64,000 nt of DNA from an uncultured Eubacteriales bacterium (GTDB lineage Bacteria > Acidobacteriota > Aminicenantia > Aminicenantales > Saccharicenantaceae). Below are positions 1 through 64,000 of the stretch, one piece after another. The position numbers and the translations under genes were made by a program. The notes under the pieces were generated by a model. It had not been told where the DNA came from, ran no database searches, and saw nothing but the letters and a program-made list of their open reading frames with translations. Numbering within the stretch: position 1 is the first letter of the stretch; every line of letters begins with the position of its first letter. The stretch spans positions 31,834 through 95,833 of the forward strand of contig CAYREO010000005.1 in NCBI GenBank assembly GCA_964423315.1. The letters run 5' to 3'.

Positions 1-1818
1 CATGTCCGGGCCGTGACCTTTCTCATCGGCGACGGCGTCACGCCCGCCAACGAGGGGCGCGGCTACGTCCTCCGCCGTCTCATCCGGCGGGCCCACCGGC
101 GGGGGAACCTCCTCGGCATCGACAGGCCCTTTCTCTTCGAGCTCACGGGCCGGGTCGCCGACGTCATGAAGGACGCCTATCCGGAGATCGTGGCTTCCAT
201 CCCCTACGTCTCGCGGGTCTGCCTGTCCGAGGAGGAGCGGTTCGCGTTCACCATGGCTTCCGGCCTGAAATTCTTTGACCAGGTCGTCCGTGAGACCCGC
301 GAGGCGGGCGGCCGGGTCTTGCCCGGCGACAAGGTGTTCCGGCTCTACGACACGTTCGGCTTCCCGATCGACCTGTCTCAGGAGCTGGCCCTCGAGAGGG
401 ACATGGGGATCGACGAGCCGGGCTTCGAGCGGGAGCTCGAGGAGCAGCGGCGGAAGGCGCGCCTCTCCTGGAAGGGCGACGAACGCCGGAAGGGGAGAGC
501 GGGCGCCGAGGAACTGGGCGGCCTGACGGTCCGCTCGCGGGTCCACGAGACCGGGAAGCTCACCGATGTCGGGGTGACCGCCGTCCTGAGAGATGGCCGC
601 TCCGCCACGGCCCTCCGGGAAGGCGAGAGGGGAGAGGTCGTCCTCGAGGAGACGCCGTTCTACGCGGAGGCCGGAGGTCAGGTGGGTGACACGGGCGTTC
701 TCAAGGGCGCCCGGTTCTCCGCGCTCGTCGAGGACACCGTTCTTCTGGCCCCCGAGATCGTCGGCCACAGGATCAAGGTCCTGTCCGGTGAGGTCGCGCC
801 CGGCGACCGGGTCGACGCCGCCGTCGACCTGGCCCGCCGACAGGCCATCTCCAAGAACCACACGGCGACCCATCTCCTCCATGCCGCCCTGCGTCAGGTC
901 CTCGGCGACCACGTCAAACAGGCCGGCTCCCTCGTCTCGGCCGCCCGCCTGAGGTTCGATTTCACCCACTTCGCGCCGCTGTCGTCCGAGGAGATCCGGA
1001 AGGTCGAGGACATCGTCAACGAGAGGATCAGGGCCGACATCCCTCTCGAGACCAGGGTCACAACGCTCGAGGAAGGATTGCGGGCCGGGGCCATGGCCAT
1101 CTTCGAGGAGAAATACGGAGAATCGGTGAGGGTCGTCGGCGTCGGTGATTTCAGCCGCGAGCTCTGCGGCGGGGTCCATGTCCGGGCGACGGGCGAGATC
1201 GGAGTGTTCAAGGTCCTCTCGGAATCGGGCATCGCCGCCGGCATGCGGCGCATCGAGGCCGTCACCGGCGAAGGCGCCCTGCGGCACATTCAGGAGACCG
1301 AGGACCTGCTGGCCGCTGTGGAGAAGGGCCTGTCCGCGACCCGCCGGGAGGTCCTCGGCAAGATCGACAAGCTCAAGGATTCCGTCGAGAGGCTGGAGCG
1401 GGAGAACCGGGCCTTGCGCAAGAAGCTCGTCGCCGGGACCGTCGAAGCTAAGAGCCACGTGACGGGGGCCGCAACCGTCGAAAAGACGGTCAAGGGCATC
1501 CGCCTCCTCGTCCGCCGCGTCGAGGGCCTGCCCGTCAACGAGCTGCGGGACCTGGCCGACTCCCTGAAGCAGAAACTGGGCAGCGGCGTCGTCGTCCTCG
1601 GCGAGGCCCACGAAGGCAAGGCGTTCGTCGTCGTCTCCGTGACCAAGGACCTGACCGGCCGGGTCCAGGCCGGTTCGCTCATCAAGGAGATCGCGCCGCT
1701 CATCGGCGGCGGCGGAGGGGGCCGGCCGGACTTCGCCCAATCGGGCGGGCCGAGGACCGGAGAGCTCGACAAGGTCCTCGAGCTCGTCCCCGGACTCATC
1801 GAGCGCCAGGCCGCCTGA
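1..1818 (+). CDS. alaS: Alanine--tRNA ligase, C-terminal portion (5-prime partial; the gene begins upstream of the window)
   Basis: ORF 13..1818 is open back to nt 1 in the same frame. The translation shows the AlaRS editing and C-terminal regions (HTATHLLHAALRQVLG, GGVHV zinc/editing motifs, C-terminal GGGGG..PDFAQ DHHA-like tail). Stop is TGA. Confidence 0.9.
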   Translation, partial: HVRAVTFLIGDGVTPANEGRGYVLRRLIRRAHRRGNLLGIDRPFLFELTGRVADVMKDAYPEIVASIPYVSRVCLSEEERFAFTMASGLKFFDQVVRETREAGGRVLPGDKVFRLYDTFGFPIDLSQELALERDMGIDEPGFERELEEQRRKARLSWKGDERRKGRAGAEELGGLTVRSRVHETGKLTDVGVTAVLRDGRSATALREGERGEVVLEETPFYAEAGGQVGDTGVLKGARFSALVEDTVLLAPEIVGHRIKVLSGEVAPGDRVDAAVDLARRQAISKNHTATHLLHAALRQVLGDHVKQAGSLVSAARLRFDFTHFAPLSSEEIRKVEDIVNERIRADIPLETRVTTLEEGLRAGAMAIFEEKYGESVRVVGVGDFSRELCGGVHVRATGEIGVFKVLSESGIAAGMRRIEAVTGEGALRHIQETEDLLAAVEKGLSATRREVLGKIDKLKDSVERLERENRALRKKLVAGTVEAKSHVTGAATVEKTVKGIRLLVRRVEGLPVNELRDLADSLKQKLGSGVVVLGEAHEGKAFVVVSVTKDLTGRVQAGSLIKEIAPLIGGGGGGRPDFAQSGGPRTGELDKVLELVPGLIERQAA

Positions 1819-1888
1819 CCCCCCCGGAATCACCCCGGGCGGGGATTGCCAAGCTTGCCGTTTTTTGCCATCATAAGCGGGAACCGCC

Positions 1889-2452
1889 ATGTCCCACGCG
1901 AAGCGCGCCGCCGTCCTCCTCGTCCTCCTCTGTGCGGCCGTCCGGCTGTCCTTGGCCTCCGCGGCCGACCGCAAGGCTCTCTACGACCCGCTCGTCCGGG
2001 CGCTGGCCGAGAAGCACCGGGTCGACCCGGAGCTCGTCCACGTCATCATCCGGGCCGAGTCGAACTACGATACCCTGGCCGTTTCCGTCAAAGGGGCCAT
2101 GGGGATCATGCAGCTGATGGCCGCGACGGCCAACCAGTACGGGGTGAAGAACGTCTTCGACGCGGCCCAGAACATCGAGGGGGGGATCAAGTACCTCAAG
2201 GACCTCATCAAGCTCTACGACGGGGAGACCCGGCTCGTTCTGGCCGCCTACAACGCCGGACAGGAAGCGATCCGCAAATACAACGGCATCCCGCCGTATC
2301 CGGAAACGAGGAACTACATCAGCTCGATCATGAAAACCTATGGGAAGCCGACCGTCCGGACGACGAACAAGATCTACAAGCTCGTGGACGAATCGGGCCG
2401 CATCGTCCTGACGACCGACCCGGACCTGCTCAAGAGGAAGAAGAGCGACTGA
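1889..2452 (+). CDS. Lytic transglycosylase domain protein (Slt/MltE family) with signal peptide
   Basis: N-terminal hydrophobic signal. Catalytic-domain motifs ESNYD...AMGIMQLM...AYNAG are typical of family-1 lytic transglycosylases. Confidence 0.8.
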   Translation: MSHAKRAAVLLVLLCAAVRLSLASAADRKALYDPLVRALAEKHRVDPELVHVIIRAESNYDTLAVSVKGAMGIMQLMAATANQYGVKNVFDAAQNIEGGIKYLKDLIKLYDGETRLVLAAYNAGQEAIRKYNGIPPYPETRNYISSIMKTYGKPTVRTTNKIYKLVDESGRIVLTTDPDLLKRKKSD

Positions 2453-2482
2453 CCGGGGGCCCGGCTTTCCGGACCGGGAGAG

Positions 2483-3427
2483 TCATCCGGCCGGTTGGAG
2501 GAATCCCTTGATCGGCATGTTCCGGGGGATGATCTCGAAGGTCGCCGGCAGGCGGCCGAGCTGTTCGCCGTCGAGCTCGAGGAGGACCTCGTCGCCGGCC
2601 TCGGGCCAGGCCTCGACCCTCTCGCCCCGGACAAGGCCGACCTTGGGGTGCGAGAGATGGCTGCCGTTGACGAGCTTCCAGCCGTGCAGGCAGAACTCGA
2701 GGAACCGGAAGCCGCGGACGAGAACGGCGTCGAACAGGCCGTCGTCGAGCCGGGCCTCGGGTGCGACCTTCATGCCCTTGCCGAAGATCCGGCCGTTGGC
2801 CACGGCCCCGATGAGGTACTCTCCCTCCGGGAGATCGCGTCCGTCGACCCGGATCCGGACCCGCTTGTTCCGGTAGCGGGCCATGGTCTCGATGAGGCAT
2901 CGGACATAGGAAGAGGCCTTTCTCTCGAGGCGGCGCTCATTGACCTTCCGGACGACCTCGCCGCCGAGCCCGAAATCGGCCACGTTCAGGAAGTACCGCT
3001 CTTCGTCCGTCCCTCGGTGGTCCTTGAACCGGACCTTGCCGACGTCCATCCGGACCGACGGGGCGTCGGCGAGGACCTTGAGGGCGCTCTTCAGACCGGC
3101 CGGGATGCCCAGGCTGCGGGTCAGATCGCAGCCCGTCCCCGAGGGAACGATGCCCAGCGTCGCGTCGGGATTGATGATCCGGCGGTCCTCGAAAAAGCCG
3201 TTGGCGATCTCGTTCATCGTCCCGTCGCCGCCGACGCCGATGACGAGATCGCTGCCGTCCTTGATGGCCTGACGGGTGAGATCCGTCGCGTGGAAGGGCT
3301 TCTCGGTGAACTCGTACTTGAACTCCCGGACGAAGCTCTTGAGGCCCTCCCGGATCTCGGCCCAGCGCTTGCGGGTCCGCCCCTTGTTCGATTCGGGATT
3401 GACGATGACCTGGGTCCTAAACCGCAT
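2483..3427 (-). CDS. Diacylglycerol kinase catalytic-domain lipid kinase (YegS/BmrU family)
   Basis: The ORF is open to 3670, but homology begins at MRFRTQVIVNPESNKG (ATG at 3427). GGDGT motif (GVGGDGTMNEIANG) of the DAGK_cat fold. Stop TGA. Confidence 0.75.
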   Translation of the reverse strand: MRFRTQVIVNPESNKGRTRKRWAEIREGLKSFVREFKYEFTEKPFHATDLTRQAIKDGSDLVIGVGGDGTMNEIANGFFEDRRIINPDATLGIVPSGTGCDLTRSLGIPAGLKSALKVLADAPSVRMDVGKVRFKDHRGTDEERYFLNVADFGLGGEVVRKVNERRLERKASSYVRCLIETMARYRNKRVRIRVDGRDLPEGEYLIGAVANGRIFGKGMKVAPEARLDDGLFDAVLVRGFRFLEFCLHGWKLVNGSHLSHPKVGLVRGERVEAWPEAGDEVLLELDGEQLGRLPATFEIIPRNMPIKGFLQPAG

Positions 3428-3926
3428 GGGGGGTCCCCGCGTCGGAAGGGGATGACGGAGGCGGGACGCGCTTGCGTCCGAAGAGCGAGACGCCGATGAC
3501 GCCGCCCAGGACGCCCAGGCCGGCGAAAACGACGGCCGAGACGAACAGGCCGAGAAGGATGAACCCGGGCGAGCTCGAGGATCCCCCGCTGAGCCAGGTC
3601 CCCAAGCCGGCCGGCATCTCGTCGATGGTGCCGGAGAGCATTTCCCGCAGCCGGCGGAGCTGCTCCTCACTGAAGGACCGGAAAGGGACTTCGGCGACGG
3701 TCGCGGCGACGGCGGCCACGATCCCTGTCAGAGCGCCGACGATGGCCCCGTCGCCGGCCGTCAGGGCGGTCGTTGTCCGGTCGGCCAGCATACGAGAGGC
3801 CAAGGCCGCTCCGCCGATGATCCACAGGCAGCAGAGGCAGTTGACGAAAGGGATCCCCGATAAGACTCCGGAAACACCGCCGGCGATGAGGGCCGGCATG
3901 AGATATTCGGGTTTTTGCTGCTCCAT
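3417..3926 (-). CDS. Hypothetical polytopic membrane protein
   Basis: 169-aa ORF with 3-4 hydrophobic helices and the same coding GC as its neighbours. Overlaps the downstream kinase start by 11 nt. TAG stop. Confidence 0.5.
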   Translation of the reverse strand: MEQQKPEYLMPALIAGGVSGVLSGIPFVNCLCCLWIIGGAALASRMLADRTTTALTAGDGAIVGALTGIVAAVAATVAEVPFRSFSEEQLRRLREMLSGTIDEMPAGLGTWLSGGSSSSPGFILLGLFVSAVVFAGLGVLGGVIGVSLFGRKRVPPPSSPSDAGTPHAV

Positions 3927-3946
3927 CGCGCCTCCTCGGGCGGGCC

Positions 3947-4519
3947 CTATTCTACGCCTTTTTCCGGAGGATGTGCAACCTGGCGTTTCGCCGGCGTTCG
4001 CGCCGGAGGCGCGGGCCCCTCCCGGCCGCTCCGCCGGGCCCTTCTTTCGATGATCAGCCCGGCGACGCCGGTGACGAAATAGAGCGGCAGGATCGTTCCC
4101 CAGAGGATTCCCGTCGCCAGGCGCACCCCGATCGGGCTCGCCCAGATCCCGAGGATGCCGGCCAGGCCGTCCACGCCGATGGGAGCGGAGAATCCCAGGA
4201 AGGTCATGGCCCGCGGGAGCTCGAGTTTCGAGAACCCGCGGATGAACGGATAGGCGAGAAGGCCGCCGAGGAAACCGAGATACACTCCCAGGCAGCGGCC
4301 GCAGACGGCCAGCGGGTATCCCTCAAGAGAGAAGCACCTGCCGGGGATCTGGTGGCAGGTCGGAGAAAAGACCGCGTAGAGGAAGCCTGCGGTCCGAACG
4401 GAACCCCGGCTCTGGAGGACGGGCGCCAAAAATATCGCCAGGAGCCAGAGCCCCGTGCCGAGCAGGGAGAGGGAGAGGACCAGGCGTGTCGCTCGCGATG
4501 CTTCGCCGGCCATCTTCAT
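3947..4519 (-). CDS. DUF2085-family membrane protein
   Basis: Four TM segments with a CHQ...CGRC cysteine pattern characteristic of DUF2085. TAG stop. Confidence 0.55.
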   Translation of the reverse strand: MKMAGEASRATRLVLSLSLLGTGLWLLAIFLAPVLQSRGSVRTAGFLYAVFSPTCHQIPGRCFSLEGYPLAVCGRCLGVYLGFLGGLLAYPFIRGFSKLELPRAMTFLGFSAPIGVDGLAGILGIWASPIGVRLATGILWGTILPLYFVTGVAGLIIERRARRSGREGPAPPARTPAKRQVAHPPEKGVE

Positions 4520-4636
4520 CTTCCGTCGGACGGTATTCTAGCTGTTTCCCTCCTTTCTGTCACCGGCCAGGCCTGTCTTGGAGCCCCATGGCCCGATCGA
4601 GGCTCCTCACGGCGATTTTTGGCCCGGGGAGAAGCA

Positions 4637-4665
4637 TTGACAGCGAGGGCCGGCTTGGATACATT
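4637..4665 (+). promoter_or_regulatory. Candidate sigma70-type promoter for the trypsin-TPR gene
   Basis: TTGACA (4637-4642), 17-nt spacer, TACATT (4660-4665), about 45 nt upstream of the ATG. RBS AAGGAGG at 4697-4703. Confidence 0.4.
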
Positions 4666-4709
4666 ATCCCTACCAGGCTTCGCCAATCCCGATAACAAGG
4701 AGGGCGCCA

Positions 4710-6541
4710 TGACCATGCGGCTTCGGGGAAGGATCACTGTCCCCGCCATGATCATGCTGGCCGCCGCTTTGACCGCGGCCCAGACCGATGATGCGAATAA
4801 GGTCCTCACTCAATCGGCTCCCGGGGTTTTGACCCTCGTCCTGTATGGGGCTGACAAGGCCGAGATCGGAAAAGGCTCGGCCCTGGCCCTGGCCGAGGAC
4901 GTTGTGGCCACTTCCTATCATGTGGTCGCCCGGGCGTCCGACATCGAGGGCGTGAACAGCAAGGGAAGGAAGATCAAGGTCGAGGGGGTCCTCGGCGTCG
5001 ATAAGGCCCGCGGGGTCGCGCTGCTCAAGATCAAAGGCAAGCTCCAGCCCCTGCCTATCGGGAATCCCGAAGGACTGAAAGAAGGAGCCCTCCTCTTCGC
5101 TGTGGGATCCAACGAGGGCGGACAGTTCTTCGTCTCCGACAGCAGCCTCCGGAAGATGGCCGCGGTCGGTCCCCAGGACAAGGTCATGGAGATGTCCCTG
5201 AACGTCCCCGAGACGTTCAGCGGCGGCCCGCTGTTCGACGCCTCCGGCCTGCTTGTGGGCATGACCCTGTTCCTCGAGCGCGGGATCAAGATCGGGATCC
5301 CCCTGCCCACCCTTTTGGCCGTTCCACGCGCCGGCAAACCCGAGGAATTCAAGTCGCGGACCCCGGAGGACTATTTCGGGACCTTCGAGGGGGCTGCGTT
5401 CGCCGGGCTCGTCGCCGTCGCCCTCGGAGAGGACATGGCGGCCAGGGTCCATCTGGAGAAGGCGGTCTCTTTGAATCCGTCCTTCATCGACGGCCATTTC
5501 CTGCTGGCCGACGTCTATGCCAGACAGCGGGACTTCTCCTCGGCGGTCGGCTCTTACCGGAAAGTCGCCGATCTCGACCCCTCGCGGGCCGATGTTTTCC
5601 ACCATCTCGGGTCCGTGCTGATACGAATGGCCAACTACAAGGAAGCCGTCCCGGCCCTCGAGAAAGCCGTCGCCCTGAAGATCGACAACAAGGAGATCCA
5701 CTTCGAGCTGGGCACCGCCTATGAGGAGACCCAGGAATGGGGAAAAGCGGCGTCGGCCTATGAGAAATATCTCGGTCTCAATCCCGAGGTTGCCTGGAAC
5801 GCCCAGTTGCGGTTGGGGATCAGCCGCTCCAAGCTCGGCCAGCACGACGCCGCCATCGCCGCCTTTCTCGAGGCCCGCAAGGCCCAGCCCGAGAATCTGA
5901 AGGTCAACTTCACTCTGGCGGAGGCCTACGAGAAGGCCGGCCGCTTCGAGGAGGCGGAGGCCGTCTTCGATCACATGGCCTCGATCAATCCGGAAGAAGC
6001 GAAGACCTACTATTCCCAAGCCATCCGGATGTATGACACGGCGGGCCTGTACGACAAGGCCATCGGCCCGGCCAGGAAGATCGTCGACCTCGAACCCGCC
6101 AACCAGATGAATTGGTACAATCTCGGCCTGATGTTTTTCAAGCTCCAGAAGTACGACGAGGCCGTCGACGCGTTCAAGAAGTGCCTTGAGATCAATCCCG
6201 ACTACGCCTATGCCTGGTTCCAGATCGGCTCCTCCCATATCCAGAAAAAGGCCTACAAGGAATCCGCGGAGGCCTACAGGAAATTCGTCGAGCTGTCGCC
6301 CGATGAGCCCTCCGGCTGGCTGAGCCTGGGAGTCTCCTACATGCAGCTCAAGAATTTCGAGGCCGCGCTGGAGCCGATGAGAAGGGCCGTCGAGCTGCGG
6401 CCCGACAACGGCGTCGCCGTCTATAACCTGGCCATCGTCTATATCAACCTCAAGGACAACTACAGCGCCAAGGAGATGTACAACAAGCTCGTCGGTCTGG
6501 ACCCCGGGCTGGCGGAAAAGCTGAAGAAACACATCCGCTGA
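4710..6541 (+). CDS. Secreted trypsin-like serine peptidase domain fused to a long TPR-repeat array
   Basis: Start chosen at ATG 4710 (MTMRLRG, signal-like N-terminus, strong RBS); the ORF is spuriously open from 3971. The N-terminal ~230 aa resemble the trypsin-like peptidase fold (SYHVV...GGPLFDASG). The C-terminal ~380 aa are tandem TPRs (repeated A..Y.KA/LG..E.A motifs). Confidence 0.7.
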
Positions 6542-6697
6542 ACCCGACGGGCCGTCCGAAATTGACAGGTCCGGCCCGGAGGGCCTAAAATAGGGCTCCG
6601 GACCGGAAGGCCCCGTCAAGCCCCGCCGAGGGGCCCCGACTCTCCCGTTCCCTCCCTGGCTTCCCGGAGGGAGACGAGGCCTCCGAGTGATCAGGAA

Positions 6698-6782
6698 GGG
6701 CAGGTGGCGGAATCGGCAGACGCGCTAGGCTTAGGACCTAGTTCCTGATGAAGGAGTGCGGGTTCGAGTCCCGCTCTGCCCA
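6698..6782 (+). tRNA. tRNA-Leu (anticodon TAG), type II with long variable arm
   Basis: Folded by hand. Acceptor GGGCAGG/TCTGCCC; 3-bp D-stem with an 11-nt loop; anticodon stem CTAGG/CCTAG with loop CTTAGGA (U33, anticodon UAG, G37); variable arm TCCT-GATGA-AGGA; T-arm GCGGG-TTCGAGT-CCCGC; discriminator A. CCA not encoded. Confidence 0.85.
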
Positions 6783-6859
6783 TTCTCGTCGCAAGGCGGC
6801 CGCCGGAGGGTCGGCCCCTTGCCTCTTAACGGCATGATCCCGTAAAGAAAGCGAGCGTC

Positions 6860-8137
6860 ATGAACGAAGATCAAAGAAGACACACACGGCTCGTCGATGT
6901 CAGTCCCAGCCGCAAGGAGCTGGAGATCGAGATCCCGGCCGCCGAGGTCGGCCGGGAATATGATCGGGTATGGGGGGAATACACGAAACAGGCCAAGGTC
7001 CCCGGCTTCCGCAAGGGTCACGCGCCGCGCGAAATGGTCAAGGGCCTTTTCGACCAGGACATCAAGCATGATGTCTACGATGCCCTGATTCCCCGGGTCC
7101 TCGACGAAGAGCTCGAGCTCCTCGGGCTGAAGCCGGTGAACATCCCCTCAGTCCGTGACCTCACCCATGAGGAAGGCGGGCCCCTCCGTTGCAAGGCCGC
7201 CTTCGAGGTCCTCCCGGAGTTCGAGCTCCCCGATTACCGGGCCATCCAGGTCCCCCCCAAGACGGTCTCGGTGGAGGACGCCGATATCGACAAGGCCCTG
7301 GATGAGATCCGGGCCCGGGCCGCCGAATTCGTCCCGGTCGAGGGCCGCGGAGTGGAGGCCGGGGATTACGTCACGGTCGAGATGCAGGGCCGGGACATGA
7401 GAACAAGACGGCTGCTGCCGGTCGAAAAAGCCGTTGTTTTGGCCGGGCACGCCGACAATGAGCCCGCCCTCAATGAACGGCTGGCCGGCATGGTCCCCGG
7501 CGAGACCCGCTCGTTCCAGGTCTCCTACCCCAAGGACCACGTCAACCGGAGGGTCGCCGGCAAGGACATCGAATACAGCCTCAAAGCCGGGGACATCAAA
7601 GCCAGGAAGCTCCCTGAACTTGACGACGAGTTCGCGAGGTCCGTCGGTAACTCGACAGGCCTGGATGACCTCCGGGAGAAGGTCCGGCGGGAGCTCCTGG
7701 CCGCCCGGGAAAGGGCCGCCAGGACCGAGACGGCCTCGGAAGTCCTGGCCGAGATCGCCCGCCGGGTCCCGCTGGAGCTGCCGGCCTCGGTCGTCGAACA
7801 GGAATCGTTGTCCGTCCTCCGGCGGATGCTGAGCGCCGCGAGGGGCCGCCGCTTGACGCCGGAGGCCCTGGAGTCGCTGAAGGGGGAGGCCAGGCGTCAA
7901 GCCGTCGACCGTCTGACGAATCACCTGATCATCGAGAGGATCGCGGCCAAAGAGGGCTTCGGGGTCGCGGAGGACGAGATCCAGGCCGAGATCCGGGGCC
8001 TGGCGGAAGCCAATGGCGTGGCGCCGGCCGCTCTCGAGGAGATGCTCACCAGGGAGGGGAGGAGGGAGGAGATCGCCGAATCACTCCTGTTCCGGAAGAC
8101 TGTTGACTTTCTCATAAAAACGGCTATAATGAGTTAA
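6860..8137 (+). CDS. tig: Trigger factor
   Basis: 425 aa with the ribosome-binding N-domain (GFRKGHAPR signature), a PPIase-like middle domain and a C-terminal domain. TAA stop. Confidence 0.9.
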   Translation: MNEDQRRHTRLVDVSPSRKELEIEIPAAEVGREYDRVWGEYTKQAKVPGFRKGHAPREMVKGLFDQDIKHDVYDALIPRVLDEELELLGLKPVNIPSVRDLTHEEGGPLRCKAAFEVLPEFELPDYRAIQVPPKTVSVEDADIDKALDEIRARAAEFVPVEGRGVEAGDYVTVEMQGRDMRTRRLLPVEKAVVLAGHADNEPALNERLAGMVPGETRSFQVSYPKDHVNRRVAGKDIEYSLKAGDIKARKLPELDDEFARSVGNSTGLDDLREKVRRELLAARERAARTETASEVLAEIARRVPLELPASVVEQESLSVLRRMLSAARGRRLTPEALESLKGEARRQAVDRLTNHLIIERIAAKEGFGVAEDEIQAEIRGLAEANGVAPAALEEMLTREGRREEIAESLLFRKTVDFLIKTAIMS

Positions 8138-8266
8138 CCAAGGTTCCGATGCTCTGGTTCCCCTTGAGCAAGTCAAATCTTCGATAGAAAGCGGCCCCTG
8201 TTGTTCGTGTCCTGGGCCGCGCGCCTAACGACGAGCGGAGGCCCCCGCGGGCCCGGAGCGTAAGCC

Positions 8267-10711
8267 ATGCAGGATCCCAGCGAACATCCGGAGGTCCTCA
8301 GGAACATCCCTCTCATCCCCCTGAGGGACCTCGTGGTCTTCCCGGCCACCCTGGTGCCCTTCATCGTCGGGCGGTCCTCTTCCATTCAGGCCCTGGAGAA
8401 GGCCGCCGAAAAGGACAAGATGATCTTCTTGGCCGCCCAGATGGACGCTTCGATCGACAACCCGGCCCCCAAGGACATCTATTCGGTCGGGGTCACGGCC
8501 AAGATCATCCGGACCATCCGGAGCGACGAACGGAACATGAAGGTCATCGTCGAGGGCAAGAGCCGGGCCCGGATCGTCGAATACCTCAGCACGACCCCGT
8601 TCTACCAGATCCTGGCCAAGGTCGTCCGGGAGGTCGACGACCGGGTGCCGGAATCCCGCGAGCTCCTGAAGAGGGTCCTGTCCCTTTTCGAGGACTATCT
8701 CAAGCTCAATCAGAACGCCAACCTCGACTCCATCATCCCGGCCCTGCGCGAGAACACGCCGGACCGGATCACGGACATCATCGCCTCCCACGTCTTCATG
8801 CCCCTCGAAGAGAAACAGAACCTCCTCGAGACCGTCAACAGCTTCGAGAGACTGAGGCGCCTCAATTACGTCCTGGAGAACGAGATCCTCAAGATCCACT
8901 CCGCCTATCAGAAGGACCCCCAGCGGGCCGCAAAGCGCCGGGCGGCCATGAAGGACCCCTCCGCCGTCGGGCAGAAGGGTTATCCGCCCCGTCCCCCGGG
9001 CTACCGGAAAGAGGACCAGCCCAACGAGATCGAGGAGCTTCGCCAGAAAGTCGCCAAGGCCAAGATGCCCCCCGACGCCGAGGAGAAGGCTTACAAAGAG
9101 ATCGAGAGGCTGGAGGCCATGCCCCCGATGTCCGCCGAGGCCACGGTCAGCCGGAATTATCTCGATTGGCTCCTGTCGCTGCCCTGGATCAAGAAGTCCC
9201 GGGAAAAGCGCGATCTCAAGGAGGCCGAGGCCATCCTCAACCAGGACCATTACGGCCTGGAGAAGGTCAAGGAGCGGATCCTGGAGTATCTCTCCATCCG
9301 CCAGCTCGTCAAGAACCCCAAGGGGGTCATCCTGGGATTCATCGGCCCCCCGGGCGTCGGCAAGAGCTCGCTCGGCAAGTCCATCGCCCGGGCCACCGGA
9401 CGGAAGTTCGTCCGGCTCTCCCTGGGCGGCGTCCGCGATGAGGCCGAGATCCGCGGCCACCGGCGGACCTATATCGGGGCCTACCCGGGCCGCATCATCC
9501 AGATGATCAAGCGCGGCGGGACGCGCAATCCCGTCTTCCTCCTGGACGAGGTCGACAAGATGAGCATGGACTTCCGGGGCGACCCGGCCTCGGCTCTCAT
9601 GGAGGTCCTCGACCCCGAGCAGAACAACACGTTCCTCGACCACTACATCGACACGGACTTCGACCTCTCTCAGGTCATGTTCATCGTCACGGCCAACATG
9701 GTCGAGCCCATCCCCAAACCGCTCATCGACCGCATGGAGATCATCCGCATCCCCGGCTACACCGAGGATGAGAAGCTCGAGATCGCCAAGCGGTTCCTGC
9801 TTCCCAAGCAGATGACGGCCCACGGCCTGACCGGAGAGAACATCCAATTCTCGGACCGGGCCCTTCTCAAGCTCATCCGGTGCTACACGCGGGAGGCCGG
9901 GGTCCGGAACCTGGAGCGCGAGATCACCACGGTCTGCCGGAAGATCGTCAAGAAGGTCGTCCAGAAGGGGAAGGACACCAGCGAACGGATCACTCCGAAG
10001 AACCTCGAGACATACCTGGGGATTCCCAAGTTCCGCCGCTCGGAGTTCGATAAGCGCGACGAGGTCGGGGTCAGCACCGGCATGGCCTGGACGGAATTCG
10101 GCGGCGAGCTGCTGCGGTTCGAGGCCACCAAGATCCATGGCAAGGGCAATTTCATGCTGACCGGCCAGCTCGGCGAGATCATGCAGTAGTCGGCCCAGCC
10201 GGCCTTCAGCTTCGTCCGCGGCAAGAACAACTAGCTCGACATCGCCCGGGACCTCCACCGGAACTCGGACATCCACATCCACGTTCCCGAGGGCTCGACG
10301 CCCAAGGAGGGGCCGTCGGCGGGCATCACCATCGCCACGGCCATCATCTCGCTCCTGACCGACATCCCGGTCAGCAAGAAGGTCGCCATGAGCGGGGAGA
10401 TCACCCTCAAGGGCAAGGTCCTGCCGGTCGGCGGCATCAAGGAAAAGCTCCTGGCGGCCTACCGGGAAGGTATCCGGGAAGCCATCCTGCCCCTCGACAA
10501 CCGGCCCGACCTCAAGGACCTGCCCAAGGTCATCAAGCAGAACATGACCATCCATCTCGTCGAGGCCATGGACGATGTCCTGAGGATCGCCCTGACCAAG
10601 GAGCTCCCCAAGAAGTCCGCGGACAGCCGCGACAAGAAGCCGGTCGAGCCGGAAAAAGCCCTCCCGGTAGGGGAGGGGGACGCGCCCAAGGAGCCCCCGC
10701 TGACCAACTGA
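8267..10711 (+). pseudogene. lon: ATP-dependent Lon protease (LonA), full length but interrupted by two in-frame TAG codons (10187-10189 and 10232-10234)
   Basis: ORF 8267..10189 carries the Lon N-domain and AAA+ module (GPPGVGKSS Walker A). The same frame reopens after the second TAG and runs to a TGA at 10709-10711, encoding the proteolytic domain ([21 protein letters not shown] catalytic Ser; [22 protein letters not shown]). Each TAG sits where E. coli and B. subtilis Lon have a conserved Glu (GEVMQ-E-S; SKTE-E-LG). Confidence 0.7.
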
Positions 10712-10772
10712 TCGCTTACCGACCGAGAGACGGATCATCATTCCGATAGACTCCCCGCAAGGTGGAACAACC

Positions 10773-12089
10773 ATGACGGCGAAGAGAAACGACAACAGCG
10801 AGGTCAAGATGAAAGAACTCAACCTGGTCGACCTGGAAGAAAAGGATATCCCGACCCTCCAGAAGGTCGCGGCCGGCTTCGGCTTGGACGAGGCGGAGAC
10901 CGAGGGGGCCAGCAAGCATCACATCATCTTCAAGATCCTCGAGGCCCAGGCCAAGAAGCAGGGGCTGCTTTTCTCCGAGGGTGTCCTCGAGTGCCTCGAG
11001 GACGGGTTCGGCTTCCTGCGGGCCCCGGAGTTCAGCTACCTGCCCAGCCAGGACGACATCTATGTCTCCCCCTCGCAGATCCGCAAATTCCAGCTCCGGA
11101 CGGGCGACACCATCTCGGGCGTCGTCCGGGCCCCCAAGAACGGCGAGAAATACTTCGCCCTGATCAAGATCGAGGCCGTCAACTTCCTCCACCCCGATGT
11201 CATCATCGAGCAGCGGCGCAACGTCCACTTCGAGAGCCTGACCCCTCTCTATCCGTTCGAGATGATCAAGCTCCAGGACGGCAACCCCAAGAACATGAAC
11301 GCCCGGGTCATGGAGCTGCTGACGCCGATCGGCAAGGGCCAGCGCGGCCTGATCGTCTCGCCGCCCCGGGCCGGCAAGACGACCATCCTCAAAACGATCG
11401 CCAAGTCCATCGAGAAGAACCACCCCGAGATCTTCCTCATCGTCCTGCTCATCGCCGAGCGGCCCGAGGAGGTCACGGACTTCAAGCGCTCGGTCAACGG
11501 CGAGGTCGTGGCCTCGACCTTCGACGAGCCGCCGACCCGCAACGCCCAGGTCGCCAACATCGTCCTCGAGAAGGCCAAGAGGCTGGTCGAGATCAAGCGG
11601 GACGTCGTCATCCTCCTCGACTCCATCACCCGGCTGGCCCGGGCCCACAACTCCATCGTCCCACCCTCGGGCAAGGTCCTGTCGGGCGGCATCGACGCCA
11701 ACGCCCTTCAGAAACCCAAGAAGTTCTTCGGCTCGGCCCGCAACATCGAAGAGGGCGGCTCGTTGACCATCCTGGCCACGGCCCTGGTCGACACCGGGAG
11801 CCGCATGGACGAGGTCATCTTCGAGGAGTTCAAGGGCACCGGCAACATGGAGATCAACCTCGACCGGCGCCTGGTCGACAAGCGGACCTTCCCGGCCATC
11901 GACATCAGCCGCTCGGGGACCCGCAAGGAGGAGCTGCTCATCGAGGAGCAGGAGCTCAACCGCATCTGGATCCTGCGCAAGGTCCTCAGCCAGATGAACG
12001 AGGTCGAAGCCGTCGAGCTGCTCATCGACAAGCTCAGCAAGACCAAGACCAACCAGGACTTCATGGCCGCCATGAGCAAGGGCCTCTGA
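10773..12089 (+). CDS. rho: Transcription termination factor Rho
   Basis: N-terminal domain, cold-shock-like RNA-binding domain (GFGFLR) and RecA-like ATPase ([20 protein letters not shown] Walker A). TGA stop. Confidence 0.9.
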
Positions 12090-12228
12090 GCGGGGCCGGG
12101 ACAGGCGCTGAGCGTCCCGATCTTCGGCGACCGGAACAGCTTCCATCCGCTCTTTCTCGCTTCGGTCTGAAATTTTACCACCCGGTTCATCCGCCCGCCG
12201 GACGTCTGGCCGGTCCTATTTTGCGAGA

Positions 12229-12257
12229 TTGACATCCCCTGGGGGCCGCACTAGACT
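12229..12257 (+). promoter_or_regulatory. Candidate sigma70-type promoter upstream of the BNR-repeat gene
   Basis: TTGACA (12229-12234), 17-nt spacer, TAGACT (12252-12257), about 100 nt before ATG 12361. Confidence 0.35.
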
Positions 12258-12360
12258 CTTCGTCGTCATGGGAAGATGCGACCCTGAGCGAGATGCGGGC
12301 CGGTCCCGGACCTCAGGGGGCAAGCAGCTTCTTATCTCAAAGAGAAGGGGAGCGGTCCTG

Positions 12361-15042
12361 ATGACGAAGATGTCGATAACGATCGAGGCGGGCGTTCTTG
12401 CGGTCCTGGTTTTCGGGGTTTTATCGGCCGCCGGTCCGCCGACCAGTCTTTCCGTCGCGCCCGCAATGCCGTCGGATCAGCAGCGAAGTCCGCTTCTCGA
12501 CTCCTGGCCGCGGCATGTCGACCATCGTGAAAGAACCGGATTCCGCCTGGATTGGATCTCCGTCGGCCCGGTCATGAACAGCGCCCGGGCCGCCTCGGTG
12601 AAGGGCGATCCGGACAGCCCAGGGACCCTTTATGTAGCCTTCGGTCCTGGGAACCTCTGGAAGACGACCGACAACGGACTGACCTGGAGGCCGATCTTCG
12701 AGAACCAGTCCACCTTGGGCATCGGGGATTTCGCCCTGGCCCCGTCGCGACCCGACACGATCTGGCTGGGATCGGGCGTCAACCTCAAGAAGCCGCGCAA
12801 CTTCACCATGCCGGGGACGGGCGTCTTCCGATCCGACGATGGCGGGTCGACCTGGCGGAACATGGGTCTTCACGACTCCTATCACATCGGGAAGGTCGCC
12901 GTTCACCCGAAAAATCCCGACATCGTGTTCGTGGCCGTCCACGGGCATTACTGGACGACCAACCGCAACCGCGGCCTCTATCGGACCCTGGACGGCGGCC
13001 GGACCTGGGAGCATGTCCTGTTCGTCGACGAAAGGACCGGGGCCAATGAGGTCGCCATGGCTCCCTCCGATCCCGACATCCTCTACGCGACGACCTGGGA
13101 GATCCATCCCGGCGTTTCGGGCCCCGCGAGCGGCGTCTACAAAAGCGAGGACGGCGGAGCAAGCTGGCGGCGGCTCGGGGGAGGGCTTCCGGACGGCCCG
13201 AAGACGGGGCGGATCGGCGTCGATGTCTCCTGGACCGATCCCGACAAGGCCTATGTCCTTGTCGACAATCTCAATATCAGCGACACCCGGGGCGCCGAGG
13301 TCTACAAGACGACCGACGGCGGGCGGACCTGGGCCCGGACGCACCGGGACGACCTCCTCATCTTTCCCGGGATCGGGTGGTACTTCACGGATATCTATGT
13401 GAATCCCAAGGACGACGAGGAGATCTTCGCCCTCGGCGTCCGAGTCGCCCGTAGCAGGGACGGCGGCCGGACGTTCGGGCTCATGGGCGGGAACGTCTTC
13501 CATCTCTTCCCGAACATCGCCGAGACCCTCCACCTCGACCACTGCGAGATGTGGATAAATCCGCGAGATCCCGACCATCTGGCTCTGGCCAACGACGGCG
13601 GGCTTTATGTCAGCCATGACAAGGGCGGGAGCTGGCTCCATCACAACAACCTTCCGGTCGGGGAGTTCTACACCGTTTCCGTGGACAACCAGGACCCGTA
13701 CATGATCTACGGGGGGACGCAGGACGATTCCTCTGTTTACGGCCCGGCCCGGGAATGGGACCCCCGGTTCCCGGACGGGTGGCGCTACGTCTGGCTCGAC
13801 GCCTGGTCCGGAGGCGACGGTTGCGTGACTTTCGCCGATCCCGGCGATCCGAATACGGTCTACTTTTCGTCGCAGCACGGCGGCTTACGCCGCAAGGACA
13901 TGCGGTCGGGGCGTTCGGTGCCCATCCGGCCGCGCCTGCCCAAGGGGCATCCGGGGCGCCTGGAATACAGTTTCATCACGCCCTATTTCCTGTCGCCGCA
14001 CAACCGGCTGACGCTCTATCACGCCGGCAACTTCCTCTTCAAGAGCCTCGACCGCGGCGATACCTGGCGTCTGATCAGTCCCGACCTCTCCCGGTCCTCC
14101 GATCGGGAGCGGACGTCCGTGGCCGCGGGTGCCGCCGCCGAATCGCCGCTCGACCCGGGGCTTCTCTTCGTCGGCATGGACCGCGGCGCCTTTTGGATCA
14201 GTCCGGACGACGGCCGGAGCTGGATCGAGAGATCGAACGGGCTTCCGAACCGCTATATCCGGAGCATTCGTCCCTCGCGCTTCGTCCGGGAGCGCGTCTA
14301 TGTCGCCGTCCCCGGCATCAACGACGATGATCTCGGCTGCCACCTGTTCGTCACCGAGGACCTCGGGGAGACATGGATACCGATCCGCGGCGATCTTCCC
14401 GATGAAACGGCTTACGTCGTCCTGGAGGACCCGAAGAACGAGAACATCCTGTACGCCGGCCTGCTCCGCGGGGTTTATATCTCGACCGATCGAGGCCGGA
14501 GCTGGTCGCTTCTCGGACCGAACATGCCCGCGGCCGCGGTCTCTGACCTGGCCATCCAGGAGAGGGAACAGGATCTCGTCGCCTCGACCTACGGGCGGGG
14601 GATCTATGTCATGAACATCCGGCCCATCCGCGAGGCTTTCGCAGGCGGGGGACCACCCGTCGCCGCCCGACTCTTCGACCCGCCGCCGGCCCGGCTGCCC
14701 TGGATCAATGACACCCATCGGGACCCGCGGCTGAGCACGGTCGAAAAGGTCCCGATCACCTTCTATTTGCTCCGCGATGCCGATGTGACCCTCCGCGTTC
14801 TGGATGCCGCCGGCAAAACGATATGGGCGAAGGACATCGCGGGCAAGAAGGGGTTCAATCAAATCCTCTGGGACCTTGTCGTCCGGACCGCGGACAGCCC
14901 GGAGGCCTATTTCACCCGTTACCGGGAATTCGCCCCGGCCGGAGAACACACGATCAGGATATCGGGCAAGGGGATCGATCTCGGCGCCCGTTTGATCATC
15001 CGGGAGCGAGAAACGCCCCCCGATCCCGTCATCATCGAGTAG
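12361..15042 (+). CDS. BNR/Asp-box repeat protein (sialidase/sortilin-VPS10-like beta-propeller), secreted
   Basis: Start at ATG 12361 (MTKMSITIEAGVLAVLVF signal). At least 7 Asp-box motifs (SxDxGxTW: DNGLTW, DDGGSTW, DGGRTW, DGGASW, DGGRTW, DGGRTF, KGGSW, RGRSW). TAG stop. Confidence 0.7.
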   Translation: MTKMSITIEAGVLAVLVFGVLSAAGPPTSLSVAPAMPSDQQRSPLLDSWPRHVDHRERTGFRLDWISVGPVMNSARAASVKGDPDSPGTLYVAFGPGNLWKTTDNGLTWRPIFENQSTLGIGDFALAPSRPDTIWLGSGVNLKKPRNFTMPGTGVFRSDDGGSTWRNMGLHDSYHIGKVAVHPKNPDIVFVAVHGHYWTTNRNRGLYRTLDGGRTWEHVLFVDERTGANEVAMAPSDPDILYATTWEIHPGVSGPASGVYKSEDGGASWRRLGGGLPDGPKTGRIGVDVSWTDPDKAYVLVDNLNISDTRGAEVYKTTDGGRTWARTHRDDLLIFPGIGWYFTDIYVNPKDDEEIFALGVRVARSRDGGRTFGLMGGNVFHLFPNIAETLHLDHCEMWINPRDPDHLALANDGGLYVSHDKGGSWLHHNNLPVGEFYTVSVDNQDPYMIYGGTQDDSSVYGPAREWDPRFPDGWRYVWLDAWSGGDGCVTFADPGDPNTVYFSSQHGGLRRKDMRSGRSVPIRPRLPKGHPGRLEYSFITPYFLSPHNRLTLYHAGNFLFKSLDRGDTWRLISPDLSRSSDRERTSVAAGAAAESPLDPGLLFVGMDRGAFWISPDDGRSWIERSNGLPNRYIRSIRPSRFVRERVYVAVPGINDDDLGCHLFVTEDLGETWIPIRGDLPDETAYVVLEDPKNENILYAGLLRGVYISTDRGRSWSLLGPNMPAAAVSDLAIQEREQDLVASTYGRGIYVMNIRPIREAFAGGGPPVAARLFDPPPARLPWINDTHRDPRLSTVEKVPITFYLLRDADVTLRVLDAAGKTIWAKDIAGKKGFNQILWDLVVRTADSPEAYFTRYREFAPAGEHTIRISGKGIDLGARLIIRERETPPDPVIIE

Positions 15043-15373
15043 CCTTCGGAGGTCTCTCGAACCGTCCGGGGACCCGTAAGAAATTGCTGCCCATTGCCTA
15101 TCAAGGCCGTAATGAAGAGAATAATGAGTCTAGCGCCGACGGCGAATAGCCCAGCTGAGGAGAAGGCGCGAGATCGCTCGAGACGCCCGGAACTTAGGAA
15201 AATATCACGTATTTTATTTAATATCAATTATTTACAATAAATGTGCAAGAACAGACGAAGGACAGGCTGCCAGGTGGGGGATCGACTTCCGAACAGGTCT
15301 GAGATACAACATCGATAGGGAACAGGCTATCGGTAAACAAAGCAGGCCTCTCAACAAAATGGAACGGATCACG

Positions 15374-15389
15374 AGTCGGCATGCCGACA
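15374..15389. repeat. 16-bp inverted repeat AGTCGGCATGCCGACA, copy 1; candidate non-canonical parS-like centromere site
   Basis: GTCGGCATGCCGAC is a perfect 14-bp palindrome. A near-identical copy lies on the other side of parAB. Same 16-bp TGT...ACA architecture as canonical parS. Confidence 0.4.
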
Positions 15390-15623
15390 ATCGATGAGGC
15401 GGAGCTGTCGTATTAATGTATAAACGCATCATCATGACAGGGACAGGCTCATGAGGCCGATCATAGCGGCCATTACAACGGTCCGGGAGCGGCAAAAATG
15501 GTCATTAATGTGCCGGGTCATGGATCGTTAGAACCAAGCGATTTCAGATAGATTATAAATTTAACAGGCAAAAACGGAAGCCGGTCATAACTGGATGCGG
15601 CGAGCGGTGATGTTGGAACCGGA

Positions 15624-15677
15624 GATATCCACAGTTGCCCATAAGTTGGGCGTCAGGGATATCCACAGATTGTGGAA
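15624..15677. promoter_or_regulatory. Cluster of three DnaA-box-like 9-mers
   Basis: ATATCCACA twice in direct orientation (15625-15633, 15660-15668) and TTCCACA inverted (15671-15677). Each is one mismatch from the TTATCCACA consensus. They sit in an AT-rich region, with a very AT-rich 50-bp tract at about 15200-15250. Confidence 0.3.
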
Positions 15678-15875
15678 TTCTATATCTCATTGAAGCTGAA
15701 CGAATAAGAGCCGCCCTGAAGATTGAGTCGCATAAGAAATATTATGTCAACTAATTAGGCCGGGCTTCAGATACGCTCTGCTTCATATTCCCTTTTGTTC
15801 TCGGGATCCAGTCGAAGGGCGAATTGCGCTTCTTCTGATCATGTTTTGGAGGCCGGGCCGGCTTTGATTTTCTTC

Positions 15876-16739
15876 TTATGCCTGCGCTTTCGGCCCGGCG
15901 GCTTCCTTCTGGCGCTTGATGCGCTCTATGATATCCTGAAGGATCTCGATGATCTCCTGCTTGGTGATCATCTGCTTTTTGAATTCGAGCCTCATCCGAT
16001 ATTTATCCGTGTCGTCAGGGACGAAATTATAAACATAATACTTCAGTTTCTTCGTCTTTCCCTTGAGGTATTTCGCCAGGTCCCGAGTGTCCTCCCGGGT
16101 CAGGCGCCGCTCGGCGATCTCCTTGGTCAGCTGGAGCATATCATCTTCCGTTTTTTGTTTAGCGATCTCGATGATCGTCGTCCTGCTGAAGACGCCTGAG
16201 GACTTCATGATATCCCGGACATGCTGTGGGATCCGGGCGATGGACAGGATCTCGGTGATCGTCGAACGGGCCTTGCCGATCTTCTCGGAGACCTGCTGAT
16301 GGTTGTACCCGTACATGTCGATCATCGCTTGAAGGCCGTCGGCCTCTTCAAAGATATCCAGGTCTTTCCTCTGCAGGTTCTCGATGAGCGCGATCTCCAT
16401 GGCCTCGCTGTCCTCGACCTCCATTTCGATGCAGGGGATCTCTTTGAGGCCGATGTTCTTGGAAGCGATGAACCGACGCTCTCCGGCGATGATCTCGAAC
16501 CGGGCTCCTTTGGAACGCACGAGAATGGGCTCGAGGATGCCCTTGCTGCGGATGGAATCCATCAGCTCTTCGATGTTGCCGAGCTCGCAGCGCGCCTGAT
16601 GCGGGTTGGGATCGATCCGTTCGAGAGGGACCATCCGGATGCGCGGCCCCAAGGACCTTGACGAGATGAGATCGACGAAATGGCCATCGTGTCTCATGGC
16701 GACGGATTCCGGAAGCCCGGATCTTTTTGTTTTAGGCAC
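15876..16739 (-). CDS. parB: ParB/Spo0J partition protein
   Basis: ParB N-terminal box (ILEPILVR...EIIAGERRFIAS) and HTH (QQVSEKIGKARSTITEIL). Overlaps the parA stop by 8 nt. TAA stop. Low GC. Confidence 0.9.
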   Translation of the reverse strand: MPKTKRSGLPESVAMRHDGHFVDLISSRSLGPRIRMVPLERIDPNPHQARCELGNIEELMDSIRSKGILEPILVRSKGARFEIIAGERRFIASKNIGLKEIPCIEMEVEDSEAMEIALIENLQRKDLDIFEEADGLQAMIDMYGYNHQQVSEKIGKARSTITEILSIARIPQHVRDIMKSSGVFSRTTIIEIAKQKTEDDMLQLTKEIAERRLTREDTRDLAKYLKGKTKKLKYYVYNFVPDDTDKYRMRLEFKKQMITKQEIIEILQDIIERIKRQKEAAGPKAQA

Positions 16740-17496
16740 GGTGAATGATCTCCTCGGCGACTTTCCGGTACTGCTCGGCCCCTATGGAGCCGGGCGCATA
16801 GGTGAAGATCGACTCCTTATAGGCCGGGCTTTCTTCGAGCTTGACGCTCTTCGAGATATAGGTCTTGAACAGCTTGTCCCCGAATACTTTGCGGATCCTG
16901 GCAACGACGTCCCTAGCCAAATTCGTCCTCTTGTCGTAGAGCGTGATGAGAACCCCCAGGACTTTGAGATTGGGATTGGCGATCCTTCGAACTTTTTCGA
17001 TCGTTTCCAGGAGGTCATCGGTGCCTTCAAGGCACAGGTAAGATGACTGGATCGGGATCAAAATGTAATTGGCGGCGACCAAAGCATTGAGAGTGATAAG
17101 TCCCAATGTCGGCGGCGTGTCGATGAAGATATATTGGTATTTATGCTTGATGGGCTCGAGAGCGTCCTTGAGCCTGAAGTGACCGTCGAATTCGCCGATC
17201 AAGGAAGGCTCGAGCTTGGCCATCGAGATCTTCGTGATAGCCATGTCGAGCCCCGGAATGTTGGACCGGACGATAACGTCCTCGAGCTTATCGCCTTTCT
17301 TCATTAGAACGTCATAGAGGGATTTCTCGTATTTTTCGGGGCTGGCCACGGTAGAAATGGTGCTGTGGGCCTGAGGGTCGGTATCGACAAGCAAGACCTT
17401 CTTTCCCATCAACGCCATCGCCGCGGAAACATTGATCGATGTCGTCGTCTTCCCGACCCCACCCTTCTGGTTGGTGATGGCAATGATCACATCCAA
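16732..17496 (-). CDS. parA: ParA/Soj partition ATPase
   Basis: Deviant Walker A KGGVGKTT and ParA-type motifs (VLLVDTDPQ). 254 aa. TAA stop. Low GC. Confidence 0.9.
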   Translation of the reverse strand: MDVIIAITNQKGGVGKTTTSINVSAAMALMGKKVLLVDTDPQAHSTISTVASPEKYEKSLYDVLMKKGDKLEDVIVRSNIPGLDMAITKISMAKLEPSLIGEFDGHFRLKDALEPIKHKYQYIFIDTPPTLGLITLNALVAANYILIPIQSSYLCLEGTDDLLETIEKVRRIANPNLKVLGVLITLYDKRTNLARDVVARIRKVFGDKLFKTYISKSVKLEESPAYKESIFTYAPGSIGAEQYRKVAEEIIHRA

Positions 17497-17592
17497 CTCC
17501 CGTCCAAGGCGATATCTATTGTGCCGCAGAGGTTACTTTATAACCAAGGACACAATAAAAATCAAGGAAAATCAACATCCATGAAATTAAAA

Positions 17593-17608
17593 TGTCGGCG
17601 TGCCGACA
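17593..17608. repeat. 16-bp inverted repeat TGTCGGCGTGCCGACA, copy 2; candidate parS-like site upstream of parA
   Basis: 15 of 16 positions match the copy at 15374-15389 (arms TGTCGGC/GCCGACA). It lies about 100 nt upstream of the parA start, embedded in an AT-rich tract. Confidence 0.4.
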
Positions 17609-17859
17609 ATTTTCTTAAATACCACTTAATAAATAAGATAATGTCACAATAAAAGCGCAGCAGCATATTTTCATGAACAGCGTAAGCTGAGTGTCTGAAT
17701 AATAGCGCTTCTATCGGCAACGTAAATAATTGATAATAAACAAAATACAGATATTCTATAACGCATTGAAAACAAATGAATTACGGCCTCATTAAATCTC
17801 CTGAAAAATGAGAATATTGTAGCGAGTGACGCGGGAGGAAATTTTTCATAGAATGATGT

Positions 17860-19314
17860 TTGCATGGTCTGGCGATGCAGAAAGAAACAGTTCCTGGCTT
17901 CTTGAGACGGCTGAACGTTCTCGATACGGCGTTCCTTGTCGTCGGTGCGGTCATCGGCTCGGGCATCTTCATGACCCCGGGGATCATCGCCGCCGGCCTC
18001 CCCTCCCCCGGGCTCCTCCTTCTCGTATGGATCGCGGGGGGCCTCATCACTTTGTGCGGAGCGCTCGCATTCGCCGAATTGGGGGCCATGTACCCGCAAG
18101 CGGGAGGCCAATACATCTATCTTCGGGAAGCCTACGGGCCGGGGGCGTCATTCCTTTTCGGCTGGGGGTTCTTCGGGTTCATCATGTGCGGAGGGCTGGC
18201 CGCCCTGGCCGTGGCGTTCGCTGAATTCTTAGGGGGCTTCTTTCCGGCGCTCTCGACGGAAAATATAATCCTCACGGTCCGCCTCCCCGGTCTCAGCCAT
18301 TCACTTTCGGCCGGCCAGCTGGTCGCCGCCGGGGCCATTCTCTCTTTGACCGCTGTCAATTCGCTGGGCATCCGGTCCGGAGCGGCCATCCAGAATCTCC
18401 TGACGCTTTTCAGGCTGGGTTCGGTCGCCGCCCTCGTCGTTCTGGGCCTCCTTGTCGGGGCCAAAGGGGGAGCGGACAACTTCCGTCTTCTCTTCCCCCC
18501 GGGGCCGGCTCTCCCCGACCTCCTCCGGCCGATCGGGCTGGCCTTGGTCGCCGTTTTCTGGACGTATGACGGCTGGTATGCGGTCAACTGCACGGCCGAG
18601 GAGATCCGCGACCCCGAGCGGACCATCCCCCGAGGCCTGGCGCTCGGGGTCCTGATTGTGACGCTCTGCTACGTCCTGGTCAATGCCGTCTACCTGCTGG
18701 CCCTGCCGATCGAAGAGATCAGGGGGGTTGTCCGGATCGGCGAAAAAGCGGCCTCGGCCCTGTTCGGGGGCGGCGGCGCCGGTCTTTTCGCGGCCGTGGT
18801 CATGGTCTCGATCTTCGGCTGCCTCAACGCCAATATCCTGTACGGTCCGCGGGTCTACTACGCCATGGCCAAGGACGGTCTCTTTTTCCGGTCCATGGGC
18901 CGCTTGAGCCCCCGGTACCGCGTCCCCGCGAACGCCCTGAGAGGACAAGCCGTCTGGTCCGCGTTCCTGTGCCTGTCCGGGACCTATCAGGCCCTTTACG
19001 AGTACATGGTTTTCGCGTTGCTCATGTTCTTCGCGGCCACGGGCGCGGCCGTCATCGTTTTGCGCCGGAAGTTCCCCGGCCGGACCAGACCCTACCGGAC
19101 GTGGGGATACCCCGTCGTGCCCCTGGTCTTCATGGCCATGAGCGGGGCCGTCTTTCTGAGCATCGTCCTTTCCCAGCCGCTCAAGTCCCTGATCGGCGCG
19201 GTCCTGCTCGGGGCCGGATATCCCGCCTACCTGTGGTGGGGATCCCGCCGTCCTTCTTGGTCAACCGGGAACGACAAAAAGGATATCCAGGAACCGCGAA
19301 ATCGCTTACAATAG
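17860..19314 (+). CDS. APC-superfamily amino acid/polyamine permease
   Basis: 12 predicted TM helices and an APC-family N-terminal signature (FLVVGAVIGSGIFMTPG). TAG stop. Confidence 0.8.
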   Translation: MHGLAMQKETVPGFLRRLNVLDTAFLVVGAVIGSGIFMTPGIIAAGLPSPGLLLLVWIAGGLITLCGALAFAELGAMYPQAGGQYIYLREAYGPGASFLFGWGFFGFIMCGGLAALAVAFAEFLGGFFPALSTENIILTVRLPGLSHSLSAGQLVAAGAILSLTAVNSLGIRSGAAIQNLLTLFRLGSVAALVVLGLLVGAKGGADNFRLLFPPGPALPDLLRPIGLALVAVFWTYDGWYAVNCTAEEIRDPERTIPRGLALGVLIVTLCYVLVNAVYLLALPIEEIRGVVRIGEKAASALFGGGGAGLFAAVVMVSIFGCLNANILYGPRVYYAMAKDGLFFRSMGRLSPRYRVPANALRGQAVWSAFLCLSGTYQALYEYMVFALLMFFAATGAAVIVLRRKFPGRTRPYRTWGYPVVPLVFMAMSGAVFLSIVLSQPLKSLIGAVLLGAGYPAYLWWGSRRPSWSTGNDKKDIQEPRNRLQ

Positions 19315-19338
19315 GGCCCGACGCGAGCGAAAAGCGAT

Positions 19339-21123
19339 ATGACCGACGCGCCTTGCATCGTCCACATCCTTCCCGACGGGACCAAGGTCAAAGCCCGTCC
19401 GGGCGAGATCCTGGCCGACGTCTTGACCAAGGCCGGCGTTCCGCTCTCGCTTTACTGCCATAAGAAGGGCCTCTGCGGCAAGTGTGTCGTCCGCGTCATC
19501 GGCGGTCCCCTCCCCTTCCCTCATCCGGCCGAAGAGGCCTTGATCCGGGGAAAGCGGCTCAGCCCCGATCACAGGCTGGCCTGCCTCTACGAGATCCGGG
19601 GCGACATGACGGTCGAAATACCGCCGACCTCGCTTATCGGCCGGATCACCGTCCTTGAGACCGGCCTGGCGACATCCGTCGTCCCCGATCCCGCCGTGAG
19701 AAAGATCCCCATGACGTTGGAGGCCGGCGACGCCGGCTCCCCGTCGGCCGCTCTCGAACGGCTCGAAACCCGTCTGCAAACCCGCGATCTCGCCATGCCC
19801 CTGGCGGCTCTCGCCAAGCTCGGCGCTGGCGGCATCCCTTCCGGGAGCGAATTCACGGCCGTCCTCTACGGGGACCGCGAGGTCCTCGACATCGAGCCCG
19901 GTGACACGTCGGGCGAGGTCTACGGCTTGGCTGTCGATCTCGGGACCAGCACGATCGTCGCCGAGCTTGTCGACCTCCGGACGGGAGCGACCGTGACCCG
20001 GGCCTCGGCGATGAACAGCCAAGCCTCCTACGGGGCCGACGTCGTCTCGAGGATCACCTTCGCCTTCGAAGACCCCGACAACCTCCGCCGCCTCCGCAAC
20101 GCCGTCGTCCAGCTCCTCAACGAGCTCGTCGCCCAGACGACCCGCACGAGCGGGGTGCCCCGGCACAGGATCTACGACGCCGTCGTCGCCGGGAACACGG
20201 CCATGAACCACTTCCTGTGCGGCGTGCCCGTGGACTCCCTGGCCCTCGCCCCGTTCAACGCCGTCTTCGCCGCGCTGCCGGCGTTCCCGGCCTCGGCGAT
20301 CGGCCTCAATCTGGACCCCCACGCCCGGATCTATGTCGTCCCCAACATCGGGAGCTTCGTCGGCGGCGACATCACCGCCGGCCTGACCGCCTCGGAGATG
20401 GACGCCAAGCCGGGCCGGGAGCTGTTCATCGATCTCGGGACGAACGGCGAGATCGTCCTCAAGAGGGGCAGGGAATTCGCGGCCGCCTCGACGGCCGCCG
20501 GACCGGCTTTCGAGGGCATGAACATCAGCTGCGGCATGCTGGCCGTCGCCGGGGCCGTCCATCGCGCGGAATGGGACAACGGCTTCAAGCTGGGGACGAT
20601 CGACGGCCTGCCTCCGGCCGGGATCTGCGGGACGGGGCTCATCGACGTCCTGGCCCTGGCCCTCGAGCAGGGCCTGCTCGGCCCTGACGGGCGGATCGCC
20701 GCTCCCGGCAAAAAGATCGCGCTTGGAGAGGGTCTCGCCTTGACCCAGCAGGACATCCGGGCCGTCCAGCTGGCCGTGGCCGCCGTCCGGACCGGGGTGA
20801 CACTCATGCTCAGGGAGTTCCAAGTCTCCTCCCGCCAGCTCGACCGGATCCTCGTCGCCGGCGCGTTCGGCAGCTCGCTCGACGTCCGGAACGCCATGGC
20901 CATCGGCCTCCTGCCCCAAGTCCATCCCGGGAGGGTCACCTTCGTCGGGAACTCCTCGCTGGCCGGGGCCCGGAAGCTGCTCCTCGCGGGGCAGGCGCGG
21001 AAGGCCGCCGAGTCGCTGGCGGCGTCCGTGGCCCACGTGTCCCTGGCCGCGCGGCCCGGCTTCCAGGACGAGTTCGTCAAAGCCATGGAATTCCGGCCGT
21101 ACCGGGTAGCTGGTGATAAATGA
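19339..21123 (+). CDS. RamA-like ATP-dependent reductive activase of corrinoid proteins (N-terminal 2Fe-2S ferredoxin domain plus ASKHA/DUF4445 domain)
   Basis: N-terminus has a plant-type ferredoxin Cys pattern (CHKKGLCGKC...C). The C-terminal ~450 aa have the acetate/sugar-kinase-like fold signatures of the COG3894 RACo family. 594 aa. Confidence 0.8.
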   Translation: MTDAPCIVHILPDGTKVKARPGEILADVLTKAGVPLSLYCHKKGLCGKCVVRVIGGPLPFPHPAEEALIRGKRLSPDHRLACLYEIRGDMTVEIPPTSLIGRITVLETGLATSVVPDPAVRKIPMTLEAGDAGSPSAALERLETRLQTRDLAMPLAALAKLGAGGIPSGSEFTAVLYGDREVLDIEPGDTSGEVYGLAVDLGTSTIVAELVDLRTGATVTRASAMNSQASYGADVVSRITFAFEDPDNLRRLRNAVVQLLNELVAQTTRTSGVPRHRIYDAVVAGNTAMNHFLCGVPVDSLALAPFNAVFAALPAFPASAIGLNLDPHARIYVVPNIGSFVGGDITAGLTASEMDAKPGRELFIDLGTNGEIVLKRGREFAAASTAAGPAFEGMNISCGMLAVAGAVHRAEWDNGFKLGTIDGLPPAGICGTGLIDVLALALEQGLLGPDGRIAAPGKKIALGEGLALTQQDIRAVQLAVAAVRTGVTLMLREFQVSSRQLDRILVAGAFGSSLDVRNAMAIGLLPQVHPGRVTFVGNSSLAGARKLLLAGQARKAAESLAASVAHVSLAARPGFQDEFVKAMEFRPYRVAGDK

Positions 21124-22016
21124 GGAGCCTCCTCCTTCAACTCGCAGCGACCCGGCCCATCCTCCTCGACGGCGCCATGGGGACTGAGCTGATGGCCCGC
21201 GGGCTTCCCCGCGGGGCCTGTCCGGAAGCCTGGAACCTCGAACGGCCGGAGGTCGTCGCCGCCGTCCACGCGGATTACTTCGAGGCCGGGTCCGACGTCG
21301 TCTCCACAAATACGTTCGGCGGCAGCCGCATCAAGCTGGCCGGCCACGGGCTCGACGGCCGGACCTACGAGATCAACGCGGCCGCGGCCCGGCTGGCCCG
21401 GGGCGGGGCGCCCGCCGGCCGGTTCGTGGCCGGGAGCGTCGGGCCGACCGGGAAGTTCCTGAAGCCCCAGGGCGGATTCACCGAAGAGGAGTTCGAGGAC
21501 TCCTTCGCCGAGCAGGCCCGCGGCCTGGCCGACGGCGGGGTGGACGTGCTCCTTCTCGAGACGCACTACGACCTTCGGGAAGCCCTGGCCGGGGTGCGCG
21601 CCGCCCGTCGCGTGACGGGGATCCCCGTGTTCGTGACGATGACCTTCAACGCCCACCGCCGCGGCTTCTTCACTCTCATGGGCGACAGCGTCGCGACGTG
21701 CGCCGAAGAGCTCGAGCGGGCGGGGGTCGCGGCCGTCGGGGCCAACTGCACGCTCAACAGCGAGGAAATGGTCGGCGTGATCAGGGCCTTTGGATGGGCA
21801 ACGGCTCTGCCGCTCGTCGCCCAGGCCAACGCCGGCCGGCCCGTTCTGGGCGCGGACGGGAGCGTCGCGTATTCCCAGAGCTTGGACGACTATGTCAAGC
21901 ACGTCCCGGCCCTCATCGGGGCCGGGGCCCGTTTCGTCGGCGGGTGCTGCGGCACAGGCCCCGCCCATATCCGGGCCATGGCCCGGCTCGTCGCGAAAGA
22001 AGGAGTAACCGCGTGA
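21120..22016 (+). CDS. Homocysteine S-methyltransferase domain protein (MetH N-terminal Hcy-binding module, Pfam S-methyl_trans type), stand-alone
   Basis: ILLDGAMGTELM start, TIM-barrel Hcy-domain motifs and the zinc ligand motif GGCCGTGPAHIRAM. Its ATG overlaps the RamA stop (ATGA). Confidence 0.8.
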   Translation: MRSLLLQLAATRPILLDGAMGTELMARGLPRGACPEAWNLERPEVVAAVHADYFEAGSDVVSTNTFGGSRIKLAGHGLDGRTYEINAAAARLARGGAPAGRFVAGSVGPTGKFLKPQGGFTEEEFEDSFAEQARGLADGGVDVLLLETHYDLREALAGVRAARRVTGIPVFVTMTFNAHRRGFFTLMGDSVATCAEELERAGVAAVGANCTLNSEEMVGVIRAFGWATALPLVAQANAGRPVLGADGSVAYSQSLDDYVKHVPALIGAGARFVGGCCGTGPAHIRAMARLVAKEGVTA

Positions 22017-22663
22017 AGGAAGAGCTGTACAGGAACATGACGGAGGCCATCGTGGCCGGCGACCGGGCCCGGTCCGCCGCCCTGGCCGAAGAAGCCGTCA
22101 AGGGCGGTCTGGACCTGCTCGAGGTCATCGAAAAAGGCTATGTCCCGGGCATCCAGGAGGTCGGCCGGCTGTGGGAGGAGGGCGAGTACTTCCTGCCCGA
22201 GCTCATCACGAGCGCCGAGGCCATGAAAATGGCCATGGCCGTGCTCGAGCCCGAATTGGCCCGCCGGAGCCTCAAAGCCCGGACGGGGGGCAAGGTCGTC
22301 ATCGGCACGGTCGAGGGCGACATCCACGACATCGGCAAGAATCTCGTGGCCTCGATGCTCCAGGCGGGAGGGTTCGAGGTCCACGACCTCGGCGTCGACG
22401 TCCGCTTGGAACGGTTCGTCGAGACGGCCGAAGCGGTGGGCGCGGATTTCATCTGCCTCTCCGCCCTGCTGACGACGACCATGACCAACCAGAGGCGGCT
22501 CATCGCCATGCTCCGCGAAAAGGGCCTGCGGGACAAGTACAAGATCCTCGTCGGCGGGGCTCCCGCCAGCGCCAAGTGGGCCGAAGAGATCGGGGCCGAC
22601 GGCTACGCCGAGAACGCCGTGGCCGCCGTCAAGCTGGCCAAGTCCCTGGCCGGCCAGGGTTGA
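22013..22663 (+). CDS. B12-binding corrinoid protein (MtbC/MttC/MtgC-like: helical cap plus Rossmann B12 domain)
   Basis: DxHxxG cobalamin His-ligand motif (GDIHDIGKN) and Rossmann core (KVVIGTVEG...ADFICLSALLTTT). Start assigned to GTG 22013 (GTGA overlap with the upstream stop) because the N-terminal cap helix KEELYRNMTEAIVAGD would otherwise be lost. ATG 22037 is the alternative. Confidence 0.75.
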   Translation: MKEELYRNMTEAIVAGDRARSAALAEEAVKGGLDLLEVIEKGYVPGIQEVGRLWEEGEYFLPELITSAEAMKMAMAVLEPELARRSLKARTGGKVVIGTVEGDIHDIGKNLVASMLQAGGFEVHDLGVDVRLERFVETAEAVGADFICLSALLTTTMTNQRRLIAMLREKGLRDKYKILVGGAPASAKWAEEIGADGYAENAVAAVKLAKSLAGQG

Positions 22664-22683
22664 AGAAGGGAAGGACCGACATC

Positions 22684-24153
22684 ATGATCGAAGCGAAAAG
22701 ACCGAAGCTGGAGCTTCTGGACCGGGCCTTTGTCGAACGCATCGTGGATGAAGGCCTGACGCTCCTCGAGCGCCAGGGGATGATGATCGAGAACCCGGAA
22801 GCGCTCCGCCTTCTCGGAGAGGCCGGGGCGGACATCGACAGCGGCGGCCAAAGGGCCCGCTTGAAAAGGGACCTCGTCGAGACCTGCCTGGCCTCGACGC
22901 CGGCCTCCATCCGCCTTTACGATCGCGGCGGCGAGAAGGCGTTCGTCGTCGGCGGGGACGAGGTCCATTTCGACCCGGGCTCGGCGGCCGTGACCCTCCT
23001 CGACCATACGACCCGGGAGGAGCGCCGGGCGACGACCCGCGACCTCATCGATTTCTACAAGCTCGTCGAGACCCTGGAGAACATCCATTTCCAGAGCACC
23101 GGGCTGATCAGCACGGACGTCCCGGCCGCCGCCTCCGACGCCTACCGGCTCTATCTCGGGTTGTGTTTTTCGGCCAAGCCGTTCGTCACCGGGACCTTCC
23201 GGGTCGAGGGCTTCAAGCCGATGAAAGACCTGCTGGCCGCGGTCCGCGGCGGCGAAGAGGATCTCCGCCGCAAGCCCCTGGCCATTTTCGACGCCTGCCC
23301 CTCCCCTCCCCTCAAGTGGAGCCACCTGACCGCCCAGAGCCTGATCGACGCGGCCCGGGCCGGCATTCCCTCCGAGCTCATCTCCATGGGCATGACGGGG
23401 GCGACCTCGCCGGTGACCATCGCCGGGACCCTCGTCCAGCATGTCGCCGAGAGCCTCTGCGGCGTGGTCATTTGTCAGCTCGCCAAACCCGGCGCGCCGG
23501 TGATCTTCGGCGGTTCGCCGTCGAGCTTCGACATGAGGAAGGGCACAACCCCGATGGGGGCCATCGAGACGATGATGATCGACGCGGCCTACGCCCAGAT
23601 CGGAAAGTTCTTGAACCTGCCCACTCACGCCTACATGGGCCTGAGCGACGCCAAGGTCAATGACCCCCAAGCCGGTTTCGAGACCGCCCTGGGGGCTGCG
23701 CTGGGGGCCCTGGCCGGGGTCAACGTCATCTCCGGGCCGGGGATGCTGGATTTCGAGAGCGCCCAGAGCTTCGAGAAGCTGGTCATCGACGACGGCATCT
23801 GCGCCATGGTCTACCGGCTGCTGGCGGGCATCGCCCAGCGCGACGAGCCCATCGCCCTGGGGCTGTTCGAGGGCTTCACCCCCGACATGCAGTTCCTGTC
23901 CCATCCCCACACGCGGCGCTGGTACAGGAAGGAGCATATGCCCGCCGGGCTCGTTGACCGGGACCCCTACGACGCCTGGGTCGCGGCCGGCCGGACCTCG
24001 ATCGTCGACAAGGCCCATGCCGATGTCGCCCGGCGGATCGGGGCCTATGCGGCGCCCCCGCTGGACAAGGCCCTCGGCCGGGAGCTCGAGAGGATCATGA
24101 CCTCTTACGCCCGCGCCCAGGGCGCCGAGCATCTCCCGGCGCTGAATATCTGA
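22684..24153 (+). CDS. MttB-superfamily (trimethylamine methyltransferase family, COG5598) methyltransferase, non-pyrrolysine type
   Basis: 489-aa TIM-barrel MttB-family protein with no in-frame TAG, hence not a Pyl-dependent TMA methyltransferase. RBS GAAGGGAAGG precedes ATG 22684. The upstream part of ORF 22171..24153 is a spurious extension overlapping the corrinoid gene in another frame. Confidence 0.85.
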   Translation: MIEAKRPKLELLDRAFVERIVDEGLTLLERQGMMIENPEALRLLGEAGADIDSGGQRARLKRDLVETCLASTPASIRLYDRGGEKAFVVGGDEVHFDPGSAAVTLLDHTTREERRATTRDLIDFYKLVETLENIHFQSTGLISTDVPAAASDAYRLYLGLCFSAKPFVTGTFRVEGFKPMKDLLAAVRGGEEDLRRKPLAIFDACPSPPLKWSHLTAQSLIDAARAGIPSELISMGMTGATSPVTIAGTLVQHVAESLCGVVICQLAKPGAPVIFGGSPSSFDMRKGTTPMGAIETMMIDAAYAQIGKFLNLPTHAYMGLSDAKVNDPQAGFETALGAALGALAGVNVISGPGMLDFESAQSFEKLVIDDGICAMVYRLLAGIAQRDEPIALGLFEGFTPDMQFLSHPHTRRWYRKEHMPAGLVDRDPYDAWVAAGRTSIVDKAHADVARRIGAYAAPPLDKALGRELERIMTSYARAQGAEHLPALNI

Positions 24154-24169
24154 GCCCGAACGCGGCCCC

Positions 24170-24187
24170 GACCGCATCAGAGCGGTC
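24170..24187. terminator. Perfect 6-bp-stem hairpin GACCGC-ATCAGA-GCGGTC between convergent genes
   Basis: Lies 14 nt after the MttB stop and overlaps the stop of the convergent MBL gene. No U-tract, so weak as an intrinsic terminator. Confidence 0.25.
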
Positions 24188-25595
24188 AGTCGAGGTCCCA
24201 GATCTCGCGGTACTCGGGGGCCTCGACGGTCCAGCCGCGTTCTTTGCGCACCCGCTCGGCGAAGTTGCGGACGACCTCGCCGTCCCCGTGGGTGACGAAC
24301 AGCCGCCGCGGAGGAGCCTCGAACGCATCGAGCCAGCGGCCCAGGGCCTTGCGGTCGGCATGTGCGGAGAACCCGTTGATCTTGGCCAGCCGGGCCTTGA
24401 CCGGCACGGTCTGGCCGTGGATGCGGACCTGCGGCTGCTTCTCGAGGATCTGGCGGCCCAGGGTGTCCCGGGCTTGATAGCCGACGAACAGGACGGTCGA
24501 CTCCGGACGGGAGATATTGCGCAGCAGGTGGTGCTTGATGCGGCCCCCCGTGCACATGCCCGAGCCGGCCATGATGACCGCCGGCCCTTCGACCTCATTG
24601 AGGGCCTTGGATTCGTCGGGCGTCTGGACGATGGTCAGGCCCGGGAAGGCGAACGGGCTTCTCCCCCGCCGGAAAAGGGCCTTGGCCTCTTCGTCGAGGA
24701 CGTCGAGGTGGCGCTCGAAGGCCTTGGTCACTTCGCGGGCCATCGGGCTGTCGAGAAAGACGGGCACGGGAGGGATGGCCTTTTCCCGGGCGAGGCGGCT
24801 GAGATGGAACATCAGGTCCTGGGCCCGCTCGATGGCGAACGTCGGGATGACGAGGTTGCCCCCGGCCGCCGCGGTCTCCCGGACGATGTCGGCCAGGAGG
24901 TCGGCGACGCGCTTGGGGTCCTCGTGGTCGCGGTCGCCGTAGGTCGACTCCATGACGATGTAATCGGCCTTCTCGAACACGGACGGGTCCTCGACGAACG
25001 GCATGTCCCATTGGCCGATGTCCCCCGAGAAGACCAGCCGACGGTCCCCTCCGTTCCCCCTCGCCCGAACCTCGATCATGGCCGAGCCGAGAATGTGACC
25101 GGCGTCGCGGAAGCGGACCGTCACGGAGGCGTTGAGAGCGACGTCCTCCTCGTAACGGACCTCCTCGACGAGCGGCATCGTCCCCTGGACGCTCTCGGTC
25201 GTATAGAGCGGGACGACGGGATGGGGCCCCTGGCGGCCTTCCTTCTCGTGCCGCTTCTGCTTGTAGGCCGCGTCTTCCTCCTGGATCTTGGCCGAGTCCA
25301 TCAGGGCGATCGACAGGAGGTCGGCCGTGGGCGCCGTCGTCAGCACGGTCCCCGTGAAACCGGAATCGACCAGCCTCGGCAGGAGGCCCGAGTGGTCGAG
25401 GTGGACATGGGTCAGCAGACAGAGGTCGATGTCCCCGGGCGGGATCGGGAAATCGTCCCAGTTCCGTTCGAGATAGGGCCGTTCCTGATAGAGACCGCAC
25501 TCGACGAGAAGCTTCAAGCCGCCGGCCTCGAGATAGTAGCAGGACCCCGTGACCTGGCGGGCGGCCCCGAGAAAGCCCAGCTTCAAGGGTCTCAA
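24186..25595 (-). CDS. MBL-fold metallo-hydrolase with beta-CASP/RNA-metabolising domain
   Basis: HxHxDH motif (THVHLDHSG), beta-CASP motifs and a C-terminal RMMBL-like segment (NGFSAHAD). The start is TTG (25593-25595), overlapping the upstream stop (TTGA). Confidence 0.7.
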   Translation of the reverse strand: MRPLKLGFLGAARQVTGSCYYLEAGGLKLLVECGLYQERPYLERNWDDFPIPPGDIDLCLLTHVHLDHSGLLPRLVDSGFTGTVLTTAPTADLLSIALMDSAKIQEEDAAYKQKRHEKEGRQGPHPVVPLYTTESVQGTMPLVEEVRYEEDVALNASVTVRFRDAGHILGSAMIEVRARGNGGDRRLVFSGDIGQWDMPFVEDPSVFEKADYIVMESTYGDRDHEDPKRVADLLADIVRETAAAGGNLVIPTFAIERAQDLMFHLSRLAREKAIPPVPVFLDSPMAREVTKAFERHLDVLDEEAKALFRRGRSPFAFPGLTIVQTPDESKALNEVEGPAVIMAGSGMCTGGRIKHHLLRNISRPESTVLFVGYQARDTLGRQILEKQPQVRIHGQTVPVKARLAKINGFSAHADRKALGRWLDAFEAPPRRLFVTHGDGEVVRNFAERVRKERGWTVEAPEYREIWDLD

Positions 25596-26458
25596 TACGG
25601 GTGCACCCTGTAGAATTCCGCTTGGGCCGAGAAGAAGAGGGCCTTCGTCCAGATCCTATAGACGACCAGGACCTGCGCCCAGACAAGACCGAGGACGAGG
25701 GTCAAGGTCGAGGCGTCCCCTATCCGGCCGGAGACGAAGAGGTCCGCCGCCCAGCCGGCCAGGACGGCCAGGGCGACGAGAAGATACAAGCCCCAGGCCC
25801 GGAAGAAGCGCTTTTTCAGGAAGCCGAGCGCCAGCCGGAGGGCCCGGAAGGCCCGCCGCTCCTCGTCGGCGACGATGACGATCCGCGCGTAGTCGAAGAC
25901 CATGTGGACGATCGACAGGAGGAGGAGGGCGATCAGGAAACGGACGTTGGACAGGATGAGGAGGGGCCATTCCGTCCGGGCGCTGTCGATCCAGGGCTTC
26001 AACCCGGCCGCAAGGAGGCTGAGAAGGCCGCCGAAGAGAGCGGCGTAGAAGAGAAGCGACAGAAGGAACAGGCGGAAGAAACGGCCGGCGTAGCGGCCGC
26101 AGTCGGCCAGGAACGATGCCAATGTCGCCGGCCCCTCCCGGTCGAGCAGGCGGCCGATGATCCCCCCGTTGAGGAAAATATAGAAGAGGACGAAGAGGAG
26201 GGCCGGCAGGGCCATGCCCGCGGCGATGGCCGGCAAGGAGGGACCGTAATTGAAGATCATCTCCCCCAGCCACATGATGTCGAGGACCCGGACGCCCGAG
26301 CCCAGCAGGGAATGCCCGAGCTCCTTCTGGATGAGGGCGAGGACGGGGAAGGCGACGACCAGGGCGAAGACGGCATTGACGGCCCAGAGGTAGAGGAGGA
26401 CCCGCCTCTTGCGGAACGTGTTCCCGATCCCGGTGCCGATCGATCGGATGACGGACAT
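25592..26458 (-). CDS. Hypothetical polytopic membrane protein
   Basis: 288 aa with about 7 hydrophobic helices. Co-directional and overlapping with the MBL gene. Confidence 0.45.
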   Translation of the reverse strand: MSVIRSIGTGIGNTFRKRRVLLYLWAVNAVFALVVAFPVLALIQKELGHSLLGSGVRVLDIMWLGEMIFNYGPSLPAIAAGMALPALLFVLFYIFLNGGIIGRLLDREGPATLASFLADCGRYAGRFFRLFLLSLLFYAALFGGLLSLLAAGLKPWIDSARTEWPLLILSNVRFLIALLLLSIVHMVFDYARIVIVADEERRAFRALRLALGFLKKRFFRAWGLYLLVALAVLAGWAADLFVSGRIGDASTLTLVLGLVWAQVLVVYRIWTKALFFSAQAEFYRVHPY

Positions 26459-26468
26459 GCCTCCCTCC

Positions 26469-28610
26469 TCAGCTCCAGGCGCTCAGGGCCTGGAGAACGG
26501 CCTGGATGTTGGTGAAGAAGCGGACCATCAGCCTGACGACGTTCCGCCGCAGACCGTCCGTCCCCCGGCTGTTGTTGGCGTGGTTCGCGTCGATGAGCCA
26601 GACGCCCCAGGGGTCGACCGTGGCCCAGTCGACCCGGGCGGGCTTGACGAACTCGAGGCGGGCCCAGCGGTCCTGCCCGTCCCAGAAGCGGGTCTCCGTC
26701 GAGCCGTCCTTGAAGCGGACGAGGACCTCGACCCGGGCGTCCCCGCGGACCCGGGCCTCCCCGAAGCGCCGCAGGACGATCGTCGTGACGTATTCCTTGG
26801 GGGCCGTCTCCCCGGCCTCTGCGGCCGCCCGTTCGAGCTCGGCGATCCTCTTCGGCGTCATCTCCTCTTTCTTCTTGCCGTCGATGTCGAAGACGCCGCG
26901 GACGTGCCGGGGCCTCTCGACGGACGAAACGGACGCGACGCCGTAGTCGAAGGTGTGGGTGGCGAAAAGGAGCTCCTCGAAGAACCAGGTCATGTCCGAC
27001 CCGGCGAGCTCGTTGGCGACGGCGATGAAGTCGGCCGTCGTCGGGTGCCTGTAGCGGTATCTCATATGGTAGGTCCGCATGATCCGGGACCAGGTCCGCT
27101 CGCCGAGGAGCCGTTCCAGGGTCTCGAGGAGGGTGGCCGCACGCATGTAGACGTTGGCCCCGTAGCTCGCCGAGTTGTAGAACTTCCACGACCAGGTCGT
27201 CACGGGATCATAGGGGACGACGCTGACGGCCGCCGCCCGGTTGAGCTCGTAGTCATAATACTTCGGCAGCCGCAGGATCGCGTTGAGGGGCAGATGATTG
27301 AAGGAGGCGGCGAGCTCCCCGGGCCCGTAGGCGGCCGCCAGGACCCGGCCGGTCGAATAAGTATTGAACCCCTCGTCGAGCCAGGCCTCCTCGAACTCGT
27401 TGCTGGCCACGAGCCCGTACCAGTAGCCGTGGCCGAACTCGTGGACGATGACGCTCTCGGGCGAAAGGACGTGCCGCGATGTCAGGATGTTCGTCCCGGC
27501 AGTGAAAAGGGTCGGGTATTCCATGCCTCCGCTCCCGGTCCGGAAGGGCGGGTCGACCATGGTCACGGTCTCATACGGGTAAGGGCCGTACCACAGACCG
27601 TAATACTTGATGGCCGCCCTCAGGGCCCGGAAGTGGCGGTCGATCTGCCTCCGGTGCTCGGGAGCGATGAGCAGGATCATCCGGACGTTGGGCAGCCGGA
27701 CCTCCTCGACGGGAAGTCCCAGGAGCTCGGCCGTCCGCTGGTATTCTTCGTCGGTGACCTCTTCGTCGGCGATGAAGTCGCGCTCGACCTTGAGGTAGCG
27801 GTCCCCGGCCGTCCAGGCGAAATCGTGGACCATGGACTGGCGATAGGTGTAGGTCGTCCGTCCGGCCGCTTCATCGACCCGGATCGCGGTCTGCTTTCCG
27901 GTGGCCCCGACGACCAGGTCGCGGGGGACCGTGATGTGGACGACGAAATCGGCGAAATCGGCGAAGAACTCGGAGTTCTGGTGGTACTCATGGGCGTTCC
28001 AGCCCCGGCCCTCCTCGTAAACGCCGGGCTTGGGGAACCACTGGGCGATGAAATAGGAGTTCCGGTAATACCCGGAGCGGGTCACCGTCCGCGGGATCTT
28101 GTTGAGGAATTCGAGATGGAGTCGGATGCTGTCGCCTGGCTGGACGGGCTCGGGGAAGACGACCCGCATGACGGTCCGATCATCAGGATTGCCCGGCTCG
28201 TCAGGGCTGATGAATTCCATCGTCGGGGCCAGGTCGGGCCCGTCGGCCAGACGGATGCCGGTGACGTCGATCCAGCCCCATTCCCCGTCCCGGGGAGCGG
28301 ATCCCCGGCCGAACAGGGATTCGGACCGCGCTTCCTTGAGGAACGTGCTGGCCTCGTTCTTGAAGGCGTTCCAATAGAGATGGAAGACCATGTCACCGAC
28401 CGGCTCGCCGGTCCGGTTGGACCAGACGATGTCCTGCCGGCCGCGGAGGGTCTTGGCCTCTCCGTCCAGATCGACCCAGATCTCATAGCGCAGGACGGGA
28501 GGCTCGGGGCTGTCCCCCGGCGCGCCGCGGACCCCGGCCGCCGATGCGGAAAGGGCGATCAGGAACGTCAGGGCCGCGACCAAGCCGGCGCGGGCGGATG
28601 TGTTGATCAT
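26469..28610 (-). CDS. M1-family zinc metallopeptidase (aminopeptidase N-like), secreted
   Basis: HEFGHGYWYG (HExxH) followed by WLDEGFNTY (the third-ligand Glu motif). Start at ATG 28610 (MINTSARAGLVAALTFLIALSASAA signal); the ORF is open to 28742. Confidence 0.8.
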   Translation of the reverse strand: MINTSARAGLVAALTFLIALSASAAGVRGAPGDSPEPPVLRYEIWVDLDGEAKTLRGRQDIVWSNRTGEPVGDMVFHLYWNAFKNEASTFLKEARSESLFGRGSAPRDGEWGWIDVTGIRLADGPDLAPTMEFISPDEPGNPDDRTVMRVVFPEPVQPGDSIRLHLEFLNKIPRTVTRSGYYRNSYFIAQWFPKPGVYEEGRGWNAHEYHQNSEFFADFADFVVHITVPRDLVVGATGKQTAIRVDEAAGRTTYTYRQSMVHDFAWTAGDRYLKVERDFIADEEVTDEEYQRTAELLGLPVEEVRLPNVRMILLIAPEHRRQIDRHFRALRAAIKYYGLWYGPYPYETVTMVDPPFRTGSGGMEYPTLFTAGTNILTSRHVLSPESVIVHEFGHGYWYGLVASNEFEEAWLDEGFNTYSTGRVLAAAYGPGELAASFNHLPLNAILRLPKYYDYELNRAAAVSVVPYDPVTTWSWKFYNSASYGANVYMRAATLLETLERLLGERTWSRIMRTYHMRYRYRHPTTADFIAVANELAGSDMTWFFEELLFATHTFDYGVASVSSVERPRHVRGVFDIDGKKKEEMTPKRIAELERAAAEAGETAPKEYVTTIVLRRFGEARVRGDARVEVLVRFKDGSTETRFWDGQDRWARLEFVKPARVDWATVDPWGVWLIDANHANNSRGTDGLRRNVVRLMVRFFTNIQAVLQALSAWS

Positions 28611-28659
28611 GGCCGTCTCCTTTGGAAGAGCATGGCGGTCTCCCCGGCGGGATCGGCGC

Positions 28660-29118
28660 TCATCCTCGGAGCCATTCCTCCCAGACCGAGCGCCGGGGAT
28701 AATACATGAAGACGAGAAAGAGCGAAACGAAAGCCAGGGCATAGAAATCGATATTGAACCCGCCGAGCAGGAACAGGACGAACCCCAGGACCCCGGGGAT
28801 CTCGCTCAGGGCGAGCGTCAGGAGGCTCGTCCGATGGAGGCGGGCGAGGGCGCCCGCGGGATCATCCGGCGAGGGCCGTCCGCGCAGCGCCGGCCCCAGG
28901 ATCCGGACGAGGATGACCGCGGCCACGGCGGCGCCGTAAAAGGCATAGCGCAGAATAGGGTCGGGGGGCGCGGCCGCGAATCCCCTGAAAGTGAAAGGCT
29001 TGAGCTGGGACCGGATGAGCTCCACGAAGACGAGCATGATCGCCAGGCTGACCAGATTCGCCATGGCGACAAGAGAGGCGGACCGCAGGCGGGCTCGGAG
29101 CTCGTCGTGAACGTCCAT
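28660..29118 (-). CDS. Hypothetical membrane protein
   Basis: Four hydrophobic segments. Start ambiguous: MDVHDEL at 29118, or the ORF start at 29190. Confidence 0.4.
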   Translation of the reverse strand: MDVHDELRARLRSASLVAMANLVSLAIMLVFVELIRSQLKPFTFRGFAAAPPDPILRYAFYGAAVAAVILVRILGPALRGRPSPDDPAGALARLHRTSLLTLALSEIPGVLGFVLFLLGGFNIDFYALAFVSLFLVFMYYPRRSVWEEWLRG

Positions 29119-29241
29119 GTCGACCTCCCCGGGCGTGCCTGATGGCGGCGCGCTCGACGGGATTATAAGCGAAACGACGGCGGCAGGCAATGCCGTTGTG
29201 TCGCCGCCGCCGGGCGTTTATAATGGCCTGAGGAGCGATCG

Positions 29242-30615
29242 ATGATGAAGATGATGAAATGGCTTCCCTGGGCCCTTTTGACGGCGATTCTCGTTCTCGG
29301 CCCCGGCAAGTCCCCGTCCCTCGGACTCCCGGCCGCGGAGGACGAGCTCGTGGCCCGGGCCCGGGCGTTCCTCGAAGCCCTGCAGAAAGGGGATTTCGAG
29401 CGGGCGGCCACGGACTTCAACGAGACGATGATGAAGGTCTCCGGCCCGGAGAAGCTCGCGGCGTTCTGGAAAGAGGTCCCCTCCAAGCTCGGCGTGCTCA
29501 AGCGGCAGACGGGCGCCAGGCGGGACAAGCTCGGCCCCTACGAGATCGTTCTTGTCACCTGCGAGTTCGAGAAGACCGTCCTCGACGCCCGCGTCGTCTT
29601 CGACGAGGACGGCCGGATCGGCGGGTTCCAATTCGTCCCCTCCCTTCCCCCGGCGGCCTACGAGCCTCCCCCCTATGCCGATGCCGCTCTCTTCGAGGAG
29701 ACCGAGATCGAGATCGGGGGCCCGGAATGGAAGCTGCCGGGCACGCTGACCAAGCCGAAAGGCCCGGGACCGTTCCCCGCCCTGGTCCTCGTCCACGGTT
29801 CGGGTCCCAACGACAGGGACGAAACGATCGGGCCCAATAAGCCCTTCAAGGACCTGGCCTGGGGCCTGGCGAGCCGCGGCATCGCCGTCCTTCGCTACGA
29901 CAAGCGGACGAAGGTCCACGGCGCGAGGATGGTCGCGGGGGAGGCGGCGGGAGTCCCTCTGACCGTCATGGAGGAGACCATCGACGATGCCCTCCACGCG
30001 GTCGCTTTCCTGAGCAAGACTTCCGGCGTCGATCCGGGCCGCATCTTCGTTCTCGGCCACAGCCTGGGCGGTTTCCTCATGCCGCGGATCGCCGCGGCCG
30101 CCCCGCCGGGGGCCATCGCCGGGTTCATCGTCATGGCCGGATTGACCCGGCGGCTCGAGGACACCATGCTCGATCAGTATACATACCTGTACGGCCTGGC
30201 CGGCTCCTTGTCCGACGAGGACAAGGCGACCTTCGAGGGGATCAAGGCCGGCGTCGCCCGGGTCAAATCCCTGAAGGACTCCGACCGGACCTCGACCGAA
30301 AAGATCCTCGGCGTTTCCGCGGCCTATTGGCTGGACCTTCGGGACTACGACCCCGCGGACGCGGCCAAGGCCGTCGTCCGGCCGATGCTCTTTCTCCAAG
30401 GGGGCCGCGACTACCAGGTCAAGCCCGTCGACCTCGAGAACTGGAAGAAAGCCCTGGGCGGCCGTGACGACGTGGAATTCAAGCTCTACCCCAAGCTGAA
30501 TCATCTTTTCTTCGAAGGCCAGGGGCCGCCGACCCCCAACGAATACCTTCAGGTCCACGGCAGCGTCGCTCCCTACGTCATCGACGACATCGAAGGCTGG
30601 ATCTCACGGAAATGA
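29242..30615 (+). CDS. Alpha/beta-hydrolase (S9/dienelactone-hydrolase-like) with N-terminal DUF3887-like domain, secreted
   Basis: Signal peptide. GHSLGG nucleophile elbow. LVLVHGSGPNDRDE oxyanion region. Confidence 0.7.
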   Translation: MMKMMKWLPWALLTAILVLGPGKSPSLGLPAAEDELVARARAFLEALQKGDFERAATDFNETMMKVSGPEKLAAFWKEVPSKLGVLKRQTGARRDKLGPYEIVLVTCEFEKTVLDARVVFDEDGRIGGFQFVPSLPPAAYEPPPYADAALFEETEIEIGGPEWKLPGTLTKPKGPGPFPALVLVHGSGPNDRDETIGPNKPFKDLAWGLASRGIAVLRYDKRTKVHGARMVAGEAAGVPLTVMEETIDDALHAVAFLSKTSGVDPGRIFVLGHSLGGFLMPRIAAAAPPGAIAGFIVMAGLTRRLEDTMLDQYTYLYGLAGSLSDEDKATFEGIKAGVARVKSLKDSDRTSTEKILGVSAAYWLDLRDYDPADAAKAVVRPMLFLQGGRDYQVKPVDLENWKKALGGRDDVEFKLYPKLNHLFFEGQGPPTPNEYLQVHGSVAPYVIDDIEGWISRK

Positions 30616-32081
30616 GAGTCGCGTTCTTGGTCTCGGAGGCCGTCCCGTTCGCCAAGACGGGCGGACTGGCCGATGTCGCCGGGGCCCTGCCCCGCTTCCT
30701 CGCCCGGCAAGGCGTCGAGGTCCGGCTGTTCATGCCGTTCTACCGGGAAGTCCGGCGGAAGGGCCTTCCGCTCCGGCGGGTCGTCGACCGGATGAGCGTC
30801 GGACCCGGCAAGGGAGCGCCGGGGTTCTCGGTCCTCGAGCACCAGGCGGAAGGCTTCGCCGTCACGTTCATCGACCAAGAAGGCTATTTCGACCGCGACC
30901 ACCTGTACGGGACCGCCGCGGGCGACGACCCGGACAACGGGGAACGCTTCGCGTTCTTCTCGCGGGCGTCCCTGGAGGCCATGAAAGCCCTGGACTTCGC
31001 CCCCGACATCGTTCACGGCCACGACTGGCAATCCGCGACCGCTTTCGCCTACCTCCGGTTCGTTTACAGGGACGACCCGTTCTTCGCTTCGTCCCGTTCC
31101 CTGTTCACGGTCCATAACCTCGCCTACCAGGGTCTTTTCGAGCGGGCCATCCTCGACCGCGTCGGCCTGCCAGAGTCGCTCTTCGATCCGGCCGCTCTCG
31201 AGTTCTACGGGAAGGTCAACTTCCTCAAATCGGGATTCCTGTACGCCGACGCCATCACCACGGTCAGCCCGACCTACAGCCGCGAGATCCAGACCCCGGA
31301 GTACGGCTGTGGTCTGGACGGGCTCCTGCGGATGCGGTCCCAGGACCTCCACGGGATCCTCAACGGCGTCGATTACCTCGAATGGAATCCCGTGACCGAT
31401 CGGTTCCTCCCGGCCCGCTTCGGCCCCCGCGATCTCGCCGGCAAGCGCACGTGCCGTTCCGAGCTTCTCCGGATGTTCGGGATGTCCGACATCCCCACGG
31501 CCGCGGTTGTCGGCATGGTCACCCGCCTGGCCGGCCAAAAGGGGCTCGACATCGTCTGCGAGGCCCTGGACGACATCCTGGCGCTCGGCGTGAAGATCGT
31601 GATCCTGGGGGCGGGAGACCGGTCCATCGAGGACTTTCTCAGCCGGGCCAGGGCCCACCGGCCCGACGGGCTCGGGCTCAAGATCGCTTTCGACGAGCGG
31701 CTCGCTCACATGATCTATGCCGGCAGCGACATGTTCCTGATCCCCTCCCGATACGAGCCCTGCGGTCTGACCCAGATGTACGCGCTGAAATACGGGACGG
31801 TGCCCGTCGTCCGGGCCACGGGGGGGTTGGACGACACGATCCAGGAGTTCGACCCGGCGGCCCGGGCGGGCAACGGCTTCAAGTTCCCGTCGCCGACCGC
31901 CGCCGACCTGGTCGCCGGGCTCCGCCGGGCCCTCGATCATTTCACCGACAAGGAAACGTGGCGGGCTCTCGTGCGCAACGCCATGGCTTCCGATTTTTCC
32001 TGGACCCGTTCGGCCGGGAGCTACCTCGCCCTTTACCGGAAGATCCTCAAGAGCCCGCGCTCCTGGTGTCCCGTCTCATAA
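30612..32081 (+). CDS. glgA: Glycogen synthase (ADP-glucose-type, GT5)
   Basis: N-terminal KTGGLADV motif, GT-B fold, C-terminal GGLDDTI. 489 aa. Confidence 0.9.
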   Translation: MRVAFLVSEAVPFAKTGGLADVAGALPRFLARQGVEVRLFMPFYREVRRKGLPLRRVVDRMSVGPGKGAPGFSVLEHQAEGFAVTFIDQEGYFDRDHLYGTAAGDDPDNGERFAFFSRASLEAMKALDFAPDIVHGHDWQSATAFAYLRFVYRDDPFFASSRSLFTVHNLAYQGLFERAILDRVGLPESLFDPAALEFYGKVNFLKSGFLYADAITTVSPTYSREIQTPEYGCGLDGLLRMRSQDLHGILNGVDYLEWNPVTDRFLPARFGPRDLAGKRTCRSELLRMFGMSDIPTAAVVGMVTRLAGQKGLDIVCEALDDILALGVKIVILGAGDRSIEDFLSRARAHRPDGLGLKIAFDERLAHMIYAGSDMFLIPSRYEPCGLTQMYALKYGTVPVVRATGGLDDTIQEFDPAARAGNGFKFPSPTAADLVAGLRRALDHFTDKETWRALVRNAMASDFSWTRSAGSYLALYRKILKSPRSWCPVS

Positions 32082-32243
32082 ATCCGTTTCCCAAGTCCTC
32101 TGCAGAGCCGGGACATTTCCAGGGGGGAGTCGAGCTCCCCCCTCGGCGCTTCGCTCCGCTCCGCTGACCCCCTGAGGGGAACGCCGCCGTCCCCTCGAAC
32201 TCCCCCGCGGTGATGCCTCTCCAGATGCTCCCACATCACCGAG

Positions 32244-33290
32244 TTATTTCCGGGACGCATCACCAGTGTCCCGGAGGAATTCGGCCGCGGACTCGGGAGG
32301 GACGGGATTGATATAGAATCCTGTCCCCCATTCGAAGCCGGCGACCTTGGTCAGGATCGGGAAGATCTCCAGATGCCAGTGGTAGATCCTGTCGATCTCC
32401 GGCCAGGCCTGGCGCGAATGGGAGGGGTTCGGAGCTTGATGGAAGACCATGTTATAGGGCGGGTCCCCGACCTTGTCCTTGAGGGCCGTCAGCACGGCCT
32501 TCATGGCCTCGGCCAATGCGAGGAGCTCGTCATCGCCGGCATCGGTGAAGAACGGCGAGTGGTGGGCGGGATAGATGGCCGTCTCGAACGGGAAGCGGGA
32601 GGCGAAGGGGGTGAACGCCGTGAAATGACGGTTATGATGAACGACCCTCTGCCCGGATGCGTTCTCCTCCCGGAGGACCCGGCAGAACACGCACTCCTTG
32701 AAGCCCCGGTGGAGCCTCTCGGCGCCGTAGATCTCCTCCTTGACCCTCTTGGGGACGATGGGTGTGGCCACGATCTGCGAATGGGGGTGGCTCAGGGAGG
32801 CCCCGGCTTCCCGCCCCTTGTTCTTGAAGATCTGGACATACCGGTAATGGAACTCGGACTCGATGGCCCGGATCCGCTGCTGGAACACGGACAGAACGTC
32901 CCGGATGTGGCCGACCGGCAGGTCGCCGAGCTCCAGGCCGTGGTCCGGGTTCTCGATGACGACCTCGTGAACGCCGGTCCCCTCCATCCAGGGGTAAATG
33001 CCCCGCGTCCTTTTCGGCTGGGAGGGGCCGCGGCTGAGCGCCGGGAACTTGTTGGGGACGACGCGGACCGTCCAGCCGGGCGAATCGGGAGACGTGCCGG
33101 AGGGCCGGACGGTCGTGGCGATCTCGGGCGGGGTCTTGACCTCGCTGCCCTCGCAGAAGGGGCAGAACGCGCGCCTCTCCTCGGCGGCGGGAGCGGGGCG
33201 TGCCGGGCGGTAATCGTCGGGCCTCTTGCCCCGCTCGGTGGCGATGATGACCCACCGTCCGCTGATCAGGTCCTTCCGCAGCTCGGACAT
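32244..33290 (-). CDS. GalT-family (HIT-superfamily) hexose-1-phosphate nucleotidyltransferase: UDP-glucose--hexose-1-P uridylyltransferase, or possibly ADP-glucose phosphorylase
   Basis: Zinc CPFC motif and HPHSQ histidine-triad active-site motif. Start at ATG 33290, overlapping the response-regulator stop (ATGA); the longer ORF to 33656 is a spurious overlap. Confidence 0.7.
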   Translation of the reverse strand: MSELRKDLISGRWVIIATERGKRPDDYRPARPAPAAEERRAFCPFCEGSEVKTPPEIATTVRPSGTSPDSPGWTVRVVPNKFPALSRGPSQPKRTRGIYPWMEGTGVHEVVIENPDHGLELGDLPVGHIRDVLSVFQQRIRAIESEFHYRYVQIFKNKGREAGASLSHPHSQIVATPIVPKRVKEEIYGAERLHRGFKECVFCRVLREENASGQRVVHHNRHFTAFTPFASRFPFETAIYPAHHSPFFTDAGDDELLALAEAMKAVLTALKDKVGDPPYNMVFHQAPNPSHSRQAWPEIDRIYHWHLEIFPILTKVAGFEWGTGFYINPVPPESAAEFLRDTGDASRK

Positions 33291-33646
33291 CAGCGCTCCA
33301 GGAGCTCGCGGATCTTCGCCTTGAGCTCGTCGAGCGAGGAGGACTTGACGACGTAGGCGTCGGCCGCCCAGGTCATGAAATCCTCTTTGTAGCTCTGGTA
33401 GGCCGAGTTGATGATGATGGGGATGTCCTTGCGGAGGCCCATGATCTGGGTGATGAGCTCGATGCCGTCCTTGCCGGGCATCCGGATGTCGGTGACGATG
33501 AGGTCGAACTCGGACGCGCTGAGCGCTTCGAGAGCGGCCTCCGCATCGGTGACGGCCGTCACGTCGTATCCGTCCTTGCTCAACTCCTCCTCGTAGAGAA
33601 GGCAGAGCGGTTGTTCGTCCTCGACGAGCAGGATCCTCTTGCCCAT
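33290..33646 (-). CDS. Single-domain response regulator (CheY-like receiver only)
   Basis: ILLVEDE...D, phospho-acceptor in LIVTDIRMPGKDG, conserved K in AYVVK. 118 aa with no output domain. Confidence 0.85.
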   Translation of the reverse strand: MGKRILLVEDEQPLCLLYEEELSKDGYDVTAVTDAEAALEALSASEFDLIVTDIRMPGKDGIELITQIMGLRKDIPIIINSAYQSYKEDFMTWAADAYVVKSSSLDELKAKIRELLER

Positions 33647-33652
33647 GGCGGT

Positions 33653-34993
33653 TCACTCCCTTTCGCGGTATTTGAAGGACAGCTTGAACAGCGCCCCGCT
33701 GCCCACGCGGCTCCGGACCTCGATCTTGCCTCCGCAGGTGTCCATGACCCTTTTGATGAACGGCAGGCCGAGGCCCATGCCCTTGTCCTTGGTCGTGAAA
33801 AAGGGCCTGAAAAGCTGCTCCTTATCGGGGTTGGAGATGCCCTTCCCGGTGTCGCGGACCGAGAGAAAATACCAGGAGGCGTTCTTCCTGTACCCGCGGA
33901 CCGAGATCCGGCCCCCCTGGGGCGTGGCCTCGAAGGCGTTGTCGAGAAGATTGCGAAGGACCTCCCCGAAGGAGGTCGGGTCGCAGAACAGGAGCGGCAA
34001 CCTCTCCTCGATGTGGACCCTCAGATCGTAGGCCAAGCTGCGTTCCCGGACCTCGGGGCTCCCGATGACCGACTCGATGACCGGGCCGGGATCGAAGAAC
34101 ACCGGCTCCTTGAGGCTGACCTTGAGGAAGTGCCCCATCTGGAAGATGATGTGCTCGAGGCGGCGGATCTCGTCACGGATGATCCGGGTGTTCCTCTCCC
34201 TTTTGTCCTCGGGGAGGCCGGGCTGAAGCAGCTGGTCGGCGAACCCGCCGATGGCCACGATCGGGTTCCGGATCTGATGGGTCACGAACATGGCCATCTC
34301 GCCCATGGCGGATGTCTTCTCCATTTCGAGCAGCTTGCGATGGAGACTGGATGAGTACACGTAGTTGCCTGCGATCAGCCCGCAGAGGCCGGCCAGCTTG
34401 ATGTCCCCGGGGCTGATGGGCGTCCGGGTGATGGCGTTGTCGAGGACGATCTCCCCGAGGACCTCGTCGCGGGCGAGAAGGGGGATGCAGAGGAACTCAT
34501 CGACCTGGATGATGTCCAGGAACCGGCGATCGACGAGCGGTTCCTCGCGGGCGTTGCGGACGAGGAGGATCTCCTGGCGGCTCGAGGCCATGGCCGGGAT
34601 GAAGGCGTTGTCCTCGTCGGCCGCGTAGACGAGGTCCCGGATCCGGCGACTGAGCGTATCCTCGTTCTTGCGGACCAGGGCCCGGTTGTGCTCGACGATC
34701 TCGATGTAGCCGATGCCGGGCGTCGACAGGACCTCCCAGATATCGCCGGCTTCCTCGGCCGAACTCGGGCCCAGCCACATCTCGCCCTTGAGCCTGTCCC
34801 CGTCGCGGAGAAAGAGCATGGCCCGGTTGAAGCCGACCCCCGAGCCGGAGGTCAAGGCCGTCAGCGTGACAAGAAGGTTGTCCTCGAGGGAAAAGGGTTG
34901 AAAGAAGCTCTGGGCGATGATGGACAGGAGCATCAGCTCCTTGGGGGCGCCGGGCTCGATCTCGAAGGACTTGAAATCGTACCTTTCGATCAT
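33653..34993 (-). CDS. GAF-domain sensor histidine kinase (cytoplasmic)
   Basis: Start at ATG 34993 (MIERYDF), overlapping the glgC stop (ATGA). N-terminal GAF-like region. H-box (FVTHQIRNP) and HATPase_c motifs (LLDNAFEAT, DTGKGI, GMGLGL). Confidence 0.8.
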   Translation of the reverse strand: MIERYDFKSFEIEPGAPKELMLLSIIAQSFFQPFSLEDNLLVTLTALTSGSGVGFNRAMLFLRDGDRLKGEMWLGPSSAEEAGDIWEVLSTPGIGYIEIVEHNRALVRKNEDTLSRRIRDLVYAADEDNAFIPAMASSRQEILLVRNAREEPLVDRRFLDIIQVDEFLCIPLLARDEVLGEIVLDNAITRTPISPGDIKLAGLCGLIAGNYVYSSSLHRKLLEMEKTSAMGEMAMFVTHQIRNPIVAIGGFADQLLQPGLPEDKRERNTRIIRDEIRRLEHIIFQMGHFLKVSLKEPVFFDPGPVIESVIGSPEVRERSLAYDLRVHIEERLPLLFCDPTSFGEVLRNLLDNAFEATPQGGRISVRGYRKNASWYFLSVRDTGKGISNPDKEQLFRPFFTTKDKGMGLGLPFIKRVMDTCGGKIEVRSRVGSGALFKLSFKYRERE

Positions 34994-36174
34994 TCGCACG
35001 TCCAGCCCTTGGGTACGACGCGGACGCCTCCCCTGCTGATCTTGAACTGACGCTTGTCGCGCTCGTCGTCGAAGCCGGCCTTGAACCCGGCCGGAAGGAC
35101 CGAGAACTTGTCGACGATGGTCTTGCGGAGCCGGGCCCCCCGGCGGACCTCGACGCCTTCGAAGAGGATGGAATCGACGATCTCGACGCCGGGTTCGAGG
35201 CTGACGCCGGCTGAGACGATGGAGTTCTCGACGCGGCAGTCCAGGAGCGTGCAGCCGGACCCGATGATGGAGTTCCGGACGGTCTCCCCGGAGATGAAAG
35301 TCGGCGGGTACTGGGGCTTGTATGTCCGGACCGGCCAGTTCGGGTCTTTCAGGATCGTCGGGGGGGACGGCGACAGGAAGGCCATGTTGGCCTCCCAATA
35401 GGCGTCGAGGGTCCCGATGTCCTCCCAATACTCCTCGAACGGGAAGGCGTAGATCCTGTGACTGCGGACCAGGCCGGGGATGACGTCCTTGCCGAAATCG
35501 TGGGAACTCCTCGCGTTGCGGGCGTCCTTGATGAGGGCCTTGATGAGGACCGGGGTCTTGAAGAGATAGATGCCCATGGACACGAGGCTTTTCGCGGGAT
35601 CCCAGGGCGTCCCCGATGGGGTTTTGGGCTTCTCGACGAAGTCGATGATCCGGCTGTCGCTGTCGACGCCGATGACGCCGAACCGGGACGCGTCCTGGAC
35701 CGGAACGACCTTGGTCATGATGATCGCATCGGCATCGGTCTCGGCATAGAAGCGGGCGAGCTTCCGATAATCGGCGTTGTAGATGTGGTCGCCCGAAAGG
35801 ATGAGAACGGCCTCCGGCCCCTCCTGCTGGATGGTGTAGATGTTCTGGAAAACGGCATCGGCCGTGCCCTCGTACCAGTGGTCGCTGACCCGGCCCTGGG
35901 CGGGGAGGGAGATGATGTAATCGCCGCTCTCGGCGTGGAAGATGTTCCACCCGTTGAGGATGTGCCGCTCGAGGGACAGGGATTTGTACTGGGAAAGGAG
36001 GGCGATCCGGCGGAACCCCGAATTGAGCGCGTTCGACAGGCTGAAATCGATGATCCGGTAGGTGCCGAGGAAAGGGACGGACGGCTTGGCCCGGTCCTTC
36101 GTCAGAGGGTAAAGCCTTTCCCCCTTGCCTCCGCAGAGCAGCATGACCAGGACCTTCTTCCGCGGCTGTTCCAT
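34990..36174 (-). CDS. glgC: Glucose-1-phosphate adenylyltransferase
   Basis: LCGGKGERLYPLT nucleotide-binding motif and a C-terminal left-handed beta-helix. 394 aa. Confidence 0.9.
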   Translation of the reverse strand: MEQPRKKVLVMLLCGGKGERLYPLTKDRAKPSVPFLGTYRIIDFSLSNALNSGFRRIALLSQYKSLSLERHILNGWNIFHAESGDYIISLPAQGRVSDHWYEGTADAVFQNIYTIQQEGPEAVLILSGDHIYNADYRKLARFYAETDADAIIMTKVVPVQDASRFGVIGVDSDSRIIDFVEKPKTPSGTPWDPAKSLVSMGIYLFKTPVLIKALIKDARNARSSHDFGKDVIPGLVRSHRIYAFPFEEYWEDIGTLDAYWEANMAFLSPSPPTILKDPNWPVRTYKPQYPPTFISGETVRNSIIGSGCTLLDCRVENSIVSAGVSLEPGVEIVDSILFEGVEVRRGARLRKTIVDKFSVLPAGFKAGFDDERDKRQFKISRGGVRVVPKGWTCE

Positions 36175-36239
36175 GCTCGAACCTTCTTTCGCTCCTTCCT
36201 CCCCCGCGATCCCCGGGCCATTATATCAAATTCCGGTCC

Positions 36240-37655
36240 CTAGAGGCCTTCCTGGGCGATGAGATAGATGAGGGCGGCGAGGACGATGGCTTGGAGCTCG
36301 AGCTCCCGAGGGTGGACGCTGTCGAGGACGTCGAGGGCCGAATGATGGACGTCGAAGTAGGTCTGGGAATTGAGGATGACGGCCGCCGGGACCGTCCCTT
36401 GCTCGACGAGCGGCCCGATATCGACGCCGCCGCCGCCGGGGACGAGAAAATGGATCCCCAAAGACCTGAAGAGGTCCTCATGAGCGCGGATCCTTTCGAA
36501 CGCTTCCCTTGAGGCGCCTCCCGCGGCGAGCCCGAGGGGCAGGAATCCCCCTCGGTCCGCTTCGGCGGCGAACAGGTGCCTCTCCCCTCTTCTCTGCGGG
36601 GCCCGGACGTAGGCCCGACCCCCTGTCCCGCCGAATTCCTCGTCCATGAACAGGACGGCCCGGATGGTCCTCCGGGGCTTCAGCCCGGCCGCCTTGATCA
36701 GCCTGAGGGCTTCCAGGCTGACGGCGCATCCCGCCCCGTCGTCGTGGGCGCCCGTCCCGAGGTCCCAGCTGTCGAGATGGCCGCCGACAAGGACGATCTC
36801 CTTCGGGAACTCGGAGCCGGTGATATCGCCGACGACATTGGCCGAGACGACGGGCGCTTCGGTCCGGCAGTCCATCCGAAGACGGACCCGCAGGCCCGGC
36901 TGGTCCTTGAGCAGCGAGCTCAGGCGGTCGGCCCCCCGCGTGCTGACCGCGGCCGCCGGGATCGGCGGCACGCCGTCCTCGTACTGCAGAAGCCCTGTGT
37001 GGGGATGGTCATCGAGGCGGAAGGTCAGCGATCGGACGAGGACGGCCGCGGCCCCGAGCCGGGAGGCTTCCGCGGCCCCCCGGACCCTTTGATCGGCGGC
37101 CTGGCCGTAGGCGCCGAAGGCGTCCATCATCGTCCTGTTCATGGGGCGGTTATAGAAGACGATCCGGCCCTTGACGGCGGGGCCCAAGCGGGCGAGCTCC
37201 TCGAAAGAACGGACCTCGACGACCGGAGCGATGAGCCCGCCGGCCGGAGTGGCGATGCTTCCGCCGAGGGCGCAGATCGAAAGGGGGATCTCACGTTCGC
37301 CCGGCGCGCCTGGAACGGCGGTCTCGGCGACGGTCCCGCGGACCCAGCGGCCGACAGTGACGGGCTCCGTATGGACATTCTCGAAATCCAGGTCCTTCAT
37401 GATCCGCAGACAGACCTCGACGGCCTGGTCCGCTTGGGGGGAGCCGGTCAGCCTCGGACCGACCGCCGTGATCCGTTCCAGGAATTCGAAGGCCTTCTCT
37501 TCGTGGAGCCCGATGGCGCGCATCCGGTCCACGGCTTCCCGATGGTCTTGGCGGGGAAGGCTTGGGGCGGCGATCCCGCCGGTCGCGAGGGCGAATGACA
37601 GGAGCAGCGCCGGGAGGGCCCGGAACGGACGGCCGGTCAGCGGTGGAGGAAGCAT
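36240..37655 (-). CDS. M28-family zinc aminopeptidase, secreted
   Basis: Signal peptide. GHLDSW, DDGAG and DEEFGG metal-ligand motifs. Confidence 0.75.
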   Translation of the reverse strand: MLPPPLTGRPFRALPALLLSFALATGGIAAPSLPRQDHREAVDRMRAIGLHEEKAFEFLERITAVGPRLTGSPQADQAVEVCLRIMKDLDFENVHTEPVTVGRWVRGTVAETAVPGAPGEREIPLSICALGGSIATPAGGLIAPVVEVRSFEELARLGPAVKGRIVFYNRPMNRTMMDAFGAYGQAADQRVRGAAEASRLGAAAVLVRSLTFRLDDHPHTGLLQYEDGVPPIPAAAVSTRGADRLSSLLKDQPGLRVRLRMDCRTEAPVVSANVVGDITGSEFPKEIVLVGGHLDSWDLGTGAHDDGAGCAVSLEALRLIKAAGLKPRRTIRAVLFMDEEFGGTGGRAYVRAPQRRGERHLFAAEADRGGFLPLGLAAGGASREAFERIRAHEDLFRSLGIHFLVPGGGGVDIGPLVEQGTVPAAVILNSQTYFDVHHSALDVLDSVHPRELELQAIVLAALIYLIAQEGL

Positions 37656-38716
37656 CGTTCGGAGTCCACTTCACCGGGTTTTCTGGTGACGATCATGCCC
37701 AACCCGAGCTCGTCGGCCCGAGCGATGACCTCCTGGTCCTTGACGGACCCGAGGGGATAGATGACGGAGGTGATGCCGTGCCGGGCGGCCAGCTCCACGA
37801 CGTCGGGGAACGGCATGAAGGCGTCTGAGGCCAGGACGCAGCCTTCGGGCCCGTACCCGCGCCGGGACAGGCGGACGGCGTCCTCGGCGGAATCGATGCG
37901 GCTCCTCTGCCCCGACCCGATGCCGTGGGTCTTGTCGGACTTGCCGATGACGACGGCGTTGGACCGCGTGAAGCAGGCCACCGTCCAATTGAAGATCGCG
38001 GCCCGGACCTCCTCCTCGTCCGGCCTGCGGGCCGAGACGACCTCCACAGAATCGGGGGAGACGATCCTCGAGTCGAACCTCTTCTGGACGAGCAGGCCGC
38101 CGGCGACACGCTTGAATTCCAGCCCGTTGTCGACCGCCGGGGCGTCCAGGGAGGCCCCCATCCGGACGACCCGCAGGACCTTCCGCGAGGCCAGGACCTC
38201 GAGGGCTTCGGGGGCGAAGTCGGGGGCGTAGACAACCTCGATGTTCCGGGGGCTCTCGACGAGCAGGCGGGCCAGGGGCTCCGTGACCCGATAGTTGAAG
38301 ACGTCGACGCTGCCGAAGTTCGAGAGCGGATCGCATTTCCAGGCCTTCTCGAAAGCTCCGACAGGGTCGTCGCCGAGGGCCGCGCCGCTCGGCATCTCGT
38401 GCTTGATGAGGACGCAGACGTGACGGCCCGGGAACACCGCGGTCAGCTTGCGGGCCAGGCGCTGGCCGAGGTCCATGTCCCCGACATTGATATAGCTGAG
38501 CCCCTTGGTGCCCTCCTGCAGGACCTCGATCGAGGCCATGTTCGGACCCGAGGCGCCCGTTTCCTGATAGAAGGCCGCCGGATACCCGGGATTCTCGCCG
38601 TAGCGCATGGAGAACTTCTTGACGAAGCCGGTCTCCCCGAGAGCGATGGTCTCCGGGAAGTCCTCGCGGATCTTGGCCTGGTACTGGCTCCGGGCCGTCC
38701 GTTCGGGTTTGCTCAT
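37637..38716 (-). CDS. purH: Stand-alone AICAR transformylase (PurH AICARFT domain only; no MGS-like IMP cyclohydrolase domain)
   Basis: 359 aa with the AICARFT signature (ASDAFMPFPD). Lacks the N-terminal ~200-aa IMPCH domain of bifunctional PurH. Confidence 0.7.
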   Translation of the reverse strand: MSKPERTARSQYQAKIREDFPETIALGETGFVKKFSMRYGENPGYPAAFYQETGASGPNMASIEVLQEGTKGLSYINVGDMDLGQRLARKLTAVFPGRHVCVLIKHEMPSGAALGDDPVGAFEKAWKCDPLSNFGSVDVFNYRVTEPLARLLVESPRNIEVVYAPDFAPEALEVLASRKVLRVVRMGASLDAPAVDNGLEFKRVAGGLLVQKRFDSRIVSPDSVEVVSARRPDEEEVRAAIFNWTVACFTRSNAVVIGKSDKTHGIGSGQRSRIDSAEDAVRLSRRGYGPEGCVLASDAFMPFPDVVELAARHGITSVIYPLGSVKDQEVIARADELGLGMIVTRKPGEVDSERCFLHR

Positions 38717-38719
38717 GGT

Positions 38720-39505
38720 TCAGGTCCTTTCGTGACGGTTGATGATGTGGATATCGACGATCGCGGGATCCGCGACGGAGGCGAAAACGCAGGCCACGGC
38801 GACCCGGAGATCGCGGCCGCCCGGCTGCGGGCCGAGGTCCGTATAGATGTGTTCGGCCGCTTCCCGGGGCCCCCTTGACGGCAGGGACAGCCGGCGCGGC
38901 TCGCCTTCAAAGCACGGCAACGGGTCCGCGTTGGGGCCTAGGTAGGTCGAAACGAAGTGCCCCTGCCCGGGATGGAGCGGGACCTCGAAAAAGCTCCGCC
39001 GGGTCTCGCCTTCCGGGCCCCGGCGGATGACGCTCAGGGCCGCTTGGCCCGCGGAAGCGCATCCGCTGATGCGGGGGGTGAAGATCGGCGCGTCGGGTTC
39101 GAAGTCCCAGGTCCGAAGGGCCCGGGAGAGGACGGCGACGGGGTCCCGGTCCTTGTCCAAGGCGTTCCGGATGTCCGGCGTCTGCTTGCCGTTCGAAACG
39201 GCCAGTCCCGAGGTCCCGTAAAGAAGAGAAGGATAGACGAGCAGATCGACCTGGCCTTGTTTGAGGACGTCCTCGTCGGTCGGCCTGACCCAGACGCCGC
39301 CGCCGTCGTGGACCAGACAGCGGGCCTGGCTCGAGGGTGATCGGCCCGTAATGGCGTAGACGATCACGAATTCCCGGCCCGAGGGGGACAGGCCGATCGA
39401 CAGCAGGCGTCCGGGGTACTCAAGGGACGAGAGACCGGCAGGGACTTCGGTCATCATGGGCATCCTTTCGGACCTATTGATAGCATAGGCGGTGCGGGGA
39501 GTCAA
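38720..39505 (-). CDS. purO: Archaeal-type IMP cyclohydrolase (PurO family)
   Basis: N-terminal region (PGRLLSIGLSPSGREFVIVYAITGRS) resembles the PurO fold. Lies immediately upstream of, and co-directional with, the stand-alone AICARFT gene. The assignment is pattern-based, with no search run. Confidence 0.55.
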   Translation of the reverse strand: MTPRTAYAINRSERMPMMTEVPAGLSSLEYPGRLLSIGLSPSGREFVIVYAITGRSPSSQARCLVHDGGGVWVRPTDEDVLKQGQVDLLVYPSLLYGTSGLAVSNGKQTPDIRNALDKDRDPVAVLSRALRTWDFEPDAPIFTPRISGCASAGQAALSVIRRGPEGETRRSFFEVPLHPGQGHFVSTYLGPNADPLPCFEGEPRRLSLPSRGPREAAEHIYTDLGPQPGGRDLRVAVACVFASVADPAIVDIHIINRHERT

Positions 39506-39559
39506 AGCGCCGGGAGTCCTTGAGGGCCGTCAGCCAATCTGTTAGAATCGCGACGGACC

Positions 39560-40324
39560 GTGCCGAGAAACCAAGGAGTGCCGACGATGAAAAAGCTCGA
39601 TTATCGGGAGGAATCCTATCGGGACCCCGAGTTCCTCGAGTCCCTGGAAGGCCGGACCCTCCGTATCCTGAGCGAATATCTGAGCCCGATGACCCGCCTG
39701 GACAAGGCGAAGATCAACAGCACGATCCTCTTTCTGGGCTCGTCCAAGGCCGACCCGACGGACGCCCGGTCCCCGTTCTACCGGTATTATTGGGAGGCCG
39801 AGGAGTTGGCCTTCCTCCTCGCGAGCTGGGCCATCTCGCTCAAGAAGCCCAAGGGCAAGGACTTCGTCATCTGCACCGGGGCGGGCCCGGGGATCATGGA
39901 GGCCGCCAACCGCGGCGCGGCCCGGGCGGGGGGCAAGACGATCGGCATGAACATCTCCCTGCCGCAGCCTCAGCCGGCCAACCCCTATGTCAGCCCCGAC
40001 CTGAGCTTTTCCTTTCACTACTTCTTCATGCGGAAATTCTGGCTTGTCTACAAGGCCAAGGCCGTCATCATCTTTCCGGGAGGCTTCGGGACGCTGGACG
40101 AGTTCTTCGAGATCGTGACCCTCCTGCAGGTCAGCAAGATCTCCAAGAAAGAGCTGGTCCTCGTCCTCTACGGGGAGGATTACTGGCGGGATCTCATCAA
40201 GTTCGATTCCATGGTCGCCAAGAACGCCATCTGCGCCGGGGACCTCGAGCTCTTCAAGATGCTGTCGACCCCCGGCCGGGCGTTCTCCTATCTCAAAAGA
40301 AAGCTGGAGGCCCTCATCCGGTGA
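39560..40324 (+). CDS. LOG-family protein (TIGR00730; cytokinin riboside 5-prime-monophosphate phosphoribohydrolase-like)
   Basis: PGGFGTLDE motif and a GAGPGIMEAANRGA Rossmann motif. An alternative start is MKKLDY at 39587. Confidence 0.75.
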   Translation: MPRNQGVPTMKKLDYREESYRDPEFLESLEGRTLRILSEYLSPMTRLDKAKINSTILFLGSSKADPTDARSPFYRYYWEAEELAFLLASWAISLKKPKGKDFVICTGAGPGIMEAANRGAARAGGKTIGMNISLPQPQPANPYVSPDLSFSFHYFFMRKFWLVYKAKAVIIFPGGFGTLDEFFEIVTLLQVSKISKKELVLVLYGEDYWRDLIKFDSMVAKNAICAGDLELFKMLSTPGRAFSYLKRKLEALIR

Positions 40325-40953
40325 CCGGCCGATACCGCGCCGGTCTCGTTCCGCTCGCGGCCGTTCTGGCGGCCCTCGTCTCGTGCTCCCGGCTGCCGCC
40401 GCCCGGTCAGGGCGCCGCCGAGACCGGCATCGCTTCCTGGTACGGCCCGGATTTCCACGGCCGGCCGACCTCGAGCCGGGAGATCTACGACATGCACGAC
40501 ATGACGGCCGCCCATCCGACCCTTCCCTTCGGGACCCACGTCATGGTCACCAACCTCGACAACGGCCGTTCGGCCGTCGTCCGCATCAACGACCGCGGAC
40601 CGTTCGTCAAGGGCCGGATCATCGATCTGTCCTACGCCGCCGCCCGGGTCCTGGGGATGATCGGGCCCGGCACGGCCCGCGTCCGGCTGGATGTCCTGGG
40701 CGGCCGCCGGGACGACAGCGCGCCCGGCCGGGCCCTCTGGGTCCAGGCCGGGGCCTTCGCCGTCCAGGAGAACGCTTACGCGCTCGCGAGAAGGCTGGAA
40801 GCGTCCTTTGCCGATGTCCGGATCACGGTCCTCCGGACCTCCGCCGCGACCTATTATCGGGTCCGGATCAGGGCCGCGGACAGAAAGGACGCGGAAAGGA
40901 TCGCCGGCGCGCTCGCCGACATGGGGTTGGCCGCCGTCATCCTCGACGACTGA
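40321..40953 (+). CDS. rlpA: Septal ring lytic transglycosylase RlpA-family lipoprotein (DPBB domain plus SPOR domain)
   Basis: GTG start overlapping the LOG stop. Lipobox LVSC. DPBB motifs (ASWYGPDFHGRPTSS...THVMVTNLDNGRSAVVRINDRGP). C-terminal SPOR (WVQAGAF...YYRVRI). Confidence 0.75.
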   Translation: MTGRYRAGLVPLAAVLAALVSCSRLPPPGQGAAETGIASWYGPDFHGRPTSSREIYDMHDMTAAHPTLPFGTHVMVTNLDNGRSAVVRINDRGPFVKGRIIDLSYAAARVLGMIGPGTARVRLDVLGGRRDDSAPGRALWVQAGAFAVQENAYALARRLEASFADVRITVLRTSAATYYRVRIRAADRKDAERIAGALADMGLAAVILDD

Positions 40954-40957
40954 CGGC

Positions 40958-42001
40958 TCACGTCCGTTTGAACAGATAGGCGCTGTCACGTAGCTTGTTG
41001 GCGACGCCGTCGTGCACCGCGTAGCGCGATCCCTGGAAGAGGGCGGCCCCGCCGAATTCCCCTTTTTTATTCAATGCGTAGAAGTCGAGCCCGAACTTCG
41101 GCCGGCCCCGCTCGTCACAGAGGCGCGGCACGAGCTTCGTCTTGGCCGCCACGGCCTCGCAAACCTTCAGGCACGCGTCCTCGGGCGACAGGCCGCGGCC
41201 CATGAGGTCGACGATCCGGAAGCTCGCGCAGGTCTGGAGGTTGGCCTCTCCCCGGCCGGTCGATCCGGCGGCCCCGATGTCGTTGTCGACATAGAGCCCG
41301 GCCCCGATGATCGGTGAATCTCCCACCCGGCCGGCGATCTTCCACGACAGACCGCTCGTCGTGGTCACTCCGGCCAGCCGGCCCCCGGCGTCGAGGGCCA
41401 GGCAGTTGATCGTTCCGGTGGTGCTCATGGCCGAGCGGACCTCGGGCGGGAGGCTCTCGGACCGCGGCGGGAACCAGTTGTCCCGATCCGACATCATCTC
41501 CTTCCAGCGAAGCCAGGCCTCCCGGGCCTTATCCGTCAGGAGGTTCTCTTCCTTGAAGCCGTGGGCCCGGGCGAACCGCAGGGCCCCTTCGCCGACCAGC
41601 AGGACATGGTCGGTCCGCTCCATGACCAATCGGGCCACCTTCGAGGGGTTCTTGATGTTCCTCAGCGAGGCCACGGCCCCGGCCGAATGCGTCGGCCCGT
41701 ACATGACCGAGGCGTCGAGCTCGACGACCCCGTCCTCGTTCGGAAGTCCGCCGTAGCCGACGGACATGTCCTCGGGATCGTCCTCGACGATGTTGACCCC
41801 GGCGATGACGGCGTCCAGGGGATCGCCGCCCGCGCGAAGGATCTCCATGGCTTTGTCCGTGGCCCGAAGACCGTTGCCGGAGGCCACCGCCCGGAGGGGT
41901 GTCCCGGCCGTCAGGGTCGGGAGCGCCGGCGCCCCGAGGGCGGCCGCCGCCCCGAGGGCGGCTCCGCACCTGAAGAAATCCCGTCGGGAGAATCCGTTCA
42001 T
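40958..42001 (-). CDS. Glycosylasparaginase / isoaspartyl peptidase family Ntn-hydrolase (N4-(beta-N-acetylglucosaminyl)-L-asparaginase-like), Tat-exported
   Basis: Twin-arginine signal SRRDFFRCGAALGAAAALGAP. Asparaginase_2 motifs with the autoproteolytic nucleophile region (NDIGAAGSTGRGE... TTGTINCLALD). Confidence 0.75.
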   Translation of the reverse strand: MNGFSRRDFFRCGAALGAAAALGAPALPTLTAGTPLRAVASGNGLRATDKAMEILRAGGDPLDAVIAGVNIVEDDPEDMSVGYGGLPNEDGVVELDASVMYGPTHSAGAVASLRNIKNPSKVARLVMERTDHVLLVGEGALRFARAHGFKEENLLTDKAREAWLRWKEMMSDRDNWFPPRSESLPPEVRSAMSTTGTINCLALDAGGRLAGVTTTSGLSWKIAGRVGDSPIIGAGLYVDNDIGAAGSTGRGEANLQTCASFRIVDLMGRGLSPEDACLKVCEAVAAKTKLVPRLCDERGRPKFGLDFYALNKKGEFGGAALFQGSRYAVHDGVANKLRDSAYLFKRT

Positions 42002-44397
42002 GACCGCTGTCCTCCTTTCGATGCCGTGAGCGCGCCCTCGAGATCCTCGAGAAGCTGGATGACGACGTTGTGATCGCCCTCGGGGACGGAGAATTTGACG
42101 GCATTCCCTTTGAAGACCTCCGTTTCCCGTCCGTCGATGAGCAACTGATATTTCCCTTTTTTCAGGAGCCGGAGCCGGAGCTGGCGGGCCTTGAGGGTCT
42201 TGATATCGAAAGACACTTCAGACTCGTTGTAAAGGAACCGACGGAAGACGGCCCCCCCGTTGGCGGACACGATCCTCGATCCCTCCTCAAAGAGCGAGGT
42301 CTCGGACCGGGATACGCCGACTTCGTATTGGCGGCCCTGGATCATGATCCGCGACAGCCGCCCCTTGGTTTCGGGATTGAGGATCCCGAAGCGGAACCCC
42401 TCATGGGGGGTGAAGTCGAGATATTCCTCGATCGCCGGGAGGGCGGCGAGCGGGCCCCAGCTCTGGTATCGGCGGCCACCCGCTTCGCCGGTGAGAGAAT
42501 CGTAGTTCTCGGGGCAGAGGCCGAAGCTCGCCCAGCTGCGCATGAACATGTCCGCGCTCTTTCGGGCCAGCTCGGACGCCACGACGTCGAACCCCCCGGC
42601 CCTCAAACCTTGGTAGACGAGGTAGTTCATCGGCGGTGAAACGGCTCCCCGCCAGATCTGCTGGTTCTCGGACTTGAAAGCCGGGTCGTCCCGGGAGATG
42701 GACGGAAGGACGTGGTCCCCCCAGAACTTCGCGGGATCAAGGAGATGCTTGAGCATCCGCTGGGCCCGCGATTCATCGGGGATACGGGCCAGGAGAGGCA
42801 GGAAAGCGGACGCCGCCTTGTGGACGGACATCCGCCCGTCCCAGTGCCGGTCGAAATAGAATCCCTCCCGGTCGTTCCATAGCCGGGCGTTCATGAGCGA
42901 CTTGATGGTCTCATACTGGCCACGGTAGCGCTCGGCGTCGAACTTCCGCCCGAGGATGGCCGCGATCTCGGCCAGACACCAGGAATCCAGGGCGTAGAGG
43001 GCATTGAGGTCGACGCAATTCATCATCAGGGTCCCGGTCTCGTCGCTGAAAGGGACATCGTCCCAGTTCGGCAGATCGTCCTGCCCGGATTCCCACGCCG
43101 CCCTCATCCGGCCCGTGGCGTTCTTTTCCCACGTAGGGACGTTCCTCCCGATGAGCTCGGCGTCGGACCCCCATTCGAGGAGCCCATCGCTGTTGCCGTC
43201 CCTGCGGATGGACCCGTTCCGCTTGCGGGCCGTCCAGAAATCGTGCCATCTCTGGAGGTACGGGTAGGCGTACCGGAGGAACTCGATGTCCCCCAGCCGC
43301 TGGAAAAGCTTCATCACGACGTACGATCCGATGGGTGGCTGGGAACGGTCCTGCGTCCCGCCGTGGGGACCACGCCAGTTCGGGATGTTGCCGTTCGGAT
43401 ACTGGGTTTCGAGCAGGGCCCGGACGGCGTCCAGGGCGAGCTTCCGGCTCTCCATCGCCAGGCCCAGGGCCGCGAACAGCCCGTCCCCCCTGTGGACCGT
43501 CCAGGGCTCCGACCCCTCGTCCGGCCGGGGGAAGACCCAAGTCCTCCCCGACGGGACGTAAAAGCGATGTTCGCCGGGTTGGTAGAGGACGGACCAATGA
43601 AGATTGCTGGAGACGGCCTCGGCGACACCTGAGGCGAGGCCACGGGCTTTGACCCGTCTCTGTTCATAGACCCGGGCCTCTTCATCGATCAAAGCGTCGA
43701 TAGCCCTGGCGTTCATGTATCGGGTCAAACGGTCGCCGAGGGTCTTGGGGTCCCCATCGACGCCGGCGGCGAAGGACACGGTCCTGTCGGCCGCCGATTC
43801 GAACGACAGGGCCACGCCGCCGGGAGGGCCATCCACCGGCTTGCCCGGCCGATGGACCCAGATCTGGTAATGCCAAAGGGCATCATCCCCGCTCCGCCCA
43901 CGGACCTGGCCGTCCGGGAGAAGCGAATACGCCCCGCCCGGGCCCCACGGAAAATAGTGGACGAGGTGGACCTTGACATTCCCCGGTCCGCGGACGCGGC
44001 CGATGACGATGGTTTCGTCTCTCCGCGACCATTCGAAGGTCAGGACCTGACCCCGGGGCGGAGGTTTGAGAAAGACGGGCGTGTCTTTCCCGCGCTTGAA
44101 GGGCAGTCCGAGATCGAAACGCATCCGGGCGTATTGACCGTCCGGAGAGAGAGGGCCGACCTCGGAGACGAGATAATAGAAGTCGCCGCCCTCGGCCGTC
44201 TCCCCATCCCTCTCGATGCGAAGCACGAAGGCGAACGCCGCATCCCGGTCCGGGGCGATGACCAGCCCGGGCCACGCCGGCCCGTCAAGAGCCCCGATGA
44301 AGGTGTTTTTCCAGGGGTAGAAGACCTCGGCGCCCAGCCCGGCCGTAATAAGGGCCAGGAGGGCAAGGCTTAAGAGCGTTCTTCTCATGGCGGCCAT
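41998..44397 (-). CDS. Glycoside hydrolase with a C-terminal (alpha/alpha)6-barrel, GH63-like (processing alpha-glucosidase / mannosylglycerate hydrolase family), secreted
   Basis: Signal peptide. The C-terminal ~450 aa carry GH63/GH37-type barrel signatures. The N-terminal beta-sandwich is typical of GH63. Overlaps the downstream asparaginase gene (ATGA). Confidence 0.6.
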   Translation of the reverse strand: MAAMRRTLLSLALLALITAGLGAEVFYPWKNTFIGALDGPAWPGLVIAPDRDAAFAFVLRIERDGETAEGGDFYYLVSEVGPLSPDGQYARMRFDLGLPFKRGKDTPVFLKPPPRGQVLTFEWSRRDETIVIGRVRGPGNVKVHLVHYFPWGPGGAYSLLPDGQVRGRSGDDALWHYQIWVHRPGKPVDGPPGGVALSFESAADRTVSFAAGVDGDPKTLGDRLTRYMNARAIDALIDEEARVYEQRRVKARGLASGVAEAVSSNLHWSVLYQPGEHRFYVPSGRTWVFPRPDEGSEPWTVHRGDGLFAALGLAMESRKLALDAVRALLETQYPNGNIPNWRGPHGGTQDRSQPPIGSYVVMKLFQRLGDIEFLRYAYPYLQRWHDFWTARKRNGSIRRDGNSDGLLEWGSDAELIGRNVPTWEKNATGRMRAAWESGQDDLPNWDDVPFSDETGTLMMNCVDLNALYALDSWCLAEIAAILGRKFDAERYRGQYETIKSLMNARLWNDREGFYFDRHWDGRMSVHKAASAFLPLLARIPDESRAQRMLKHLLDPAKFWGDHVLPSISRDDPAFKSENQQIWRGAVSPPMNYLVYQGLRAGGFDVVASELARKSADMFMRSWASFGLCPENYDSLTGEAGGRRYQSWGPLAALPAIEEYLDFTPHEGFRFGILNPETKGRLSRIMIQGRQYEVGVSRSETSLFEEGSRIVSANGGAVFRRFLYNESEVSFDIKTLKARQLRLRLLKKGKYQLLIDGRETEVFKGNAVKFSVPEGDHNVVIQLLEDLEGALTASKGGQRS

Positions 44398-44514
44398 GAC
44401 GGGGATCCCGGCGGCGGGCTCGAGCCCTTCCTACTCTAAAGAAAAGGAGCCTCGAAAGCAAGGCGAAGCCACGACCTTATCGTCGCGGCCGCGGGCCCGC
44501 ATGTCCTCGGCCCC

Positions 44515-44943
44515 TTAGGGGCCGTCCGCCCGCCGCCCCGCGACGGTCTGTGTTTTGTACGTCCCCTTGAAGATCTTGATGAGGTAGCCGCTGTCCTCGT
44601 CAAGCCAGACCTCGGTCAGGACATAGTCTGTCACGTATTCCGTGTAGGACGGCTCGAAATTGCCGACCAGGCTGAAAACGAGACGGGGATTTTCGGCCGG
44701 CTTGTCCGGCCGGGGCAGCTTCTCGATCACGGCCACCTCCGTTCCGCGGCCGGTCGATGCCTGCCGGATCAGGAGCCTGCCCTCGGCCGCAAGCTCGATC
44801 CGGTACTCGCCGGCGGCGAAGCTCTTGCCGCCCGCCTGGAACTTGAACGGGATCTCGAAGACGGCCGGGTCGGGCGCGGTCGCTGATCCGACGATAAGGA
44901 CGAGGGCCAGCGTCGCGGCCGCAGCGATGATCGGTCGTTCCAT
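44515..44943 (-). CDS. Hypothetical secreted protein
   Basis: 142 aa with an N-terminal signal peptide and native GC. Confidence 0.4.
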   Translation of the reverse strand: MERPIIAAAATLALVLIVGSATAPDPAVFEIPFKFQAGGKSFAAGEYRIELAAEGRLLIRQASTGRGTEVAVIEKLPRPDKPAENPRLVFSLVGNFEPSYTEYVTDYVLTEVWLDEDSGYLIKIFKGTYKTQTVAGRRADGP

Positions 44944-44969
44944 GGTCTACCTCCTTGATCGACGGCCGG

Positions 44970-46340
44970 TCATATCCAGGCCGTCCCTTCTTCGGGGCCG
45001 CTTCCGGCCGCCGGCTCGGACCGCGGAACATCGTTCGCCAAGGCGTCCTCCATGGCCTCCACGAAGGTGTCGATCTCCTCGACGGTCGTATAGACGTTGG
45101 GGGACACGCGGAGGGCCTGGTAATCGAAGACCTGGTTCGGCGGCACTCCCCCGACGAGCGGGACGACGATGATCCGGTACTTCTGCATCATGAATCGGGC
45201 CAGATCGCGGACGTCGATGCCCTCGATGTTGACCGCCGCGACGCCCCAGGTCTCCGGCGGCTCCCCGAGGTTCGACAGGATCCTGACCCGGGGATGTTTC
45301 TGCAGGGCCTTGGCCCAGCGCAAGGTCAGGTAGCGCATGCGGGCCGCCTTGCGCTCGGCCCCGATGGCCTGGTGGAAGGCCAGGGCCTCCCCCAGGGCCG
45401 CCCGGATTCCCCAGGGATGGGTGCCGATGGACTCGAACTTCCGGATGTCCTCGTCCTGTTGCTCGGGAGCGGCCTGGAGAGGCCAGAAGCGCGGGATCAT
45501 CTCCCGCCGGACATAGAGACAGCCGTTGCCGATGGGGGCCATCAGCCATTTGTGGAGGCTGACGCCGTAGGCGTCGCACTCGAGGTCCCGCAGCTTGAAC
45601 GGGAAGTGCCCGAGGGCGTGGGCCCCATCGACGATCGTGACGATGCCTTTGGAGCGCGCCAGGCGGCTGATCCGCCGGACGGGGAACAGTTGGGCCGTGA
45701 GGTTCGTGATATGGCAGAAATGAAAAACTTTCGTCCGCGGGCTGATGGCCTTCTCGAAGAGGTTGTAGAGATGGTCCTGGGTCGCCGGTACGGGGAACTG
45801 GAGACGGGTGATCTTGATGCCCTCGCGCCGCATCCGCTGGTCCCAGGTCGTCAGCATGCGGGGGTAGTCCTGTTCGGTCGTGACGACCTCGTCGCCGGCC
45901 TTGAGGTCGATCCCGTTCTGGACGATCTGAAGGGCTTCGCTCGCCCCGCGGGTCAGGGCCAGCTCTTCCGGGTCGCAGCCGAATTCGTTGGCCATCCGCC
46001 GCCGGATGGTCTGAATGTTCCCCGCGACCATGGCTTGGTAATGGACGGGCAGGAGGTTGATCTGTTCCATGTACCGGAAGGCGGATTCGAGCACGACCCG
46101 CGGGCAAGGGCAGGTGAAACCGTTGTTGAGGTTGATGAGGGACCGGTCCAGCTTGAAACCGAGCTGCACCTCCCGCCAATAGAACTCGTCCGCGGCGACC
46201 TCCGCGGGGCTGCGCCCGGCGACGGACTGCGAGGCGGCCTCGACCCTCGCGAGGTTGGCCGCGTTCCAGGTGAAGGCGACCCCTCCGGCGGCCCCGACCG
46301 TGCGCAGGAAATCCCGGCGGCTCCAATTCTCAAGTGACAT
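44970..46340 (-). CDS. Aminotransferase class-V-fold PLP-dependent enzyme (isopenicillin-N-epimerase / cysteine-desulfurase-like) with twin-arginine signal
   Basis: Start at ATG 46340 (MSLENWSRRDFLRTVGAAGGVAFTW, Tat motif). PLP-lysine region SLHKW. The longer ORF to 46679 is a spurious extension. Confidence 0.75.
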   Translation of the reverse strand: MSLENWSRRDFLRTVGAAGGVAFTWNAANLARVEAASQSVAGRSPAEVAADEFYWREVQLGFKLDRSLINLNNGFTCPCPRVVLESAFRYMEQINLLPVHYQAMVAGNIQTIRRRMANEFGCDPEELALTRGASEALQIVQNGIDLKAGDEVVTTEQDYPRMLTTWDQRMRREGIKITRLQFPVPATQDHLYNLFEKAISPRTKVFHFCHITNLTAQLFPVRRISRLARSKGIVTIVDGAHALGHFPFKLRDLECDAYGVSLHKWLMAPIGNGCLYVRREMIPRFWPLQAAPEQQDEDIRKFESIGTHPWGIRAALGEALAFHQAIGAERKAARMRYLTLRWAKALQKHPRVRILSNLGEPPETWGVAAVNIEGIDVRDLARFMMQKYRIIVVPLVGGVPPNQVFDYQALRVSPNVYTTVEEIDTFVEAMEDALANDVPRSEPAAGSGPEEGTAWI

Positions 46341-46457
46341 GTCGAACCTCCCCGGACCCGGATTCCCGGTCATTGTAATGCAGGTCCGGAAGGGCGTCAA
46401 GGAGCCGGTGGCGTTCGGCGGCAGGATGCATTTCCGCGCGAACTGTGCTACATTACG

Positions 46458-47615
46458 ATGTCTCAGAACCGGTTGGAGGCCGCCATGGATTTCCGCTTGT
46501 ATTTCCGCTCCCGCCAGGGAGAGATGGTCCATCTTCTCAAGCAGCTCGTGGCCCTCGAGTCTCCCACCGGCGACAAGGCGGCCGTGGACGCCTGCGCCGC
46601 CCTGGCCGCCCGAGAATTGAAGAGAGCGGGGTGCCGGGTGACGACCCTGCCCCAGAAGGACATCGGGGACCTCGTCCAAGCTGAGTTCGCTCCCGGCCGT
46701 TTAAAGGATGCCGACGACGAGATCCTCGTCCTGACCCACATCGACACCGTCTGGCCGGTCGGAAAACTGACCAAGATGCCGTTCTATGTCACAGGCGACA
46801 AGCTCTACGGACCGGGCGTCCTGGATATGAAGGCCGGACTCGTCATGGTCGTTTCGGCGTTGTCCACAATCCGCAGCCTGAACCTCAAGCCCCGCAAGCG
46901 GATCACGGTCCTCGTCAACACGGCCGAGGAGACCGGACACGCGGCGGCCCACGAGGTGATCCGCAAGCTGTCCCGCAAAGCCTCGCTCGTTCTCTGCCTC
47001 GAGCCGGCCCTGCCCGGAGGGGCCCTCAAGCTCGAGAGGAAAGGACGGCTCGTCGCCCGGCTGGAGACCCACGGCCGGGCCGCGCACGGAGGGATGCCCC
47101 AGAAAGGCGTCAACGCCATCGAGGAGCTCGTCTCGCAGCTCCAGCGCCTCAAGAAGCTGAGGACCGGGGAGACGACCGTCAACATCGGCCTCATCGGCGG
47201 CGGCGAGAAGCCCAACATCGTTCCGCAGACCGCTTGGGCCGTCCTCGACATCCGCTTTTGGAAGGCTTCGGACCGTGACAAAGTCCTGGCGGCCCTCAAG
47301 GGGGCCAAGCCCGTTCTCCGAGGCGCCCGCCTCAAAGTGTCCGTCCAGAGCACGACCCCGCCGATGGAGAGAACGAAGGCCTCGACCCGCCTCTTCGCAG
47401 AAGCCACGGAGATCGCCAAGTCCGTGGGTCTGACCCTCAAAGGCGGCAAGACGGGAGGGGGCTCGGACGCTTCCATCGCCGCCGGTTTGGGCATCCCGAC
47501 CCTCGACGGCCTCGGGCCCGACGGAGACGGCCTCCATGCCGAGAACGAACATCTTCTTCTGTCCTCCTTCGTCGAGAGGACGGCCCTGTTGACCCGACTC
47601 CTTGTGGAGCTTTGA
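46458..47615 (+). CDS. M20-family metallopeptidase (carboxypeptidase G2/ArgE/DapE-like)
   Basis: HIDTV metal-binding motif, dimerisation lid, GGGSDAS and GLH..NE C-terminal motifs. Confidence 0.75.
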   Translation: MSQNRLEAAMDFRLYFRSRQGEMVHLLKQLVALESPTGDKAAVDACAALAARELKRAGCRVTTLPQKDIGDLVQAEFAPGRLKDADDEILVLTHIDTVWPVGKLTKMPFYVTGDKLYGPGVLDMKAGLVMVVSALSTIRSLNLKPRKRITVLVNTAEETGHAAAHEVIRKLSRKASLVLCLEPALPGGALKLERKGRLVARLETHGRAAHGGMPQKGVNAIEELVSQLQRLKKLRTGETTVNIGLIGGGEKPNIVPQTAWAVLDIRFWKASDRDKVLAALKGAKPVLRGARLKVSVQSTTPPMERTKASTRLFAEATEIAKSVGLTLKGGKTGGGSDASIAAGLGIPTLDGLGPDGDGLHAENEHLLLSSFVERTALLTRLLVEL

Positions 47616-47689
47616 TTGACTCCCAAGGCCGAATCTGCTAGTTATAAGTCCCATATCATAAGGGATAAGCGAATTTCCACGGAGGCATC

Positions 47690-48835
47690 ATGATCAAGAA
47701 ATACTATCTCCTCTCTCCCGGCCCGACCCCGGTGCCGGAGAACGTTCTGGCCGCCGCGGCCGAACCGATCATCCATCACCGGACGCCGGAATTCTCCAAG
47801 ATCTTCATGGAGACGACCGAGGCCCTCCAGTACGTCTTCGGGACCAAGGAGGACGTCTACATCCTGACCTCGTCGGGCTCCGGGGCCATGGAAGCCGCCG
47901 TCGTCAATCTCCTCAGCCCCGGCGACCGGGTCCTGACCCTCAACGCCGGCAAGTTCGGCGAGCGGTGGGGCAACATCTGCAAGGCCTACGGCATCGCCCA
48001 CAAGGAGATCGTCATCGAATGGGGCAAGGATTACTCGAAGGACGAGCTTGAGGCCGCGCTCAAGGCCGAGCCCGGCGTCAAAGCCGTCTTCTGCCAGCTG
48101 TCGGAGACCTCGACGGGGGCCATCTTCGACATCCAGGGATTCGGCGAGGTCGTCGCCAAAACGGACGCTGTCCTCGTCGTCGACGGCATCTCGGGCACGG
48201 GCGCGACGCCCTGTCCGATGGACGAATGGAAGATCGACGTCATGGTCTCGGGCTCCCAGAAGTCGTTCATGATCCCTCCGGGTCTGGCCTATATCGCCGT
48301 CGGTCCCAAGGCCTGGAAGCTCGTCGAGACCGCCAAGTGCCCCAAGTTCTACTTCGACCTCAAGAAGGCCCGTAAGAACCTGGCCGACAAGACGACGCCC
48401 TGGACCCCGGCCGTGTCCCTCGTGATCCAGCAAAAGAAAGCCCTGGACATCATCCGAAGCATGGGACTGGAAAAGCTTTATGCCCATCATCGGATCCTCG
48501 GGGACGCCACCCGGGCCGGGGTCAAGGCCCTCGGCCTGGAGCTTCTCTCCGAAAGGCCCGGGAACATCCTGACCGCCGTCAAGACGCCGGCCGGCATCGA
48601 GGGCGGCAAGATCGTCAAGACGATGCAAGGCAAGTACATGGCTTATATCGCCGGCGCTCAGGACCCGCACAAGGGCAAGTTCTTCCGCATCGCCCACCTC
48701 GGCTACATGGGCGGGTTCGACATCATCACGGCCCTGTCCGCCCTGGAGATGACGCTCGCGGACCTCGGATACGGGTTCGAGGCCGGCAGCGGCGTCCGGG
48801 CCGCCCAAGCCGTCCTCAAGGAGAGATGGCAATGA
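47690..48835 (+). CDS. Class-V aminotransferase (AGXT/SerC family; probable phosphoserine aminotransferase)
   Basis: PGP start motif and PLP-lysine context (SGSQKSF). Adjacent to, and overlapping, a 3-PGDH-like dehydrogenase. Confidence 0.7.
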   Translation: MIKKYYLLSPGPTPVPENVLAAAAEPIIHHRTPEFSKIFMETTEALQYVFGTKEDVYILTSSGSGAMEAAVVNLLSPGDRVLTLNAGKFGERWGNICKAYGIAHKEIVIEWGKDYSKDELEAALKAEPGVKAVFCQLSETSTGAIFDIQGFGEVVAKTDAVLVVDGISGTGATPCPMDEWKIDVMVSGSQKSFMIPPGLAYIAVGPKAWKLVETAKCPKFYFDLKKARKNLADKTTPWTPAVSLVIQQKKALDIIRSMGLEKLYAHHRILGDATRAGVKALGLELLSERPGNILTAVKTPAGIEGGKIVKTMQGKYMAYIAGAQDPHKGKFFRIAHLGYMGGFDIITALSALEMTLADLGYGFEAGSGVRAAQAVLKERWQ

Positions 48836-49731
48836 CGAAGATCCTGATCGCCGATTCGATGGACACGGAAGCCCTGGAGGCGTTGAAAGCCGTCCCGGGT
48901 TTCGAGGTCACCGTCAAGACGGGCATGAAAGAGGACGAGCTCGTCAAAACCGTGCCCGGATATCATGCCGTCGTCGTCCGGAGCGCCACCCGGATCACCC
49001 GGCCGGTCATCGAGGCCGGGAAGGACCTCAAGGTCCTGGTCCGGGCCGGCATCGGCCTGGACAACATCGACGGCCCGGCCGCCAAGGAAAAGGGCATCAT
49101 CGTGGCCAACACCCCGGCGGCGACCTCGATCAGCGTCGCCGAGCACACGTTCGGCCTGATGCTGGGGGCCGTCCGCAACCACGGGCAGGCCGTGCTGTCC
49201 ATGAAGCAGCACAAGTGGGAGAAGAAGTCCCTCGAGGGCACGGAGCTCTACGGGAAGACCTTGGGGATCATCGGCTGCGGGCGGATCGGGATCGAGGTCG
49301 CCAAGAGGGCCTTGGCCTTCGGGATGAAAGTCCTCATCTATGACGTCATCCCGATCACGACCGACCTCGATGTCAAGCAGGTCCCGCTCGACGAGGTCCT
49401 GGCCGCCGCGGACCTCATCACCCTCCATGTCCCGAAGCAGCCCAAGCCCATCCTCGGAGAGGCCGAATTCGCCAGGATGAAGGATGGGGTCATCATCGTC
49501 AACGTCGCCCGCGGCGGGGTCGTCGACGAGAAGGCCTTGCTGGCCGCCCTGAACTCGGGCAAGGTCCGGGCGGCGGCCCTCGATGTCTACGACAAGGAGC
49601 CCCCGGAGGACTGGACCCTCGTCGACCATCCTCGGGTCATCCCCATCCCGCATCTCGGGGCCCAGGCCGTCGAGGGTCAGAAGCGGGCCGGGCTCGAGGT
49701 CGTCCGCATCCTCAAAGAAAAGCTCGCTTAA
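48826..49731 (+). CDS. D-isomer-specific 2-hydroxyacid dehydrogenase (short SerA-type D-3-phosphoglycerate dehydrogenase, no ACT domain)
   Basis: GIIGCGRIG NAD-binding motif. Catalytic R/E/H region (VARGG...D). 301 aa. Confidence 0.75.
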   Translation: MAMTKILIADSMDTEALEALKAVPGFEVTVKTGMKEDELVKTVPGYHAVVVRSATRITRPVIEAGKDLKVLVRAGIGLDNIDGPAAKEKGIIVANTPAATSISVAEHTFGLMLGAVRNHGQAVLSMKQHKWEKKSLEGTELYGKTLGIIGCGRIGIEVAKRALAFGMKVLIYDVIPITTDLDVKQVPLDEVLAAADLITLHVPKQPKPILGEAEFARMKDGVIIVNVARGGVVDEKALLAALNSGKVRAAALDVYDKEPPEDWTLVDHPRVIPIPHLGAQAVEGQKRAGLEVVRILKEKLA

Positions 49732-49906
49732 GCGCCTGCGGAGAAGCCCCGGGGCATCGTCTCCGTCCGCACGGTGATTCTCTCCGCCTCCCACGGGGAC
49801 GGATTCGGCGGCTCACTCAACTCTCGGGATCGGCGGCCTTGTCGAAGACGCGGGCCAAAGCTGAGCGGTCTTTGGCAACAACTCCGGGTTCTGCTAGAAT
49901 ACGTCC

Positions 49907-51061
49907 ATGATCTATCTCGACCACAACGCCACGACGCCCGTCGACCCGGCCGTCGCCGAGAAGATGGCCTGGTTCCTGCGCGAGCACTTCGGCAACCCCT
50001 CCTCCCTTTACCCCATCGGCCGCAAGGTCAAGGAGCTGATCACCGAGGCCCGGGAGCGGGTCGCCGCGGTCCTCGGCGTCGACCGCGGCGAGATCTTTTT
50101 CACCGGCTCGGGGACGGAATCCGACAACTTCGCCGTCTTCGGGACCCTCGATTCCCATCCCGAGAAGAACGAGTTCATCACCTCGTCCATCGAGCATCCG
50201 GCCGTTCTCGAGGCCGCCAAGGCGCTCGAGAAGCGGGGGGTCCAGGTGACCTATCTCCCGGTGGATCCCTATGGGACGGTGGATCTCGACGCTCTCCGCG
50301 ACGCCCTGACCCCGCGAACGGCGCTCGTTTCGGTCATGCACGCCAACAACGAGATCGGGACCATCCAGCCGATCGAGGACATCGTCCGCATCTGCAGCGA
50401 GAAAGGCGTCCCCGTCCACACGGATGCCGTCCAGAGTTTCGGCAAGATCGACCTCGATGCCCGCAGGCTCGGGGTCGATCTCCTGACGATCTCCGCCCAC
50501 AAGATCTACGGGCCCAAGGGCGTCGGGGCCCTTTACATCCGCAAGGGCACCGACATCTGTCCCTTCCTCCGCGGCGGCCGTCAAGAGAGAGGACTGCGGG
50601 CCGGGACCGAGAACACGGCCGGCATCGTCGGCTTCGGCGAGGCCGTCCGCGTCCTTCAAGAAAAGGGGAAGAAGGAACGGGTCCGGGTCGAAAGACTGGC
50701 CGAAGCCCTCAAGCGGGGCATCGAGGAGCGGATCCCGAGGGTCAAGTTCAACGGCCATCCCGAGCGGCGTATCAAGAGCACGCTCAACTTCGCCTTCCCC
50801 GGGCTCGAGGCCGAGGCCATCCTCCTGGCCCTGGCCACCCGGGAGATCTACGTGTCGACGGGTTCGGCCTGCAGCGAGGAATCCGAAGAGGTCTCGCATG
50901 TCCTGGCGGCCATCGGGCTGAGGCCGGAGATCGCCCGGTCCTGCATCCGGATGTCCCTGGGCCGCGATAACACGGACGCCGACGTCGAGACCGTCATCCG
51001 GGAGCTTGCGGCCATCGTCGACAAGCTCCGGAAGATCTCGGCGTTCGACCCGCAGGACTGA
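49907..51061 (+). CDS. iscS: Cysteine desulfurase (IscS/NifS type)
   Basis: MIYLDHNATTP start, PLP-lysine SAHKIYGPKG, active-site SACS-type motif (STGSACSEE). Confidence 0.85.
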   Translation: MIYLDHNATTPVDPAVAEKMAWFLREHFGNPSSLYPIGRKVKELITEARERVAAVLGVDRGEIFFTGSGTESDNFAVFGTLDSHPEKNEFITSSIEHPAVLEAAKALEKRGVQVTYLPVDPYGTVDLDALRDALTPRTALVSVMHANNEIGTIQPIEDIVRICSEKGVPVHTDAVQSFGKIDLDARRLGVDLLTISAHKIYGPKGVGALYIRKGTDICPFLRGGRQERGLRAGTENTAGIVGFGEAVRVLQEKGKKERVRVERLAEALKRGIEERIPRVKFNGHPERRIKSTLNFAFPGLEAEAILLALATREIYVSTGSACSEESEEVSHVLAAIGLRPEIARSCIRMSLGRDNTDADVETVIRELAAIVDKLRKISAFDPQD

Positions 51062-51062
51062 A

Positions 51063-51611
51063 TCAGCGGGTCGGCGGGCCGCTCTTGAGCCGCTCGAGGT
51101 AGGATCGGCGGACGCGGACGAAGAATTCCAGGCAAGGCTCCCGCCGCATGTCCGGATAGGTCCATTCGAGGACCCGGGCGCCCGTCCTCGTGAACAGCAG
51201 CTCCAGATGGGCGTAGATCCCGTCGCGGAGCGGGATGCGGTGGGCGAAGTCCTTGGCCGTGGCCATGACCAGGGCCGAGGCCGAGACGTATCCCGGATCG
51301 AGGTTGACGAGCCGGCGGCCCTCCCCCGCCGGCGGCCCGATCTGTCGTTCGAGGACATTGGTACCGAGCTTGATCCCCGCCAGGTCCTGGGGATCGATGA
51401 GCTCCGTGAAGCTCATGAAACGGCGGGCCAGACCGCCGCCCATCTCGGCTTCATAATACCCGGTGAGATCGAACGCGAACGGCGGGCTTTCGAGATCGAT
51501 GCTCCCGTAGCGTTCGGCAAGCCGGTCCCGGGCCTGGTCATAGGACCGTGGGTCGCCGTGGATGACCCCGCAGACGAGCTTAACGGGAACGAAAGGTTTC
51601 GGCCGGGACAT
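51063..51611 (-). CDS. Hypothetical protein (DUF4416-like)
   Basis: 182 aa with native GC. The family call is from memory of the PVKLVCGV start pattern only. Confidence 0.4.
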   Translation of the reverse strand: MSRPKPFVPVKLVCGVIHGDPRSYDQARDRLAERYGSIDLESPPFAFDLTGYYEAEMGGGLARRFMSFTELIDPQDLAGIKLGTNVLERQIGPPAGEGRRLVNLDPGYVSASALVMATAKDFAHRIPLRDGIYAHLELLFTRTGARVLEWTYPDMRREPCLEFFVRVRRSYLERLKSGPPTR

Positions 51612-51676
51612 GGTCCACCCGAAGCAAGTATATCCCAGTCCTCATCCTCCCTTCCAGTGCCGTCCGGGGCGGGGGT

Positions 51677-51705
51677 TTGCCAATCCGTACCGAATTGCCT
51701 ATAAT
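51677..51705 (+). promoter_or_regulatory. Candidate sigma70 promoter for asnS with a consensus -10
   Basis: TTGCCA (51677-51682), 17-nt spacer, TATAAT (51700-51705). Only 9 nt separate it from ATG 51715, implying a near-leaderless transcript. Confidence 0.4.
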
Positions 51706-51714
51706 TGGCCCGTC

Positions 51715-53007
51715 ATGAGCTGGGTCTACATCGAGGACATCGGGGCCTATGAAGGCCGACAGGTCGAGATCCGCGGCTGGGTCCATAGCAAGCGGTCTTC
51801 CGGCAAAGTCCGTTTCCTCGTCCTCCGGGACGGCACGGGACTTCTCCAGGCGACGGCCTTCAGCGCGGACAAGGATGCCCCGCTCTTCCGGACATTCGAC
51901 GAGCTGACCCACGAGTCCTCGGTCATCGTCCGGGGCCTGGTCCGCAAGGACGCGCGGGCCCCCGGGGGGTTCGAGCTGAGCCTCGAAAGCATCGAGCCGG
52001 TCCAGATCGCCCGCGATTTCCCGATCACCCCTAAAGAGCACAGCACGCCGTTCCTCATGGAGCACCGTCATCTCTGGCTCCGGTCCTCGAAGCAGCACGC
52101 CGTCCTCCGTGTCCGGGCCGAGGTCGTCAAGGCCGTCCGGGACTTCTTCGACGGCCGGGGCTTCCGGCTCATGGACACCCCCATCCTGACGCCGAGCGCC
52201 TGCGAGGGAACGACAACCCTCTTCGAGACCGAGTACTTCGACCAGAAGGCCTATCTCACCCAGAGCGGCCAGCTCTACAACGAGGCGACGGCCATGGCCT
52301 TCGGCAAGGTCTATTGCTTCGGGCCCACGTTCCGGGCCGAGAGGTCCAAGACCCGGCGGCACCTCATCGAGTTCTGGATGGTCGAGCCCGAGATCGCCTT
52401 TGCCGAGCTCGACGACGTCATCGAGCTCGGGCAGGACCTCGTCATGTCGGTCCTCGACCGCGTCCTTACCCGACGGAAGATCGAGCTGGAGACCTTGGAG
52501 CGCGATGTGAAGCCGCTCGAGGCCATTGCCAAGCCGTTCCGCCGGCTGACCTACGCCGAAGCCGTGCCCCTGCTCCGCGACAAGGGATCGAAGATCGAAT
52601 GGGGCCAGGATTTCGGGGCCCCGGAGGAGACCTTGATCTCCGAGATCTTCCCGGGCCCGGTCTGCGTCACCCGTTTCCCCGCGGCCATCAAGGCTTTCTA
52701 CATGCAGCCGGCCGCGGACGATCCCGATGTCGTCCTCGGCGTCGATGTCCTGGCCTCGGAGGGCTATGGGGAGATCATCGGCGGCGGCCAGCGCATCCAT
52801 GACCTCGAGCTCCTCGAGCGGCGCATCCGGGAGCACGGCCTTCCCCGGGAGGCCTACGAATGGTACCTCGACCTCAGGAAATACGGGTCCGTGCCCCACT
52901 CCGGCTTCGGCATGGGCATCGAGCGGGTCGTGTCCTGGCTCTGCGGGATCAAGCACATCCGGGAGACGATCCCGTTCCCGCGGCTCCTTTACCGCATCTA
53001 CCCCTGA
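51715..53007 (+). CDS. asnS: Asparagine--tRNA ligase
   Basis: Class-II motifs and close matches to E. coli AsnS (FRAERS.TRRHL.EFWM.EPE, IKAFYM, GEIIGGGQR, WYLDLRKYGSVPHSGFGMGIER, IPFPR). 430 aa from ATG 51715. Confidence 0.85.
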   Translation: MSWVYIEDIGAYEGRQVEIRGWVHSKRSSGKVRFLVLRDGTGLLQATAFSADKDAPLFRTFDELTHESSVIVRGLVRKDARAPGGFELSLESIEPVQIARDFPITPKEHSTPFLMEHRHLWLRSSKQHAVLRVRAEVVKAVRDFFDGRGFRLMDTPILTPSACEGTTTLFETEYFDQKAYLTQSGQLYNEATAMAFGKVYCFGPTFRAERSKTRRHLIEFWMVEPEIAFAELDDVIELGQDLVMSVLDRVLTRRKIELETLERDVKPLEAIAKPFRRLTYAEAVPLLRDKGSKIEWGQDFGAPEETLISEIFPGPVCVTRFPAAIKAFYMQPAADDPDVVLGVDVLASEGYGEIIGGGQRIHDLELLERRIREHGLPREAYEWYLDLRKYGSVPHSGFGMGIERVVSWLCGIKHIRETIPFPRLLYRIYP

Positions 53008-53011
53008 CCCC

Positions 53012-54364
53012 ATGACCGCCTACGCCCGGGGTCGAGACGCCAGGACGCAGAAGGTCGCTCTTATCAGCCTCGGCTGCGCCAAGAACCTCGTGGACAGCGA
53101 GGTCATGATGGGCGTCCTGAAGAGGTCCGGCTTCAGCTTTTCCGCCCGGCCCGAGGATGCCGACATCATCGTCGTCAACACCTGCGGCTTCATCCGGCCG
53201 GCCCGGGAGGAAGCGGATAGGGCGCTAAGGAAGGCCGTCCGCCTCAAGCGTGACGACCCTCGGAAGAAGGTCGTCGGGGCGGGATGTTATGTTCAGCGGG
53301 ACAGGGATCGTCTCAAAATCCGTTTTCCGGAAGTCGACGCCTGGACGGGGGTCGGGGCCTTCGACCGGATCGCCGACATCGTCCGTGACCGGCCCGTCCG
53401 CGAACCGAAACGGACGTTCCTGTATTCCGATTCCTCGCCGCGGCTCGTCTCAACGCCCGGGACATGGGCCTACGTCAAGGTCTCGGAAGGCTGCTCGCGG
53501 CGGTGCGCGTTCTGTTCCATCCCCTTGATCAAAGGCCCCTATGTCTCGAGAAGCGTGTCATCGGTCGTCCGCGAGGTCGAACGGCTGGCCGAGCTGGGGG
53601 TCAAGGAGATCGATCTCGTGTCCCATGATACGACGGCCTTCGGGCGGGACCGGGGGCTTCGGCATGGTCTGGTCAGGCTCCTGGAACGTCTCGTTCGCGT
53701 GGAGGGCATCGAGTGGGTCCGGTTCCTTTACGGCTGCCCCGAGGGTCTTTCGGAACCCTTGTTGGCGATCATGGCCGAACCCAAGATCTGCCGCTATCTC
53801 GATCTTCCCTTCCAGCACGCCGACCCGGCGGTCCTCAGGGCCATGCGTCGGGAGATGGACGGCGGGCGGGCCCTGCGTCTCTTGGAGAAGGCCCGCGAAC
53901 GGCTGCCGGGCGTCGCCCTCAGGTCGTCGCTCATCGTCGGCTTCCCCGGCGAGGACAAGCGGGCCTTCGCGACGCTCCTCCGCTTCGTCCGGGAGGCGCG
54001 CTTCGACCACCTGGGCGTGTTCTGCTATTCCCCCGAAAAGGGCACGCCCGCCTTCGGCCTGCCCGACACCGTCGCGGCGGCGGAAAAAGAGGCCCGCCGG
54101 CGGGAGGTCATGGCGGCCCAGGTCCCCATTTCCCTGGCCTCCAACAGGTCCCATATCGGGAAGGTCCTCGAAGTCCTCGTCGAGAGCGTTCCCGGGCCGC
54201 AAGGCTCGAAGCTCGTCGGCAGGACCCGGTTCCAGGCGCCCGAGGTCGACGGCCTCGTCCGGGTCTCCGTCCCGCCGCAGAGCCGCCCCTGCGCCGTTCC
54301 CCTGGTCAGGGCCGAGATCCTTTCGGCCGGGGCTTACGACCTGCGCGGAAGGATGGTCCCATGA
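53012..54364 (+). CDS. rimO: Ribosomal protein S12 methylthiotransferase (radical-SAM MiaB-family)
   Basis: N-terminal MTTase domain (KVALISLGCAKNLVDSEVM), radical-SAM CxxxCxxC (CSRRCAFC) and a TRAM domain. Confidence 0.85.
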   Translation: MTAYARGRDARTQKVALISLGCAKNLVDSEVMMGVLKRSGFSFSARPEDADIIVVNTCGFIRPAREEADRALRKAVRLKRDDPRKKVVGAGCYVQRDRDRLKIRFPEVDAWTGVGAFDRIADIVRDRPVREPKRTFLYSDSSPRLVSTPGTWAYVKVSEGCSRRCAFCSIPLIKGPYVSRSVSSVVREVERLAELGVKEIDLVSHDTTAFGRDRGLRHGLVRLLERLVRVEGIEWVRFLYGCPEGLSEPLLAIMAEPKICRYLDLPFQHADPAVLRAMRREMDGGRALRLLEKARERLPGVALRSSLIVGFPGEDKRAFATLLRFVREARFDHLGVFCYSPEKGTPAFGLPDTVAAAEKEARRREVMAAQVPISLASNRSHIGKVLEVLVESVPGPQGSKLVGRTRFQAPEVDGLVRVSVPPQSRPCAVPLVRAEILSAGAYDLRGRMVP

Positions 54365-54822
54365 AAGCCGCAGCAAGGCTCCTGGCCACCTTCTTCGGGC
54401 TCGGTCTCGTCCCCGCGGCGCCGGGGACGGCGGCCAGCGCCGCGGCCGTCCTCGGCTACCGTTTTATCCTTTCGGAATGGCCCTGGCCCGTTCTCGCGCT
54501 TTTCCTCGGTGGGCTCTTCCTGGCCGGCGCCGCGGTCTCCTCCTGCTATGCCGCCGAGCTGGGATCCCCCGATCCCGGCCGCATCGTCGTGGACGAGGTC
54601 TGCGGCCAGCTGCTGGCCCTCGCGCTGCTCCCGCCCGGCTGGCCGCCGATTCTTCTGGCCTTCGCCGCTTTTCGCTTTTTTGATATCATCAAGCCCTGGC
54701 CGGTCCGCCGGCTCGAGAAGCTTCCCTCGGGCTGGGGGATCATGGCCGACGATATCGCCGCCGGACTGCTGGCGGCCGTGTCCGTCCGCCTGATCCTGGC
54801 AGTTGTCCCCGGGCTCGCTTAG
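54361..54822 (+). CDS. pgpA: Phosphatidylglycerophosphatase A
   Basis: PgpA-family membrane protein (FGLGLVPAAPGTAAS...DEVCGQ). ATGA overlap with rimO. Confidence 0.8.
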   Translation: MKAAARLLATFFGLGLVPAAPGTAASAAAVLGYRFILSEWPWPVLALFLGGLFLAGAAVSSCYAAELGSPDPGRIVVDEVCGQLLALALLPPGWPPILLAFAAFRFFDIIKPWPVRRLEKLPSGWGIMADDIAAGLLAAVSVRLILAVVPGLA

Positions 54823-54828
54823 TGGACC

Positions 54829-56085
54829 ATGAAGACCGAGATTCTGGCTGTCGGAACCGAGCTCCTGACCCCGTTCTTTCAGGACACGAATTCGCTTTTC
54901 GTGACGGCCGGCCTCAACGCTCTCGGGCTTCGGGTGGCCTTCAAGACCGTTGTCGGCGACGAAGAGGAAGACCTTTTCTGGGCCGTTCAGGCGGCCATAG
55001 CCCGGTCGCGGCTGATCGTGGTCATGGGCGGGCTTGGGCCGACCGAGGACGACAGGACCCGCGAAACGGTCGCCAAAGCGCTCGGCCGGAAGCTCGTCTT
55101 CCGAAAGGCGCTTCTTGACGGCATTCGGGAGAGGTTCCGTCTCAGGGGGCTGGTCATGCCGCCCTCGAACATCAAGCAGGCCCGGATCATCGACGGGTCC
55201 GAGGTCCTGGATAATCCCCACGGCACGGCCCCTGGGCTTTGGATCGACACCGGCCGGCATAAAATCGCCCTTCTCCCCGGCCCCCCCGGGGAGCTTAAGC
55301 CGATGTTCGAACACCATGTCCTGCCGCGCCTGTCGTCTCTGGGCCGAGGTCTCACGGCCAGCCATGTCCTGAAACTGACCGGCCTCGGGGAATCCGGAAT
55401 GGAGACCCGCATCCGCGCCGTCTATCGAGCCGTGCCGAAAGGCGTCTCGGTCACGACCCTGGCCGCGCCGGGAGACCTGTCCATCCACCTGACTTACCAC
55501 GGCCCGGGGCCGGAGGCCGCCGCCGAAAGCCTGCTCGAGGGCCTGGAGAACAAGATCCGCCGTCGGCTCTCATCGTGGATCTACTCCTCGAAGGGCGAGA
55601 GCCTCGAGGAGGTCGTCGGCCGCCTGCTCAAGGAGAGGGGCAAGACGCTGGCCTGCGCGGAATCCTGCACGGGGGGCCTCATCGGCCACCGGCTGACGGA
55701 AGTCCCGGGAAGTTCGGACTACTTCCTCGAATCGGCGGTCGTGTACAGCGACAGGGCCAAAATGCGGCGCCTCGGCGTGCCCGCCTCCCTCATCGCCCGC
55801 TATGGCGCGGTCAGCGCCCAGGTCGCCAAGGCCATGGCCGTCGGGGTCAGGAAGGCATGCCGTGCGGACTTCGGGTTGGCCGCGACCGGGATCGCCGGGC
55901 CGGGGGGCGGCACGCCCCGCAAGCCGGTCGGCCTGGTCTATATCGCCCTGGCTTGGGACGGAGGGACATCCGTCCATCGGAAACGCTTTTCCGGCGCCCG
56001 GAGCCAGATCAAGTTCCAGTCCTCGCAGGCGGCCCTGGACATCCTGAGAAAAGTCCTTCGCAAAAACGGCCGGAAGACCATATAA
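54829..56085 (+). CDS. cinA: CinA-family protein (MoCF-binding domain plus C-terminal NMN deamidase PncC domain)
   Basis: MKTEILAVGTELL start and C-terminal CAESCTGGL motif. Confidence 0.85.
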   Translation: MKTEILAVGTELLTPFFQDTNSLFVTAGLNALGLRVAFKTVVGDEEEDLFWAVQAAIARSRLIVVMGGLGPTEDDRTRETVAKALGRKLVFRKALLDGIRERFRLRGLVMPPSNIKQARIIDGSEVLDNPHGTAPGLWIDTGRHKIALLPGPPGELKPMFEHHVLPRLSSLGRGLTASHVLKLTGLGESGMETRIRAVYRAVPKGVSVTTLAAPGDLSIHLTYHGPGPEAAAESLLEGLENKIRRRLSSWIYSSKGESLEEVVGRLLKERGKTLACAESCTGGLIGHRLTEVPGSSDYFLESAVVYSDRAKMRRLGVPASLIARYGAVSAQVAKAMAVGVRKACRADFGLAATGIAGPGGGTPRKPVGLVYIALAWDGGTSVHRKRFSGARSQIKFQSSQAALDILRKVLRKNGRKTI

Positions 56086-56107
56086 TGGACCTCAGCAGGG
56101 CACATCC

Positions 56108-56662
56108 GTGAGAACGTTCATCGCCATCGATCTCGAACCGGCCCTCAAAGAGGCGGTCCGCGGGTTCGTCGAAAGCCTGAAGAGGACCAAGGCCGATGTC
56201 CGCTGGACCGGTCCGTCGGGCTTGCATCTGACCCTGAAGTTCCTGGGCGAGATCGAGCCGGACACAGCGGAAAAGGTGACGAGCGCCCTGGCGCGGGTCG
56301 CCGGCCGGCATCGGCCGTTCTCATTGGCCCTCGAAGGGACCGGAAGATTCCCGCAAGGCCGGAGCCCACGTGTCCTCTGGATCGGGGTCCGCCCTCAGCC
56401 GGAGCTCCTCTCGCTTCAGGAGGACATCGAGCGGGAGCTCGAAGCCGAGGGCTTCCTCCGGGAGGACCGGCTGTTCCATCCGCACCTCACCTTGGGCCGG
56501 GTCAAGGGTTCCGGGGCCATCGGGGAGGCTCTGGGCGAACTGGAGAAAAAAGGCCGCTTCCTGTTCGGGGACATGGAGGTCAGGAGCGTCACGCTCTTTG
56601 AAAGCCGGCTCGGTCCCGGAGGGGCGCAATACCGGGTCGTCTCGGAGCACGCATTGTCATGA
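56108..56662 (+). CDS. thpR: RNA 2-prime,3-prime-cyclic phosphodiesterase (2H family, LigT/ThpR)
   Basis: Two HxT/Sx motifs (HLTLKF and HLTLGR). GTG start. Confidence 0.8.
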   Translation: MRTFIAIDLEPALKEAVRGFVESLKRTKADVRWTGPSGLHLTLKFLGEIEPDTAEKVTSALARVAGRHRPFSLALEGTGRFPQGRSPRVLWIGVRPQPELLSLQEDIERELEAEGFLREDRLFHPHLTLGRVKGSGAIGEALGELEKKGRFLFGDMEVRSVTLFESRLGPGGAQYRVVSEHALS

Positions 56663-57249
56663 AAGCCATTTTCGCGGCGGCCTCCTACCTCGTCGGCTCC
56701 ATTCCTACAGGCTATCTTTTCGTCCTCCTGGCCGACCGCAGGGACATCCGGCAATTCGGGAGCCGGAGCACGGGGGCCACAAATGTCCTCCGTCTCAGGG
56801 GACTGAAGTTCGCGGTCCCCGTCGCCGCGATCGACCTCCTCAAGGGCTTCTTGCCCGCGCAGGTGGCCATGAGGGCCTTCGGCGATCCCGTCTTCGCCGC
56901 GTTCTGCGCCTTCCTGTCCGTCCTCGGTCACTGCTATCCGATCTGGATCGGTTTCCGCGGCGGGAAGGGCGTGGCGACCTCCCTGGGCGCCTATGCGGCC
57001 ATCGCCTGGAGACCGTTGCTGGCGGCGCTGGCCGTTTTCGCCGTTTCCGCGGGGGCCACGCGCTACGTATCTCTCGGCTCGATCCTGGCCTCAGCCGCCT
57101 TTCCTTTCTTCGTGCTCGCCTTCGGCGGGCCGAAGGGCGTCTTTCTCATCAGCCTGGCCATTTCGGCCCTCATCATTTTCAAGCACGCGGGGAACATCGG
57201 CCGCCTTCTCCAGGGGCGGGAACGCAAATTGGGAGAGAGGACCTCATGA
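56659..57249 (+). CDS. plsY: Glycerol-3-phosphate acyltransferase PlsY
   Basis: GS.TG.N...GG.KG.AT signature motifs and 5 TM helices. Confidence 0.85.
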   Translation: MKAIFAAASYLVGSIPTGYLFVLLADRRDIRQFGSRSTGATNVLRLRGLKFAVPVAAIDLLKGFLPAQVAMRAFGDPVFAAFCAFLSVLGHCYPIWIGFRGGKGVATSLGAYAAIAWRPLLAALAVFAVSAGATRYVSLGSILASAAFPFFVLAFGGPKGVFLISLAISALIIFKHAGNIGRLLQGRERKLGERTS

Positions 57250-58241
57250 ACGCTTCGGTCATCGGCGGCGGGAGCTGGGGCTCGGCTTTCGCCAGGTATC
57301 TCGGCACGATCGGCATCCCGACCCGACTCTGGGTCCTCGAGCCGGACGTCCTCGAGGAGCTCCAAAGAAGCCGGGAGAACAAGATGTTCCTGCCCGGTTT
57401 TCCGTTCCCTCCGTCCGTCGATTTTTCATCCGACCTGGGCGGGACAGCGGCCTTCGGCGACATCGTCTTCGTGGCCGTGCCGTCCCAATTCTGCCGCGCT
57501 GTCTACAGAAAGGTCCGGTCCGCCCTCCGCAAGGATCAGATCGTCGTCAGCCTGACCAAGGGATTCGACCCAAAGACCCTCAAGCGCATGAGCCAGGTCA
57601 TGGAGGAGATCTTCAGCCCGCACCCTCGCCCGCGCCTGGCCGTCCTGTCCGGTCCGAGCTTCGCCCGCGAAGTGGCCCGTGAGCAGCCCACGGCGGTCGT
57701 CATCGCCTCCAGGGACCTGGCGGCGGCCCGGACCGTCCAGCAAGCCGTTTCCAGCCTGACCTTGAGGGCCTACACGTGCCGGGACGTCGCAGGGGTCGAG
57801 GTCGCCGGGGCCCTCAAGAACGTCATCGCCATCGCCGCCGGCATCTCCGACTCTCTCGAGTTCGGGCTGAATTCACGGGCCGCTCTGATCACCCGGGGGC
57901 TTGTCGAGATCACCCGTCTGGGGGTCTCGCTCGGGGCCCGCAAGGAGACCTTTTCCGGGCTCGCCGGCGTCGGGGACCTCGTCCTGACCTGCACGGGCGA
58001 GCTGAGCCGGAACCATCGGGTCGGCCAAGCCCTCGGACGCGGGCAAACGCTCGATGAGATCCTCAAGGGGATGAAGATGGTCGCCGAGGGTGTTCATACG
58101 ACCCTGACCGCCAGACGTCTGGCCCGGGCCCGGGGCGTCGAGATGCCCATCTCCGAACAGATCTACCAGGTCTTGTACCGCGGCAAGTCGCCCCGAAAAG
58201 CGGTCTCGGACCTGATGTCGCGGACATTGAAGAGCGAATGA
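57246..58241 (+). CDS. gpsA: NAD(P)H-dependent glycerol-3-phosphate dehydrogenase
   Basis: GGGSWGSA Rossmann motif and GpsA catalytic motifs (LKNVIAIAAG, GDL..TC). ATGA overlap with plsY. Confidence 0.9.
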   Translation: MNASVIGGGSWGSAFARYLGTIGIPTRLWVLEPDVLEELQRSRENKMFLPGFPFPPSVDFSSDLGGTAAFGDIVFVAVPSQFCRAVYRKVRSALRKDQIVVSLTKGFDPKTLKRMSQVMEEIFSPHPRPRLAVLSGPSFAREVAREQPTAVVIASRDLAAARTVQQAVSSLTLRAYTCRDVAGVEVAGALKNVIAIAAGISDSLEFGLNSRAALITRGLVEITRLGVSLGARKETFSGLAGVGDLVLTCTGELSRNHRVGQALGRGQTLDEILKGMKMVAEGVHTTLTARRLARARGVEMPISEQIYQVLYRGKSPRKAVSDLMSRTLKSE

Positions 58242-59056
58242 CGGCCGGGGCCGGGCCCCCGCCGGGGAGGAGAACGATGCGCGCCAAGTCCATGCTGGTG
58301 ATCGGCCTCTGTCTGAGCCTGACCTTCTGCGCGTCCGCCCAGACCAAGCAGCGACGGGCCCAGGCCAAGGACCCCAAGTATCAGTACAATGTCGGCCTCT
58401 TCCATCTCAACCAGAACGAGATCGACGAGGCCATCAGGTATTTCGTCAAGGCCCTCAGCCTGAACACCCGCTATCACCTGGCCTGGAACGCCCTCGGCCT
58501 GGCTCACTCGTTGAAGGGCAACCTCGAGGAGTCCGTCAAGGCCTTCCTGAAGTGCCTCGAGATCGATCCCCAGTTCACAGAGGCCCGCAACAATCTTGGG
58601 ACGGTCTACCAGGAGATGAATGCCCTCGACAAGGCCGAGGCCGAGTTCCGGAGGGCGCTCGAGGACCCGGCCTATCCCAACCGGGAGCTGCCGTCCTACA
58701 ACCTGGCCCGCCTCTACGTCCTTCAGGACCGTCTGGCCGAGGCCCTGCAAAGCGTCCGATTGGCCCTCCAAAGCCAGCCCCGATTGGCCATGGCCCACAA
58801 TCTCCATGGCTTGATCCTCGAAAAGCGCGACAATCTCGAGGAGGCCATCGCCGCGTACGAGCAGGCCGTGCGGATCGTGCCCGACGACATTCTCTTCAAC
58901 TACAATCTGGGCGTTGCCTACTTCAAGAACGAGGATTATGCCAAAGCCAAGGACGTGTTCCTGAAGATCTCCCCGAGGGTCACCGACACGGAGATGAAGG
59001 ACGCGATCGACCGCTACTTGAAGATCATCAATGAGCGGGGTGCGGTAAAGGCCTGA
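58238..59056 (+). CDS. TPR-repeat lipoprotein
   Basis: Possible true start at MRAKSM (58277) with lipobox LTFC. At least 5 TPRs. Confidence 0.6.
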   Translation: MTAGAGPPPGRRTMRAKSMLVIGLCLSLTFCASAQTKQRRAQAKDPKYQYNVGLFHLNQNEIDEAIRYFVKALSLNTRYHLAWNALGLAHSLKGNLEESVKAFLKCLEIDPQFTEARNNLGTVYQEMNALDKAEAEFRRALEDPAYPNRELPSYNLARLYVLQDRLAEALQSVRLALQSQPRLAMAHNLHGLILEKRDNLEEAIAAYEQAVRIVPDDILFNYNLGVAYFKNEDYAKAKDVFLKISPRVTDTEMKDAIDRYLKIINERGAVKA

Positions 59057-59070
59057 GGCGGGCGGCCCCG

Positions 59071-60432
<1,362 letters not shown>

Positions 60433-60450
60433 TTATGCTAAGGTAATTGA

Positions 60451-61818
60451 ATGTCCGCCTCGAAACCAGGCTTGATGCGGATGATCAGGCCGGTCCACCT
60501 TCTTTTCACATTATCCCTTTTCCCCTCCCTTTCTCCGCCCGCTTCGGCCCAGGAAGGGCCGCCCGCCGGATGGAGCCCACCGGTCCAGGAATTCCGGCTC
60601 AAGAACGGCCTGCGGGTCATCCTCTCCGAGGACGATTCCTTTCCGTTGGTGACCGTGGCCATCGCCTACGGCGCGGGGACGTCCCGGGAGCGTCCGGGAC
60701 AGGAAGGCCTGGCCTACCTCATCGAGAATCTCATGTTCCAGGGGTCGGAGAACGTCGGGCCTCTTCAGCACGTCAGCTACGTCCAGAAGGTCGGCGGGGA
60801 GCTCAACGCCACGACCCAGTTCGACAAGACGCTCTTCTACCAAACCCTGCCGTCGAACCAGCTGGCCTTGGCCCTCTGGCTCGAGTCGGACCGCATGAGA
60901 ACGGCCAACGTCACGCCTCCCTCGATCGAGCGGCAGCGCGGCACCCTCATCGAGGAGCACCGGATCCGGCTGGCAAGGGATCCCTATCTCGAGAGCTTCT
61001 CGGTCTTTGACGCCCTCCTCTACCCCGATCCCCGGTACGGCCGTTCGGTGATCAGGAACGGAGAGGAGCTGGCCCGGATCGCGAACACGGACGTGTCGGA
61101 GTTCTACCAGACGCTCTATGTCCCGAACAACGCCGTCCTCTGCATCGTCGGTAACATCCAGCCCGCCAAGACCCGGGAGCTCGTGGCCCGGTATTTCGAT
61201 TCCCTCCCTCCGGGGCCCGGCGTGCCCCCGACACCGCCGCCGCAGTTCGAGCAGGAGGGCGAGACGGCCGCCGCCATGCCCGGCCTCCCGATCCCGAACT
61301 CCGGCTTTCATCTGGGCTTCAGGTTCTATCCTCTCCAGACCGGCGATGCCTACACTCTCCGGATCCTGGAATATGTCCTGCTCAGAGGGAAGACCTCCCG
61401 GCTGCGCGCCCGGCTGCTCGACAAAGACCGAACGGCCTACCACCTCAGCGGCGGTCTTGAGGAGCGCGGCCGGGCCCTCGGCCTCAAGATTTTCTGTCTG
61501 ACGAACAACGCCGTCATGTCCGACCGCTCCCAGCGGGCCATCCTCTCGGAGATCGAGAAGGTCCGTTTGGGACAGGTCTCCGACGACGAGCTGGCCAAGG
61601 CCAAGCGGTTCTTCAAGATGGACTATCTCCGCCGCTTGAGCACGGGACAGGACAGAGCCGTTGTTCTCATCGAAGCCGCATTCTCCGACCGTCCCCTGGA
61701 TTCCCTGACCGACGAGCTTGACCGGCACTACCGCGTCAGCTCATCGAGCCTGGCCAATCTCGTCGCCAGGTATTTCGTGCCTTCCAACAGAGCCGTCCTG
61801 AGGCTGGGTCCCCGATGA
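60451..61818 (+). CDS. M16-family (pitrilysin/insulinase-like) zinc peptidase, secreted
   Basis: Signal peptide; M16 N- and C-terminal domain architecture. A clean HxxEH was not confirmed by eye. Confidence 0.7.
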   Translation: MSASKPGLMRMIRPVHLLFTLSLFPSLSPPASAQEGPPAGWSPPVQEFRLKNGLRVILSEDDSFPLVTVAIAYGAGTSRERPGQEGLAYLIENLMFQGSENVGPLQHVSYVQKVGGELNATTQFDKTLFYQTLPSNQLALALWLESDRMRTANVTPPSIERQRGTLIEEHRIRLARDPYLESFSVFDALLYPDPRYGRSVIRNGEELARIANTDVSEFYQTLYVPNNAVLCIVGNIQPAKTRELVARYFDSLPPGPGVPPTPPPQFEQEGETAAAMPGLPIPNSGFHLGFRFYPLQTGDAYTLRILEYVLLRGKTSRLRARLLDKDRTAYHLSGGLEERGRALGLKIFCLTNNAVMSDRSQRAILSEIEKVRLGQVSDDELAKAKRFFKMDYLRRLSTGQDRAVVLIEAAFSDRPLDSLTDELDRHYRVSSSSLANLVARYFVPSNRAVLRLGPR

Positions 61819-63287
61819 GGAACCGCACGTCGCGCCATTCTCCGGTCAGGATGTTGGCTCTGGCCGCCATGCTGACGGTCCTTTCCGGCCCTGGACTCGG
61901 AGCCCAGGAGCGGTTCCGCAGGACCCCTCCGTTGGCCGACGCCCGCCAAAACCTCGAATTGGCCGCCATCCAGCGCGTCGACCTGCCGGGCGGGCTCAAG
62001 GTCGCCTTCATCCCACGCCCGCGGAGCCCCATCGTCACTCTTCAGCTCGTGATCCTGGCGGGCGAAGCCGATTCCCCTCCCGACCTGCCGGGGGTCGCCA
62101 ACATCACGGCCCGGATGATCGGTCAGGGCACCAGGGTCCTCTCCTCCGATCAGATCGATAACATGATCGAGGGCATCGGCGCCGAGTATTCCGTCACGAC
62201 GTATATGGACTATACGGTGTTCAAGCTCGATGTCCTCGGGGAGCATCTCGACCGGGCCCTGTTCATCATGCGGGCCATGCTTCTCGACGCGGCCTTCACC
62301 GAGCGGGCCCTCGCCGGCGTGAGGCGGGTCGCCTTTCGCGAGCTGTTCGAACGCAAGAAGGACCCGGAATTCGTGGGCTGGAAGCAACTCGCGCGCGTCC
62401 TGTTCGAGAACCACCCCTATCACGTCGGGACCTACAACGAGGACGTCATCAAGTACATCGGGGCCCGGGATATCGCCGCCTTCTACGGCCGCTTCTACCA
62501 CCCGGCCAACGCCGTCTTCGTGGTCTCCGGGGACGTCGCCGCGGAGGATGTCGTCCCGAAGATCGGCGCCCATTTCCGGGCCTGGCGCCGCCAGGAAGCC
62601 GACCGCCCTCGGGTCCCCGTCCCGGCCCCCAACGCCCGGGAGCGGGTCTGTTTCGTCGAGGACGAGGACTCTCAGGACGCGACGATCTTCGTGGGCAACG
62701 TCGTCATGGATCAGGAGAGCCCGGACCTCTTTCCCTTTCTCGTGCTCAAGCAGGCCCTGGGCGGCACGACCCGGAGCCGGCTGTTCATGAACCTCCGGGA
62801 ATCCAAGGCCTACGCCTATTACGCCTTCAGCGAGATCGAGTTCCTCCGGGCCTGCAGCCTGTTCTGGGCCCGGGCCCGGGTGGCCCCTGAATTCATCTTC
62901 CCGTCGGTCACCGAGATCATCCGGGAGATCCGGTCCTTCTCGACCACCCGGGCCCCTGCCGCCGAGGTCGAGGAGGCCAAGGCCTACCTCGTCGGGAACA
63001 TCCCGTTGAGATTCGAATCGCCCGAGGGCTTCTCCGAGTGGACGGCCCGCATCGCGGCGATGGAACTGGGGCCCGATCACTGGGACCGGTTCCTGGAGAA
63101 CATCATCCGGGTCAATGTGGAGACGGTCCAGGCCGCCGGGCAGCGGCATCTCTCGACCCCCCCTGTCATCGTCGTCGTCGGCCGGCGCGAATGGATCCTC
63201 AATCACCTCCAGGATTTCCGGGTCGTCGAGGTCTACGACGTCAACGGCGTCCTCAAGCAGACCATCATCAAAGGAGTCGAGAAATGA
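61815..63287 (+). CDS. M16-family peptidase, second (probably non-catalytic) subunit, secreted
   Basis: Signal peptide and M16 fold without an obvious HxxEH. Overlaps the upstream M16 gene by 4 nt. Confidence 0.7.
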   Translation: MRNRTSRHSPVRMLALAAMLTVLSGPGLGAQERFRRTPPLADARQNLELAAIQRVDLPGGLKVAFIPRPRSPIVTLQLVILAGEADSPPDLPGVANITARMIGQGTRVLSSDQIDNMIEGIGAEYSVTTYMDYTVFKLDVLGEHLDRALFIMRAMLLDAAFTERALAGVRRVAFRELFERKKDPEFVGWKQLARVLFENHPYHVGTYNEDVIKYIGARDIAAFYGRFYHPANAVFVVSGDVAAEDVVPKIGAHFRAWRRQEADRPRVPVPAPNARERVCFVEDEDSQDATIFVGNVVMDQESPDLFPFLVLKQALGGTTRSRLFMNLRESKAYAYYAFSEIEFLRACSLFWARARVAPEFIFPSVTEIIREIRSFSTTRAPAAEVEEAKAYLVGNIPLRFESPEGFSEWTARIAAMELGPDHWDRFLENIIRVNVETVQAAGQRHLSTPPVIVVVGRREWILNHLQDFRVVEVYDVNGVLKQTIIKGVEK

Positions 63288-64000
63288 AGCTCGTCGAGTG
63301 CGTCCCCAATTTCAGTGAGGGCCGCGACCGAGAGAAGATCCGGGCCATCACCCGGGAGATCGAAGCCGTCCCGGATGTCAAGCTTCTCGATGTCGATCCC
63401 GGCGAGTCCACCAACAGGACGGTCGTGACCTTCATCGGGACCCCCGAGGCGGCCGCGGAGGCGGCTTTCCGGGCCATCGCCAAAGCCGGAGAGCTCATCG
63501 ATATGCGGGCCCATCACGGGGCCCACAGCCGCATCGGGGCCACGGATGTCTGCCCGTTCGTGCCGGTTTCCGGCGTGACCATGGACGACTGCGTCCGTCT
63601 GGCCGAAGGGCTCGGGGCCCGGGTGGCGGACGAGCTGGGGATCCCCGTCTTCCTGTATGAAGCCGCGGCCCGCAAGCCCGAGAGGCGCAACCTGGCGGCC
63701 ATCCGGGCCGGGGAATACGAGGGTCTCGAAGAGAAGCTCAAGGACCCCCGCTGGGCCCCCGACTTCGGGACGCCGGTTTTCAATGCCCTGTCCGGGGCGA
63801 CCGTCATCGGGGCCCGGGAGTTCCTCATCGCCTACAACATCAACCTCAATACGAGGGACCGGAGGCTGGCCCACGAGATCGCCCTGAGCCTCAGGGAGAG
63901 CGGCCGGGCCAAGCGCGACAAGGACGGCCGCATCGTCAAGGACGCCCGGGGCGACACGGTCAAGGTCCCCGGCCGGTTCAAAGAGGTCAAAGCCGTCGGC
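63284..64000 (+). CDS. ftcD: Glutamate formimidoyltransferase (FtcD N-terminal formiminotransferase), 3-prime partial
   Basis: MKLVECVPNFSEGRD start typical of formiminotransferase; the frame is open to the window end. ATGA overlap with the M16 stop. Confidence 0.8.
   Translation, partial: MKLVECVPNFSEGRDREKIRAITREIEAVPDVKLLDVDPGESTNRTVVTFIGTPEAAAEAAFRAIAKAGELIDMRAHHGAHSRIGATDVCPFVPVSGVTMDDCVRLAEGLGARVADELGIPVFLYEAAARKPERRNLAAIRAGEYEGLEEKLKDPRWAPDFGTPVFNALSGATVIGAREFLIAYNINLNTRDRRLAHEIALSLRESGRAKRDKDGRIVKDARGDTVKVPGRFKEVKAVG

Follow-up and report, generated by a model that had tools for sequence, protein, structure and literature searches.

In Escherichia coli, the classical glgBXCAP genes are controlled through allosteric regulation of GlgC and, at the transcript level, through CsrA, ppGpp and PhoP-PhoQ, with ADP-glucose, the product of GlgC and substrate of GlgA, as the committed intermediate. 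Receiver-only response regulators act by protein contact in CheY-FliM, CpdR-ClpXP and DivK-DivL, and as a relay in Spo0F. One such protein, T. maritima TrrA, has been crystallised with the kinase ThkA (PDB 3A0R, 3A0U, 3A10; Yamada et al. 2009); our literature search found neither a physiological role nor a gene context for ThkA/TrrA. In the GalT superfamily, Arabidopsis At5g18200 (PDB 1Z84, 1ZWJ, 2H39; McCoy et al. 2006) appears as ADP-glucose phosphorylase with bound ADP-glucose in the title of entry 2H39, and PMC6329318 attributes this activity to McCoy et al. (2006).

Here we report a four-gene minus-strand operon from an Aminicenantes bacterium, lying in a 64,000-nucleotide stretch of DNA (the window) and running from glgC through a histidine kinase (HK) and a response regulator (RR) to a GalT-like enzyme of the HIT family. 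We lean towards viewing it as a conserved glycogen or NDP-glucose module with a two-component switch dedicated to the NDP-glucose node. Its features are as follows.

34990-36174, minus strand: glgC (glucose-1-phosphate adenylyltransferase), operon gene 1, 394 aa; Pfam NTP_transferase (1.8e-60) and LbH; TIGR02091, 422.8 bits
34990-34993, minus strand: ATGA overlap of glgC stop and kinase start, translational coupling, read from the sequence
33653-34993, minus strand: histidine kinase, 446 aa; Pfam GAF, HisKA and HATPase_c
34349-34936, minus strand: GAF sensor of the kinase, residues about 20-215; Pfam GAF
33647-33652, minus strand: 6-nt spacer TGAaccgccATG from kinase stop to regulator start, read from the sequence
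33290-33646, minus strand: receiver-only response regulator, 118 aa; Response_reg (1.6e-23) over residues 5-113 as sole domain
32244-33290, minus strand: GalT-like HIT-family nucleotidyltransferase, putative NDP-glucose (ADP-glucose) phosphorylase, 348 aa; GalP_UDP_transf N and C domains and HIT
32122-32142, no strand assigned: GC-rich hairpin GGGGGGAG-CTCGA-CTCCCCCC; fold of 32075-32250, z-score only -1.68
30612-32081, plus strand: glgA, ADP-glucose-type glycogen synthase, 489 aa; Glyco_transf_5 (3.4e-82); TIGR02095, 548 bits (cut-off 328)

Open reading frames and domain searches bear out the gene content, order, strands and coordinates given in the initial annotation, which had also placed an ATGA overlap at every junction. 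That detail holds for glgC and the kinase, whose start coincides with the end of glgC in at least 10 Aminicenantia loci as well, but not for the kinase and regulator, which are separated by the 6-nt spacer, with the regulator's ribosome-binding site (AAGGGAG) inside the 3' end of the kinase gene, nor for the regulator and GalT-like gene, which overlap by 1 nt in TGATG at 33290. All three junctions are operon-tight. The glgA gene, previously left as divergent or convergent, is convergent with the operon, and the 162-nt gap between it and the GalT-like gene contains GC-rich hairpins; the one at 32122-32142 is, with low confidence, a possible bidirectional terminator, and a consensus scan found no T-tract terminator.

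The locus has in common with E. coli glgBXCAP the core enzymes encoded by glgC and glgA and their committed intermediate; it differs in that the operon itself holds regulator genes, the regulator having no DNA-binding domain, and in co-encoding a putative ADP-glucose-removing enzyme. Over the full length, the window GlgC shares 41% identity with its E. coli counterpart; it scores 423-445 bits with the NCBIfam glgC models, slightly below their equivalog cut-offs. No glgB (GH13), glgX or glgP was found within the 64 kb, and three GH57 enzymes are used in the loci of relatives.

Motif alignment of the kinase places H239 in the H-box THQIRNP, N352 in the N box, D381/G383/G385 in G1 and G405-G409 in G2. 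As proposed from the sequence earlier, it is a GAF-domain protein without transmembrane segments: the highest Kyte-Doolittle 19-residue mean is 1.21, with no hydrophobic segment, and the GAF score, marginal in the full-length protein (22.7 bits, cut-off 22.4), rises to 25.7 bits in a scan restricted to the 215-aa sensor region. PF01590 is matched by 18 of 19 orthologous sensor domains (best E 1.9e-11), and on these profile matches the assignment is secure for the family as a whole; an AlphaFold model of the sensor domain was of too low quality for use. Among solved structures, ThkA (TM1359; 3A0R_A) ranks second as a match to the catalytic core, and its H-box, LGEMTARVAHEIRNPITIIGGF, fits the kinase family. 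The crystallised ThkA fragment, however, has a PAS domain beside the DHp helix where the window kinase has GAF, and Aminicenantia kinases carry Gln instead of the usual Glu after the phospho-His. Since, in addition, the phospho-His is missing in one Terriglobia orthologue, signalling by the kinase may be non-canonical.

In the regulator we identified E9/D10, the phospho-acceptor D53, S81, Y98 and K101, together with the family signature SAYQSYKEDFMTWAADAYVVKS. Its closest solved relative is TrrA (TM1360; 97.9 bits, the next scoring 62.6), a receiver-only protein of 116 aa with the signature TAY..Y..D...WA.D.YVVKS that is 43-56% identical to members of the regulator family and shares 60% identity with their cross-phylum consensus; by sequence, the regulator belongs to the TrrA family. 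Like CheY, CpdR, DivK and Spo0F, it is a single receiver in which the phospho-acceptor pocket is complete and the Y-T coupling residues are present, but it falls in a distinct orthologous family with Lys-Ser rather than Lys-Pro after beta5 and an alpha4-beta5 signature of its own, which a cross-phylum alignment shows to be family-specific and common to TrrA. The family is linked to sugar-nucleotide enzyme genes, whereas CheY, CpdR and DivK are linked to motility, proteolysis and the cell cycle. Among Aminicenantia loci the regulator is the most conserved operon protein (71-89% identity, against 61-76% for the GalT-like enzyme).

The initial annotation had made its interpretation depend on the kinase and regulator being kept in the glg loci of relatives. 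Both are present in 13 of 15 Aminicenantia-type loci, the remaining two being truncated contigs, and thus in every untruncated one; 12 of the 15 have the order glgC-HK-RR-GalT-like, and in L006, where the contig is cut at the kinase, HK-RR-GalT-like is preserved; glgA is convergent. Linkage extends to six or more other lineages (Omnitrophota, Armatimonadota, Nitrospirota, Nitrospinota, Thermodesulfobacteriota and Terriglobia), where orthologous pairs, with 28-35% (kinase) and 38-48% (regulator) identity, adjoin the GalT-like gene (GalTL below), glgA, glgC or another sugar-1-phosphate nucleotidyltransferase gene in varying orders.

HK-RR-GlgC-GalTL-GlgA-GH57-GlgB: Omnitrophota L027, L052
GalTL-HK-RR-GlgC-GlgA: Armatimonadota L019, metagenome L090
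GalTL-GlgA-HK-RR: Nitrospirota L039, L043, L065; Nitrospinota L056; Terriglobia L036
DksA-GalTL-HK-RR or GalTL-RR-UDPGP / NTP_transferase: Thermodesulfobacteriota L040, L042, L028, L061, L041

Among 68 non-Aminicenantia loci, 19 have a regulator of the family type and 14 have both kinase and regulator; many GalT-like genes occur with neither a two-component system nor glg neighbours, the Terriglobales copies standing in a housekeeping context. In a regulator-anchored control, a GalT-like gene lay beside three of four informative orthologous regulators in metagenomes, and none of 72 generic receivers had GalT-like, glgA or glgC nearby. The juxtaposition of the pair with glycogen genes is more than chance, being kept in close relatives and across phyla, and seven or more bacterial lineages carry the set.

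The GalT-like enzyme has the motifs CPFC (C43, C46), SHPHSQ (H168, H170, Q172) and CVFC (C200, C203), whose residues are invariant in 17 homologues and match the CxxC zinc site, HxHxQ with nucleophilic His and second CxxC of At5g18200. Annotation pipelines label the gene GalT; the initial annotation had suggested an ADP-glucose phosphorylase and called for a phylogeny. In a neighbour-joining tree the protein and At5g18200 form one clade apart from E. coli GalT. At5g18200 is also its best solved-structure match (224 bits, 2.2e-65, against 100 bits for E. coli GalT), and the two have in common the C-terminal sugar-binding motif GFE.GTG.YINPV.PE and 19 clade-specific positions, whereas the protein has 4 such positions in common with the archaeal GalT 6K5Z (PaGalT). 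E. coli GalT (galETKM operon; PDB 1HXP, 1GUP) has the superfamily fold and catalytic HxHxQ in common with it but is only 27% identical, with a different C-terminal motif. These scores and positions make reassignment from Leloir GalT towards a relative of the plant phosphorylase reasonable, as in the earlier proposal. The enzyme is nevertheless 38% identical to At5g18200 and to 6K5Z alike. A fold search with a low-confidence model (pLDDT 62) ranks these two equally, and the archaeal enzyme is reportedly a genuine uridylyltransferase. In two Thermodesulfobacteriota loci a UDP-glucose pyrophosphorylase-family gene replaces glgC beside the GalT-like gene, so the nucleotide may vary; the preference for ADP over UDP and the direction of the reaction are both inferred. 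Unlike At5g18200, the enzyme is bacterial and encoded in a glycogen operon that has its own two-component genes, and its activity is putative.

That the protein is an ordinary Leloir galactose-1-phosphate uridylyltransferase, with an unrelated kinase and regulator there by chance, would agree with the pipeline name, the resemblance to 6K5Z and the NCBIfam galT_1 score (104.6 bits, barely above the cut-off of 102.1), yet it scores 141 bits with the GalT equivalog PRK11720 (cut-off 448), and the galK and galE neighbours that the initial annotation would have taken as a Leloir signature are scarce: no galK homologue in 83 related loci or the window, and galE-like genes, kilobases away, in three; galM is likewise no neighbour. 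With the gene embedded in glycogen clusters of many phyla and the HK/RR linkage conserved as described, synteny largely refutes this reading, which we consider very improbable. The enzyme might instead make or bypass ADP-glucose rather than drain it, either converting ADP and glucose-1-phosphate to ADP-glucose and Pi as an ATP-sparing feed for GlgA, or, coupled with reversed GlgA, allowing phosphorolysis of glycogen to glucose-1-phosphate without GlgP. Consistent with this, the GalT-like gene adjoins glgA far more often than glgC (23 against 4 of the 68 non-Aminicenantia loci), several loci combine it with glgA and no glgC within 8 kb, and no GlgP homologue occurs in the 86 GalT-like loci searched or in the window. 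The plant reaction is said to be reversible, with a Keq of about 5-40 towards ADP and glucose-1-phosphate; this value, and the fact that cells usually contain more Pi than glucose-1-phosphate, nevertheless favour phosphorolysis of ADP-glucose. Furthermore, glgC and glgP may lie elsewhere in these genomes, because the flanks covered were only 8-10 kb, and where glgC is in the same operon (the window, Omnitrophota) a second ADP-glucose source is unnecessary. We judge this alternative unlikely.

Somewhat less doubtful, though still improbable in our view, is that the two-component system is tied to glycogen genes through gene expression or a phosphorelay and leaves the enzymes untouched, the regulator donating its phosphoryl group to, or titrating, an unlinked DNA-binding or other effector. 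Spo0F-like relay intermediates are receiver-only, and Spo0F itself, at 85-93 bits, ranks with the nearer solved relatives; the genes 3' of the regulator vary among phyla, so a partner could be encoded elsewhere; and co-transcription alone could explain the linkage. Gene linkage shows shared function, but it is compatible with a regulator that feeds a phosphorelay or unlinked transcription factor instead of touching these enzymes. However, the loci compared share no conserved Hpt gene, second kinase or DNA-binding regulator, the regulator is wedged among enzyme genes by overlapping or near-overlapping codons and keeps enzyme neighbours despite shuffled gene order, and cross-phylum conservation of alpha4-beta5 far exceeds the needs of phosphotransfer.

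The module that we favour, with a dedicated switch at the NDP-glucose node, would operate as follows. The soluble kinase would read an intracellular small molecule through its distinctive GAF domain and set the phosphorylation of D53 in the ThkA/TrrA-family regulator. The regulator lacks an output domain, and in other phyla it is followed by no conserved partner gene, which suggests protein-protein action: the phospho-regulator would bind a co-encoded enzyme directly through its strongly conserved alpha4-beta5 surface, with the GalT-like enzyme as first candidate, ahead of the sugar-1-phosphate nucleotidyltransferase. The GalT-like enzyme, which we take to be an orthologue of the plant phosphorylase, most likely interconverts NDP-glucose plus phosphate and NDP plus glucose-1-phosphate through a covalent His170-nucleotidyl intermediate, with no part in galactose metabolism, and such contact would set whether ADP-glucose enters glycogen or returns to glucose-1-phosphate. 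The initial annotation's interpretation is supported in part: neither of the two refutation tests it set out, synteny in relatives and galK or galE neighbours, went against it, and the affinity to At5g18200 agrees with it, while its ATGA detail is wrong. Our literature search found no description of a glycogen operon with a built-in two-component switch of this kind, and the recurrence of the HK/RR/GalT-like set in at least seven lineages points to an undescribed control point of sugar storage.

The window, with a G+C content of about 65%, carries on its minus strand a tight operon that combines the ADP-glucose-producing enzyme GlgC with a likely ADP-glucose remover, the HIT-family protein referred to here as GalT-like, beside the gene of the ADP-glucose consumer GlgA. 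Close homologues bear names that put the window in Candidatus Aminicenantes. Between glgC and the GalT-like gene lie a soluble histidine kinase with a GAF sensor domain of small-molecule type and a receiver-only response regulator. The assignments of all five genes (30612-36174) are backed by both Pfam and NCBIfam.

Genes of the glycogen locus
34990-36174, minus strand: glgC, 394 aa; Pfam NTP_transferase and LbH
33653-34993, minus strand: histidine kinase, 446 aa; Pfam GAF, HisKA and HATPase_c
33290-33646, minus strand: response regulator, 118 aa; Response_reg only
32244-33290, minus strand: GalT-like, 348 aa; GalT N and C domains and HIT
30612-32081, plus strand: glgA, 489 aa; Glyco_transf_5, TIGR02095 ("ADP-glucose type")

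On re-reading the gene calls, the coordinates in the initial annotation proved exact. The ATGA overlap it placed at every junction is found between glgC and the kinase gene; the kinase and regulator genes are 6 nt apart, with a good ribosome-binding site at this junction, and the regulator and GalT-like genes overlap by 1 nt (TGATG). The orientation of glgA, left as divergent or convergent, is convergent, 162 nt from the end of the operon. This gap contains GC-rich hairpins whose fold z-score (-1.68) is statistically unremarkable, and a terminator there is at most a possibility. Consensus scans returned no sigma-70-like promoter and seven terminator-like matches against a mean of 4.7 in shuffled sequence, while an Rfam scan of the whole window found a single tRNA and, near the operon, neither a riboswitch nor a leader. 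The start of glgA overlaps the stop of an upstream DUF3887/alpha-beta-hydrolase (S9/S33-like) gene (29242-30615, plus strand) by ATGA at 30612-30615, as it also does at 10477-10480 in the closest relative (L165, 93% identical), so that in this lineage translation of glgA is coupled to that of a putative secreted hydrolase.

The GalT-like protein has the architecture of its family. An SHPHSQ motif occupies residues 167-172, and its H168, H170 and Q172, invariant in 17 homologues, align with H164, H166 and Q168 of E. coli GalT and with the SHSHSQ of the Arabidopsis protein At5g18200; H170 takes the nucleophile position. The zinc-site residues C43/C46 and H117/H168 are conserved, the N- and C-terminal GalT domains of Pfam both match, and the catalytic and metal residues of the GalT branch (CPFC, SHPHSQ, CVFC) are all invariant among the homologues. 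Among solved structures, the best match is At5g18200 (2.2e-65, 224 bits), followed by the archaeal Pyrobaculum GalT 6K5Z (PaGalT; 177 bits), E. coli GalT (100) and human GalT (71). At5g18200 is an ADP-glucose phosphorylase and not a GalT, according to a passage in PMC6329318 that cites McCoy 2006, and the title of PDB entry 2H39 likewise gives ADP-glucose phosphorylase.

A phylogenetic comparison with these proteins, proposed in the initial annotation, gave a mixed answer. In a neighbour-joining tree the bacterial GalT-like proteins and At5g18200 form one clade, with 6K5Z as sister and E. coli GalT as outgroup. Counting positions with a conservation of 90% or more in the bacterial clade, and only where 6K5Z is aligned, 19 clade-specific positions are common to At5g18200 only and 4 to 6K5Z only; the 19 take in residues on the flanks of the HIT motif and all of the C-terminal hexose-binding motif GFE.GTG.YINPV.PE. 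Identity, however, is equal to both proteins (38%), and a Foldseek search of the PDB with an AlphaFold2 model of low confidence (pLDDT 62) returned only GalT-family chains at E < 1e-16, in confirmation of the GalT fold, and placed At5g18200 and PaGalT level, so that the fold search cannot settle the nucleotide.

The genomic neighbourhood was followed through relatives. The scan took one genome per species, all of them metagenome-assembled, with the GalT-like alignment as query, and yielded 80 loci with flanks of 8-10 kb, analysed by tblastn and ORF clustering (crude ORF calls, checked by tblastn). Homologues at 64%, 72% and 93% identity lie in the same block of glgC, kinase, regulator and GalT-like genes with glgA convergent. 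The initial annotation had regarded loss of the kinase/regulator pair in close relatives as a sign of chance juxtaposition; the block is present, and the pair with it, in all Aminicenantia-type loci without truncation. The pair also recurs in other phyla, beside GalT-like genes and in shuffled orders, with kinases at 28-35% identity over their full length, sensor domain included, and regulators at 38-48%. These kinases have one to three clear GAF domains each.

Gene orders outside Aminicenantia (GalTL, GalT-like; HK, histidine kinase; RR, response regulator)
Omnitrophota: HK-RR-GlgC-GalTL-GlgA-GH57-GlgB
Armatimonadota (class Zipacnadia): GalTL-HK-RR-GlgC-GlgA
Nitrospirota, Nitrospinota, Terriglobia: GalTL-GlgA-HK-RR
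Thermodesulfobacteriota: DksA-GalTL-HK-RR, GalTL-RR-UDPGP or GalTL-RR-NTP_transferase

Across the 68 loci outside Aminicenantia, GalT-like directly adjoins glgA in 23, a regulator of this family is present in 19, and kinase and regulator occur together in 14. The minimal recurrent set is GalT-like, kinase and regulator (L021, L040, L042, L087, L088). A reciprocal scan of metagenome contigs with a cross-phylum regulator alignment, which serves as a control more than a census, found at least eight true orthologues, four with useful flanks. Among the matches listed, three of these (L087, L088, L090) adjoin GalT-like and a GAF kinase, and 0 of 72 generic receivers has a GalT-like, glgA or glgC neighbour; the fourth orthologue (L089) is without GalT-like on a contig that ends 236 nt past the regulator gene. 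The kinase and regulator stay linked to these enzymes in at least seven lineages, despite changing gene order.

GalT-like genes are also found in other settings. A Thermotogaceae locus (L058) has GlgA-GalT-like without a two-component system within 8 kb. In Terriglobales, GalT-like has conserved housekeeping neighbours, CysS - class III aminotransferase - UPF0102 - GalT-like - IscX/Fdx/HscA (L029, L046, L050, L060, L063, L064, L067, L068, L073 and others), and these loci contain no glycogen genes and no two-component system. Two Omnitrophota genomes carry tandem GalT-like paralogues (L054, 8001-10021; L059, 8001-10024) with 49% and 43-44% identity to the protein of the window, and no glg genes or two-component system lie near them. 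A DksA-family gene is directly upstream of GalT-like or GH57-GalT-like in six Thermodesulfobacteriota loci (L024, L028, L040, L041, L042, L061), which hints that the stringent response is tied to the module.

These data bear on the reading of the enzyme as an ordinary Leloir-pathway GalT that happens to lie beside an unrelated two-component system. Neighbouring galK and galE genes were named at the outset as the mark of a Leloir role. With the E. coli GalK query, galK was found in 0 of 83 loci and not in the window, and GalE-like genes occur in three loci, kilobases away. The lack of galK places the context strongly against a Leloir role, and the synteny essentially excludes this reading. Taken with the persistence of the kinase/regulator pair, it argues for a real functional link between the two-component genes and the glycogen genes. 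The recurrent glgA, glgC and GH57 neighbours and, in two loci, UDP-glucose pyrophosphorylase-family neighbours point instead to a role at an NDP-glucose/glycogen node. Based on these observations, we view GalT-like as a putative NDP-glucose phosphorylase-type enzyme, most probably specific for ADP-glucose in this organism, the single piece of evidence here for adenylyl transfer being its context of ADP-glucose-type GlgC and GlgA.

The classical glgBXCAP set is represented in the window by glgC and glgA alone; the 64 kb hold no galK, galE, GH57, glgB, glgX or glgP gene, and E. coli GlgP, GlgX and GlgB queries found no match there. Relatives use GH57 enzymes. In other Aminicenantia the block is usually preceded by three GH57 genes (one of unknown specificity, an AmyA-like glucanotransferase and a GH57 branching enzyme), located between an M28 peptidase gene and glgC (L001, 2209-7137; L002, 2188-7124). 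They are missing from the equivalent place in the window (36175-36239) and in L165, and in this lineage must be elsewhere in the genome or lost. The E. coli GlgP query also found no glycogen phosphorylase homologue in the window or in GalT-like loci L001-L083, L087, L088 and L090 (n=86), loci in which glgA, glgC, branching-enzyme and GH57 genes are frequent.

Several other features of the window were recorded. A large MGH1-like/GH63/trehalase-like glycoside hydrolase of 799 aa (41998-44397, minus strand), encoded 6 kb away from the operon, may have a connection with the turnover of compatible solutes or glucosides. The Lon protease ORF (8267-10711, plus strand) has a stop inside the Lon_C domain at 10189 and its C-terminal end in another frame (10388-10711), which indicates either that the reading frame shifts around the catalytic region or that the assembly contains errors. 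Between 14001 and 18000 the G+C drops to 0.51-0.57, against about 0.65 elsewhere; this stretch contains parB (15876-16739, minus strand) and parA (16732-17496, minus strand) and may be a partition locus near the replication origin, or foreign DNA. At 19339-24153 (plus strand), a RACo-type corrinoid activase, a homocysteine S-methyltransferase-family protein and an MttB-family methyltransferase form a cluster that resembles a system for corrinoid-dependent methyl transfer; in L001, MttB and a B12-binding protein occupy the same relative position.

The kinase has the complete set of H, N, G1, F and G2 boxes (H239, N352, DTGKG, FRPFFTTK, GMGLGL). It was initially described as lacking transmembrane segments, in agreement with a maximum 19-residue hydropathy of 1.21 and no hydrophobic segment. 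An AlphaFold2 model built from 24 close homologues was discarded (mean pLDDT 56, sensor domain below 50); this model and that of GalT-like are of low confidence because the alignments are shallow. The GAF call is accordingly based on family-level Pfam scans, in which PF01590 matches the window domain (25.7 bits) and 18 of 19 orthologous sensor domains (best E 1.9e-11), and on a sensor-domain profile search of the PDB, which matches the solved GAF domains 3OOV and 4MCW. The subfamily has the signature LTALT.G.G.GFNRAMLFL ... GP.S.EEA..IW ... PL...G.I..DNA, and against a library with 1.84 billion representatives its profile matches 464 clusters at E <= 1e-10, the proteins concerned being 240-1900 aa long.

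In HisKA kinases a Glu after the phospho-His supports autophosphorylation. Orthologues from other phyla keep this Glu (HEIxNP), and all Aminicenantia kinases of the family have Gln at H+1 (THQxRNP), which in the window is Gln240 (H239-Q240 codons, 34274-34279). In a Terriglobia orthologue (L036, 10690-12096) Phe replaces the phospho-accepting His itself. The H+1 Gln and the lost His suggest weak-autokinase or pseudo-kinase variants and are a caution against a textbook signalling picture.

Of the operon's proteins, the regulator shows the highest conservation within Aminicenantia, at 71-89% identity (GalT-like 61-76%, GlgC 63-74%, kinase 51-75%, GlgA 52-68%). Response_reg covers residues 5-113 of its 118, the phosphorylation residues E9/D10, D53, S81, Y98 and K101 are all present, and the alpha4-beta5 segment is kept across phyla (TAY..YK.DF.TWA.DAYVVKS). 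Its nearest solved relative, by far, is TrrA (TM1360) of Thermotoga maritima: the window protein reaches 97.9 bits with TrrA and 62.6 with the runner-up structure, and in a search with the family profile TrrA stands at 144 bits and the next natural protein at 96. TrrA has the alpha4-beta5 signature, and its identities of 43-56% to members from each phylum and of 60% to their consensus place it inside the family. Among solved structures ThkA (TM1359), which has the H-box of the family, ranks second for the kinase core; it is the partner of TrrA in PDB entry 3A0R, an entry whose identity PMC4034769 confirms.

How the signal leaves the regulator can be approached from its neighbours. A conserved output partner downstream was sought across lineages and none was found, the genes there varying by lineage (HEAT-repeat protein, dNK, methyltransferase, EF-G, FHA protein and others). 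The regulator may pass its signal into a relay or to a transcription factor encoded elsewhere, and the linkage data taken alone are compatible with this. From three aspects of the context we infer that the phosphorylated regulator binds one co-encoded enzyme: it always lies against GalT-like or a sugar-1-phosphate nucleotidyltransferase (GlgC, UDPGP, NTP_transferase), no other gene is conserved after it, and the minimal recurrent set is GalT-like, kinase and regulator. These observations make GalT-like the first candidate target and the nucleotidyltransferase the second.

Tentatively, as an idea we consider possible but rather doubtful, the ThkA/TrrA-type system could be a post-translational glycogen switch in many phyla, its regulator gating an ADP-glucose cycle by binding the enzyme or enzymes. 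A metabolite-sensing GAF kinase would phosphorylate the receiver-only protein, whose direct binding partner would be the NDP-glucose phosphorylase GalT-like, the sugar-1-phosphate nucleotidyltransferase or both. The gated cycle would consist of the GlgC reaction (ATP + G1P -> ADP-Glc + PPi) and the GalT-like reaction (ADP-Glc + Pi -> ADP + G1P), and the state of the switch would decide between carbon storage, dissipation of ADP-glucose or, with GlgA, replacement of glycogen phosphorylase.

The plant reaction is said, in work by McCoy from 2006, to be ping-pong via adenylyl-His186 with a Keq of ~5-40 towards ADP + glucose-1-phosphate; if valid for GalT-like, this makes a drain or "valve" the likelier direction. 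GalT-like may nevertheless run in the synthetic direction, or act with GlgA as a phosphorylase bypass, as its adjoining glgA much more often than glgC and the lack of GlgP homologues (0/86 loci) would favour. As a main role, both the thermodynamics and the presence of glgC in the same operon speak against it. The comparative signal is strong, and the mechanism read from it is a proposal.

To judge from sequence, every protein here belongs to a known family and has its defining features, apart from those that only biochemistry can show; the surroundings typical of a Leloir pathway and of a glgBXCAP operon are absent. It is the assembly that is undescribed, to go by the searchable literature: glycogen operons that contain both a ThkA/TrrA-type switch and a bacterial orthologue of At5g18200. 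That literature yielded nothing relevant on bacterial ADP-glucose phosphorylase, on two-component systems in glg operons or on GH57 with GalT. Bacterial glycogen synthesis is taught as controlled by GlgC allostery and global regulators; a two-component system within the operon, its regulator without a DNA-binding domain, would add a new and probably post-translational layer of control. ADP-glucose phosphorylase activity is to our knowledge known so far from one plant protein only, itself of unclear role, and a co-encoded enzyme of this kind would be a new step in bacterial glycogen metabolism. Hundreds of database entries named "galactose-1-phosphate uridylyltransferase" may be mis-assigned.

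ThkA/TrrA has long been used as a structural model, and no physiological role for the pair, or function for TM1359/TM1360, was found in the searchable literature; the glycogen switch, if true, would be its first, and is testable in Thermotoga. Many of the anaerobes that carry the module are uncultured and live under energy limitation (Aminicenantia, Omnitrophota, Nitrospirota, Thermodesulfobacteriota), and carbon storage is central to the survival of such organisms.

Follow-up and report, generated by a model that had tools for sequence, protein, structure and literature searches.

A conserved purO–purV gene pair as a probable replacement for bifunctional PurH in an uncultured Aminicenantes bacterium

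Results

Organization of the purO–purV locus

The stretch of DNA analysed here (64 kb, referred to as the window) carries two adjacent genes, purO and purV, predicted to encode a PurO-type IMP cyclohydrolase and a stand-alone AICAR formyltransferase (AICARFT) that corresponds to one half of PurH (Table 1). A preliminary description had recognised an AICARFT-only reading frame preceded on the same strand, after a gap of 3 nt, by a PurO-like one, and both can be read in the sequence as described, on the minus strand. The extent assigned to the PurO-like frame needs revision. The open reading frame of 38720-39505 is present, and in this longest form encodes 261 aa from an in-frame TTG at 39505, but the TTG is probably not used and translation almost certainly begins with the ATG at 39457: homologues are 243–246 aa long, the public gene call for the PurO-like gene is 245 aa, and a GAAAGGA Shine-Dalgarno-like motif precedes the ATG. 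The junction of the two genes reads ...GAAAGGACC TGA ACC ATG..., with the purO stop codon at 38722-38720 and the purV start at 38716. A second GAAAGGA motif lies within the end of purO, and the genes are apparently translationally coupled.

Table 1. Coordinates of the purO–purV locus and its neighbours within the window
Feature	Position	Strand	Remarks
purO, predicted PurO-type (Ntn-fold) IMP cyclohydrolase	38720..39457	minus	245 aa
purV, predicted stand-alone 10-formyl-THF-dependent AICAR formyltransferase (AICARFT half of PurH)	37637..38716	minus	359 aa, ATG start
GAAAGGA Shine-Dalgarno-like motif for purV	38725..38731	minus	Within purO 3′ end, 8 nt ahead of purV ATG; read from sequence
GAAAGGA Shine-Dalgarno-like motif for purO	39463..39469	minus	5 nt upstream of ATG 39457; read from sequence
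Divergent intergenic region, purO / LOG-family gene	39458..39559		102 nt
LOG-family gene	39560-40324	plus	Divergent neighbour of purO
Secreted M28 peptidase gene	36240..37655	minus	PF04389; context only

The promoter of the pair presumably lies in the divergent intergenic region. A scan of positions 36000-39800 found neither a minus-strand promoter nor a terminator-like site, results that are uninformative for a non-model phylum; its sole sigma-70-like site (39520-39548) belongs to the plus strand and points towards the LOG-family gene. No ZTP or purine riboswitch or other Rfam RNA was detected upstream of purO, either at the gathering threshold across the whole window or at E <= 1 within 39380-39700. 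On the other side of the pair, the ATG of the M28 peptidase gene overlaps the 3′ end of purV by 19 nt, and this gene may be co-transcribed with purO–purV, although it has no part in the purine function. There are no other pur genes near the pair in the 64-kb window. Elsewhere in the window a gene for Lon has two in-frame TAG codons and is apparently damaged.

PurO has the fold and conserved active-site positions of the PF07826 family

PurO matches the Pfam family PF07826 (IMP_cyclohyd) with 94.5 bits (E = 8e-27, profile positions 1-173 of 192) against a gathering threshold of 28.1 bits, so that the resemblance first proposed for its N-terminus is borne out, and structural comparison and active-site conservation agree. 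A search of the PDB with the single sequence (phmmer) gave no match; a profile built from its homologues was needed, and this recovered the MthPurO structures 2ntk and 1kuu at E = 2.7e-07. The AF2 model (pLDDT 84.2, pTM 0.86, with a low-confidence loop at residues 175-181) has the MthPurO structures 2ntm, 2ntk and 1kuu as its three top Foldseek matches, at probability 1.0 and a target-normalised TM of 0.84-0.85, and the next match reaches only E = 8e-3. PurO is thus predicted to adopt the four-layer alpha-beta-beta-alpha Ntn-hydrolase-like fold of MthPurO.

Residue conservation computed over 140 mutually diverse family members defines a core of Y14, R17, R39, S40, Y75, N89, G90, E120, D122, T127 and R129. 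Conservation reaches 100% for E120 (Mth E104) and R129 and 99% for Y14, R17, R39 (Mth R25), Y75 (Mth Y59), N89, G90, D122 and T127; R46 is at 96%. The PurO mutants MjE102Q and MjR31K were reportedly described by Kang et al. in 2007, and MjR31 has two candidate Arg counterparts in the window's PurO, both conserved. Glu, Arg and Tyr side chains have a catalytic role in PurO (PMC6797443), and the alignment of the 140 relatives finds all three in place. Three MthPurO positions are changed (S24 to G38, Y56 to L72 and H76 to Q92), Ser26 is kept as S40, and Asn54 adjoins an alignment gap and is paired with a Lys in the homologue-profile alignment. Of the changed positions, S24 and Y56 belong to the active site of MthPurO, and these contact positions have been reported as variable in bacteria by Cruz et al., whose bacterial PurOs show the same pattern of a conserved Ser26 with variable Ser24 and Tyr56 (PMC6486802). 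PurO is a genuine member of PF07826 whose predicted fold is that of PurO and whose active site is conserved, and its homology and genomic context suggest that it converts FAICAR to IMP.

The relationship to the archaeal enzymes is distant. The archaeal equivalog models score PurO at 28.4 bits (TIGR01922, purO_arch; cut-off 158.35) and 47.2 bits (NF003167; cut-off 150), and because both fall short we assign it to a divergent long-form subfamily. Identity to MthPurO is about 20%. The characterised archaeal proteins (M. jannaschii MJ0626 and M. thermautotrophicus MTH1020, PDB 2NTK/2NTL/2NTM/1KUU) belong to the same Pfam family, have the same Ntn-hydrolase-like fold (TM 0.85) and share the Glu, Arg, Tyr and most core positions, but are about 200 aa long compared with about 245 aa here, the difference being due to insertions such as the loop at 175-181. 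The long-form family comprises 1,835 clusters at 50% identity, and its labelled members are mostly bacterial, together with some DPANN archaea (Woesearchaeota, Nanoarchaeota); proteins of the PurO family are already named "IMP cyclohydrolase" in databases. The epithet "archaeal-style" given to the pair in the preliminary description is therefore misleading for PurO, and also for its partner, which resembles the C-terminal domain of bacterial PurH.

PurV is a stand-alone AICARFT domain lacking a cyclohydrolase

PurV matches PF01808 (AICARFT_IMPCHas) with 205.7 bits (E = 1.6e-60, profile positions 49-309 of 311; cut-off 25 bits). For both genes of the pair the Pfam match lies well outside what chance could produce. 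It has no MGS/IMPCH domain, nor any Pfam family besides PF01808 at E <= 0.01, in keeping with its first reading as an AICARFT-only protein. Against NCBIfam PRK00881 (purH) it aligns to positions 195-504 of 510, its start coinciding with the PurH interdomain boundary at profile position 195, and scores 278 bits against a cut-off of 402, a shortfall due solely to the absent half of the model. The match to M. tuberculosis PurH (3zzm) spans residues 222-516 and takes in the IKH..P.G motif: IKHEMPSG of PurV, with K105-H106, pairs with IKHANPCG, GSGQRSR (267-273) with GMGQVNR, and ASDAFMPF (296-303) with ASDAFFPF. The Lys-His pair, which we take to be equivalent to the catalytic K266/H267 of avian ATIC, and the AICAR/folate-binding motifs are thus present. 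Identity to a reconstructed C-terminal sequence of E. coli PurH is about 40-45%. These features suggest that PurV is an active AICAR formyltransferase.

The nearest 120 clusters of PurV relatives are all 359-365 aa long and PF01808-only. The stand-alone AICARFT equivalog PRK07106 (NF005492) scores PurV at 94 bits against a cut-off of 415, and PurV is accordingly a different lineage of free-standing bacterial AICARFT. An exact-sequence cluster look-up gave no name or accession for the window's own proteins. In the related genomes the AICARFT half is named "hypothetical protein" by NCBI and bifunctional PurH/IMP cyclohydrolase by JGI, though it is without a cyclohydrolase domain.

The gene pair is conserved in Aminicenantes

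Related purO genes were compared at 81 loci in species-level genomes, nearly all labelled Aminicenantes or Acidobacteriota. In 79 of the 81, purV follows purO immediately and in the same orientation, with the aligned ends of the two genes 6-26 nt apart; in one complete chromosome (CP070825.1) purO is not followed by purV. The wider neighbourhood is also conserved across 80 related loci: the LOG-family gene is the divergent neighbour of purO in 71, and the M28 peptidase is detected in 37, directly downstream only in close relatives. None of the 80 has purB, purC or purE near purO. Both genes are under purifying selection (dN/dS 0.27-0.33 for purO and 0.09-0.11 for purV), with purO evolving about three times faster. 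Across the recovered Aminicenantes/Acidobacteriota genomes, purO–purV is an ancestral arrangement passed on by vertical descent. One related protein, with 44% identity to the window's PurO, forms a fusion with PurE, and its gene precedes genes for an AICARFT-only protein, purB and purC.

A Pfam survey of the 64-kb window found no IMPCH/MGS domain, and none was found in 1.43 Mb comprising the window and the related loci (64 kb of this genome and about 20 kb per relative) with a reconstructed probe sequence, for which the best E-value was 0.18. We infer that purH is absent elsewhere in the genome.

Discussion

We propose that the purO–purV unit stands in for bifunctional PurH in the two final steps of de novo purine synthesis, and consider this reading, which draws on homology and genomic context, to have a probability of about 0.8. 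PurV would transfer the formyl group of 10-formyl-tetrahydrofolate onto AICAR to form FAICAR, and PurO, whose Ntn-hydrolase fold has no relation to the MGS-like cyclohydrolase domain of PurH, would cyclise FAICAR to IMP. In PurH/ATIC, formyl transfer to AICAR is thermodynamically unfavourable, and the cyclisation pulls it forward, which offers a rationale for the back-to-back genes, the 3-nt spacer and the internal Shine-Dalgarno motif, an arrangement by which PurO and PurV would be made together. The non-orthologous replacement of the PurH cyclohydrolase module suggested earlier thus remains the best reading of the locus, but its implied novelty does not, since purV/purO replacement of purH in bacteria was described by Cruz et al. 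in 2019 (Genome Biol Evol; PMC6486802).

The system of Cruz et al. is the closest parallel: a stand-alone AICARFT and a PurO homologue in bacteria, often adjacent and inferred to replace PurH, as is the case here, with both genes in a shared genomic context. That survey listed 22 bacterial purO genes in Firmicutes, Actinobacteria, Spirochaetes, Fibrobacteres and Epsilonproteobacteria, and makes no mention of Acidobacteria or Aminicenantes (PMC6486802). A literature search found nothing on purine synthesis in Aminicenantes. The present pair differs from those described in being lineage-wide in Aminicenantes and apart from other pur genes, and the PurO family is far larger than the survey implied.

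Other known systems share one or other half of the arrangement. The bifunctional PurH/ATIC proteins (TIGR00355, PRK00881) carry out the same chemistry, AICAR to FAICAR to IMP, and their C-terminal AICARFT domain is homologous to PurV, whereas their N-terminal MGS-like IMPCH domain is absent here, its role predicted to fall to an unrelated fold from a separate gene. Stand-alone bacterial AICARFTs are also seen in PRK07106 and in the purV/purJ split, in which the partner is the MGS-type PurJ and not PurO. In methanogens the partner of PurO is often the formate/ATP-dependent PurP and not a folate-dependent AICARFT (PMC3261824). The PurV(-PurN)/PurO systems of Halobacteria and Methanosaeta likewise combine PurO with a folate-dependent AICARFT that has no MGS cyclohydrolase, although in Halobacteria the AICARFT is fused to PurN, while here it is a free protein adjoining purO.

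The alternative that survives best, though we judge it unlikely, is that a canonical purH (or purJ) lies elsewhere in the genome and that purO–purV is a redundant or specialised route, serving as a back-up or under particular conditions. Such combinations occur in a few bacteria, with purH and purO together in three bacterial genomes and purH, purV and purO in one (PMC6486802), and our view covers only part of each genome. However, purifying selection acts on both genes and the pair has been retained across the recovered Aminicenantes genomes, the 1.43 Mb inspected yielded no IMPCH/MGS signal, and in bacteria purV/purO generally anticorrelates with purH (PMC6486802).

It is considerably less probable that the PurO-like gene encodes a diverged paralogue of the Ntn fold that acts on another substrate, with FAICAR cyclised by another enzyme. 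The low identity to characterised PurO, the scores below the archaeal equivalog cut-offs, the three changed MthPurO positions and a dN/dS above that of purV could all be read in this way, and a literature search found no biochemical characterisation of any bacterial PurO. Against this, the Glu, Arg and Tyr reported as critical for catalysis and most of the conserved core are near-invariant across the family, purO is tightly paired with an AICARFT whose product is the PurO substrate, and in one family member a fusion with PurE sits within a purV–purB–purC operon.

A recent horizontal gain of an archaeal purO is rejected as highly improbable. PurO was first described in archaea, and the occurrence of the long-form family in DPANN archaea implies some inter-domain transfer somewhere in its history, but the archaeal equivalog models give the window's PurO very low scores, the order of LOG-family gene, purO and purV is conserved across the class, and the GC content around the locus is not atypical; bacterial and archaeal PurOs are also apart in the tree of Cruz et al. 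(PMC6486802). The notion that purV is a purH truncated or frameshifted by assembly error or decay, with an incidental reading frame upstream, can be dismissed: at least one gene of the window, Lon, does look damaged, but the 120 clusters of PF01808-only relatives of uniform length, a purV dN/dS of about 0.1, the clean start at the interdomain boundary, the bona fide PF07826 protein upstream and the independent assembly of the identical gene pair in another data set all contradict it.

Building on the replacement of PurH by purO–purV, we offer a broader and rather doubtful proposal that combines three elements: that the recovered Aminicenantes are without purH and rely on a long-form PurO physically complexed with a free AICARFT, that PurO is a major and not a marginal bacterial route to IMP, and that this route is common to DPANN archaea through inter-domain transfer. 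If such a complex exists, it would be a non-covalent remake of the FAICAR hand-off provided by the PurH fusion, and the invariant 3- to 20-nt spacing and internal Shine-Dalgarno motif would serve 1:1 co-assembly. The second element is suggested by the 1,835 clusters at 50% identity, compared with 22 genomes known in 2019.

As an instance of the bacterial arrangement described in 2019 (PMC6486802), the purO–purV pair reported here is a routine further case, of practical use in annotation and metabolic reconstruction. With the names currently given to the AICARFT half by NCBI and JGI, automated pathway calls for Aminicenantes will either miss step 9 or give step 10 to the wrong protein. The family to which the window's PurO belongs, large and dominated by uncultured bacteria, extends the 2019 result that PurO is no archaeal signature, and the conserved and compact purO–purV pair would be a convenient test case for bacterial PurO activity. 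With the pair recognised, the gap in de novo purine synthesis would be closed for an uncultured and abundant lineage of sediments and the subsurface.

Identification of the purO and purV products

The upstream gene encodes a divergent PurO. Its product matches the Pfam family PF07826 (IMP_cyclohyd) at 94.5 bits, relative to a cut-off of 28.1. Searched on its own sequence, the protein has no match in the PDB; a profile of 31 homologues matches the Methanothermobacter thermautotrophicus enzyme (MthPurO; 2ntk and 1kuu) with E = 2.7e-07. The top Foldseek matches of an AlphaFold2 model (pLDDT 84.2, pTM 0.86) are three MthPurO entries (probability 1.00, target-normalised TM 0.84–0.85, 20% identity), followed by generic Ntn hydrolases with E ≥ 8e-3. 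These matches bear out the PurO assignment of the preliminary description, which had been made from motifs. Its term 'archaeal-style', though, mischaracterises a bacterial long-form clade, as the protein scores far below both archaeal PurO equivalogs in NCBIfam (47 and 28 bits; cut-offs 150 and 158).

The downstream product, PurV, is an AICARFT-only protein, as had also been proposed: Pfam finds PF01808 (AICARFT_IMPCHas) alone, at 205.7 bits, with no MGS-like domain, and the NCBIfam alignment (278 bits) covers positions 195–504 of the 510-position bifunctional PurH model, beginning at the interdomain boundary and comprising exactly the AICARFT half. The match to the curated stand-alone AICARFT model PRK07106 is weak (94 bits; cut-off 415). 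The closest solved relative is Mycobacterium tuberculosis PurH (residues 222–516), with which PurV shares the motifs IKH..P.G (K105-H106), G.GQ..R and ASDAF.PF. Public names for the 359-aa AICARFT-only proteins of Aminicenantes disagree, being 'hypothetical protein' at NCBI and the bifunctional 'AICAR transformylase/IMP cyclohydrolase PurH' at JGI, the latter applied to proteins lacking a cyclohydrolase domain; this is a systematic annotation problem.

PurO catalysis has been ascribed to Arg, Glu and Tyr residues (PMC6797443). In an alignment that joins the window PurO and an MthPurO fragment to 140 mutually diverse members of the family, E120 and R129 (MthPurO E104 and R112) are 100% conserved, and Y14, R17, R39, Y75, N89, G90, D122 and T127 (MthPurO Y2, R5, R25, Y59, N73, G74, D106 and T110) are each 99% conserved; R46, aligned to MthPurO T32, and S40 (MthPurO S26) follow at 96% and 94%. 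Kang et al. reportedly found in 2007 that activity of the M. jannaschii enzyme is abolished in MjE102Q and reduced in MjR31K. Three positions of the window PurO are unlike MthPurO, with Ser24, Tyr56 and His76 replaced by G38, L72 and Q92; among bacterial PurOs, Ser24 and Tyr56 are variable and Ser26 is conserved (Cruz et al., PMC6486802).

Organization of the gene pair

At the junction, which reads CAC GAA AGG ACC TGA ACC ATG AGC, the purO stop codon is followed by a 3-nt gap and the purV ATG. The coordinates, order and gap in the preliminary description stand, apart from the purO start: a Shine-Dalgarno-like motif before an internal ATG, homologue lengths of 243–246 aa, and a public gene call of 245 aa for the identical protein make that ATG the almost certain start.

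Features of the window (GC ~65%)
Feature	Position	Strand	Remarks
purO, as first listed	38720-39505	minus	261 aa counted from TTG
purO, revised	38720-39457	minus	ATG at 39457
GAAAGGA motif, purO	5 nt upstream of ATG 39457	
purV	37637-38716	minus	359 aa, ATG start
Shine-Dalgarno-like GAAAGGA motif, purV	8 nt before purV ATG		within last codons of purO
LOG / 'possible lysine decarboxylase' gene	39560-40324	plus	PF03641
Secreted M28 peptidase	36240-37655	minus	
Glycogen-metabolism cluster	30612-36174		
Lon protease	8267-10711	plus	in-frame TAG at 10187 and 10232
Corrinoid/methyltransferase cluster	19339-24153	plus	
Low-GC stretch	14000-18000		0.51-0.57 vs ~0.65 elsewhere
parA/parB	15876-17496	minus	

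When a single genome was scanned for each species, 234 genomes proved to hold relatives of PurO; the best 80 are labelled mostly Aminicenantes or Acidobacteriota, and the others have only generic MAG names, for example 'uncultured Eubacteriales'. In 79 of 81 loci a same-strand purV lies 3′ of purO, the aligned ends of the two genes being 6–26 nt apart. Of the two exceptions, one is truncated where its contig ends. The second (locus L050, 9914-13723, from the Aminicenantes bin112 chromosome, CP070825.1) is the sole complete locus without purV in this position; genes for a malic enzyme and a tyrosine-type integrase take its place, which suggests that rearrangement or insertion separated the pair. 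The wider order – glycoside hydrolase, asparaginase, RlpA, divergent LOG-family gene, purO-purV, glgC, histidine kinase, GalT-like gene – is conserved and argues for vertical inheritance. Relative to five relatives, dN/dS is 0.27–0.33 for purO and 0.09–0.11 for purV.

The 64-kb window contains no other pur genes and no MGS/IMPCH domain, and no riboswitch was found upstream of the pair. An E. coli PurH probe matched 80 subjects through its AICARFT half and none through its IMPCH half in 1.43 Mb total (window plus related loci).

The divergent LOG-family neighbour is present in 71 of 80 related loci and shares a 102-nt intergenic region with purO. As some LOG-family proteins are nucleotide 5′-monophosphate nucleosidases, this region might, speculatively, co-regulate purine nucleotide synthesis and breakdown. 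On the other side there is a 19-nt overlap between the start of the unrelated M28 peptidase gene and the purV stop region, and the peptidase gene may thus be co-transcribed with the pair; this tight linkage is confined to the closest relatives. The glycogen cluster (glgA-like starch synthase, GalT/HIT-like protein and glgC, with an embedded GAF-domain histidine kinase) is kept downstream in many relatives.

Other features of the window

The lon gene is interrupted by its two TAG codons, which lie 45 nt apart, and shows no frameshift. At the first TAG the conserved Glu of a GE(V/I)MQES.Q motif is lost, consistent with GAG to TAG, and the frame stays open through the catalytic PEG.TPK(D/E)GPSAG region. 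Stops in 40 other window genes are TGA (30), TAA (7) and TAG (3). The codons could mark a pseudogene, stem from errors in assembly or sequencing, or be read through locally.

The corrinoid/methyltransferase cluster encodes a corrinoid activation protein of the RACo type (594 aa), a 298-aa protein with a homocysteine S-methyltransferase domain (PF02574) and an MttB-family methyltransferase (PF06253; 660 aa, uninterrupted). It looks like a system for non-pyrrolysine MttB-type demethylation of quaternary amines (e.g. glycine betaine) that supplies a folate or corrinoid pathway with C1 units. The low-GC stretch, including parA/parB and flanking non-coding sequence, may represent a separate segment or lie close to a replication origin.

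Relationship to known PurO systems

The names purV and purJ for the stand-alone domains come from a survey of 1,403 genomes by Cruz et al. (2019), in which 22 bacterial purO genes were found, 19 of them with purV, and an anticorrelation with purH was shown; purO was concluded to be no longer an archaeal signature (PMC6486802). The bacterial sources were Firmicutes, Actinobacteria, Spirochaetes, Fibrobacteres and Epsilonproteobacteria, with no mention of Acidobacteria/Aminicenantes, the lineage of the pair described here (PMC6486802). We found no literature on purine synthesis in Aminicenantes, nor a biochemical test of any bacterial PurO.

An exhaustive profile search places 1,835 clusters at 50% identity in the long-form family, 275 of them with E ≤ 1e-30. 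Relatives of one distant member are labelled Zixibacteria, Desulfobacterota, Aminicenantes and DPANN archaea, and are commonly named 'IMP cyclohydrolase' by NCBI and JGI. Another member is a 423-aa PurE-PurO fusion (PF00731 plus PF07826; P0483), with 44% identity between its PurO half and the PurO of the window; we found no description of this architecture in the literature consulted. The fusion heads an operon (locus L082, 805-5814) continuing with a 390-aa AICARFT-only gene, purB and purC. This links the long-form family with purine synthesis on grounds other than its homology to the archaeal enzyme. Adjoining TFIIS/RPB9-type zinc-ribbon genes suggest that this contig is archaeal, possibly DPANN.

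Replacement of PurH by a predicted purO-purV pair, the reading first put forward, is the best-supported interpretation. The phenomenon itself is already published and the proteins are already auto-annotated. What is new is the lineage: the pair is used across recovered Aminicenantes genomes as a fixed two-gene unit, apparently translationally coupled and located away from other pur genes. The apparent size of the long-form PurO family is likewise new.
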